Shown piece after piece: positions 1 to 37,456 of a DNA stretch of 37,456 nt (the first letter of the stretch is position 1; every line of letters starts with the position of its first letter). Source of the DNA: Nitrospinota bacterium (lineage in GTDB: Bacteria; Nitrospinota_A; UBA7883); assembly GCA_029879765.1 (NCBI GenBank), contig JAOUPQ010000003.1, positions 1-37,456 of the forward strand, in the 5' to 3' direction. Made by a program: the position numbers and the translations under genes. The notes below the pieces were generated by a model. It was not told the origin of the DNA. It saw nothing but the letters and a program-made list of their open reading frames with translations, and did not search any database.

Positions 1-22
1 TCAAAGCTTATGGGAGGATGGA

Positions 23-421
23 ATGACGAGTAAAAGCGGCAAGAAATTTGTTTTTACGACCCTGGCCGGAGGCTTCGTGATGTGGGTCGTTGCAGGAATA
101 TGGCACAACCTGATAATGGCAAGCTTATATGAGCAGGTTCACGCCAGGCATGAAGGCATCGGAATTCTGCTGATAGCCTATTTCATTCTGGCCATGTTCA
201 TGGCTTATCTGTATCCCTTGGGATTCAAGGGTAAAAACACGGTGAAGGATGGCTTGCGGCTGGGTGTTGTGGTGGGCCTGCTGTGGGTGTTTCCCCATGG
301 GCTGGCCATGGCCGGCGCTCATGGCGAATCCATTTTGTATGTCGCTAAAAATTCCTTATGGCACATGGTGGAGCAGGGAATCGGGGGGATCGTGGTCGCG
401 GTCACATATAACAGGATGTGA
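23..421 (+). CDS. Small 4-TM membrane protein of unknown function with six His residues
   Basis: 132-aa ORF with GGAGG RBS upstream, four hydrophobic segments and Lys-rich N-terminus and middle loop; family not confidently recognised. Confidence 0.75.
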   Translation: MTSKSGKKFVFTTLAGGFVMWVVAGIWHNLIMASLYEQVHARHEGIGILLIAYFILAMFMAYLYPLGFKGKNTVKDGLRLGVVVGLLWVFPHGLAMAGAHGESILYVAKNSLWHMVEQGIGGIVVAVTYNRM

Positions 422-551
422 AGCGTTGATCTACTGGAAGGCGGGTTTAGGCACCCTCCAGCATCCGCGCCATTTCATCAACTTTTTCGACCTTACCCCT
501 CCGCATGAAATAAGCGGGAGCTTGGCATGGGCGCTGCGCAGAATAAATCCA

Positions 552-1487
552 TTACTGTGAAGTCAGGATTGTGCCGTTATCACCTACAGTCACAAACTGG
601 GTTCCAGACCATATCACGTCCCTCAAAGTTGAAGAATGGGACATGGATTTTTGCTGCGTCCAGGATATGCCATCCGGCGATGTCATAATGGTACTACCGG
701 CTGCCACCAACATGCTTCCATTCCACACCACTGCACGTAATGCGCCAGTAGTGGGGGAATGCCGCTCTGTCCAGGTTATGCCGTCCGGGGAAGTCATGAT
801 CACGCCATCACCCACCGCCACAAACTGAGTTCCAGCCCAAGTCACGCCATATAACTTAATTCCGGTCAGTCGAGTATTCCAGGATATGCCGTCCGGCGAA
901 GTCCGGACCTCACCGGTACCTACAGCCACGAAAAGGGTTCCCGACCACGCCACATCTTCTATGTTTTCATATGAATCTAGCCGGTGAACACCCTTCCAGG
1001 ATTCCCCATCCGGCGAAGTCAGGATCCTACCACAACAACCCCCCGCCACGAACTGGGTTCCAGACCATACCACGCTTAGTAAAAAACCAGGATAATTTGT
1101 ATTGTGATCTGTCCATGTGATACCATCCGGTGAAGTCAGAATTTCAAAAGAATTACTAGCTTTTGATCCACCCACAGCCACGAACTTGGTTCCAGACCAG
1201 GTCACGTCATGTAAAAAATACGGATCTATATTTTGCTCCGACCATAAGGTTCCATCCGGGGAGGTCATGATCACGCCGTTACCCACAGCCACGAACTTGG
1301 TTCCAGACCAGGTCACTCCCAGTAATTGGCTCTGGACGCCTGAATCCCTTTCTATCCATTCTTTGCCAATATTGGATGATTCTCCACCGCTTCCGGACGA
1401 TTGACCGCCACTGCAGTCGGCTAGAACAGAGAAGAAAAGAAGGGCCGGAACCAAAATCAGTTTTTTCACCAGAATAGTCGTCTTCAT
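552..1487 (-). CDS. Exported BNR/Asp-box repeat (beta-propeller) protein, possible lipoprotein
   Basis: Signal-like N-terminus ending VLADC, Ser/Gly linker, then seven ~40-aa repeats of the form V(T/V/A/I)WsGtxFVAVG..I(M/L)TSPDGxxW; the seventh is truncated at TSQ. Confidence 0.85.
   Translation of the reverse strand: MKTTILVKKLILVPALLFFSVLADCSGGQSSGSGGESSNIGKEWIERDSGVQSQLLGVTWSGTKFVAVGNGVIMTSPDGTLWSEQNIDPYFLHDVTWSGTKFVAVGGSKASNSFEILTSPDGITWTDHNTNYPGFLLSVVWSGTQFVAGGCCGRILTSPDGESWKGVHRLDSYENIEDVAWSGTLFVAVGTGEVRTSPDGISWNTRLTGIKLYGVTWAGTQFVAVGDGVIMTSPDGITWTERHSPTTGALRAVVWNGSMLVAAGSTIMTSPDGISWTQQKSMSHSSTLRDVIWSGTQFVTVGDNGTILTSQ
1170..1316. repeat. Exact 36-bp intragenic direct repeat (1170-1205 and 1281-1316)
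   Basis: acccacagccacgaacttggttccagaccaggtcac occurs twice and encodes VTWSGTKFVAVG on the minus strand; degenerate copies occur in the other blades. Confidence 0.9.
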
Positions 1488-1624
1488 CGTAAATGCCCCC
1501 TCATGGCAATATATAAATCACTAGCAGTTTCCTGATAGTATGTCATGCTGTGCCTTTGGTGGCAACTATAATTTACCGATTGGATGTGATCTTATACCGG
1601 CTCTGAGATGGTGAAGTTTGAGCA

Positions 1625-2209
1625 TTATGTTCCGTCAAACAAAAGGTTATCTTTATGGATATTTCTATTCAGCGCCACCAAAATCCGCAACGTAAGGCCC
1701 CAAATCTCCTTCCCCTCGAAAACGATTCCCGGCCGGGACGCGCCGGGATCGAATTCACGAACCCTCTCCAGGATATCCAACGGAACCCAGAAAAACTCCG
1801 CCACTTCCGCCGGGGCGATTTCGATCGGCGGTTCTTCCTTCAGCGTCCCCACCACTGGCCATACTACAAAGCCGGTGGTTTTGGTCCGGGTGACCGGCAT
1901 ATGCCCCACTATCTCCACCAAATTGGCAGGGACGCCGATCTCTTCCTCCGTTTCCCGCAACGCGGCTTGAAGTGGCGTCTCGCCAGGCTCGATTTTCCCG
2001 CCAGGAAAGCAGACCTGGCCGGAGTGCAACTCCGGCGCCATGGCGCGGCGAATGAGCCCGATGGCCGGTCCCGCTTTCGAGGGGGCGAAAAGGATCATCA
2101 CCGCCGCGCGCACCCCGGTGTTACTTTCACAGTCCCTGGCGGTTACCGACAGTGACCCCGCGAGCCTGCGCCTGATTTCAGCTATGTTCATCTGGCCATA
2201 ATCGTTCAT
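1625..2209 (-). CDS. Nudix hydrolase, CoA pyrophosphatase (NudL/PCD1-like) subfamily
   Basis: Nudix box GKIEPGETPLQAALRETEEEIGV preceded by the NuCoA-like LIRR..ELHSGQVCFPGG; AAV near the N-terminus and IWGLT near the C-terminus. Confidence 0.88.
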   Translation of the reverse strand: MNDYGQMNIAEIRRRLAGSLSVTARDCESNTGVRAAVMILFAPSKAGPAIGLIRRAMAPELHSGQVCFPGGKIEPGETPLQAALRETEEEIGVPANLVEIVGHMPVTRTKTTGFVVWPVVGTLKEEPPIEIAPAEVAEFFWVPLDILERVREFDPGASRPGIVFEGKEIWGLTLRILVALNRNIHKDNLLFDGT

Positions 2210-2226
2210 TTATCAATTATATGCCC

Positions 2227-2264
2227 ATTGGCCATCCCTTTGCAGGATTGGATCGCCCCTTGCA
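2227..2264 (+). promoter_or_regulatory. Two tandem sigma54-like -24/-12 elements upstream of fwdD
   Basis: ATTGGCCATCCCTTTGCA (2227-2244) and ATTGGATCGCCCCTTGCA (2247-2264) both have GG-N10-GC spacing with TTGCA. A sigma70-like TTGATT-N18-TAGAAT (2270-2299) is an alternative. Confidence 0.4.
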
Positions 2265-2333
2265 TTATCTTGATTGCCTGCTATACACGGAAGTAGAATG
2301 AAAACATATACTTTTAAAGAGTTTAACAAAGCC

Positions 2334-2672
2334 ATGGCCCTGATAGGCATATTGAACACGGCGAGGACTTTGAAGCAGGGCGCCACCATGCATATCGCCA
2401 AGGACGCGCCGGAGTATCTGGAAGCGATAAGCTATGTGGGTGTCTCCGCGCGGGAGATGGAAAAAGCCGGGATCAGCGAAGGCGACGACGTGGTGGTGAT
2501 CAGCGACCATGGCCAGGTGACCGTCCAGGCCAGAAAGATGGATCTGCAGCCCGGCTCGTTTTTCATGCCGCTGTCCTATCTGGCCAACCGCCTGGTATCC
2601 GCCGAAACCCACGGCGCGGGAGTTCCAGGATTCAAGAACACCGTCGTCACCATAAAGAAACCGGACGAATAA
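2334..2672 (+). CDS. fwdD: Formylmethanofuran dehydrogenase subunit D (molybdopterin dinucleotide-binding)
   Basis: ILNTARTLKQG start motif (FwdD-type LxTGRTxxQG), GDDVVVISDHGQV, FMP..ANRLV..THGAGVPGFK; lies directly upstream of fwdB. Start placed at ATG 2334 by alignment to the family N-terminus; ATG 2298 is possible. Confidence 0.88.
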   Translation: MALIGILNTARTLKQGATMHIAKDAPEYLEAISYVGVSAREMEKAGISEGDDVVVISDHGQVTVQARKMDLQPGSFFMPLSYLANRLVSAETHGAGVPGFKNTVVTIKKPDE

Positions 2673-2699
2673 TCTACAATCAACCATGGGAGAGAATCC

Positions 2700-4019
2700 A
2701 TGACAGCAGTAAAACAGGATGAAGGGATCACGGTAACCGAACATGTGGTGTGCCCCTTCTGCGCCACGCTTTGCGACGATCTGGTCATCCATGTGCAGAA
2801 CAACCAGGTGGTGAAGGTGCGCAATGGATGCAACCTGGCCAGGGGAGTGTTCGAAAACGCCCACAAGGAGTGGGCTACCCCCAGGGTAAATGGCAAGGAG
2901 GTTCCCTATGACTCGGCGGTGGAGGAAGCCGCCAGGATTCTGGCCGCCTCCAACAATCCGCTTATCTACGGCCTCGCCGCCACGGATGTGGACGCCCAGA
3001 AAAAGTGCATAGAGCTGGCGGACCTGATCGGCGCGAACCTGGACAACGCCTCCTCGGTTTGACACTCCCCCACCATGGTGGCACTACAGCTCGGCGGTGC
3101 GCCGGCTGCCACCTTGGGCGAAGTGAAGAACCGGGCGGACCTGGTCATATTCTGGGGCTCCAACCCAGCCGAGAGCCATCCGCGCCATTTCACGCGGTAT
3201 TCCGGCTCGGCCAAGGGAAGGATGAACCCCAGAGGGCGCAAGGACCGATACATTGTGCTGGTGGACATCCGCCCCACGCCATCGGTCAAATACGCCGACG
3301 AGTTCATCCAGATCAAGCCGGGGCATGACTATGAGGTGTTGACGGCCATGCGCATGCTCACCAACGGGAACCGGCCGGATATGGACAGCGTTGGCGATGT
3401 GGCGATCCAGACCCTGGAGCGGCTGGTCCAGCGATGCAAGGACGCCCGGCTGGGCGTTCTGTTCTTTGGCCAGGGGATCACCGAAACCCGTGGCAAACAC
3501 CAGAACTCCATGGCCATTTATCAATTCGGGAAGGATATGAGCCGCCACAGCAAGTTCCTGACCCTGCCGATGCGGGGCCATTACAACGTGGTGGGCAGCG
3601 GCAACACCATGTGCTGGCAGACCGGATACCCCTTCGCCGTGAACTTTGGCCGGGGATATCCCCAGTTCAACCCTGGCGAGTTTTCCGTGGTGGACCTGCT
3701 CAAGCGCAAAGAGCCGGACGCGGCGCTGATCGTGGCCGCCGAGCCGATGGATCATCTGCCTTACGAGGCGGCTCGGCATCTGGAAAATATCCCCACCATA
3801 GTGCTGGACCCGAGGGAGACCTTGACCACCAAGATGGCGGACGTGGTGATCCCGGTGAAACACGCCGGGGTCTCCGTGGAGGGGACGGCGTATCGCATGG
3901 ACCACATCCCGATCAAGATGCGGTCGGTGCTCAACTCCCCATGGCCGAAGGATGACGAGCCGTTGTCCACCATCATCGCGCGGATCAAGGCGATCAGGAA
4001 GGAAGAGGCGGAAACCTAG
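2700..4019 (+). CDS. fwdB: Formylmethanofuran dehydrogenase subunit B, predicted selenoprotein (TGA 3060-3062 = Sec121), 439 aa
   Basis: ORFs 2700-3062 and 3075-4019 share a frame and are separated only by one TGA. Read-through gives DNASSV-U-HSPT, matching the FwdB DNxxSVCH metal-ligand motif. C18/C21/C25/C44 [4Fe-4S] motif, TLGEVKNRADLVIFWGSNPAESHPRH and PMRGHYNV (R292/H294) are present; GGGAGAG RBS. Confidence 0.92.
3077..3113 (+). promoter_or_regulatory. Putative bacterial-type SECIS hairpin
   Basis: GGTGGC(3077-3082)/GCCACC(3108-3113), AGC/GCT and CGGCG/CGCCG stems, bulged T at 3091, G-initiated apical loop GTG (3097-3099) 34 nt after the TGA. Confidence 0.72.
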
Positions 4020-5660
4020 ATGGGAATCAGGATAGTAAATGGCGAGGTGATCGACCCTGCCCATGGCGAGGACAGGGTGAAAAGAGACGTCCATATCAAG
4101 GATGGCAAGATCGTGGCCGACGCCGGGCAGGACGCCACCGTCATCGACGCCACCGGCTGCGTGGTGATGGCGGGGGGGGTGGATATCCACACCCACGTGG
4201 CCGGGCCGAAGGTGAACTTCGCCCGCCTGATGAGGCCGGAGGACCATCGATATGAGCATGTGTCCCGGGAGGATGGATATGAGCGATCGGGAACCGGCGG
4301 GGTGGCCGCCACCACATATACCACCGGGTATCGATACTGCGAGATGGGATACACCACCATCGTGGAGCCTGCGGTGCCGCCGCTGGGCGCCCGCCATGCC
4401 CATGAGGAGCTGGTGGACATCCCCCAGGTGGATAAGGCCATATTCACATTGCTCGGCAACTCGGAGATCATCTTCCAATATCTGGAAAAGGGAGAGACCA
4501 GCAAGATCAACGAATACATCTCCTGGATCATGGACGCCACCAAGTCCTACTCGGTGAAGATCGTCAATCCCGGCGGGGCGAACATGTGGAAGTATCGCGC
4601 GGACATCCACGACATAGACCAGAAGCTGCGTGATTTCGACACCACACCGCGCCAGATTATCCTGGCCATAGCCGACGCCATGGCCACCCTGGGCCTGCCC
4701 CATCCCTTGCATCTGCACTGCAACAACCTGGGGGTGCCGGACAGCTATAAGACAGCCATCGCCACCGCCGAGGCGATGGAAGGCCGACCGCTGCACCTGA
4801 CCCATCTTCAATTCAGCAGCTACGGCGCCTCCGGCAAGCGCAAGTTCTCCTCCGAGGCGCCCAGGCTGGCCCGGATGGTGAACGACAACAAGAACATCAC
4901 CATCGACGTGGGGCAGGTCCTTTTCGGCAAGACCACCACCATCACCGCCGATGGACCCTTCGAATATCACCTGCACAAGCTCACCGGCTCCAAATGGTAT
5001 AACGGCGATGTGGAGTGCGAGGATGGATGCGGAGTGGTGCCCTATGACTACAAGCGCAAGTCTTTCGTCAACTGCATCCAGTGGGCGGCGGGGCTGGAGC
5101 TGTTCCTGCTGATTGACGACCCGTGGCGGGTGTATCTGACCACCGACCACCCCAACGGCGCTCCATTTATCACATATCCCCACCTGATCCGCCTGCTGAT
5201 GGACAAGGATTTTCGCCGGGAACAGGTGGAGAAGATCAGCGCGGAAGCCGCCGCCGAGATTCCCCTGAAAGTCCTGGATCGGGAATATACCTTGTATGAA
5301 ATCGCCATTATCACCCGCAGTGGCACGGCCAGAAGGCTGGGTCTTGTGAACAAGGGGCATCTGGGAGTTGGGGGCGATGCGGATGTGGCGGTGTATCGCG
5401 CCAGCAGGAATTGGGAGGAGATGTTCGCCAAGCCGGCCTGGGTGATCAAGGATGGGCAGGTGGTGGCCAAAGAGGGGAAGGTGACCCGGCAGGTGTTCGG
5501 AACTACCATGTATGTCCATCCGGCGCGGGGGTTTGCCGATATCGAAAAGGATCTGGCGGATTTCTTCGAGAGCTATTACACGGTGAACATCAACAACTAT
5601 CCTGTGGGATTGGAATACCTGCCCCGGCCGGAGCTTATCCCCTGTCAGGTGAAGGCATAA
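4020..5660 (+). CDS. fwdA: Formylmethanofuran dehydrogenase subunit A (binuclear amidohydrolase)
   Basis: GGVDIHTHVAGPKVN, YTTGYRYCEMGYTT, KIVNPGG, LHLHCNNLG, HLTHLQF, TTDHPNG and KGHLGVGGDADVAVY; starts directly after the fwdB TAG. Confidence 0.95.
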   Translation: MGIRIVNGEVIDPAHGEDRVKRDVHIKDGKIVADAGQDATVIDATGCVVMAGGVDIHTHVAGPKVNFARLMRPEDHRYEHVSREDGYERSGTGGVAATTYTTGYRYCEMGYTTIVEPAVPPLGARHAHEELVDIPQVDKAIFTLLGNSEIIFQYLEKGETSKINEYISWIMDATKSYSVKIVNPGGANMWKYRADIHDIDQKLRDFDTTPRQIILAIADAMATLGLPHPLHLHCNNLGVPDSYKTAIATAEAMEGRPLHLTHLQFSSYGASGKRKFSSEAPRLARMVNDNKNITIDVGQVLFGKTTTITADGPFEYHLHKLTGSKWYNGDVECEDGCGVVPYDYKRKSFVNCIQWAAGLELFLLIDDPWRVYLTTDHPNGAPFITYPHLIRLLMDKDFRREQVEKISAEAAAEIPLKVLDREYTLYEIAIITRSGTARRLGLVNKGHLGVGGDADVAVYRASRNWEEMFAKPAWVIKDGQVVAKEGKVTRQVFGTTMYVHPARGFADIEKDLADFFESYYTVNINNYPVGLEYLPRPELIPCQVKA

Positions 5661-6478
5661 TGATTACTCTGACGCTTAAGGGAAAGCTTTCTATCCCGCT
5701 GGAGGCGGATTCGGTCACCCCGGACAATTTGCATGACAAGTCCAACCACCAGATAAAGGAGCAGACAGTCTACTGGGGAAACAAGAAGAAGACCATCGGT
5801 GATTTTTTCGAGGTGGAGGGGGAGAGGTCGGACCGGATCACCGTGGTGGGAGATTGCGCCAAGGTGAAGTTGTTGGGGCATAAGATGAGCTTCGGGGCCG
5901 TGCATGTGAAAGGGAACACAGGCTATAACACCGGCTCCTATATGACCGGGGGGGCTATCACCATCGACGGGAACACCGCCGACTACCTGGGCGCCATGAT
6001 GGAGGGGGGGCTTATCGACCTGAAGGGGAACGCTGGCCATTTTGTGGGGGGCGCATACAAAGGGGAGACCGCCGGGATGACCGGTGGCGAGATCATTGTT
6101 CGGGGAAACGTGGGCCACGAAACGGGGAGCTTCATGCGGCGAGGTTTGATCGCCGTGGGAGGGAACGCCGGGGATTTTACCGGGCTTTTCATGCTGGCGG
6201 GGACGATTGTGGTGTTGGGGAAGGCTGGGGAGAGAGTGGGGGCGAACATGAGCCGTGGCTCCATCATCCTGATGAACCAGGCCAGGCTGCTGCCCAGTTT
6301 TCTGGAAAACGGAGTGGTGGCCACCCCGGCGGTGGAAATAGTCTTGGGCAGAGTCCGGGAGCTGGGGCTGGCTCCCGCTGGTGGTGGGCGATATGTGAGG
6401 CACACCGGCGACGTAAACGCAGTGGGGCGTGGGGAGATTCTGATGCGGGTGGTGAACCGGAACCACTTGCAGGTCTGA
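5660..6478 (+). CDS. fwdC: Formylmethanofuran dehydrogenase subunit C (GXGXG beta-helix)
   Basis: MITLTLKGKLSIPLEADSVTPD N-terminus and repeated GxxMxGGxIxxxGN units, GGAYKGETAGMTGG. The ATG overlaps the fwdA stop (TAATG), so the ORF-track start at 5411 is an over-extension. Confidence 0.93.
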   Translation: MITLTLKGKLSIPLEADSVTPDNLHDKSNHQIKEQTVYWGNKKKTIGDFFEVEGERSDRITVVGDCAKVKLLGHKMSFGAVHVKGNTGYNTGSYMTGGAITIDGNTADYLGAMMEGGLIDLKGNAGHFVGGAYKGETAGMTGGEIIVRGNVGHETGSFMRRGLIAVGGNAGDFTGLFMLAGTIVVLGKAGERVGANMSRGSIILMNQARLLPSFLENGVVATPAVEIVLGRVRELGLAPAGGGRYVRHTGDVNAVGRGEILMRVVNRNHLQV

Positions 6479-6522
6479 CTTTCCCATCCGTAACGATAAT
6501 CGTATATATGGAAGTCCTTTTT
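6477..6522 (+). terminator. Possible intrinsic terminator after fwdC
   Basis: Imperfect hairpin GACTT..CCAT / ATGG-AAGTC followed by C-TTTTT. Confidence 0.35.
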
Positions 6523-6555
6523 GTTAAGAACAGGTTTATCAGATAGAAATAAACT

Positions 6556-6585
6556 TTGACATCAACAATGTACTGTTGATATATT
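6556..6585 (+). promoter_or_regulatory. Sigma70-like promoter with palindromic operator in the spacer
   Basis: TTGACA (6556-6561)-N18-TATATT (6580-6585); inverted repeat ATCAACA-N6-TGTTGAT spans 6561-6580. Confidence 0.5.
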
Positions 6586-7007
6586 ACCCTCGGTTGTCTG
6601 CAAGAGGGTTCATATTGCTTTGGATTTGCATCAGTTGGTTTTCCGGGAGAGAGACTGATTGGTGTTGTTTAAAGGGTTGACAGATGTCAGTTTGTAGGCG
6701 GGGTGTTTTTAATCAAGCTGCTATGCAGTCGAGCCACAAAGGCAAATCAACTACCACACAACTCCATCACATAGTCGCAGGAGTAATTCTGCTCATATAA
6801 ATATAAAGCCCTTTTGTTATGGACCGAGCGTAGAAAGCCTTACTTTGTAAGATCATAGTATTTCTGGTTATTTTTACGTTCTTTTTGGGGGGATGGTTGG
6901 AATAGGGGCGAAGTTTCCGCTGGAATGTCGGAGGCAGTTCGTCACCTTGTAAATATTTCGATGTAACGCAAAGTTACCGCGAAACAACTATTTTGGAGGA
7001 GAGAAAG

Positions 7008-7427
7008 ATGAAGAAGCTCGCGTTTGCACTGTTGATTGCTTTGACCTTTACTGGATTGACCGGATGTCCTGGATCCGATCCCGCCAAAGGAACCGCCCAG
7101 TTTTACAATGACCTGGTATACTCCAGCGGTCGGGAGTTCATGGCCAGGTTCGTGGTCGGAGGCATGACCATGGACGCGTGGACCGGCCGATGGTCTGCGG
7201 AAGCCAGCTCGGAGGATTGCGGAGGCCAGAAACCCGCCACCTTGTATCTGGATGGGGATAATTACGGCACCAACGATATAACCTTTGACTGCGATGTTCA
7301 TAACCTGTACAAGGTGACGTTGGTAAATGGCAATATTACCGTGCAGTACAGCACCGGCTCGAAAATGCGGGAGACCGTATCATACGCCCTTCCCGAGGGA
7401 AGCCCGTTTTCGGCCTTGTCGGAGTAA
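7008..7427 (+). CDS. Hypothetical lipoprotein (139 aa)
   Basis: GGAGGA RBS at 6995-7000; MKK, hydrophobic stretch, then lipobox LTGC. Confidence 0.8.
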   Translation: MKKLAFALLIALTFTGLTGCPGSDPAKGTAQFYNDLVYSSGREFMARFVVGGMTMDAWTGRWSAEASSEDCGGQKPATLYLDGDNYGTNDITFDCDVHNLYKVTLVNGNITVQYSTGSKMRETVSYALPEGSPFSALSE

Positions 7428-7580
7428 GGCGGATCTGACTGTTCGCCACTCTGCATGACGACGGCTGGCGCCTTTGGGCGAGGCCATCGGGCGTGGAAAG
7501 GCGGTAGAATGAAGGATCGCGGGGCGTTGGCGGTGGATGGACTGGTTTCATTCACGCCAGCGCCCTGTTTATTTTTCGGG

Positions 7581-7609
7581 CAGCCACCTCTGGAAAAAGT
7601 GAGTGGCTG
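7581..7609. terminator. Hairpin between convergent genes, possible terminator
   Basis: CAGCCAC...GTGGCTG inverted repeat followed by ATTTT, between stops at 7427 (+) and 7630 (-). Confidence 0.3.
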
Positions 7610-7629
7610 ATTTTCTGGTGAATTGAGCT

Positions 7630-8574
7630 TTAATATCTCCGCCAGCTCATGGGAACGCTGTTTTGCGCCGCATAGCTATCCAGCTTGCTCAACAGCCGGT
7701 CCGCTTCCCGGTGTTGATCCTCTGCAAAGCTGGCTCCCTCGCTCCCCCTGGAACCAGAGGATTTAAGCTGTTCGGAGTATTGCTTCCATCCGGTTCTCAT
7801 CCGGGAAAATTCATAGAACCACGAACGCCACCATGTTTCATCATGGCCGCCAGGTCTGCTTTGGGATTTGGGAAGCTCCTGGAAAATCAACAGATGGCGC
7901 TGGTTGTCCAGGGACATTTTATAGTTGGCCATGAAATCCATCCCCACCAGCCCCTCGAATGCTCTGGACATGGATTTGGACGTCACCTGCACCGGCACAA
8001 ATTCCACCGATCCCTCCCCCACCTCTATTTTGTCGATAATAGTGAGGATGGCCGGGATGCTTCCGCCGATTCCCCCAGAGCGAATCTTAAGCTTGCCTGT
8101 GTCGTTGTCGAAAACACCGATTTTTCTGGCGAGCTTTTCGGTGATAAGGACTCCTGGCGCCCCGGTGTCCAGCAGCATGGGCGCCGTCACAGAGCCGTTG
8201 AACCTGACGTTTACTATGATCCTTCGGGCCGTTCCCTCAAACGCCCGGTAGGGCACCACGAAGCTTTTCAGTGTCCCGGGCGCTTGGCCGCTTCCCCCTC
8301 CAAACTCCTGACTATCATTGTTCTTCCAGGGCGGCGTCCAGGGAGTGGAGCTCTTTTGCTGTTCCTTGATTTTATACTCCTTGCGCTCAATCTTCTCCCG
8401 ATACTCCACAGGAACTTCCCCCTCCGAGTCGGAATAATGCACATTCCCCTCTTTATCTTTCCATTTTATGACTTCCCCAGCAGATCCCAGGTTTGTGGCC
8501 CACAGCCCCATGGCCAGACCCATCAATGCTGACAGAAGAAGAAAGTCGATCTGTTTCCTTTGCAAAAGCTTCAT
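7630..8574 (-). CDS. Exported retropepsin-like aspartyl protease with N-terminal DUF4124-like domain
   Basis: Signal-like N-terminus, IKWKDKEGNVHYSD (DUF4124-like), catalytic MLLDTGA and C-lobe GLVGMDF. Confidence 0.82.
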   Translation of the reverse strand: MKLLQRKQIDFLLLSALMGLAMGLWATNLGSAGEVIKWKDKEGNVHYSDSEGEVPVEYREKIERKEYKIKEQQKSSTPWTPPWKNNDSQEFGGGSGQAPGTLKSFVVPYRAFEGTARRIIVNVRFNGSVTAPMLLDTGAPGVLITEKLARKIGVFDNDTGKLKIRSGGIGGSIPAILTIIDKIEVGEGSVEFVPVQVTSKSMSRAFEGLVGMDFMANYKMSLDNQRHLLIFQELPKSQSRPGGHDETWWRSWFYEFSRMRTGWKQYSEQLKSSGSRGSEGASFAEDQHREADRLLSKLDSYAAQNSVPMSWRRY

Positions 8575-8748
8575 TTGAACCTACGGCGGAAAATTGGAAA
8601 AACAACGCGCGGACATGTAAAAGCAAATCATGCGCTACTCTGATTATATATTATAGGGCGCCAGGCCATGAAGCGCCACCCCGGGCCATCGGGAGCCCCC
8701 GCTCCAGGCTTTCCCGGGGGAAGGGGAGGGAAAGGAGGGCTGCGGGGA

Positions 8749-9405
8749 TCAGCCGGGTTTTCGCATCCGCGCCGCCAGGTTGAATATTCCTGCTCGTCCC
8801 AGGCTCTCCAGCCGCAGCCCCGCCGAAGAGGCCATGGAAGCCAGATCCTCCTCCCCGAACAGGTGGATGTCAAACCCATGCCTTCCGTGCCACCACCGGT
8901 AGAGTTTGCCCGGAGCGCTGTTCGTCGGGGCCAGCAGGGTCAATTGCCCCCCTGGCCGCAGCACTCGCGCCGCCTCCAGGAAAAACAGGGGGGGCGACTC
9001 CATGAACTCCAATGCGCCCGCGCAGAGCACGACGTCGAAAACCGGCTTGAAAGGCAGAGACTGGGAGTCCGCCACCAGCGCGTCCATCCCCTCGTCCCTG
9101 GCCCTGACCACCATGGAAAAAAGCGCGTCCAGCGCCACATAGGCTTTCGGCTTTTGCAAAGCCAGCCGTTTGGCATACCATCCCGCGCCACACCCTGCGT
9201 CCAGGATAACCAGCCCCGTTATGGAGCCGAGTTGGCTGGCCACAGCATTGTACTCGGCGTTTTTCAGCCACGCCCAGGCGCCCTTCTCGCTGTTCTCTCC
9301 ATACTCCTTGGCCGCAGCGTCGAAGTAGCTGTTCACTGCCCCCCTGCGGATGCTGTCTCCGGGGATGGGGTCTTCTGGTCCGCTCTGGGAAAATGGCTCG
9401 TTCAT
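8749..9405 (-). CDS. Class I SAM-dependent methyltransferase
   Basis: ILDAGCGAG motif I, LPF...FDVV and EAARVLRPGG. Confidence 0.88.
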   Translation of the reverse strand: MNEPFSQSGPEDPIPGDSIRRGAVNSYFDAAAKEYGENSEKGAWAWLKNAEYNAVASQLGSITGLVILDAGCGAGWYAKRLALQKPKAYVALDALFSMVVRARDEGMDALVADSQSLPFKPVFDVVLCAGALEFMESPPLFFLEAARVLRPGGQLTLLAPTNSAPGKLYRWWHGRHGFDIHLFGEEDLASMASSAGLRLESLGRAGIFNLAARMRKPG

Positions 9406-9511
9406 CTGGATATTCTGTTTTGATTAGAGGCGAAAGTTAACATGTCGGATCAAGTATAGCAGAAACCATGGGGGGAGCCGGAGCTTGCGCAAGAGAAGGC
9501 CGCCGGGCCGG

Positions 9512-10036
9512 TCAGTTGAGTTTTTCCCCTGTGAATCCGGAAGTTCCGCTGCACTCCGTGTTGTAATTGAGCAAGGTGATTTCCACAATATAGGCCCCCG
9601 CCACTCCCTTGTCGGTGAATTTCCCCTCAAACCTCTGGTGGATATCCACCGGCCCGGCGTCTCCGGCGTTGGGCCAGTGATCATAGCTCTCGGCGAAAAA
9701 TGTTCCATCTTCGGCCACAGTGCCGTTCATGTTGGTCGAATCGCCCTGGGCGCCGGCCTGGGCCGCCTGGCGCATGTTGATCAGATTCCAGTTGAAATCG
9801 ATGGAGTGCAGCAGAATATTTTCCCCATCCTGGGTGACTTCCACCCTGAATTCCTGACTGGGGAGCGGAGTCATCGACATGGCCAAACCGGTGGTTTTTT
9901 CCTGACACCGCAGATTAACCGGGTCGGTGATGATCAGGTATGTTCCACCGAAGTTGATGGTGGTGCTGGAGCTTCCCTCGATACATCCGGAGGCGAACAA
10001 GGCAAAGGATAAAAACAGGGGGGCCAAGGCCTTCAT
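9512..10036 (-). CDS. Hypothetical lipoprotein
   Basis: MKALAPLFLSFALFASGC lipobox; start could instead be 10051; no recognisable domain. Confidence 0.7.
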   Translation of the reverse strand: MKALAPLFLSFALFASGCIEGSSSTTINFGGTYLIITDPVNLRCQEKTTGLAMSMTPLPSQEFRVEVTQDGENILLHSIDFNWNLINMRQAAQAGAQGDSTNMNGTVAEDGTFFAESYDHWPNAGDAGPVDIHQRFEGKFTDKGVAGAYIVEITLLNYNTECSGTSGFTGEKLN

Positions 10037-10134
10037 GGGAAAAAAATTCATAGCGATACTCCATGCATACAATACAACCAGGCGTATAACATCCTGCGTC
10101 CAATATACTCCAACCGGTACTGCCGGTCAAAATG

Positions 10135-11157
10135 TTAACAGATGCGGGGCAATATTTCCCCATGGGGCATGTTGATCATCCTCTCCCCCCCCACCACGGA
10201 GGCGCTGGACACCCTTCCTGCCCGGCCTTCTTCCACGCGCCCTATGACCGCGGAGAGCTTTCCCAGGGGGTGGGCGCGCATTATGGCCAGGGCCTTTTCC
10301 ACATCCTTTTCGGGGGTAACCACCACCATCTTCCCCTCGTTGGCCACCACCATCGGATCCAGCCCCAACAGCTCGCACGCTCCGGCCACCGCCGTGGCCA
10401 TGGGGATGGCGCGCTCGTCCAGACGGATGGCCACGCCGGAGTCCGCAGCGATCTCGCATATGGTGGTGGCAAGCCCGCCCCGGGTGGGGTCGCGCATCAC
10501 ATGAGCGTCAACTCCCCCATCCAGCAGCGCCCGCGCCAGGGTGTGCAGCGCCGCGGTGTCGCTTTGTATCGGGGACTGAAAGCGCAATCCCTCCCGCTCG
10601 GACATCACGGCGATCCCATGGTCGCCAATGGTTCCGTTGATTATCACCACGTCTCCCGGACGCGCGCCAGAGGCGTGGATCTGCACCCCATCCGGGCGGT
10701 ATCCCACGCCGGAGGTGTTTATGAATATGCCGTCCGCCTTGCCGTGGGGGACCACTTTTGTGTCTCCACAAACGATCGGCACACCCGACGCTCTGGCCGC
10801 TTGGCCCATGGACCGCATCACCGTCCGCAGGTCCGCCAGCGGGAAGCCTTCTTCCAGGATCAGCCCGACGCTGAGGGCCACAGGAATGGCGCCGCTCATG
10901 GCCAGGTCGTTTATGGTGCCATTGAACGCCAGGTCGCCGATATTCCCCCCCGGAAAGGCCCAGGGGGAGACCACATAGCTGTCGGTCGTGAAGCTAAGCC
11001 AGGCGCCCGGTATGGTGAGAAGCGCGGAATCCTCCATGGGTGGCGCCCCATCGGCGCCATAGAGGGCGGGGACTATTGTCTTGCTGATCAGGTCATGAGT
11101 CAGCTTCCCCCCGGAGCCGTGGCCCAGAGAGACCAGATCCGCCCTGCTACTCACCAT
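10135..11157 (-). CDS. hypE: Hydrogenase maturation carbamoyl dehydratase HypE
   Basis: LGHGSGG, FTTDSYVV, FPGGNIG, GDTKVV, MRDPTRGG, ANEG and the diagnostic C-terminal PRIC. Confidence 0.96.
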   Translation of the reverse strand: MVSSRADLVSLGHGSGGKLTHDLISKTIVPALYGADGAPPMEDSALLTIPGAWLSFTTDSYVVSPWAFPGGNIGDLAFNGTINDLAMSGAIPVALSVGLILEEGFPLADLRTVMRSMGQAARASGVPIVCGDTKVVPHGKADGIFINTSGVGYRPDGVQIHASGARPGDVVIINGTIGDHGIAVMSEREGLRFQSPIQSDTAALHTLARALLDGGVDAHVMRDPTRGGLATTICEIAADSGVAIRLDERAIPMATAVAGACELLGLDPMVVANEGKMVVVTPEKDVEKALAIMRAHPLGKLSAVIGRVEEGRAGRVSSASVVGGERMINMPHGEILPRIC

Positions 11158-12244
11158 ACCCTCCATATCTGTACGCCGCCGCGCAGGTGCCTTCCGAAGA
11201 GACCATGCAGGCCCCGATAGGATTGTCCGGCGTGCAGGCGGAGCCGAAGAGCCTGCACTCCGGAGGATCGTTGAGTCCCTTCAGTATCCGGCCGCAGATG
11301 CAGGCAGGGTTCTCCTTCGGCTCCGGCAGGGTGACGCCGAACTTTTTTGACGCGTCGAACTTATCGAACTCCTCGGAAATGGCCAGTCCGCTGTCCGGTA
11401 TCGTCCCCAGTCCACGCCACACCGCGTCGGACTTCACAAACACCTGCCGCAGTATCTGCTGGGCCTTCTTGTTCCCCTCCGGTTTCACTACACGGTAATA
11501 CTCGTTTTCCACCTCCGCCCGCCCTTCGGCAGCCTGGCGCGCCAGCATGGCCAGCCCCTTCAGGATATCCAGCGGCTCAAAACCGGTGACCACGCAGGGC
11601 ATGCTGAATTTCTTCGCCACTGGAATGTACGCGTCGGCGCCTATGATGGCGGAGACATGGGCGGGGCATATGTATCCGTCCAGTTTGATTTCGCCGGAAG
11701 TGAGAACCTCCATGGGCTCCGGCATGGTCTTGTGGGCGCACAGCACGGAGTAATTGGCGATTCCTTCCCGTCTGGCCTCCAGGATGGAACAGGCGATCAG
11801 CGGGGCGGTGGTCTCGAACCCCACACCGAGGAAAACCACTTCCTTTGCCGGATTCTCTTTGGCCAGCGCCACTGCGTCCAGCGGGGAGTAGACCACCCGG
11901 ATCTCTTTTCCCGAGCTGCGCTCTTTTTGCAGGGTGGAGCGGCTGCCGGGAACCCGGACCATATCCCCAAAGGTTGTGATGGCCACGTTGGGTTGGGCGG
12001 CGATCTCCACGGCGGTGTCTACATAATTTATCGGGGTGACGCACACGGGGCATCCCGGCCCGGAGACCAGTTTGATACTCTTTGGGATCATGGAGCGAAT
12101 ACCGTAGCGGTAAATCGCCATGGTGTGGGTGCCGCAAACCTCCATCAGGGTAATCTGGCGATCCAGCCCGGAGGCGGCTTTGCGGATATCATCCGCCAGC
12201 TTGTCGGCGGTTTCTTTGTCGCGGAATTCGTTTATGTATTTCAT
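11147..12244 (-). CDS. hypD: Hydrogenase maturation protein HypD
   Basis: MEVCGTHT, GPGCPVC, GFETT, PAHVS, C-terminal Cys cluster and GACMVSSEGTCAA. ATG 12244 overlaps the hypC stop (ATGA); the ORF-track start at 12469 is an over-extension. Confidence 0.96.
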   Translation of the reverse strand: MKYINEFRDKETADKLADDIRKAASGLDRQITLMEVCGTHTMAIYRYGIRSMIPKSIKLVSGPGCPVCVTPINYVDTAVEIAAQPNVAITTFGDMVRVPGSRSTLQKERSSGKEIRVVYSPLDAVALAKENPAKEVVFLGVGFETTAPLIACSILEARREGIANYSVLCAHKTMPEPMEVLTSGEIKLDGYICPAHVSAIIGADAYIPVAKKFSMPCVVTGFEPLDILKGLAMLARQAAEGRAEVENEYYRVVKPEGNKKAQQILRQVFVKSDAVWRGLGTIPDSGLAISEEFDKFDASKKFGVTLPEPKENPACICGRILKGLNDPPECRLFGSACTPDNPIGACMVSSEGTCAAAYRYGGYGE

Positions 12245-12471
12245 CCGTCTGGGTTTTCCGTGTCGAGTATGTCCCGCATAAGTCGTATGGTCTCCTCCGC
12301 CGCTTCGGGGTCCACCTTTTCGATGGCGAACCCGGCGTGGATCATCACATAATCGCCCACCTCTACACCGTCGAGCATCATCAGGCTGGCCTCCTTGCGC
12401 ACCCCGCCGATCTCCGCGACGCAACGGTATTCCGATATCTCCACCACTTTCATCGGCACAGCCACACACAT
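12241..12471 (-). CDS. hypC: Hydrogenase maturation chaperone HypC
   Basis: MCVAVP N-terminus and VGDYVMIHAGFAI. Confidence 0.96.
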   Translation of the reverse strand: MCVAVPMKVVEISEYRCVAEIGGVRKEASLMMLDGVEVGDYVMIHAGFAIEKVDPEAAEETIRLMRDILDTENPDG

Positions 12472-12475
12472 GGTT

Positions 12476-14764
12476 CTATTTCTCCTTTCCTGCCAGGATT
12501 CTTTGTCCGGCGATCAGCGCCTGGCCCAGGGCGATGCCTCCATCGTTGGGCGGGACGCGGCGGTGGCGGAAAACGGTGAAGCCATCTTCCCGCAGCCTCT
12601 GGCCCAGCCTGTCGCTCACATACCGGTTCTGGAACACTCCGCCGGACAAGAACACCCGGTCCAGGCCCGTCTGTTTTTTCAGTCGCATGGCCACGGTCGC
12701 GGCGCCCTGCACCACGGCCTGATGGAACCTGGCGGCGATGAATTCCGTGGGCTTTTCCCGGATCACGTCCTCCACCAAAGCCTGGAATACCGGATAAAAG
12801 TCTAGAATCGGCAAGCCGTCATTCTCCACGACGCCCATCGGGTAACCTTCCTCCACAGGATTTTCAAGCGCCATTTCCAGCTCCAGGGCCGCCTGCCCCT
12901 CGAATGTTATCTTGGAGCGAATGCCGACAAGAGCCGAGGCCGCGTCGAACATTCTTCCCATGCCGTGGGAGAGGGGGGAGTTGAGCCTGTTGGTGGCCAT
13001 TTTCAGAATATTATTTTTCGTGTCCTCACTCAGCTCAATCAGCCAGGAAAGGGGCATCCGGGGGATATTTGGCCCATATATCCCGCCCAGGATGGCCAGG
13101 GCCACTCGCCACGGCTCCTGGATCGCCTTGTCGCCTCCCGGAAGAGGAACGGGGCTGACAGAACCCATCCGCTGATATCCATTGATCCCCCCGACGAGGA
13201 ATTCACCTCCCCAGATTCCCCCATCCTCGCCATAGCCTGTGCCATCGAAAATGATTCCGATGGCCTCTCCCTCCTGGTGGGTTTCCGCCATCAAGGACAC
13301 CATATGGGCATGATGATGCTGCACCGCCACCGTGGGGGCCATCTTCTGCTCGCTGGCCCAGTGGGAGCTCATGTAATCTGGGTGCATGTCATGCGCCACC
13401 GCCTCCACCTCCTTGATGTCCAGAAGCCGCATGAACCTTTCGATGGTCTCGCCGAGAGCCTCATACACGCTCTTATGTTTCAGGTCACCAATATGCTGGC
13501 TCAAAAACGCCTTGGATCCCTTTATCAGGCAGAAGGTGTTTTTCAGGTCCCCCCCCACCGCCAGGATGGATGGATACTCCCTGTTCAACATGATCGGCAC
13601 CGGCGCGTATCCCCTGGAGCGGCGCAGCACCACGCTTCCATGGGACATGGGCCGCTCGATGGAGTCATCCTCCCGGGTGTGGATCTCCCGGTCGTGGGTC
13701 AGGAATGCGTCCGCCACTCCCCCAAGCTTCTCCAGCGCGTCCTCGTCCTTGAAGACTATCGGCTCATCGGAATTGTTGGCGCTGGTCATGATCATGGCGC
13801 CCAGGAACGCGTCGCTCATGATCAGGTGATGCAGGGGGGTGTATGGCAGCATGGCGCCGATGTACCGGTTGCGGGGCGAGGCTGATTTCATCAGACGGGA
13901 GTATTTCTTCTCCACCAGGATAATGGGCCGGCTGTGGGACTCCAGCAGCGATCGCACCGTGTCGTTTTCCATGATGAAAGGAATCAGCGCCCCGTAGCTG
14001 GGGAACATTACCGCGAACGGTTTTTCGTCGCGTTTCTTCAGCTCCCGGAGGCGATGCACCGCTTTTTCATCCAGCGCGTTTACAGCCAGGTGGTATCCCC
14101 CGATCCCTTTTATCGCCACCACGTGCCCCCTCTTTAGCTGAATCATTGTGGCCTCGAGAGGGTCGGTATAACTTGCTGGCTTGAAATTGGAGTCCCGATA
14201 GGTGAGCCTGGGGCCGCAGGAGTGGCAACCTATCGGTTGGGCATGGAACCGGCGGTTCTGGGGGCTTTCATACTCCGCTCGGCATTCGGAGCACATGCTG
14301 AACCTGCCCATGGTGGTGTTGGGCCTGTCATAGGGGATGTCTGTAATGATGGAGTAACGGGGGCCGCAATCGGTGCAGCTGATGAATGGATAGCGGTATC
14401 TCCGGTTTTGCGGATCGAAAAGCTCCCGTATGCATTGCTTGCAGACGTCAGAATCCGGCGCTATAAGCGCGGATTTCTCCCCTTCGCCCATGCTCTTTTC
14501 GATGCTGAACCCGCGAGTGGATTTTAATTCAATGGATACTTCTTCCAGCTTGATAATATGGGCCATGGGCGGGGCCTCGTTCATAACTCTCTGCGCGAAG
14601 GCATCAACCGATTTTTCCGGGCCCTGGATCTCTATCTCCACCCCTTTGCCATGGTTTAGCACATGACCGGCAAGGTTCATGTAGTTGGCCAGGTTATATA
14701 CAAAAGGGCGGAATCCCACTCCCTGGACGATTCCCTCGATCTTGATCAGGGTTCGTTTCATCAT
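12476..14764 (-). CDS. hypF: Carbamoyltransferase HypF
   Basis: GIVQGVGFRPF acylphosphatase domain, two pairs of CxxC zinc fingers, KGIGGYHL, HHHAH and PPNDGGIALGQ; GGAG RBS before ATG 14764/14761. Confidence 0.96.
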   Translation of the reverse strand: MMKRTLIKIEGIVQGVGFRPFVYNLANYMNLAGHVLNHGKGVEIEIQGPEKSVDAFAQRVMNEAPPMAHIIKLEEVSIELKSTRGFSIEKSMGEGEKSALIAPDSDVCKQCIRELFDPQNRRYRYPFISCTDCGPRYSIITDIPYDRPNTTMGRFSMCSECRAEYESPQNRRFHAQPIGCHSCGPRLTYRDSNFKPASYTDPLEATMIQLKRGHVVAIKGIGGYHLAVNALDEKAVHRLRELKKRDEKPFAVMFPSYGALIPFIMENDTVRSLLESHSRPIILVEKKYSRLMKSASPRNRYIGAMLPYTPLHHLIMSDAFLGAMIMTSANNSDEPIVFKDEDALEKLGGVADAFLTHDREIHTREDDSIERPMSHGSVVLRRSRGYAPVPIMLNREYPSILAVGGDLKNTFCLIKGSKAFLSQHIGDLKHKSVYEALGETIERFMRLLDIKEVEAVAHDMHPDYMSSHWASEQKMAPTVAVQHHHAHMVSLMAETHQEGEAIGIIFDGTGYGEDGGIWGGEFLVGGINGYQRMGSVSPVPLPGGDKAIQEPWRVALAILGGIYGPNIPRMPLSWLIELSEDTKNNILKMATNRLNSPLSHGMGRMFDAASALVGIRSKITFEGQAALELEMALENPVEEGYPMGVVENDGLPILDFYPVFQALVEDVIREKPTEFIAARFHQAVVQGAATVAMRLKKQTGLDRVFLSGGVFQNRYVSDRLGQRLREDGFTVFRHRRVPPNDGGIALGQALIAGQRILAGKEK

Positions 14765-14771
14765 TTCTCCC

Positions 14772-15434
14772 TTAACGCTCCTGGAGCAGGGAAAGCAGAA
14801 AGTCGTACCAGTCATCCATGCCATCGCCGGTTTTGGCGGAGACGTGGAACACTTTCAATGACTGGTTCACCTTCATGGAGTAATCCAGAAGCCGACCCAT
14901 GTCCAGATCCAGGTGGGGCAGCAGATCGGTCTTGGTGATGATCATGGCCGACGATGAGCGGAACGCTTTGGGGTACTTCACCGGTTTGTCCTCCCCCTCG
15001 GTGACGGAGACCAGGGCCACTTTCATCTCCTCGCCCAGGTCATAGGAAGCCGGGCAAACCAGGTTGCCCACGTTTTCGATGAACAGAAAACCGGGACCCG
15101 CAAAGCCCAGCTTCTCCAGCGCTTCCTCCACCATGGCCGCGTCCAGATGGCAGGCGGACTGGGTGTTGATCTGTATTACAGGGGCCCCCGTGGCGGCGAT
15201 CTTTCTGGCGTCGTTGTCGGTCTGTTGATCCCCCTCCAGCACCGCGATGGGAACCCTCGATTTAAGATCCTCGATAGTCTTCACCAGCATGGTGGTCTTG
15301 CCGGAACCTGGGGAGCTGATGAAATTGATGGCCACTATCCCCCTCTGCCGCAGCTTCTCTCTTATGCCTGCGGCTATCTGGTCGTTCTTCGACAGAACGT
15401 CCTTTTTGACATCAATTATCCTCACCCCGATCAC
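14772..15434 (-). CDS. hypB: Hydrogenase nickel-insertion GTPase HypB (short form, no His-rich N-terminus)
   Basis: SSPGSGKTT, CHLDA, ENVGNLVCPA, EGEDKPVKYP and TKTD. Confidence 0.96.
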   Translation of the reverse strand: MIGVRIIDVKKDVLSKNDQIAAGIREKLRQRGIVAINFISSPGSGKTTMLVKTIEDLKSRVPIAVLEGDQQTDNDARKIAATGAPVIQINTQSACHLDAAMVEEALEKLGFAGPGFLFIENVGNLVCPASYDLGEEMKVALVSVTEGEDKPVKYPKAFRSSSAMIITKTDLLPHLDLDMGRLLDYSMKVNQSLKVFHVSAKTGDGMDDWYDFLLSLLQER

Positions 15435-15772
15435 TCCACGGAAATGTTATCCACATACAATTCCTCCCCGCTGACTATCCTTCCCCCGAAGGCGCCGCAT
15501 TGGGGGCAGATGGCCAGAGGATTGTCCGGTTTAAACTCCCGGGCGCACTCCCCGCACACCGCCCTGGCTGCCACCCTCTCGATCACCAGCTCGCTTCCTT
15601 CCGCCGCCGTGCCCATGGCGCAGGCGGAGTAGCAGAATTCCACTGCCCCAGCCTCCACGCCAGAGAGCTCCCCAACGGTCACATTGACCTTCATCACCCT
15701 GGCGCCCCCCTCCTCATTTAGCCGGGACACGGCTATATCCACAATGCTCATGGCCACAGACATTTCGTGCAT
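15431..15772 (-). CDS. hypA: Hydrogenase nickel metallochaperone HypA
   Basis: MHE N-terminus at ATG 15772, CGEC and CPQC zinc site, GEEL. Confidence 0.95.
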   Translation of the reverse strand: MHEMSVAMSIVDIAVSRLNEEGGARVMKVNVTVGELSGVEAGAVEFCYSACAMGTAAEGSELVIERVAARAVCGECAREFKPDNPLAICPQCGAFGGRIVSGEELYVDNISVE

Positions 15773-15789
15773 GGCCTCGGCCGCGCCTT

Positions 15790-16299
15790 CTACCTGTCCA
15801 CCGTCACTTCCGCCGCCACCGGCGTCGCAAGCTTCATGGTGGAGGAAACGGGGCAATGGGCCGCCGCCAGGTCTATAAGCTCCCTGGTTTTAGCTTCATC
15901 GGCGGTGGTTTTGAGCCGGACTTTATACGACACATTCCGGAAACCCGGATTAACGTCCGCCACGTTGAACAACCCCCGCAGGTCGATATCTCCTGTCAGT
16001 TCCACATTCACCGCCTCCAGCTCGATATCCAGCATGGCGGCGTATTCCACGAACACCGCGCTGACACAGGATCCCAGCGCCATCAGCATCATCTCCATCG
16101 GGTTGGGGGCCTGGTCGTCCCCGCCGGAAGGAACCGGATAGTCCGACATGACAACATGGGTCCTGATACGGTTTTCGTTGAGCAGGCCGCCTTTCCATTC
16201 TGTGGACACACCAGGCCGATACACCGCGGCCTCAGGTTTTTTAACGAAGAGCGCCTTGCGGCTGGTCAGGATGTCTTTAAGAGGACGTCGCTCATTCAA
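15790..16299 (-). CDS. OsmC/Ohr-family redox protein
   Basis: DYP..GGDDQAPNPME..ALGSC and HCPVS two-Cys signature; TTG start with AGGAG RBS, overlapping the pepA end by 8 nt. Confidence 0.88.
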   Translation of the reverse strand: MNERRPLKDILTSRKALFVKKPEAAVYRPGVSTEWKGGLLNENRIRTHVVMSDYPVPSGGDDQAPNPMEMMLMALGSCVSAVFVEYAAMLDIELEAVNVELTGDIDLRGLFNVADVNPGFRNVSYKVRLKTTADEAKTRELIDLAAAHCPVSSTMKLATPVAAEVTVDR

Positions 16300-17776
16300 G
16301 TCCGGCTCTCCTGTGGATAAAATCGAGCATCACGCGCACCCCGGCGCCGGTCCCCCCTTTGCGGATATACCCTTTCTCCTTGTCGGAGAAAGCCGTGCCC
16401 GCGATGTCCACATGGGCCCACTTGCCGGTGACATGCTTTTTCAAAAACGCCGCCGCCGTGCTGGCGCCGCCGCCCCTGGGCCCTATGTTGGCCACATCCG
16501 CCACCTGGCTTTTTATGTCGTCCTCATATTCCTGGAACAAAGGAAGAGGCCACAGCTTGTCCCCGGTGCGCATGCCGGATTCGCGAAGCTGGCCGATCAA
16601 CTCGTCGTCGTTGCCGAACAGGCCGGAGCAATGGGCGCCTAGGGCCACCATGCAGGCGCCGGTGAGGGTGGCGAAATCCACGGTGCAGTCCGGCTTGTAC
16701 CGCCCGGCATAGGCCAGGGCGTCGGAGAGAATCAGCCGACCCTCGGCGTCGGTGTTGAGCACCTCCATGGTGACGCCGGATAGACCGGTGAGCACGTCGC
16801 CTGGCTTGGTGGCCGTGCCGGAGGGCATGTTTTCCGTGGCGGGGACCAGCCCCACCAGGTTCACTTTCAGTTTCATTATGGCCACCGCTGTCATGACGGC
16901 TATGGTGGCGGCGCCCCCGGACATGTCCGATTTCATCTCGTGCATATTCAGGGCTGGCTTGATGGAGATGCCGCCGGAATCGAAGGTCAGCCCCTTGCCC
17001 ACCATCACTATCGGCTTCTGGCTCTTCGGTCCCTTCATGTATTCCATGACGATGAATTTCGGCTCCTCCTGGCTTCCTCTGGACACACCGATCAGGCCCC
17101 CCATCTTCATCTTCTCTATGGCTTTTCGTCCATGGACAGCGCATTTGAAGCCATGCTTTTTGCCCAGAGCGGCCGCCTGGTTCCCCAGATACGTGGGGGT
17201 GGCATAGTTGGCCGGAGTGTTGATAAGGTCCCTGGCCAGCATCACCGCGTCGGCCGTCGCAGCGCCGTTTTTCATCCCCTTTTCCGCCGCCGCGCCATGC
17301 CCCAGGATGACAATCTCTTCCAGCATAACTGGGGTTTTCTCTTTTTTGAAAGTATCGAAGTTATATAGCGCCAGCCTGGTCCCCTCCACCGTGGCCTGGG
17401 CGATGGTTTTCGCATCATCTTCCGAGCCAGCCAGTGACGCCATCGCCGAGGCGCAGCTTTTTACTCCAGCGGATTTTACCGCCCTGGCGGCCACTGCCGA
17501 AGCGTACCGGTACGAATCGCTGGTGGCGCCATCACGCTTGCCCACGCCCACCACCACCACATACCTGGCAGCAATAGCGCCCATGGTCTCCAGCGGCATG
17601 ACCTGCCCTCGTTTCCCCTCGAACTTGCGCCTCTTGGCCATGGCGCCCAGTTTCCCTTCCAGCGCCTTGTCCAGTTCCTGAAAGTCCCCTTTATCCAACT
17701 CCCCCTCGAACACGCCGATCACCAGCCCTTCGGCTTTTGACTCAACGGCTCGGGAGTTATCTACCCTGTATTTCAT
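16292..17776 (-). CDS. pepA: Leucyl aminopeptidase (M17)
   Basis: VGKGLTFDSGGISIKP, MKSDMSG, NTDAEGRLIL, ATLTGA and HVDIAG. Confidence 0.96.
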   Translation of the reverse strand: MKYRVDNSRAVESKAEGLVIGVFEGELDKGDFQELDKALEGKLGAMAKRRKFEGKRGQVMPLETMGAIAARYVVVVGVGKRDGATSDSYRYASAVAARAVKSAGVKSCASAMASLAGSEDDAKTIAQATVEGTRLALYNFDTFKKEKTPVMLEEIVILGHGAAAEKGMKNGAATADAVMLARDLINTPANYATPTYLGNQAAALGKKHGFKCAVHGRKAIEKMKMGGLIGVSRGSQEEPKFIVMEYMKGPKSQKPIVMVGKGLTFDSGGISIKPALNMHEMKSDMSGGAATIAVMTAVAIMKLKVNLVGLVPATENMPSGTATKPGDVLTGLSGVTMEVLNTDAEGRLILSDALAYAGRYKPDCTVDFATLTGACMVALGAHCSGLFGNDDELIGQLRESGMRTGDKLWPLPLFQEYEDDIKSQVADVANIGPRGGGASTAAAFLKKHVTGKWAHVDIAGTAFSDKEKGYIRKGGTGAGVRVMLDFIHRRAGLE

Positions 17777-17849
17777 ATCAATTCCTTTTACACACTGATA
17801 CGCCCGGCGGCTCCGGACCCAGTTAGTTAATCAACCATGCCAGACTTAT

Positions 17850-17891
17850 AGTATATTTGTAGAAAGCGGGAGGAGCAAGAGGATAACCAAT
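17850..17891 (-). promoter_or_regulatory. Candidate promoter of the pepA-osmC-hyp operon
   Basis: Minus-strand TTGCTC (17878-17873)-N17-TATACT (17855-17850); the overlapping ATTGGTTATCCTCTTGCT (17891-17874) also fits sigma54 GG-N10-GC spacing. Confidence 0.45.
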
Positions 17892-17898
17892 GAGGATG

Positions 17899-19869
17899 CT
17901 ATCGAAAGCTCGAACCCGCCATTACTCTTGGGAACTGGGCGCGCAGTTCATCCAGCACCACTTCCGGGCAGCTTTCATACCTTTTGGAAAAATGGAAAGG
18001 CGCCAGGCGCTTCACCCCGGCGGCCAGGGCGATCTTTCCGCACGCCTGGGCGGTTAGATGTTTGGTGAGCTTTGCCTGGGACTGATCCTCCATGGTGAAC
18101 ACGGCTTCCAGGAACAGAAGGTCCGCTCCCTTCGCCAGCCGGATCAGCCGCTCCTGGTTCCGGGGAGTGTCCCCCAGGTCGGTGGCATAGGCCATCTTCC
18201 CCCCCGGGGCGCGCAGAACCAGGTCTTCGGCCAGCTCTCGCACACTTCTGGCCTGGGCGCCAGGGGGAGTGATCATGGCGTCCATTTCGCCGCGCAGTAT
18301 CCTGACCTTCAGCTCCCCCAGCCATTTGCCTGGCGAAAGGGACAACTCCAAAAGCTTGTCCTTGCGGATGTTCAAGGTTTCCGGCTGCTCGAAAGAATAT
18401 GCCATCACCGGGGTTTTATGGTCCAGCTCCGTGGCCCGGATGGTGAAAAGATCCTCCTCCAGGATAATCCCGTCGACAACCTGTCGCACCCCCAAAGGCT
18501 CCACAGTGTCCACTCCCGCCTGAACCCTGCTTGTAGTCATGGTTTCCCCCGCCAGTTCCGCCACCTCGAACACAGGCCCCCTCAGTCCTATCCTGTCCCA
18601 CAAGATCCCATCCACCATCCCCTTGATATGGGCGCACAGCCCCGGGGGGCCGTAGATCCGGCAGGCAGGCAGGATGCCTATGCGAGAGCGCAACAACCAA
18701 AGAAACCCGCCGATGTGGTCTATATGGGCATGGCTGATGAAGATATCGGTCAACTGGTGGGCTATCCTGCCGGGCAGCCGAGTGGCCTCTCCCAGGTCGA
18801 ACAGCAGGCTGCGGCGCTGGTCACGAAGGCGCAGGTGCAGCAAGGGGTCGCCGAACACTCCATTCAACAGCGCTACGCTGGCTTGTCCCACCCGGGTGGC
18901 GTAGGCCGGGCCGTGGCTTGTCGTTATTTCCGAGTCGGGATACATGTCCGGGGCCAGGCCGCGCCCCTCCCGGCGGGGGTCGCGCCGCGAGGTTTTTACA
19001 AGACCTCGTGAATCCCGACAGGCGTCCCGGACCAGCAGGCTGTGCCATTTGCTGTCCCCGGGGCGCATCATGGCCCGGATGACCCCATCTTTTGTGATCG
19101 AGATTATTTCCCCCATGGACACAGTGGCGCCACGGCTATCTATCAGCGCCGCCTGTCTGCCCGGCCATGCGTCTATGGCTTCCACGGGCGGAGGAGCCCC
19201 CACCAGAGGAACGGATCGGGTGTCTATATCCAGGGTCTGCGCTCCATCCATGTAGCGTTCCCATAACCTGGTTCTGGTGGTGTCTCGTTCCTTTGTGGAA
19301 AGGCTCCTTGCCTCGGCGGAGGGAGGAACCGTGAAGATTTCAACTCCTGTCGCGCCAAGCTCGGAAACCATGGCTGGAGCCGAATCTTTATCAGAAATAA
19401 CCACCACGGCTTCTGCTTTTGCTCCTCTTGCGATCCCCTCCAGAAGCTCCGCGCGCGCCATCCCCCGCATCACTCCCGGCATGTCGATGATCAGGAACGC
19501 GTCCCTTTCCACTTTCGCCGCCAGGGCCGTGGCAGCCAACACCAGGGGAAGACGGAACCTGGCCGCATTCAAGCTGCACAAGGCTGCGGAATGGACAAGC
19601 TCCCATGCGCCACCGCTCCATCGGCCCAGATTGGCAGCGCCGGGAGGACCGAAGGATGGGGAACCGGGATCGGCGGCCAGGATAAAGGTCTTGCCCTGGT
19701 TGGAGATAATGGAGGCCATGGCCGCGGCGAGGGTCGATTTTCCCGCGCCGGGCGGGCCGAAGACCATCACCCTGCGATGAAGTTTGAATGCAAGCCGCGG
19801 GATCCGCTCCAAATCAGGCCAAGTGTCGGCGCTATCCTCTCCGGTCCTGGGTGATGGCGTCGACGCCAT
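17899..19869 (-). CDS. Fusion of a Clp1/Nol9-like polynucleotide 5'-kinase and an RNase Z-like MBL-fold hydrolase (656 aa)
   Basis: N-half: GPPGAGKST Walker A, ADPGSPSFGPPG, IIDMPG and an Arg-rich lid RSLSTKERDTTRTRLW. C-half: NGVFGDP..LLFDLG, SHAHIDH, LDH, YATD, LEA, KHLT and FHFSKRY. ATG 19869 lies 1 nt after the mgtE stop. Confidence 0.82.
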   Translation of the reverse strand: MASTPSPRTGEDSADTWPDLERIPRLAFKLHRRVMVFGPPGAGKSTLAAAMASIISNQGKTFILAADPGSPSFGPPGAANLGRWSGGAWELVHSAALCSLNAARFRLPLVLAATALAAKVERDAFLIIDMPGVMRGMARAELLEGIARGAKAEAVVVISDKDSAPAMVSELGATGVEIFTVPPSAEARSLSTKERDTTRTRLWERYMDGAQTLDIDTRSVPLVGAPPPVEAIDAWPGRQAALIDSRGATVSMGEIISITKDGVIRAMMRPGDSKWHSLLVRDACRDSRGLVKTSRRDPRREGRGLAPDMYPDSEITTSHGPAYATRVGQASVALLNGVFGDPLLHLRLRDQRRSLLFDLGEATRLPGRIAHQLTDIFISHAHIDHIGGFLWLLRSRIGILPACRIYGPPGLCAHIKGMVDGILWDRIGLRGPVFEVAELAGETMTTSRVQAGVDTVEPLGVRQVVDGIILEEDLFTIRATELDHKTPVMAYSFEQPETLNIRKDKLLELSLSPGKWLGELKVRILRGEMDAMITPPGAQARSVRELAEDLVLRAPGGKMAYATDLGDTPRNQERLIRLAKGADLLFLEAVFTMEDQSQAKLTKHLTAQACGKIALAAGVKRLAPFHFSKRYESCPEVVLDELRAQFPRVMAGSSFR

Positions 19870-19870
19870 G

Positions 19871-21229
19871 TCAGTGGAGCAGGTGGATAAGCGCCGTGGC
19901 AAAAGTGAGGAATATGAACACGGCGGTGATATCGTTGAGCGCCAGGACGATCGGCCCCCCAGCGATGGCCGGGTCTACATCCAGCCATTTGAAAATGAGA
20001 GGTATTCCGGCGCCCATCAGCGCGGCCAGGTTTATTGCCAGAAAAACAGCCCCGCCCATGATCAATCCCATTTCCGCGGAAGACTGCCATGCCCAGGCCG
20101 CCACGCCGGAGATCAATCCGCAAACAATCCCGAGGATGAAGCCGACTTTGACTTCTTTGAAGATAAAAGCCCCCAGGGCGCCTGGATCTATCCTGCCCGT
20201 GGCGATGCCGCGAACCACCAGTGTGGAGCTTTGGCTTCCCACGTTGCCGCTCATTCCCATGACGATGGGGATGAAAGCGGCCAGCGCAATCGCCGCCTCC
20301 AGGGTTCCTTTGAACAGCAGGATCAGCGCGCCAGTGACGAATCCTCCCGCCAGACTGGCGGTGAGCCAAGGCAGCCGGTATCGGGCCATCTCCACCACGC
20401 TGGTGGCGGGGGAGAGAACCTCATCGCCAGCGCCCACCAGGGCCATGATATCCTCGTCCGCCTCTTCCACGAAAACATCCACGATATCGTCAATGAGGAT
20501 CCTGCCCAGCAGGACCATGTTTCTGTCCACCACCGCCAGGGAAATCAGATCGTATTTCTTGAAGAGGCTGGCCACGTTTTCCTGGTCGTCGTCGGCGTAG
20601 ACGTAAATGGGGGGATGCCCCTCGTCCACCATGTCGCCCACTTTTTTCATGCCGGGATTGAGCAAAAGCTCGATGATCGGGGCAACTCCCTTGAGCCGAC
20701 CCAGGTTGTCCACCACGAAAATGTTGTATACCTCCCGGTTTATGTCTGGGCGGGAGCGCAACAGGTCCAGGGTCTGGTCCAGGGTCATCTCCTCCCTGGC
20801 GGCGATAAGCTCGGTCTGCATGATTCCGCCGGCGGTTTCCGGCTCGAACTGCAGAAGCCGGGAGACTTGCGCGTCCACCTCCGCCGAAGTGGAGCCGAGC
20901 ACTTCCTCGGCCACCTCTTCTTCCATCTCCCCCAGCAGATCCGCGGCGTCATCGGTGTTCATCTCGCCGATCAGTTCGGCCAGTTCCTCGGGAGTGGAGT
21001 TGTCCAGGATAAGTTCGCGGGAGCTTTCGTCCAGCAGGGGGAGGATCTGGGAGCCCATTTCCACCCCCACGGCGGAGAACGCCTCCAGCATTCTGGATTC
21101 GTCCTCTATATGCTCTATGGCGGCGGCGATATCCGCCGGGTGATACATATCCTCCAGCGATTTGTCGGGCTGGCCTTGACCCAGGATCTCCTCCTGGATA
21201 GCCAGGTATTTTTCTTCTTCAGGTGTCAT
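19871..21229 (-). CDS. mgtE: Magnesium transporter MgtE
   Basis: HPADIA, TAGGIM CBS pair, RLPWL, GNVGSQ and DPAIAGGP..ND; start set at ATG 21229. Confidence 0.95.
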   Translation of the reverse strand: MTPEEEKYLAIQEEILGQGQPDKSLEDMYHPADIAAAIEHIEDESRMLEAFSAVGVEMGSQILPLLDESSRELILDNSTPEELAELIGEMNTDDAADLLGEMEEEVAEEVLGSTSAEVDAQVSRLLQFEPETAGGIMQTELIAAREEMTLDQTLDLLRSRPDINREVYNIFVVDNLGRLKGVAPIIELLLNPGMKKVGDMVDEGHPPIYVYADDDQENVASLFKKYDLISLAVVDRNMVLLGRILIDDIVDVFVEEADEDIMALVGAGDEVLSPATSVVEMARYRLPWLTASLAGGFVTGALILLFKGTLEAAIALAAFIPIVMGMSGNVGSQSSTLVVRGIATGRIDPGALGAFIFKEVKVGFILGIVCGLISGVAAWAWQSSAEMGLIMGGAVFLAINLAALMGAGIPLIFKWLDVDPAIAGGPIVLALNDITAVFIFLTFATALIHLLH

Positions 21230-21283
21230 AATGTCACCACAATAGCCCACCAGAGGGGACGAATTATAAATGCAGATCCGATA

Positions 21284-22141
21284 TCACATCGGCCCGGAAG
21301 TCTCCTCTTCCGGATTGGGCGTCGGATCGTCAGCACCCTTGCGCCAAGACAGGAACCACTCCACAGGGCCGTGGAGCATATACGCCGCCGCCATGGCGAA
21401 AAGCATATGGTGCGGGAATAGCGCCACGATGAACAGGAAGAGCACTATCCATAGGAACAGATGGAAAGGGCGCCTCTTTTTGGTATCGATATATTTGAAG
21501 TTGCGATACGGGACGTTGCTCACCATCAGCAGCGCCAGGGTGTATACAGTGACCAGCATCACCATACCGGGGGCCTTTTCCATCTCCAGCGCGCCATTGG
21601 TCAGCAACACCGTGGCGGCCAGCAGCCACGCCGCGGCGGGGATAGGCATCCCCACGAAATGGTCTTTTCGAATGTCGGACTGCTGGATGTTGAACCGCGC
21701 CAGCCGCAAGGCCCCGCACAGGGCAAAGAGAAACGCAGCCATCCAGCCGAGCCTGCCGTAGGGCTGCAGAACCCAGTTGTACATCAGGATAGCCGGCGCC
21801 AGGCCGAAGGACATGAGGTCGGACAGCGAGTCGAACTCCACGCCGAAGTTCGATGTGGCCCCCATGGCCCTGGCTATCCGCCCATCGAGCCCGTCCAGGA
21901 TCATCGCCAGGATGATTGCCCACGCGGCCTTGTAATAGTCGCCATTGATGGAAGCCACCACCGTGTAGAATCCACAGAAGAACGCCGCAGAAGTGACCAG
22001 GCTTGGGACAATGAATACACCTTTGCGGAAGCGGTGCAGCCTGCCGCCGGGCTGCGCCTGTTCTTCCGGCGGCATCCCGTCCAGATCCATCTCCCCGTTC
22101 ATGTTTTCCTTCTGCTCGTCTTTCCGGTTTTCCATGGTCAT
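21284..22141 (-). CDS. pssA: CDP-diacylglycerol--serine O-phosphatidyltransferase
   Basis: DGLDGRIAR...FGVEFDSLSDLMSFG CDP-alcohol motif, ALRLARFN and FVGMPIP; ATG overlaps the psd stop (ATGA). Confidence 0.95.
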   Translation of the reverse strand: MTMENRKDEQKENMNGEMDLDGMPPEEQAQPGGRLHRFRKGVFIVPSLVTSAAFFCGFYTVVASINGDYYKAAWAIILAMILDGLDGRIARAMGATSNFGVEFDSLSDLMSFGLAPAILMYNWVLQPYGRLGWMAAFLFALCGALRLARFNIQQSDIRKDHFVGMPIPAAAWLLAATVLLTNGALEMEKAPGMVMLVTVYTLALLMVSNVPYRNFKYIDTKKRRPFHLFLWIVLFLFIVALFPHHMLFAMAAAYMLHGPVEWFLSWRKGADDPTPNPEEETSGPM

Positions 22142-22776
22142 GGCTTTTTTACAGGTATCCTGGCCATCACGGAGCTTCCTCCGGATACTTTGTCCCCCAT
22201 CTTGGAAATAAGCTCCACATTCCTGGGGAGGATAAGGTCCACCCTGGAGCCGAACCTGATGAGCCCGATATGCTCCCCTTTTGCCAGGGTCTGGCCCACG
22301 CTCACCCTGGTGACCACTCTTCTGGCCACCAGCCCGGCGATCTGTTTCACCCCCACCTTTCCAATGGCGGTGTCGAAGATCGTCAGGTTGTTTTCGTTGT
22401 CCTCGCTGGCCCTGTGGTCCCACGCCGCCAAAAAGCTGCCCTTGTGGTATTTCTTGTTGGCCACGGTCCCTGCGATGGGGGAGCGTTGCACATGGACATT
22501 GAAAATGGAGAGAAATATGGAGACGCACACCGCCCCATCGGGGAAGTCATCGTTCTGATATGAGGGATCTATCCGAATGACCTTCCCGTCGGCGGGGGCC
22601 ACGATCAGATCCTCATCCTCCGGGATGACCCGGCTGGGATCCCGGAAAAAGAAAAGGACAAACGCCACCAGCCCCACCAGCGCCCAGGCGGGCTTGGCCC
22701 ATCCAAAGAGGAAGAGGGCCAGCGCCGCGATGGTCAGCGGGATGACGAATAAAAGGCATTCTCGATCAAACGGCAT
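22138..22776 (-). CDS. psd: Phosphatidylserine decarboxylase proenzyme
   Basis: FFRDP, APADG, FNVHVQRSP, QIAG..ARR and FGS self-cleavage site; adjacent to pssA. Confidence 0.95.
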   Translation of the reverse strand: MPFDRECLLFVIPLTIAALALFLFGWAKPAWALVGLVAFVLFFFRDPSRVIPEDEDLIVAPADGKVIRIDPSYQNDDFPDGAVCVSIFLSIFNVHVQRSPIAGTVANKKYHKGSFLAAWDHRASEDNENNLTIFDTAIGKVGVKQIAGLVARRVVTRVSVGQTLAKGEHIGLIRFGSRVDLILPRNVELISKMGDKVSGGSSVMARIPVKKP

Positions 22777-22780
22777 CGTC

Positions 22781-23812
<1,032 letters not shown>

Positions 23813-23846
23813 TTAATAAGGAACAGGGCCGGACGCGGTGTATGGC

Positions 23847-24335
23847 CTATCCCAGGGTCTTTTTCCCTCGGGACATGGCGATCTTGCCGCTGCGGGCGAT
23901 CTCGATTATCCCAAGAGGTTTTATCATTTCCACAAAAGCGCTCACTTTTTCCTCGGCGCCCGTGACTTCTATAGTGTACGTCTTGGGCGAAACATCCACC
24001 ACCTTGCCGCGGAAAATTTCCGTCATCCGCAAAATCTCGGCGCGGTTGTTAGGCTCGGAGTTCACCTTCACCAGGACGATTCCCCTTTCGATGAAATCCT
24101 CCTCGGAAAAGTCGATCACCTTAATGACATCGATAAGCTTGTTGAGCTGTTTTGTGATCTGCTCGATGATGGCGTCGTCTCCCCGGGTGATGATGGTCAT
24201 CCGGGAGGTGGTCTGGTCCAGAGTGGGGGCCACGGAGAGCGACTCTATGTTAAACCCCCGGCCGGAGAAAAGGCCCGATACCCGGGACAGCACGCCGAAC
24301 TTGTTCTCCACCAGCACTGAAATGGTGTGTCTCAT
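23847..24335 (-). CDS. ilvN: Acetolactate synthase small (regulatory) subunit
   Basis: ISVLVENKFGVLSRVSGLFSGRGFNIESL ACT domain and KQLNKLIDV. Confidence 0.97.
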   Translation of the reverse strand: MRHTISVLVENKFGVLSRVSGLFSGRGFNIESLSVAPTLDQTTSRMTIITRGDDAIIEQITKQLNKLIDVIKVIDFSEEDFIERGIVLVKVNSEPNNRAEILRMTEIFRGKVVDVSPKTYTIEVTGAEEKVSAFVEMIKPLGIIEIARSGKIAMSRGKKTLG

Positions 24336-24344
24336 ACTCCCCCC

Positions 24345-26033
24345 TTACGCCAGTAGCATCTTGTTGATCGGGGATCCGGCCGGCACCATGGGGTACACGT
24401 TTTCCTCCCGATCCACCACAAAGTCAATAATCGTCGGCCTGCGGGCGGCGATGGCCCGCTCCAGGGCCGGGCCCACCTCTTCTGGCAAGGTGGCGCGGAT
24501 GCCCAAAGCGCCATACGCCTCGGCCAGCTTCACGAAATCCGGCTGGCTCTCCATGCAGGTATACGAATACCGGTTGCCGTGGAACAGCTGTTGCCACTGG
24601 CGCACCATTCCCAAAAATCCGTTGTTCAATATGGCGATAATCACCGGCAGGCGCTGCTGCACCGCGGTGCCCAATTCCTGGATATTCATCTGGATGGAAC
24701 CATCCCCGGCGATGTCGAAAACCACCTTGTCCGGAAACGCCGCCTGGGCGCCGATGGCCGCGGGAAAACCATAGCCCATGGTTCCCAGCCCGCCACTGGT
24801 CAGGAATGTGCGGGGGTTTTTCAGGGTCAGATACTGGGCCGCCCACATCTGGTTTTGCCCCACCTCGGTGGCGAAGATGGCGTCCCCGCCGGTCACCCGG
24901 TCGATCTCCTCGATGACGAACTGGGGCTTGATCACCTTCGTCTTTTTCACATACTCAAGCTTGTTGGCGTGTTTCCATTCGTCTATCTGGTCCAGCCACG
25001 GCTTGTGCTTGGTTTTCCAGTCCACTTTGCTCTCGGCGATAACCGCGTTGAGCTTCTTCATGGCGTCCTTCAGATCCCCCACCACAGGGATGTGGGCTGT
25101 GACGTTTTTCGATATGGCCGTGGGATCCACATCCACATGGGCCACTTTGGCGTTGGGGGCGAATTCGTCCAGCTTGCCGGTGACACGGTCGTCAAACCTG
25201 GCGCCCAGGGCCACGATAAGGTCTGTATGGGTCACCGCCATGTTGGCGCGGTAGGTGCCGTGCATCCCCAGCATCCCCAGGCACAGATCGTCCAGCGAGG
25301 GGAAGCTGCCCAGCCCCATGAGGGTCATGGTGACGGGGGCATGGATGGCCCGGGCAAGTTTTTTCAGTTCGGCGGCGGCGTTGGTCAGGATCATTCCGCC
25401 CCCCACATAAAGCACAGGGCGCTTTGCCTCTTCCAGCGCGGCGGCCAATCTGTCGATCTGGCGTTTATTGGCCACGGTGGTGGGGCGATAGCTGCGCATC
25501 TCCACTTTTTCCGGGTACTCGAACCTGGTCTTGGCCAAAAGCACATCCTTGGGCAGATCCACTAACACAGGGCCAGGCCTGCCGGTGGTGGCTATGTAGA
25601 AAGCCTCAGCGATGGTGTTGGCCAGATCCTTCACATCCCGCACCAGATAGCTGTGTTTGACGCAGGGGCGGGTGATGCCGACGATGTCCGCCTCCTGGAA
25701 GGCGTCGTTGCCGATAAGCCCGGTAGGGACCTGCCCCGTGAACACCACAATGGGGATGGAGTCCATATATGCGGTGGCGATGCCGGTGACGGTGTTGGTG
25801 GCGCCTGGGCCGGAGGTGACCAGGGCAACGCCCGGCTTTCCGCTGGCTCGGGCGAATCCGTCGGCCATATGCACCGCGCCCTGCTCGTGGCGCACCAGGA
25901 TATGGCGCAGCTTGGGTGTCTTGAACAGTTCGTCATAAATCGGCAGCACCACACCTCCGGGATAACCGAAGATCAGGTCCGCGCCCTGCTTTAGCAGAGA
26001 TTTAACAAAAATCTCAGCGCCTGTATGTTCCAT
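24345..26033 (-). CDS. ilvB: Acetolactate synthase large subunit
   Basis: [45 protein letters not shown] and GMVRQWQ. Confidence 0.97.
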
Positions 26034-26125
26034 TTGTCGATATCGCCTGTTATTATGGCTAAACTATTGATGATATAGTATGTGGTTTAACATAGTCAAT
26101 TACTCAAAAGCCGTTTGGGGCTCTG

Positions 26126-27301
26126 ATGGCCGAAAAACAGGAAAACATGTCCGGTGTCCTGCCGTCACAGGCGCTGATTGAATTAATCGGGGGGGGAGCG
26201 ATCACTGCCCCCGGCTCTTCCGGGGCGCAGATGGCCTCGCAGGTCCAGCCCGCCTCTGTGGATCTGCGTCTTGGCCCCACCGCATACCGTCTCCAGTCAA
26301 GCTTTCTGCCACAGTCGGACACGGTGGAGAGCAAAATGAGCGATCTGGTGATGTACGAGCTGGGTCTGGAGAAAGGCGCCATCCTGGAGCGGGGGGCCGT
26401 ATACCTCATCCCGCTGATGGAGGAGATGAGCCTGGGCGTCGGCGTCCGGGGAAAGACCAATCCCAAAAGCTCCACTGGCCGGTTGGATGTCTTCACCAGA
26501 GTAATCACCGACAATTGCTCCCGATTCGAGGAGATAGCCGCCGGGTATCATGGGAGGCTGTATCTGGAGGTGGTGCCACGCTCCTTCACCATAAAGGTAA
26601 AAGCGGGGCAAAAACTCAACCAGTTGCGACTATTCACCAATGGGGCGTCTGGGGGAGCCGACAGTGCGTTGACCGTAAAACCGGGGGTGGTGGAAGGGGA
26701 GTTGTCCTCCCTTTACCGGACAGAGGAACTGCTGATGGATCCGGAGGGCGTCTTTATCGCCCAGCCTGGTGTGCGCCTGGCGGACGATGGACTGCTTATG
26801 GGGGTGGATTTGACCTCGCAGAGCGGTGGGCCCATAGGATATAAAGCGAAGAAAAACAGTCATGTGATCGACCTGGAGAAGGTGGCCCACTATTGCGCCG
26901 ATGAATTCTGGGAGCCGATATACCCCCCCCGCAATGGCCGCCTTATCCTAGAACCGGAGGAGTTCTATATCTTCGCGTCGAAGGAGCGGATCCGGGTGCC
27001 GATGTCGTGCGCGGCGGAGATGGTGGAGTTTGACGCCGGTTCCGGCGAGTTGCGCACCCATTACGCCGGTTTTTTCGATCCCGGATTCGGCTATGGGCGC
27101 AATGGAGAGGTGGAAGGGACCAAGGCGGTGCTGGAAGTCCGGCCTCACGATGTGCCTTTTATTATAGAAGATGGGCAGATTCTGTTTAAAATGAAATATG
27201 AAAGGATGAGCCAGGCGCCGGAAATATGGTATGGAGCGGAAATCGGCTCCAACTATCACGATCAGGTGTTAAGATTGGCAAAACAATTCAAGCAAATGTA
27301 G
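26126..27301 (+). CDS. dcd: dCTP deaminase, long (~390 aa) form
   Basis: QPASVDLRLG, NPKSSTGRLDVFTR, GYHGRLYLE, HYAGFFDPGFG, VLEVR.HDVPF and SNY..Q.LRLAK. Confidence 0.88.
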   Translation: MAEKQENMSGVLPSQALIELIGGGAITAPGSSGAQMASQVQPASVDLRLGPTAYRLQSSFLPQSDTVESKMSDLVMYELGLEKGAILERGAVYLIPLMEEMSLGVGVRGKTNPKSSTGRLDVFTRVITDNCSRFEEIAAGYHGRLYLEVVPRSFTIKVKAGQKLNQLRLFTNGASGGADSALTVKPGVVEGELSSLYRTEELLMDPEGVFIAQPGVRLADDGLLMGVDLTSQSGGPIGYKAKKNSHVIDLEKVAHYCADEFWEPIYPPRNGRLILEPEEFYIFASKERIRVPMSCAAEMVEFDAGSGELRTHYAGFFDPGFGYGRNGEVEGTKAVLEVRPHDVPFIIEDGQILFKMKYERMSQAPEIWYGAEIGSNYHDQVLRLAKQFKQM

Positions 27302-27661
27302 GAGTATGGATATATTCACGGCAAAAAGTCGATAATTCGTCGATTATGAAAAACTGTGATAAAATAACTCATTATGATTGGCGCTGATATTAGCTTGGCC
27401 GTTCCGACTCAAACAGGTGTATAGCCATATGAGCTTGCATGATGTGACCTTTGGTTCTTTGCCTGTGGGCTGTATATTTTTCCGCTTCCTGGCGAATTCA
27501 ATTCCAATCTTCTGTTCATATTTACTCCCATCCCCCGCCACTGATTTGAAATGTAGGATCCCATCCACGGTTCATATCGGGGGGGAGGAGGCTTCATATA
27601 ATCTCGCAACATTAATCCCGGCGCATAATGTCGCCATGTCGACAAGAGGAGAAATACGACA

Positions 27662-30448
27662 ATGAGCACCTGGAGGCTTCAATCCAAACTTCTGGTTTAT
27701 TTCCTGGCTGTGGGTTTTATCCCGTTCTTCATGATAGGCATGCTTGCCAATAATGAAATGACAAAAGCCTTGGAGGATCAGGCTAATGGCCAGCTGGAGG
27801 GGCTGCGGGAAATTAAAAAGCTGCAGATAGAAAAATTCTTCAAGGAGCGCCGGGGAGACATGGGCGTGATCATGGAGACCGTGGCCACTCTGCGCCGCGA
27901 AGCCATCGCCAAGATGGAAGCTGTCCGCCAGATAAAAGCGCACGAGATCAAAAAGCATTTCGAGAACAAGCTGGCCGAGCTGGAGGATGTGAAACGAAAC
28001 CTCCGGTTCACAGGTGGCGTCCAGGAAATGGAGGATGTCTTCCGATATGGAATCAACAGCCAGCAATATAAAGAAGCGTACAGTCGCAGGTTTTCCGGAT
28101 TCCAGTCGTTCGAAAAAAGTTTCCGCTTCTACGACGTTTTCCTTATAGACAATTCCGGCAACGTGGTCTTCTCCGTGGAGAAAGAAGGGGATCTGGGGGA
28201 GAACCTGCTCACCGGCAAGCTGAAAGACAGCGGGCTGGCCAGGGCTTTCAGGGAAGGGCGATCCAGGCCGGTCTTTATCGATTATTCCTGGTATGACGTT
28301 TCCAATGACGTCGCCTCCTTTCTGGCCACTCCTCTTTATGACACCAATGGCGGGGTGCTGGGTGTGGCGGCTTTCCAGGTATCGCTGGAGGAAATCAACA
28401 ACATCATGACCCAGAGAGATGGCATGGGCAAAACCGGGGAGACATATCTGGTGGGATCGGACATGCTGATGCGCTCCGATTCATTTCTGGACCCCACCCA
28501 CCACTCTGTGAAAGCCTCTTTCGCCAACCCGGACAAGGGAAAAGTGGACACGGAGGCCGCCAGGGAGGCTCTTGCCGGCAAAACCGGCGCCGACGTCATC
28601 CTCGACTATAACGGCAACCCTGTGGTTTCCGCCTACGCCCCCCTGAAAATCGGTGATGTAACCTGGGCCATTCTGGCGGAGATTGATGTGGCGGAAGCTT
28701 TTTCCCCGGTGGACCAGAACGGGAACGAATACTACAAGAAATATGTGGACCTCTACGGATACTACGATCTGTTCCTGATCAATCCTGACGGGCATGTCTT
28801 CTACACCGCCGCCAAGGAATCGGACCTGAACACCAACATGGTGAACGGAAAATACGCAAGCTCCGGCCTGGGCAAGCTCACCCGCCGTGTGCTGGAAACA
28901 AAACAGTTCCAGTTCGCCGATTTCGAGCCATACGCTCCCAGCGGCGGGGCTCCCGAGGCCTTCATCGCCGAGCCTGTGGTTCATAGCGGTAATGTGGAGA
29001 TCATTGTGGCCTTGCAGCTCTCTATCGACGCCATCAACGAGGTGATGACCACGCGGGCCGGAATGGGAGCCACAGGCGAAACATACCTGGTGGGCAAGGA
29101 CAACCTGATGCGCTCCGATTCCCGCGAGGATTCGGCAAACCGCTCGGTCAAGGCTTCCTTTGCTAATCCCGGCAGCGGCCGGGTGGAGACCAGGGCCTCC
29201 AGAGAAGCCCTCTCCGGCACCTCCGACGCTGATGTTATTGAGACGTATAACGGAGACACTGTCCTGTCCGCATGGGCTCCTGTCCGGGTGTTCGACACCA
29301 CCTGGGCGATGATGGCCGAGATAGATGAAGATGAAGCTTTCGCCGCCGTGGCCAAGGTGCAGATGTATATGGTGATTTTTGGCGTAATTGGCCTTGTGTC
29401 GATCGCAGTGTTCGCCATATATATCGCGCGGTCTATCACCAACCCGATCAACCGCATCATCGGCGAGATGAACGAGGGATCAAACCAGGTGGCCTCCGCC
29501 TCCACCGATATCTCCAACTCCAGCCAGAGCCTGGCCGAGGGCGCCACGGAACAGGCCTCCAGCCTGGAGGAGACATCCGCCGCCCTGGAGCAGGTGGCCG
29601 CCCAGACCAAGCAGAACGCCGACAACGCCAACATGGCCAACTCCCAGGCTGGCCAGACCCGCAAGGAAGCGGAGAACGGAACCGCCACCATGACAGAGAT
29701 GATCGGCTCCATGGAGGCGATCAACAAGTCCTCCCAGGAGATCGGCAAGATCATCAAGGTTATCGAGGAGATCGCTTTCCAGACCAACCTGCTGGCGCTC
29801 AACGCCGCCGTGGAAGCGGCCCGGGCCGGCGAGCATGGCAAGGGCTTTGCCGTGGTGGCAGAGGAGGTGCGCAACCTGGCCCAGCGCTCCGCCGCCGCCG
29901 CCAAGGACACCGGCGCCTTGATAGAGGAAGCCGTGCGCCGCGCCTCTGATGGCAACGATATGGCGCGCAAGTCCGGGGAGGTCCTGGGGCAGATCGTCAA
30001 TGGGGTCAAGAAGATGAGCGACCTGATCGGCGAAATCGCCGAGGCCTCCAACGAGCAGGCCCAGGGCGTGGACCAGGTGAACTCCGCCATTGCCCAGATG
30101 GACAAAGTGACCCAGCAGAACGCCGCCAATGCCGAGGAAGCCGCCGCCGCCTCCGAGGAGTTGAATGCCCAGGCGGACAAGCTCAATGACATGGTGATGG
30201 ACCTGACCAGGCTTATCGAAGGAACCGCCGACAGAGATATCGGCTTGCGCGCCAGGGCGCATACGGCCCCCAAGATGCTCACCGGGGGAATCCGGGGCGC
30301 CCGCAAACCCGCCCCCATGGCCAGGAATGCGGCCCCACGCAAAGCGCCGCCAAAAGCGGCCCACGTGCCCCCGCCTCCGCCGCCCAAAAAGCGGGAAAAA
30401 ACTCCAGAGGAGACCATCCCGCTGGAAGACGATATGGACGGGTTTTAA
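27662..30448 (+). CDS. Methyl-accepting chemotaxis protein with internally duplicated Cache-like sensor region
   Basis: Two TM segments flank a large extracytoplasmic region with two copies of YDxFLI...[12 protein letters not shown]..[15 protein letters not shown]...AEID; [34 protein letters not shown] tip; Pro/Lys-rich linker and C-terminal DMDGF. Confidence 0.95.
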
Positions 30449-30509
30449 ATCCAATGGGGAAACATCCAGGGGCTCCACCAGCCCCGGATGATCCCCAACC
30501 GTTACTAGG

Positions 30510-30544
30510 AGCGCCCGGGTCAAAAACCGGGCGCTTTTTTTTTG
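30510..30544 (+). terminator. Rho-independent terminator after the MCP gene
   Basis: Perfect 9-bp stem AGCGCCCGG/CCGGGCGCT with an 8-nt loop, followed by a long T run. Confidence 0.88.
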
Positions 30545-30625
30545 GGGCCAGGGAGGGGCCCGCGCGCGCCATTGTTATCAGCCAGCAGTTTCTGTCATTG
30601 TCGCCGTCTGCGCTATACTATTTCC

Positions 30626-32605
30626 ATGGAAAACAAATTCAAACTAGTCTCCCCCTTCGAGCCCCAAGGGGACCAGCCGGAGGCCATCCGTCAACTGGTG
30701 GATGGGCTGGGGGCGGGGCTGGAGAGCCAGGTGCTGCTGGGGGTCACCGGATCGGGAAAAACATTCACCATCGCCAATGTCATAGAGCGGGTTCAGCGCC
30801 CCGCGCTGGTCATCGCCCACAACAAGACCCTGGCGGCCCAGTTATATTCCGAATTCAAGGCGTTCTTCCCGGAAAACGCCGTGGAGTATTTCGTCAGCTA
30901 TTACGACTATTACCAGCCGGAGGCCTATCTCCCCTCCACGGGGACGTATATAGAAAAGGACTCGTCGATAAACGAGGAGATCGACAAGCTTCGTCACAGC
31001 GCCACCCGGTCGCTGTTCGAGCGCCGCGATGTCATCATAGTGGCCTCGGTCTCCTGCATCTATGGGCTTGGTTCACCGGAGGCGTATTTCGACATGAAGG
31101 TCCGGGTGGAAGTGGGGCAACATAGGGAGCGGGACGAGCTGCTCGAAGCGCTGGTGGGGATAAGATATGACCGCAACAACGTCGATTTTTCCCGGGGGAC
31201 GTTCCGGGTGAACGGCGACGTGGTGGAGGTGCTGCCCATATACGAGACAGACTCGGCCATCCGGATCGAATTTTTCGGCGATGAGGTGGATTCCATCCAC
31301 AGGGTGGATCCGCTCACCGGTCGGAAGCTGGAGAAGCTGGACGCGGTGAATATATATCCCGGTTCCCACTATGTCACCCCGCCGGAGCTTATGGAGAAGG
31401 CGCTGGTGGAGATCCACAGCGAGATGGAGACGGCCCATGAGAACTTTCTGGACCAGGAAAAATATGTGGAAGCCCAGAGGATCCGGGAGCGGACCCTGGG
31501 GGATATAGAGATGATCAAGGCCATAGGCTATTGCAACGGGATAGAGAACTATTCGCGGGTGATAACCGGTCGCCCTCCGGGCTCGCCCCCGCCCACGCTG
31601 ATGGAATACTTTCCCGACGACGCGCTGATCATAATAGACGAGAGCCACCAGACCGTGCCCCAGGTGGGCGCCATGCTGAAGGGGGACCGAAGCCGAAAGG
31701 ACACCCTGGTGGGGCATGGGTTCCGTCTGCCGTCGGCCTACGACAACAGGCCGCTTTCGTTTGATGAGTTCGAAAGCCATGTGAACCAGGTGATATATGT
31801 TTCCGCCACTCCCGCCAGTTACGAACTGAACAAAACCGGGGGGGTGGTGGTGGAACAGGTGGTCCGCCCCACGGGGCTTGTGGATCCGCCGGTGGAGGTG
31901 CGTCCTGCCCACAACCAGGTGGATGACCTGCTGGGGGAGATCGGCAAGCGGACCGGGATGGGGCATCGCACGCTGGTGGGCGCCATGACAAAACGCCAGG
32001 CGGAGGATCTGACCGACTACCTGCAGGGGCTGGGGGTCCGGGCCAGATATCTGCACTCCGATATCGCCACGCTGGAGCGGATGGCGATAATAAACGAACT
32101 TCGGGAAGGGGAGTTCGATGTGCTGATAGGGATAAACCTGCTTCGGGAAGGGCTGGATATCCCGGAGGTGGGGCTGGTGGCGATCCTGAATGCGGACATG
32201 GAGGGGTTTTTGCGAAGCGAGACTTCCCTGGTGCAAACCGCAGGCCGCGCCGCCAGAAACTCCCAAGGGCTGGTGATCCTTTACGCCGACAAGATGACCG
32301 GCTCCATGAAACGGGCGATCGGGGAAATGGACCGCCGCCGGGAGCGCCAGATCGCCTATAACACGCTCCACGGAATCACCCCCACCAGCGTGAGCAAGCA
32401 GATATCCAAAGCGCTGGCGTTCGCCTTGGGGAAGGAGGGGGAGGAGGAAGTGGATGAGTTTTCCCATCTGACCGGGGAGCGGATAGACCGATTGATCAGC
32501 GACTATGAGGCGAAAATGAAGGCCGCCGCCGGTGAGCTTGATTTCGAATCCGCCGCCGAATGGCGCGACAAGATCAAAAAGCTTCGGCGACTGAAGATGA
32601 TTTGA
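30626..32605 (+). CDS. uvrB: Excinuclease ABC subunit B
   Basis: [50 protein letters not shown] and a C-terminal UVR coiled coil; start MENKF at 30626. Confidence 0.97.
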
Positions 32606-32692
32606 TTTTCGCGATCCCATCTGTATCCGATTTATCAATAATCCGCGATTAATCTGATAAAATGAAAGTTTATTACCTGGTCCCTGGGGGAA

Positions 32693-35086
32693 ATGGGGTT
32701 AATCAAACTTTCCGCTTTTGCGCTGTCGTTCTGTTTCGCCTTTTTTGGCGCCGCACTGGGCGCCCATGGGGCGGTTTTGGCGCTTCCTGCGCAAATTTCC
32801 GAAAACGTGGGGCCCATATCCCTGGCGCCGCATATGGAGTGGATGGAGGACAGGGGCCGTGAATTGACCATCGAGGATGTGACCTCGCTCCCCAGATCTT
32901 CCGATTTCCGGCCGGTAGGCGCCAGCTTTTACAGCTATTTTCTTTCCGAATCCGCTTTCTGGTATCGGCTGACCATCAGGAATCCATCGTCAAGGGAGCA
33001 GCTGATGGTTCTGCAGAACGAAGTATCGTGGCTGGATGTGGTGGAGATGTATGAGCAGGGCCCGGAGGGTGGATTCCGGATGCGGCGGGCTGGGGATTCC
33101 ATACCTTTCCGGGAAAGAGAGTTCTCCCACCCCACGGCGGTGTTCCACATCTCGCTGGCGCCGGGAGAAGAGAGGACATTCCACTTTCGGGTGGAGGCCA
33201 TGGATGCTTTCCTCTCCCCCTTTACCCTGTGGGAAGACAAAGCCTTCGAAGAGAGCGACCGGGGCCGGACCATATATTTCGGGACTATCCTGGGGATAAT
33301 CACGGTCATGTTCTTCTTCAACGTGATCCTGATGTTTTTCCTGCGGGAGAGACGCTATCTTCAATACAACATCTATCTGTCCATCCTGGGTATATGGTTT
33401 CTCACCTACAACGGATTTTCCTTCCAGTATATCTGGCCCGAATCTCCCGTGTTCCAGAACAGGATGATGGTCTTTCTGGACTATGCCATGCAGCTTAGCG
33501 CGGTACTGTTCACCAGGGCGTTTCTTGACTCGAGAAACACCTTGCCGACTCTGGACAAGGTGCTATCGGGAGTCATCTGGCTATTCGTGGTCATGATTGT
33601 CGTCGATATAATAACTCCATTCCATTACTTCACGGGATTTGTATGTCTTGTCTTCCTGCAACTGTATGGCCCCTTGCTGGCGGTCTCCGGGCTGGTGGCG
33701 TTGCGCGCAGGCATCCGGTCAGCCCGGTTTTTCCTGCTGGCGTGGATTTCCACCACCATCGGTGTGTCGCTGACGGCGCTGATAGTGGTGGGCGTTCTGC
33801 CCTACAGCTTCTGGCTGTTCAGGGCAGGGGAGATCGGCGTGATGATGGATATCGTGCTGCTGGCCCTGGCTTTGGCGGACCGGATAAACATCCTGCGTCT
33901 GGAAAAAGAGGAGGCCCAGCTCACATCCAGAAAAGTCCTGGAAAAAGCCAGGGAGGAATTGACCGTCAAAGTGGAGGAGCGTACCTTGGAGCTGCGTGAG
34001 GCCCTGCGTCGGGCGGAAGAGGCCACGAAGCTGAAAGACAAGTTCGTCAGCCTGGTCTCCCACGATCTGCGCAGCCCCCTGGCCTCCATGAAAGGGTTGG
34101 TGGAGGCGATAGACCTGGATGATGACTCGCCGACTGTGGCGGAGAAAAACATCAATTATCTGCGGCGCGTGTCGCTATCGCTGGGTGGTCTGCTGCAAAT
34201 GACAGAGCAGCTTCTGAATCTGACCCGTATCAAGACTGGCAGAATCACCCCTATGAAAAAGATGTTCAACGCCCGGCAGAGGGTGGGGGCGTTGCTGGTG
34301 TTGATGGAGCCCACCGCCTCTCAGAAAGGAATAGAACTGGCCAACAACCTGCCGGAGGATATGACTCTGCTGGCGGATCTGGACCTATACCAGGAAGTGA
34401 TCCGCAACCTGGTGTCCAATTCCATAAAGTTTTGCAGGTCTGGGGACATGGTGACGGTGCACTCTCCCCCAGGGTACCAGAACACCGTGGCGGTTCGGGA
34501 TACGGGGCCTGGCATAGATAAAGAGACTTTGTCCAGGCTGTTCACCCATGGAGAGAAAACCACCAAAGTGGGAAGCGCTGGGGAAAAGGGGACCGGGCTG
34601 GGGCTGGAGTTCAGCCACGAGATAATGCTGGCCCATGGCGGAGACCTTACCGTCAGCCCCTTGGAGGGTGGTGGTGTGGAGTTTTATGTGACCCTGCCGG
34701 CCAGCCGCGCGATCATCCTGCTGGTGGATGACCAGAAAGTCCATCGAAAAATGATGCTGGACGCCATGGGCTCCGAGCTTTCCGTCGACGTGCTGGAAGC
34801 GGATGATGGGATCGAGGCGCTGGAGATAATGAAGCTGGCCAGGCCAGACCTTGTGGTGGTGGATGTTTTTATGCCGGGGATTAACGGACTTGAGCTTCTT
34901 AAGATAATGAAAAACACCCCCGCGCTCTCATCCATCCCGGTGATTATAGCGGCCACAGTTTCCCACTACGATGGCCAGGCAGACGCCATGCGGGCCCAGG
35001 CTTTGCAGATGGGAGCGGTGGATCTGGTGGAAAAGCCGCTGGAAGCCGAAGAATTCCTTGAGGCCATTTTAAAAATTCTCGCATAA
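32693..35086 (+). CDS. 7TM-DISM hybrid sensor histidine kinase (7TMR-DISMED2, 7TM, HisKA, HATPase, receiver)
   Basis: Signal peptide, SAFWYRL extracellular motif, hydrophobic 7TM block ending LALADRI, SHDLRSP H-box, NLVSNSIKF, DTGPG, GTGLGL, and receiver LVDD..DVFMPG..KP. Confidence 0.92.
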   Translation: MGLIKLSAFALSFCFAFFGAALGAHGAVLALPAQISENVGPISLAPHMEWMEDRGRELTIEDVTSLPRSSDFRPVGASFYSYFLSESAFWYRLTIRNPSSREQLMVLQNEVSWLDVVEMYEQGPEGGFRMRRAGDSIPFREREFSHPTAVFHISLAPGEERTFHFRVEAMDAFLSPFTLWEDKAFEESDRGRTIYFGTILGIITVMFFFNVILMFFLRERRYLQYNIYLSILGIWFLTYNGFSFQYIWPESPVFQNRMMVFLDYAMQLSAVLFTRAFLDSRNTLPTLDKVLSGVIWLFVVMIVVDIITPFHYFTGFVCLVFLQLYGPLLAVSGLVALRAGIRSARFFLLAWISTTIGVSLTALIVVGVLPYSFWLFRAGEIGVMMDIVLLALALADRINILRLEKEEAQLTSRKVLEKAREELTVKVEERTLELREALRRAEEATKLKDKFVSLVSHDLRSPLASMKGLVEAIDLDDDSPTVAEKNINYLRRVSLSLGGLLQMTEQLLNLTRIKTGRITPMKKMFNARQRVGALLVLMEPTASQKGIELANNLPEDMTLLADLDLYQEVIRNLVSNSIKFCRSGDMVTVHSPPGYQNTVAVRDTGPGIDKETLSRLFTHGEKTTKVGSAGEKGTGLGLEFSHEIMLAHGGDLTVSPLEGGGVEFYVTLPASRAIILLVDDQKVHRKMMLDAMGSELSVDVLEADDGIEALEIMKLARPDLVVVDVFMPGINGLELLKIMKNTPALSSIPVIIAATVSHYDGQADAMRAQALQMGAVDLVEKPLEAEEFLEAILKILA

Positions 35087-35164
35087 ACTGGCCCAAGCTA
35101 AAAAAATAGCCCAGGCTTGCGTGGATGGATTACAATTCTATATCGGTATATGTCGAAGGTTCTC

Positions 35165-37456
35165 ATGAAAACTGGTTGGCTAGCTTTATACATTTCTGTT
35201 TTCTGCCTCCTTGCGCCCAATCCTGCCCGGGCGGCGGTGGCCGGATCTGCCCCCAAAGTGGTTTTATCCGAGGATCAGGGAAAATACATCCTGGGATACT
35301 CCATGAAGATTGTGGAAGACAAGCAGCGACAGTGGACTATTGAAGACGTCCGGTCGAAGAAAATCGACGCCATGTTCACGCCGCTGAAAAAACAGGTTCC
35401 CAGCCTCGGTTTTACCTCCAGCGCCTATTGGTACAAGGTGGAAATCTACAATTCCACCCGGCAGGTGTTCGAAGGAATCCTGGAGGAGGAGATCGCCTGG
35501 ATAGACCAGATCGATATATACGAGGTGAGAGCCAACGGAAGCGCCCATATCCTGCGATCCGGGGAGCTTCGCCTCAGGGACGAGGCGCAGATGCGGAGCA
35601 GGTCCCATCTGTTGGACATTTCATTCCACCCTTATCAAATCAAGACCTTGTATATCAGGGTGGAGACAAAAGACACCTTCGTCACTCCTTTTACACTCTG
35701 GAGCGTCAAAGCCTTCGCCCAGGCGGATTCCTGGCGGGCCTATTATTTCGGCGCCCTTTTCGGGGCTATCGCGCTGATGTTTGTCTACAACCTGGTGCTC
35801 CACGCGTTCACCCGTGACGTAAATTATTTGTACTACGTGGTGTACCTGTTCGCCGGTTTCATGTTCGCATTCTCCTACAACGGATTTTCCCGGCTGCTGC
35901 TGTGGCCGGAGCATCCAGGGTTTTCCGACACTATCGTAAACGCGCTAAGCTTCCTTTTCCAGATGACGGCCACTATCTTCACCAGGCAGTTTCTGCAAAC
36001 CAGGCAGGCCATGCCCCGGGCGGACAGGCTGCTCCAGGGGATGGTGTGGATGTACGTGGCGCTGGCCCTTCTTCGGGGCGCAGGGGTGGCGGTTTACTCC
36101 ATGAATTACATGGCTGTGCTGACCTTGCAGCTGTACATGCCGGTGTTGGCGGTGATTGGTATTGTCGCTTTCCGGAATGGAAACCGGGCCGCCAGGTTTT
36201 TCCTGATGGCCTGGCTGGCCTCCACTGTGGGCATGGTGGTGGGCGCTTCCACTGTGATGGGGATTATAAGTTACAGCTTTCTTGGAATGCACGCGGGGGA
36301 GATGGGGGTGATGCTGGACATGGCGCTTCTGGCGGTGGCGCTGGCGGACCGGATAAACATCCTTAACACACAAAAACAGGCCGCGGAGCATCTGGCCCGG
36401 CGGACCATGGAACAAGCCAGGGACACCCTGGAGATGAAGGTGGCCGAGCGCACGGTGGCGCTGAAGCAGGCAAAGGACAGGGCCGAGGAAGCCACCCGGC
36501 TAAAAGACAATTTCATGAGCCTGATCTCCCACGATCTGCGCAGCCCTGTGGGGGCCATCTCCGGTTTGCTCAACCGCGCCATCAGCCTGCCTGTCGCCGA
36601 AGAGGAGAAAAAGAAGGACTTCATATCCCGAGCCCAAAGCGCCGCCGATCGCATGCTGCGCATGCTCGACCATCTGTTGAACATATCCATGTTGAAGACC
36701 GGCAAACTGGTTCCCATAAAAGCGCTGTTTCGCCCAAGGGCCCTGTTGGATGACCTTCTGGAGGATGTAAGCATCCTTGCCACCCGGAAGGAGGTGCGGA
36801 TCATCAACGATCTGCCCGCGGAAGCCAGCCTGATGGCGGACAGGAGCCTGACCAACGAAGTGCTGCTCAACCTGCTGACCAACGCCATAAAGTTCTGCCG
36901 CAGTGGCGACACGGTGACCGTATTCCTGGCGCAGGAAGAACCGATGGTCATCGGCGTGAGGGACACCGGCATGGGGATCAGCATGCCCATTGAGGATCTG
37001 TTTCGTCATGAAGTAAAGACCACCACCCCCGGCACGGCAGGAGAGCGGGGAATGGGCCTGGGGCTGCCATACTGCCAGGATATTATGGAAGCCCATGGCG
37101 GCCATATCGAAGTCGGCTCCACTCCCGGCGCCGGGAGCGAGTTTTTGCTCCGGTTCCCTCCCCGCAGGCGTATGGTGATGCTGGTGGATGACCAGCAGGC
37201 CCACAGGAGCATGATGAAAGAGGCGATCCAGGAGGTGGAGAATGTTGACTTTGTGGAGGCCAACAACGGGGTGGAAGCGATGGAAATCGTGAGAATGGGG
37301 GCGCCGGACCTGATTGTGACCGATGTGGTGATGCCTGGCATGGGGGGATTGGAGTTTCTTCAGAAGCTTCGGGATAATCCGAAGCTGAAAAACACACCGG
37401 TGATCATGGCCACTGCCCATTCTAGCTCGGAGGATGAGGAAAAAACGCTCCGGTTG
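35165..37456 (+). CDS. Second 7TM-DISM hybrid histidine kinase, truncated by the window end (not in the ORF track)
   Basis: Manual translation from ATG 35165 (or 35150) stays open to the window end: MKTGWLALYISVF..SAYWYKV..VALADRINIL..SHDLRSP..NLLTNAIKFCRSGD..DTGMG..GMGLGL..LVDDQQAHR..TDVVMPG. Confidence 0.92.
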   Translation, partial: MKTGWLALYISVFCLLAPNPARAAVAGSAPKVVLSEDQGKYILGYSMKIVEDKQRQWTIEDVRSKKIDAMFTPLKKQVPSLGFTSSAYWYKVEIYNSTRQVFEGILEEEIAWIDQIDIYEVRANGSAHILRSGELRLRDEAQMRSRSHLLDISFHPYQIKTLYIRVETKDTFVTPFTLWSVKAFAQADSWRAYYFGALFGAIALMFVYNLVLHAFTRDVNYLYYVVYLFAGFMFAFSYNGFSRLLLWPEHPGFSDTIVNALSFLFQMTATIFTRQFLQTRQAMPRADRLLQGMVWMYVALALLRGAGVAVYSMNYMAVLTLQLYMPVLAVIGIVAFRNGNRAARFFLMAWLASTVGMVVGASTVMGIISYSFLGMHAGEMGVMLDMALLAVALADRINILNTQKQAAEHLARRTMEQARDTLEMKVAERTVALKQAKDRAEEATRLKDNFMSLISHDLRSPVGAISGLLNRAISLPVAEEEKKKDFISRAQSAADRMLRMLDHLLNISMLKTGKLVPIKALFRPRALLDDLLEDVSILATRKEVRIINDLPAEASLMADRSLTNEVLLNLLTNAIKFCRSGDTVTVFLAQEEPMVIGVRDTGMGISMPIEDLFRHEVKTTTPGTAGERGMGLGLPYCQDIMEAHGGHIEVGSTPGAGSEFLLRFPPRRRMVMLVDDQQAHRSMMKEAIQEVENVDFVEANNGVEAMEIVRMGAPDLIVTDVVMPGMGGLEFLQKLRDNPKLKNTPVIMATAHSSSEDEEKTLRL

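Follow-up and report, generated by a model that had tools for sequence, protein, structure and literature searches.

A predicted selenocysteine-dependent formylmethanofuran dehydrogenase, FwdDBAC, in a scattered H4MPT-linked C1 pathway of a bacterium labelled Nitrospinota

The four genes fwdDBAC, located in a 37,456-nt stretch of DNA (hereafter, the window) from a bacterium labelled Nitrospinota, very probably encode a catalytically complete formylmethanofuran dehydrogenase that, judged from its sequence, is of the archaeal Fwd type, depends on selenocysteine (Sec), and acts at the terminal step of a dispersed H4MPT route. The operon belongs to an ordinary C1 pathway whose genes are scattered over the genome and is not a new kind of C1 module. 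Its genes, internal elements, and immediate surroundings are as follows:

1625-2209, minus strand: Nudix/CoA-pyrophosphatase gene, the upstream neighbor, divergent from fwdD
2270..2299, plus strand: weak sigma-70-like promoter candidate 5' of fwdD (TTGATT-18-TAGAAT, 9/12), picked by consensus match alone
2334..2672, plus strand: fwdD, molybdopterin-dinucleotide-binding cap domain (PF01568, Molydop_binding, 50.9 bits)
2700..4019, plus strand: fwdB, W/Mo-bis-pterin catalytic subunit with an N-terminal [4Fe-4S] motif, one UGA read through
3060..3062, plus strand: in-frame UGA, read as Sec (U121), aligned with the catalytic Cys118 of M. wolfeii FwdB
3065..3120, plus strand: predicted SECIS-like hairpin with a core stem-loop at 3077-3113 and the apical loop GUG
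4020..5660, plus strand: fwdA, binuclear-metal amidohydrolase with the formyl-methanofuran hydrolysis/condensation site (TIGR03121, 713 bits)
5660..6478, plus strand: fwdC, GXGXG beta-helix subunit (PF01493; TIGR03122, 248 bits, cut-off 130.65)

The genes are tightly coupled, as the initial annotation had described, with the fwdB stop codon abutting the fwdA ATG and fwdA and fwdC overlapping by TAATG, and the bounds proposed for the operon are present as well: the divergent Nudix gene lies upstream, and the AT-rich gap downstream is seen as a drop in GC content 3' of fwdC. The fwdD product scores 76 bits against the NF042908 FwdD model, under the cut-off of 175, and, among solved structures, is best matched by FwdD chains (2KI8_A and 5T5I_D); FwdC/FmdC chains are likewise the top solved-structure matches of the fwdC product. 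FwdB, which has 439 aa when the UGA is read through, matches TIGR03129 with 506.6 bits (cut-off 327.8). The identity first given to fwdB is thus upheld, but the gene is not a single ORF under translation table 11: calling with this table splits it at an in-frame TGA that had gone unmentioned, resulting in ORFs at 2700-3062 and 3075-4019.

For all four core subunits the best or near-best match is the tungsten enzyme FwdABCDFG of Methanothermobacter wolfeii (5T5I), which shares with the present enzyme the catalytic Cys/Sec, His, and Arg, the [4Fe-4S] motif, FwdD, and the FwdA metal ligands. Residues Cys118, His119, and Arg288 of 5T5I_B have U121, H122, and R292 as their aligned counterparts in FwdB, and C18, C21, C25, C44, H122, and R292 do not vary across the FwdB alignment, in which a C stands for U at site 121. 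Among 80 loci of a metagenome survey the [4Fe-4S] cysteines were seen in 76, the remaining four being cut off at the 5' end. The FwdA alignment shows no variation at the metal ligands H57, H59, K180 (the carboxylated Lys), H231, H233, H259, H262, and D376, and the motifs reported earlier as intact (DIHTH, KIVNPGG, HLH, THLQF, and TDHPNG) are all visible there. The core features of Fwd/Fmd enzymes, that is, the Cys/Sec-His pair and Arg, the FeS motif, FwdD, the FwdA ligands, and FwdC, therefore appear to be present. FhcABCD of Methylorubrum extorquens (6S6Y) has homologous A, B, and C subunits and, like the present enzyme, serves a bacterial H4MPT route at a step after Mch; however, according to PMC6926001, the three residues (Cys, His, and Arg), the pterin site, and the FeS domain were all lost from FhcB, and Fhc is without FwdD and includes Ftr in both complex and operon. 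These hallmarks are not seen here, where FwdB retains the residues and the FeS motif, FwdD is present, and Ftr is encoded on another contig. In agreement with this, FwdB scores 395 bits against 5T5I_B versus only 64 bits against FhcB (6S6Y_B), and FwdA scores 495-498 bits against archaeal FwdA versus 378 bits against FhcA (6S6Y_A).

The window contains no ftr, mch, or ferredoxin-motif ORF, and ftr is not part of the operon, as had been noted at the outset; the further suggestion of a stand-alone module acting with an unknown carrier did not survive a search of the whole genome, a MAG that is 94% complete and in 378 contigs so that absences from it are provisional. Ftr is encoded on contig C12 (401 bits) and Mch on contig C34, within an H4MPT biosynthesis cluster that includes MptN, a dihydropteroate-synthase-like protein, a DmrA/AfpA-like flavoprotein, a CitG-like protein, and PabB, together with a weak match to beta-RFAP synthase (78.9 bits vs. 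a cut-off of 328). An MtdA/B-type methylene-H4MPT dehydrogenase is encoded on C327 and MfnB on C141. Both are present in all eight genomes of our family set, which covers six genera, and so are Ftr, Mch, and the H4MPT synthesis genes wherever the family was tested; contaminating contigs are an unlikely source of Ftr and Mch, which every family genome encodes. With these genes elsewhere in the genome, the carriers would be methanofuran and H4MPT and the module is not stand-alone. The initial annotation had allowed that Ftr, a complete methanofuran/H4MPT pathway, and FwdF/G encoded elsewhere would make this a conventional, dispersed system, and this is largely what was found, FwdF/G being the exception.

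By analogy with the solved archaeal enzyme, formyl-methanofuran would be hydrolyzed at the binuclear metal centre of FwdA, and the formate would move through an internal cavity, which FwdC may help stabilize, to the W- or Mo-bis-pterin site of FwdB, where it would be oxidized to CO2 at a metal liganded by Sec121 under the FwdD cap; electrons would exit via the [4Fe-4S] cluster at the N-terminus of FwdB and reach a partner encoded outside the operon. The order of the route would be MtdA/B-type dehydrogenase, Mch, Ftr, and Fwd, and we infer that its main direction is oxidative, a C1 unit at the level of formaldehyde being converted to CO2 with release of low-potential electrons. In methylotrophs, the MtdA/B-type dehydrogenase works oxidatively. 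Mer and the F420-dependent Mtd are found in none of the eight family genomes, and neither CdhC/AcsB nor FTHFS is found in the genome itself; the route is therefore not the methyl branch of the Wood-Ljungdahl pathway, a role that we rejected on the absence of Mer, CdhC/AcsB, and FTHFS, and has no reductive sink. In comparison with M. wolfeii, the NAD(P)-type Mtd and the absence of Mer indicate a context that is not methanogenic. Bacterial H4MPT-linked C1 oxidation would thus be represented, at the level of gene content, by Ftr, Mch, an NAD(P)-type Mtd, and methanofuran/H4MPT synthesis, but Fae has no match in the genome and is positive in only one of the 33 genomes of our phylum set. The missing Fae leaves the entry of C1 units into an oxidative route without explanation and counts against the reading that we prefer.

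The alternative that fares best is that the same enzyme works mainly reductively, loading CO2 onto methanofuran with reduced ferredoxin and supplying methylene-H4MPT for biosynthesis. Fwd is reversible and is reductive in methanogens (PMC11656701), the absence of Fae from 32 of the 33 phylum genomes speaks against classical formaldehyde entry, and an extra C1 source could be useful where FTHFS is not found. We nevertheless consider this direction unlikely, since without Mer, CODH/ACS, and the F420-dependent Mtd no known sink follows methylene-H4MPT, the Mtd present belongs to the NAD(P)-linked MtdA/B type, and no low-potential donor module is encoded alongside.

We read the UGA at 3060-3062 as a codon for selenocysteine, as the following sequence evidence suggests. 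Exactly one TGA lies within fwdB in each of the eight family genomes, and both halves of the gene are intact in the six assemblies that hold it whole. The genome encodes SelA, SelB, SelD, and tRNA-Sec, which would decode the UGA using the hairpin downstream of it. This hairpin has a predicted folding energy of -30.3 kcal/mol (z -2.59); in its core (columns 18-54) 13 pairs are kept in all eight genomes, 12 of them invariant and one alternating between G-C and G-U, and in its outer stem three of five pairs break in one or two of the eight. Because no compensatory pairs occur across the eight genomes, the support for the hairpin is conservation and synonymous constraint rather than covariation. 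Synonymous diversity of fwdB is minimal at the hairpin (0.205 vs. a gene mean of 0.507), and each of the 12 lowest 13-codon windows of the gene has its start within the stretch from the UGA codon to 11 codons 3' of it. An Rfam search of positions 2200-7700 (E <= 1) returned no SECIS family and only one chance miRNA match. In the aligned column of the 80 metagenome loci, the Sec site is TGA in 37 and Cys in 43. The shuffle z-score of the 63 nt after the site is lower in Sec than in Cys loci (-1.23 vs. -0.18, p = 3e-6, related loci not being independent), and the minimum free energy of the same 63 nt does not differ between them (p = 0.24). An assembly error at the TGA was rejected, the codon being shared by the eight genomes and three close metagenome contigs.

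If translation instead ended at the TGA, fwdB would be a split or decaying gene, and the complex would be a formate-releasing, Fhc-like hydrolase. Public gene calls for the lineage do list the part of FwdB after the TGA as a separate protein of 298-320 aa, and sister families retain only an fwdA-like hydrolase, but a stop of this kind would have to fall exactly on the catalytic Cys codon in eight genomes of six genera and at the same site in 37 of 80 metagenomic homologs, while neither half is broken in the six assemblies that span the gene and no catalytic or FeS residue is lost. With the conserved hairpin, the synonymous constraint, and the complete SelA/SelB/SelD/tRNA-Sec set added, we regard a true stop as very hard to credit. 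The Sec reading thereby corrects a systematic annotation error, FwdB being recorded in this lineage as a fragment of 298-320 residues.

The enzyme differs from 5T5I in having Sec in place of Cys118 and in its electron-transfer subunits. The best match to FwdF (NF042909) in our search has 39.6 bits against a cut-off of 375, and a scan of the window and of the regions flanking fwd in genomes G001 and G007, which may miss variant ferredoxins, returned no CxxCxxCxxxCP ORF; FwdG was sought in the same regions by this motif only and was not found. The description of a minimal fwdDBAC without ferredoxin subunits is therefore supported. A hyp cluster had been placed about 3.7 kb from the operon, and the six genes hypA, B, F, C, D, and E occupy 10135-15856, all on the minus strand, with the cluster beginning 3.66 kb after fwdC; the genome encodes two [NiFe] hydrogenases, on contigs C366 and C98. 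The link to hydrogenase drawn from this proximity does not extend past the genus: in G005 and G007 fwd has different flanks, the flanks are not conserved from genus to genus, and no match to a [NiFe] large subunit was found in G003 (100% complete) or G007 (99%), both of which carry fwd. In addition, PMC11656701 states that H2 (-414 mV) without a lower-potential donor cannot drive the reduction of CO2 to formyl-methanofuran (-530 mV). A stand-alone C1 module that acts on an unknown N-formyl carrier and may be coupled to H2 by way of hyp and hydrogenase agrees with a 37 kb window lacking ftr, mch, and a ferredoxin gene, with the hyp cluster 3.7 kb away, and with the two hydrogenases, but is extremely improbable given the Ftr, Mch, Mtd, MfnB, and H4MPT synthesis genes elsewhere, the unconserved flanks, the two fwd genomes without a [NiFe] large subunit, and the potential of H2.

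Operons of this kind are already known in bacteria: PMC4807772 describes fmdD-fmdB-fmdA-fmdC with a selenoprotein fmdB in the planctomycete "P2" and on a Lake Washington fosmid, and the present case adds a member. By that description the gene order, the Sec-encoded fmdB, and a host with H4MPT-linked C1 genes are the same, whereas "P2" is a planctomycete and the operon studied here comes from another phylum, labelled Nitrospinota. Sec and Cys forms coexist in some organisms according to the same text; here, each of the eight family genomes has one FwdB and no second one above the cut-off. Cys-type fwdD-B-A-ftr-C clusters, named from proteins of NC10/Methylomirabilales and Chloroflexi/Anaerolineae MAGs, encode FwdB that is 50-54% identical, share the D-B-A order and all catalytic and FeS residues, and have TGC or TGT at the site. 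In all 21 Cys-type loci with both genes, ftr lies between A and C; in none of 12 Sec-type loci does it do so, A being followed directly by C. A single FwdA protein used as query against genome contigs returned two true relatives, and an alignment query would reach further.

Elsewhere in this phylum, the syntenic site of sister families retains no more than a solitary fwdA-like gene, Ftr being kept as well, and another order has a short FhcA-like gene adjoining ftr. We suggest, tentatively, that Sec-type fwdDBAC without ftr or ferredoxin genes may form a distinct bacterial class that arose at least twice from Cys-type fwdDBA-ftr-C, with an electron partner docking directly on FwdB. If this is true, the series from full FwdDBAC in one family through FwdA-like plus Ftr to FhcA-like could show a redox Fwd becoming a formate-releasing hydrolase.

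Our literature search returned no account of such a pathway for this lineage, which the H4MPT survey of Adam et al. 2019 (Nat Microbiol), reportedly the main survey of bacterial H4MPT genes, may already cover. A four-subunit bacterial Fwd raises the question of which protein takes electrons at about -500 mV. With the predicted enzyme, a sediment lineage labelled Nitrospinota would possess a Sec-dependent, redox-competent Fwd and, along with it, the full H4MPT route.

ORF and profile analysis of the window, which is contig C208 of a MAG (3.04 Mb, 378 contigs, 94% complete), confirmed the layout described in the initial annotation, including the four fwd genes and their junctions, the divergent Nudix gene, and the hyp cluster. 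The stretch also occurs in sediment and estuary samples. The features are as follows:

1625-2209, divergent from fwd: Nudix/CoA-pyrophosphatase gene
2334-6478, + strand: four co-directional genes fwdD, fwdB, fwdA, and fwdC
2334-2672, + strand: fwdD (PF01568; NF042908 at 76 bits, under the model cut-off)
2700-4019, + strand: fwdB (TIGR03129, 507 bits)
4020-5660, + strand: fwdA (TIGR03121, 713 bits)
5660-6478, + strand: fwdC (TIGR03122, 248 bits)
10135-15856, minus strand: hypE, D, C, F, B, and A

The fwdA start abuts the fwdB stop, and the fwdA and fwdC reading frames share one base (TAATG). Of the sigma-70-like sites in the region, the best (6556-6585, + strand; TTGACA-18-TATATT, 11/12 match, with TG) lies in the AT-rich gap that follows fwdC and has a palindrome, ATCAACA..TGTTGAT, between its two hexamers; downstream of this site we found no family-bearing ORF and no Rfam match. 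The remaining genes of the window have housekeeping and signaling functions, and include an MCP with a dCache domain (27662-30448) and a tandem pair of 7TMR-DISM hybrid histidine kinase/response-regulator genes that share their domain order (32693-37456, + strand).

Under translation table 11, fwdB is split into two ORFs (2700-3062 and 3075-4019) by a TGA at 3060-3062, which the initial annotation did not mention. Read-through of this codon gives a protein of 439 residues with the local sequence NASSV-U-HSP that aligns end to end with FwdB of the tungsten Fwd from M. wolfeii (5T5I_B, 395 bits), in which U121, H122, and R292 are equivalent to Cys118, His119, and Arg288, respectively. All eight genomes of the window's family, representing six genera, have a single TGA within fwdB. 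For the 66 nt from the UGA, the predicted folding energy is -30.3 kcal/mol (z -2.59; equalled by 1 of 200 shuffles). A core hairpin after the UGA has all 13 of its pairs intact in each of the eight genomes; of the five pairs in the outer stem, three are disrupted in one or two genomes. Compensatory changes were found at none of the 18 predicted pairs, leaving the hairpin without covariation support among these eight genomes, and no Rfam family matches it. Synonymous diversity among the eight fwdB sequences, two of them partial, averages 0.507 over the 225 codons at which the amino acid is conserved and reaches its minimum of 0.205 in a 13-codon window starting 5 codons past the UGA; each of the 12 lowest-scoring windows starts between the UGA and 11 codons past it. 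The window's genome encodes tRNA-Sec, SelB, SelA, and SelD. The prediction that the fwdB UGA is read as selenocysteine is well supported by these sequence features.

One in-frame TGA is also present in selD (C126:23-877, L155), the gene for selenophosphate synthetase, so this enzyme too is probably a selenoprotein. The selB gene lies within approximately 0.5-1.5 kb of the fwd or fwdA-like locus in three genomes of the order (L043 on G001:C147, 11872-13782; L069, 9458-11380; L070, 5999-7927); selB of the window's own genome is on a separate contig, C312.

According to PMC6926001, FhcB/Fhc of methylotrophs has lost the equivalents of the catalytic Cys, His, and Arg, the N-terminal [4Fe-4S] domain, and FwdD. 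In contrast, all these features are present in the Fwd of the window, including U121, H122, R292, FwdD, and the [4Fe-4S] cysteines C18, C21, C25, and C44, which are invariant in our alignment. FwdB matches FhcB with only 64 bits, and the best matches of FwdA, FwdC, and FwdD are archaeal Fwd chains.

The entries for close FwdB relatives in the protein database (80-91% identical) all have a length of 298-320 aa and cover only the part after the UGA (P0002-P0019). They are therefore mis-annotated; public gene calls systematically truncate the FwdB selenoprotein of this lineage. Full-length relatives are 50-54% identical (one 63%) and have Cys at the site, the named ones belonging to MAGs of NC10/Methylomirabilales and Chloroflexi. 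Metagenome contigs yielded 584 confirmed loci, and among the best 80 of these (L073-L152) codon 121 is TGA in 37 (Sec type) and TGC or TGT in 43 (Cys type). H122 and R292 are kept in all of these 80 loci, as are the four FeS cysteines in all 76 without 5' truncation. In this set of the best 80, of which 40 are incomplete, fwdA is followed directly by fwdC in all 12 Sec-type loci holding both genes, and ftr lies between fwdA and fwdC in all 21 Cys-type loci holding both, with seven further loci ending after fwdA-ftr. ORFs with Fe-S motifs were found in 1 of the 37 Sec loci versus 8 of the 43 Cys loci. On a rapid maximum-likelihood tree with 89 rows (midpoint root, no archaeal references, four short loci and the two partial family genes left out), two changes between the Sec and Cys states are required: the 9-row clade of the window has a Cys protein as its sister, and a Sec clade of 31 rows has a Cys clade of 22 rows as its sister. 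This second Sec clade has a conserved hairpin of its own, GCCGCCC-AGUU-GGGYGGC, 21 nt past the UGA. The association between the Sec or Cys state and gene order represents two evolutionary events and not 33 independent ones.

A selenoprotein fmdDBAC operon was already known in bacteria, since PMC4807772 describes an fmdB selenoprotein within an fmdD-fmdB-fmdA-fmdC operon from a planctomycete and a Lake Washington fosmid. PMC10100899 puts the number of FwdB homologues in bacteria at 149 and infers that they were transferred from archaea. Literature searches that paired Nitrospinota or Nitrospinae with formylmethanofuran, tetrahydromethanopterin, or methanopterin did not turn up a description of this pathway in the lineage.

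Among 33 species genomes of the phylum, FwdB above the cut-off is present in 8/8 genomes of the window's family and 0/25 elsewhere, and FwdC in 8/8 and 0/24, respectively, plus one weak match. Ftr and a FwdA-like protein occur more broadly, in 28 and 27 of the 33 genomes. Three sister families of the same order have a FwdA-like amidohydrolase with 42-48% identity and conserved metal ligands, and its gene is solitary at a site syntenic with 1625-8574 of the window (L068 on G008:C4, L069 on G013:C33, and L070 on G010:C64), adjoining the same Nudix gene, SelB, or a clan-AA aspartic protease. Genome-wide searches of these three genomes for fwdB and fwdC found neither, and Ftr is present. At the single locus examined in the other order (G018), a shorter FhcA-like gene and ftr are approximately 1.9 kb apart, separated by two small ORFs, and in several further genomes the two genes are close together on one contig.

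The initial annotation regarded fwdDBAC as a stand-alone module with an unknown carrier, possibly tied to hydrogenase through the nearby hyp genes. The last proposal fares poorly: the flanks of fwdDBAC vary between genera, with a molybdoenzyme and multihaem cytochrome upstream and NhaB downstream in G005 (10/17 ORFs scanned), aminoacyl-tRNA synthetases and TilS in G007 (8/13), and the window's arrangement in G001 of the same genus (5/18), and the fwd-bearing genomes G003 (100% complete) and G007 (99%) have no match to a [NiFe] large subunit. The hyp genes are explained by two [NiFe] hydrogenases encoded elsewhere in the genome, a membrane-bound enzyme with small subunit and cytochrome b (C366, L052) and a Hox-like enzyme with NuoF-like and NuoG-like diaphorase subunits (C98, L053). 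Moreover, PMC11656701 describes H2 as too weak a reductant for conversion of CO2 to formyl-methanofuran. The proximity of fwd and hyp looks coincidental.

Nor does the module stand alone, as most of an H4MPT/methanofuran pathway is encoded on other contigs. Profile searches of the genome, suggested at the outset as a check for a conventional pathway, were positive for Ftr (C12, 401 bits), Mch (C34, 358 bits), an MtdA/B-type dehydrogenase (C327), and MfnB (C141), the last two being present in all eight family genomes, and negative for FwdF (best match 39.6 bits vs. a cut-off of 375). Mch is encoded near MptN, a CitG-like protein, a DmrA/AfpA-like flavoprotein, a dihydropteroate-synthase-like protein, and PabB, and a beta-RFAP-synthase match on C34 is weak (78.9 bits vs. 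a cut-off of 328). Because pathway genes for both are found in the genome, the carriers are methanofuran and H4MPT. That ferredoxin subunits are missing in cis was borne out by a motif scan, which detected no ferredoxin-motif ORF in the 37 kb window or flanking fwd in G001 and G007. The sole unusual feature left is the absence of electron-transfer subunits.

The ftr locus (C12:1207-9085, L007) also encodes an AcsV/RamA-like corrinoid activase, two MtaA/CmuA-family methyltransferases, and a 215-aa ORF without an NCBIfam match, and the MtdA/B-type gene (C327:4952-6497, L050) is directly followed by one for a B12-binding (MtaC-like) protein. These neighborhoods hint that methyl-corrinoid metabolism is linked to the H4MPT route, although Mer was not found in any of the eight family genomes.

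With the solved Fwd enzyme (reviewed in PMC11656701) as a template for the order of steps, formyl-methanofuran would be cleaved by FwdA, formate would pass through an internal cavity braced by FwdC and be oxidised by FwdBD at a Sec-liganded W/Mo-pterin, and electrons would exit via the FwdB [4Fe-4S] cluster. The same enzyme may instead act reductively and supply C1 units. The genome encodes MetF, neither CdhC/AcsB nor FTHFS was found in it, and F420-dependent Mtd is absent from all eight family genomes; the route is not a Wood-Ljungdahl branch. The chief weak point of an oxidative reading is the near-absence of Fae, which has no match in this genome and is found in only 1 of the 33 phylum genomes. 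Given an NAD(P)-type Mtd and the lack of Mer and CODH/ACS, we nevertheless infer that the pathway has an oxidative role and would convert a formaldehyde-level C1 unit to CO2.

Follow-up and report, generated by a model that had tools for sequence, protein, structure and literature searches.

Does the in-frame UGA codon within fwdB, the gene for subunit B of formylmethanofuran dehydrogenase (FMD), of a Nitrospinota bacterium end the protein, or is it read as selenocysteine (Sec)? The question was raised by a sequence-only reading of the window (the whole stretch of 37,456 nucleotides analysed here), which had taken the two halves of fwdB as one frame broken by a single TGA and had proposed a catalytically competent, Sec-containing FwdB in a bacterium, encoded by a gene that gene callers would break. 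According to that reading, the UGA-encoded residue should lie opposite the catalytic Cys of the homologues, homologues with TGA or TGY at this codon should be sought, the TGA should be confirmed in raw reads and the genome should contain selA, selB, selD and a tRNA-Sec, whereas relaxed selection downstream of the TGA would speak against it. The analysis described below indicates that the UGA at 3060-3062 very probably encodes Sec at the W/Mo-ligand site of FwdB.

Reading frame and active-site residues of FwdB

The gene and the codon in question are located as follows.

2700-4019, + strand: fwdB, read through the UGA (439 aa; TIGR03129 506.6 bits; 5T5I_B 395 bits)
3060-3062, + strand: in-frame TGA, proposed to encode Sec (U121) at the site of the W/Mo ligand (opposite Cys118 of 5T5I_B)

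fwdB occupies a single frame from ATG 2700 to TAG 4017-4019 (439 codons and the stop), and its sole internal stop is the TGA at 3060-3062, in the context DNASSV-U-HSPT. Translation table 11 yields two open reading frames over the same stretch, 2700-3062 (120 aa) and 3075-4019 (314 aa). The read-through protein matches the NCBIfam model TIGR03129 (FMD subunit B) over residues 15-429 of 439 with 506.6 bits, the curated cut-off being 327.8 bits. In a phmmer search against PDB chains, residues 13-432 were aligned with 395 bits to chain B of 5T5I, the tungsten FwdB of Methanothermobacter wolfeii.

In this alignment U121 falls on the W-ligand residue Cys118 and H122 on His119, the four Cys residues of the [4Fe-4S] motif (C18, C21, C25 and C44) are also matched, and the PMRGHYNV block carrying the RGH motif (R292/H294) is aligned without gaps. 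PMC11656701 assigns His119 and His290 to the active site. The columns of the four Cys residues, U121 (Cys in the homologues), H122, R292 and H294 are invariant in all 103 full-length homologues among the best 120 database matches. Thus, the single frame, the retained Cys motif, the His beside the TGA and the RGH motif, and the placement of U121 opposite the catalytic Cys all stand as the sequence-only reading had them.

Occurrence of the UGA codon in related genes

At E<=1e-30, fwdB was identified in eight of the 33 genomes of the phylum, including the window's own genome (G000; 378 contigs, 3.04 Mb, 94% complete), in which it is the only match. The other seven carriers also belong to the same family (f1; seven of seven genomes besides G000), so that the eight span six genera with amino acid identities of 77-91%; no match was obtained at this threshold in the 25 genomes of the other families. 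Each of the eight genes has exactly one TGA, at the same alignment column. A metagenome scan added ten further relatives (77-91% identity), all ten with the TGA. The expected homologues were thus found, and the codon is conserved in 18 of 18 loci representing 14 distinct 70-nt sequences; the loci are not fully independent, as some contigs occur among both the genome and the metagenome loci.

Translation across the UGA codon

The best surviving alternative, itself very improbable, is that the UGA is a true stop of a split gene, leaving a 120-aa Fe-S domain and a 314-aa pterin domain starting at ATG 3075 that would serve as a ligand-less, non-redox scaffold resembling Fhc. The exact division into two frames by table 11 and the presence of a 313-aa form in the databases agree with it, as does the loss of the Cys-His pair in many divergent homologues, the full set of four Fe-S Cys, Cys-His pair and Arg/His being present in 12 of the best 150 representatives of 50% clusters. 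Against it stand the retention of H122 beside the ligand position and of R292/H294, and the way in which the sequence around the UGA has evolved.

Selection was estimated with the Nei-Gojobori method on the eight genomic orthologues, with L029 truncated at its deletion and L030 incomplete, its contig ending within the gene. pN (0.04-0.24) is far below pS (0.31-0.95) in 28 of 28 pairs. With unsaturated dS, dN/dS could be computed upstream of the TGA for 20 of 28 pairs (0.09-0.30) and downstream of it for 17 of 28 (0.05-0.16). Constraint after the stop is thus no weaker than before it, the opposite of the relaxed selection that would have told against Sec.

The 12 nucleotides that separate the TGA from ATG 3075 behave as codons. 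Codons +1 to +4 (HSPT) vary only synonymously across the orthologues of the family (CAC/CAT; TCC/TCA/TCG; CCC/CCG/CCA; ACC/ACA/ACT/ACG), and the stretch is read as translated because an untranslated spacer would not vary in this manner. No Shine-Dalgarno sequence precedes ATG 3075, where a C-rich stretch is found instead, and ATG 2700 has GGGAGAG upstream. The split gene is further opposed by the complete Sec machinery of the genome and by the nucleotides frozen exactly where a SECIS element is expected, both described below.

A candidate SECIS element after the UGA codon

Insertion of Sec at the UGA would be directed by a hairpin within the coding sequence.

3077-3113, + strand: SECIS-like hairpin (RNAfold folds, synonymous-site freeze, alignment of 14 sequences)

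Counting the U of the UGA as 1, the middle stem pairs 3077-3083 with 3107-3113 (G18-A24 with U48-C54) and is separated by an internal loop from the upper stem, in which 3089-3096 pairs with 3100-3106 (G30-G37 with C41-C47) around a bulged U at 3091 (U32). The apical loop GUG (3097-3099; G38-U39-G40) starts 34 nt after the UGA. A 61-nt fold has a minimum free energy (MFE) of -27.1 kcal/mol (z -1.57; 17 of 200 shuffles fold equally well) and a 101-nt fold one of -46.5 kcal/mol (z -3.11; none of 200 shuffles).

The strongest evidence for an RNA element is the freeze at the nucleotide level. No substitution occurs in the 20-nt apex (3087-3106) across the 14 distinct sequences, whereas the codons on either side vary freely, and codons +9 to +14 (CAG CTC GGC GGT GCG CCG) are identical in the eight genomes. 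Among 253 windows of seven degenerate codons for conserved residues, sliding along fwdB, this segment has the lowest synonymous codon diversity (0.077 against a gene mean of 0.516). Protein constraint might in principle lie behind the invariant peptide QLGGAPA, although it would leave the third positions of four- and sixfold degenerate codons free to vary.

The pairs of helices 2 and 3 are 92-100% paired in the 14 distinct sequences and almost never vary: 12 of the 14 pairs are unchanged throughout and two change on one side only, the one double change among the hairpin pairs lying in the lower helix. Since the core helices never vary, covariation is uninformative for this hairpin; 340 of 500 shuffles reach the observed percentage of paired positions, 302 of 500 reach the covariation score, and the RNAalifold covariation term is -0.02. 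With Rfam, gathering thresholds gave no match in the window, to SECIS or to any other family, and a search of 3030-3160 at E<=10 gave only two antisense matches at chance level. A smaller hairpin nearer the UGA (CCACC/GGUGG), the MFE structure in one case (L025), was dropped, as substitutions at column 12 break it in six of 14 sequences.

Bacterial SECIS elements are sought with a spacing of about 16-37 nt from UGA to apical loop and a G near the start of that loop, and in the element of Escherichia coli fdhF a U is bulged and the loop contains GU. The hairpin of fwdB agrees with these expectations, its spacing of 34 nt being near the upper limit, and SelB would be expected to bind it. For comparison, the selD gene of the window's genome has, after its own UGA, an 8-bp stem rich in GC whose 3-nt, G-first loop (GGA) begins at a distance of 17 nt.

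Selenocysteine machinery and use of UGA in the genome

All four components expected for Sec decoding are present in the window's genome. The tRNA-Sec was typed SeC by ARAGORN, with the anticodon tca, and scored 77.2 bits with Rfam RF01852 against a cut-off of 47, and selA (564 bits), selB (363 bits) and selD (294 bits) are all above their cut-offs. selD is itself of the Sec type, with an in-frame TGA in the context ATSGG-U-GSK, and a UxxK motif is listed for SelD in PMC13188914.

A second alternative, slightly less probable than the split gene, accepts the read-through and has the UGA decoded by a non-Sec route, either through general reassignment or through near-cognate insertion of Cys or Trp. 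Read-through itself is supported and the inserted residue is predicted from the sequence, which leaves such a route some room. TGA serves as the ordinary stop of fwdC, hypA, pepA and uvrB (four of the 19 identified genes of the window), and general reassignment is therefore excluded; an internal TGA is found in fwdB alone among the 19. Besides the tca tRNA typed SeC, no other UGA-reading tRNA was reported by ARAGORN among the 44 tRNAs. Moreover, the position is that of Sec in archaeal FwdB, 13 of which were retrieved with the same codon pattern (see below). Decoding of this UGA as Sec is thus strongly preferred.

The distribution of selA was examined over the phylum, where it was identified in 14 of 33 genomes. 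It is present in seven of eight genomes of family f1 (G000 counted), in sister families that have no fwdB (f2, 3/3; f4, 1/1; f5, 1/2; f6, 1/1; f7, 1/1) and in none of the 14 genomes of family f8. On account of the selA genes in those sister families of the order, FwdB was rejected as the selenoprotein on which the Sec trait is anchored. The f1 genome without a selA match, G028 (90% complete), has a tRNA-Sec (79 bits) and selB (359 bits); loss of Sec decoding together with its damaged fwdB was rejected in view of these two, genome incompleteness being the simpler explanation.

The UGA codon in independent sequence data

The site 3060-3062 is covered, with no difference, by Logan contigs that come from three DNA runs of three studies and depart from the window only at 2876, 3083, 3361, 3623 and 3674. 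These are contigs rather than raw reads, and the assembly itself may derive from one of the runs. A 173-nt contig from a metatranscriptome library, which spans 2959-3131 and derives from a relative about 91% identical (15 differences), bridges the TGA; the nine differences listed affect third codon positions only and leave both the TGA and 3087-3106 untouched. As an RNA library can contain DNA, this contig is only a weak hint that fwdB is transcribed. The agreement of the contigs of the three runs, together with the TGA in 18 of 18 related loci, shows that the codon is not an assembly slip, and the confirmation asked for in raw reads was obtained at the level of contigs.

A pseudogene, with fwdB decaying after a nonsense mutation, or a sequencing or assembly error, for which the internal deletion or frameshift later in the gene of the relative G028 (loci L029 and L066) might be quoted, is refuted by the conservation of the TGA over 14 distinct local sequences, by the low dN/dS downstream, by the concordant contigs and by the RNA-library contig with its third-position differences, and its probability is negligible.

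Operon organisation and predicted pathway

All three Fwd partners flank fwdB, in the order fwdD-fwdB-fwdA-fwdC, and the four genes form one operon.

2298-2672, + strand: fwdD, molybdopterin-dinucleotide-binding domain subunit (PF01568 50.9 bits; NF042908 FwdD 75.2 bits)
4020-5660, + strand: fwdA, amidohydrolase subunit, which condenses formate with methanofuran (TIGR03121 713.4 bits)
5660-6478, + strand: fwdC, GXGXG subunit (TIGR03122 246.8 bits, from residue 85 of a longer open reading frame)

The likely start of fwdD is ATG 2298, which is in frame and has GGAAG upstream, the ORF finder giving TTG 2274. ATG 5660 of fwdC overlaps the stop of fwdA (TAATG). No gene for the polyferredoxins FwdF or FwdG was found in the fwdDBAC operon. 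In the preferred reading, fwdB encodes the catalytic subunit of a bacterial FwdDBAC formylmethanofuran dehydrogenase, with Sec as the predicted ligand of W or Mo, inserted at UGA 3060-3062 by a bacterial SelB/tRNA-Sec system. The sequence-only reading had described the enzyme as catalytically competent; the part concerning Sec decoding is supported by the sequence data, and competence and selenium incorporation are inferred from the conserved residues.

Genes for Ftr (401 bits), for Mch (358 bits) and for a methylene-H4MPT dehydrogenase of the MtdA/B type (Mpt_N, 102 bits) are likewise present in the window's genome; mch lies beside genes for an MptN-like H4MPT:glutamate ligase and a pabB-like protein. 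Fae, CdhC and FdhA were not found above cut-off in this 94%-complete genome, and the reading of the pathway is incomplete for that reason. With the sole FwdB copy found and these partners, the gene content most likely represents an H4MPT/methanofuran route in which formyl-methanofuran would be converted directly to CO2. In methylotrophs the formyl-methanofuran step is carried out by the Fhc hydrolase and followed by a formate dehydrogenase. The most economical interpretation of the gene content is a C1-oxidation route whose last step would be catalysed by a redox-active FMD giving CO2; operation in the reverse direction, as CO2 reduction, is possible.

Comparison with known systems

Among the nearest parallels are the archaeal Sec enzymes, FwdB/FwuB, of Methanopyrus kandleri and the Methanococcales, for which PMC13188914 cites Vorholt 1997. 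They have Sec at the identical position (SV-U-H-x-P) and the same catalytic residues as the Nitrospinota FwdB. The full-length rows from Methanocaldococcus and Methanothermococcus share 44-46% identity with it, the archaeal Sec rows fall in a separate half of the phylogenetic tree (100/98), and the Nitrospinota operon differs in having no fwdF or fwdG. Archaeal SECIS elements sit outside the coding region, unlike the Nitrospinota candidate, which is in frame directly after the UGA.

The four-Cys motif, the ligand-His pair and the RGH motif are common to the tungsten FwdB of M. wolfeii (5T5I_B) and the Nitrospinota protein; the former has Cys118 where the latter has Sec, and QDVGYPIC in place of QLGGAPAA. 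Bacterial Sec formate dehydrogenases (FdhA/FdhH, U-H-x-P) belong to the same superfamily and share the U-H pair and an in-frame SECIS directly after the UGA; their identity to FwdB is 25-36% over about 110-250 residues, and they differ in having a fused D-type domain and no FwdA or FwdC partners.

The methylotroph FhcB (PDB 6S6Y) is a bacterial homologue that acts with Ftr/FhcD, FhcA and FhcC in H4MPT-linked C1 oxidation. According to PMC10100899 it is without Mo/W-bisPGD, whereas the Nitrospinota FwdB keeps every ligand and catalytic residue tested. An identity as FhcB, a non-redox scaffold, was rejected, the ligand position, H122 and R292/H294 being kept and the match to 6S6Y_B being weak (64 bits).

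The novelty implied by the sequence-only reading was overstated, as bacterial Sec-containing FmdB is already in print (PMC4807772, PMC9312934 and PMC13188914). In 2016 the planctomycete 'P2' (Rhodopirellula) was reported to have a bacterial fmdD-B-A-C operon whose fmdB is of the Sec type, as it is in two unclassified bacteria, all predicted from sequence (PMC4807772). FMD-B is listed as a selenoprotein family of both domains in two reviews (PMC9312934, PMC13188914). A 2023 survey counts 149 bacterial and 399 archaeal FwdB representatives and notes Sec as a cause of truncated annotations (PMC10100899). The planctomycete and Nitrospinota cases are alike in being bacterial, in having Sec predicted in subunit B and in the D-B-A-C order; the former belongs to a different phylum and both Sec and Cys copies are reported for it (PMC4807772), whereas one fwdB was found in the Nitrospinota genome.

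The available portions of the earlier texts on FMD-B as a selenoprotein contain no mention of 'Nitrospin'. The main text, supplements aside, of a 2024 comparative study of Nitrospinota has none of the terms formylmethanofuran, methanopterin, fwd, formaldehyde or selen-, and a full-text literature search for Nitrospinota with formylmethanofuran returned a single, unrelated paper, a mention in supplements being possible. What is new here is the Nitrospinota lineage, the dependence on Sec in a single copy and the in-frame SECIS candidate replacing an otherwise conserved peptide. The kind of protein is already catalogued, and the Nitrospinota case is a well-supported new example of it, adding a family-wide, single-copy bacterial member with an in-frame SECIS candidate to a selenoprotein family found mostly in methanogens. 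It leaves the knowledge of how Sec-containing FMDs work unchanged and would come as no surprise to a selenoprotein specialist.

Annotation and evolution of the Nitrospinota FwdB

The claim that gene callers break fwdB is borne out by the database entries. Among the best 120 database matches, the 17 closest (80-91% identity) are all 298-320 aa long and comprise the C-terminal part only, several of them being named 'formylmethanofuran dehydrogenase subunit B [Nitrospinota bacterium]'. Public annotations thus call only the C-terminal ~313 aa of this Nitrospinota fwdB, and reading through the UGA corrects a systematic mis-annotation by which the catalytic FMD subunit of the family is deposited as a fragment. 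As a consequence, the methanofuran/H4MPT C1 module of the lineage and its selenium dependence are easily missed. The other 103 matches are full-length Cys forms with about 50-63% identity, including proteins named from Methylomirabilales/NC10, Anaerolineae and Chloroflexi metagenome-assembled genomes.

A strict codon-pattern scan (G-x3-[L/I/V/M/F]-D-N-x2-S-V-U-H-x-P) over 185,579 species genomes returned 26 loci: seven fwdB genes of family f1, 13 archaeal Sec-fwdB genes, four FdhA-like genes and two chance matches. It yielded no bacterial Sec-fwdB outside family f1 and did not recover the planctomycete case in print; because the pattern is strict, this negative result is not evidence of absence.

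A phylogenetic tree was inferred with IQ-TREE from 48 rows that keep R292/H294 and cover 200 or more residues of region 150-430; one further row was too short and was dropped. The Nitrospinota Sec clade belongs to the bacterial half (100/98), all nine TGA-verified archaeal Sec genes being in the other half, and is sister to the Cys-type protein P0006 (100/99), in which the peptide HSPTMVALQLGGAPAATLGEV is retained and U is replaced by Cys.

The segment over the hairpin ends in Cys (QxxGxPxC-T) in the displayed bacterial Cys-type homologues, in the tallied nine-residue segments and in the two solved archaeal FwdB, as it does in 12 of 13 archaeal Sec genes. In the Nitrospinota Sec clade this Cys is replaced by Ala, the GCC codon of which forms part of the 3' strand of the hairpin. 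The locus is a clean example of an in-frame bacterial SECIS candidate reshaping a conserved peptide, and it is useful for annotating the lineage.

A tentative scenario, to which rather less than even confidence is attached, holds that this FwdB acquired Sec within the bacteria, separately from the methanogen Sec-FwdB lineage, when an ancestor of one Nitrospinota family switched from Cys to Sec. The in-frame SECIS would then have turned the active-site-proximal QxxGxPxC into QLGGAPAA, the Cys-type sister P0006 would be either a Sec-to-Cys revertant with a fossil SECIS or a pre-adapted precursor, and a clade of truncated bacterial proteins would be a further independent Sec lineage. The Nitrospinota FwdB itself bears on the debate about Sec or Cys ancestry in FwdB and the DMSO-reductase superfamily (PMC7331816, PMC10100899). 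All six members of the truncated bacterial clade lack the N-terminal part and start at query residues 131-150; by analogy with the fragment P0191 of Methanococcus voltae, the clade may represent a second bacterial Sec lineage.

Sec trait in the phylum

The distribution of the selenocysteine (Sec) trait was gauged by the occurrence of selA, which was identified in 14 of the 18 genomes of the window's order (its own genome, G000, counted), most families of the order being positive. The phylum-wide search found selA in none of the 14 genomes of family f8 and not in the single genome of f9, and the phylum is thus split by the Sec trait. The selD of G000 is itself a selenoprotein gene and carries an 8-bp hairpin, the loop of which begins 17 nt past the UGA:

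G000, contig C126, 845-847, minus strand: UGA of selD, reading …SGG-U-GSK…

fwdB in the Sec clade and its sister

Residue 137 of the read-through FwdB has its codon within the hairpin:

Window 3108-3110: GCC codon of residue A137, within the 3' strand of the fwdB hairpin

All members of the Nitrospinota Sec clade have Ala here; Cys (…PxC-T…) occupies the position in the displayed Cys-type bacterial homologues and the two solved archaeal FwdB sequences, and 12 of 13 archaeal Sec genes encode it as well. The peptide encoding the hairpin in the Sec clade, HSPTMVALQLGGAPAATLGEV, is kept exactly in P0006, the Cys-type sister of this clade (450 aa, 63% identical, available as protein sequence only). 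P0006 may be either a Sec-to-Cys revertant or a precursor.

In one family member, represented by the loci L029 (G028, contig C141) and L066, residues ~335-388 of fwdB are missing and the frame is shifted, such that the read-through continues into fwdA and the open frame exceeds 800 aa. The gene is intact in L040, a near-identical metagenome contig. Either the assembly is at fault here or the deletion is specific to the strain.

Other FwdB homologues

In another, separate clade of bacterial fwdB, all members are N-terminally truncated and begin at query residues 131-150 (P0138, P0280, P0154, P0176, P0190 and P0211; the N-terminus of P0280 is MGGKPAATLGE). This clade may represent a second bacterial lineage of Sec-containing fwdB. 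Among 150 cluster representatives, most of the divergent FwdB-like proteins have the four Fe-S cysteines but have lost the Cys-His and R/H residues, and only 12 of the 150 retain the whole set. Some columns may be misplaced in alignments at 30-35% identity. Seven homologues of 570-606 aa (P0122, P0124, P0125, P0127, P0129, P0130 and P0208), in which an N-terminal extension of ~140-165 aa precedes the FwdB part, may be FwdD-FwdB fusions.

Other genes in the window

Two further groups of genes were identified:

10135-15856, minus strand: hydrogenase maturation cluster hypE-hypD-hypF-hypB-hypA
32693-37456, plus strand: tandem pair of hybrid histidine kinases carrying 7TMR-DISM sensor domains

The fwd operon is followed 3.6 kb downstream by the hyp cluster, which is encoded on the other strand, and the second of the kinases extends past the window end.
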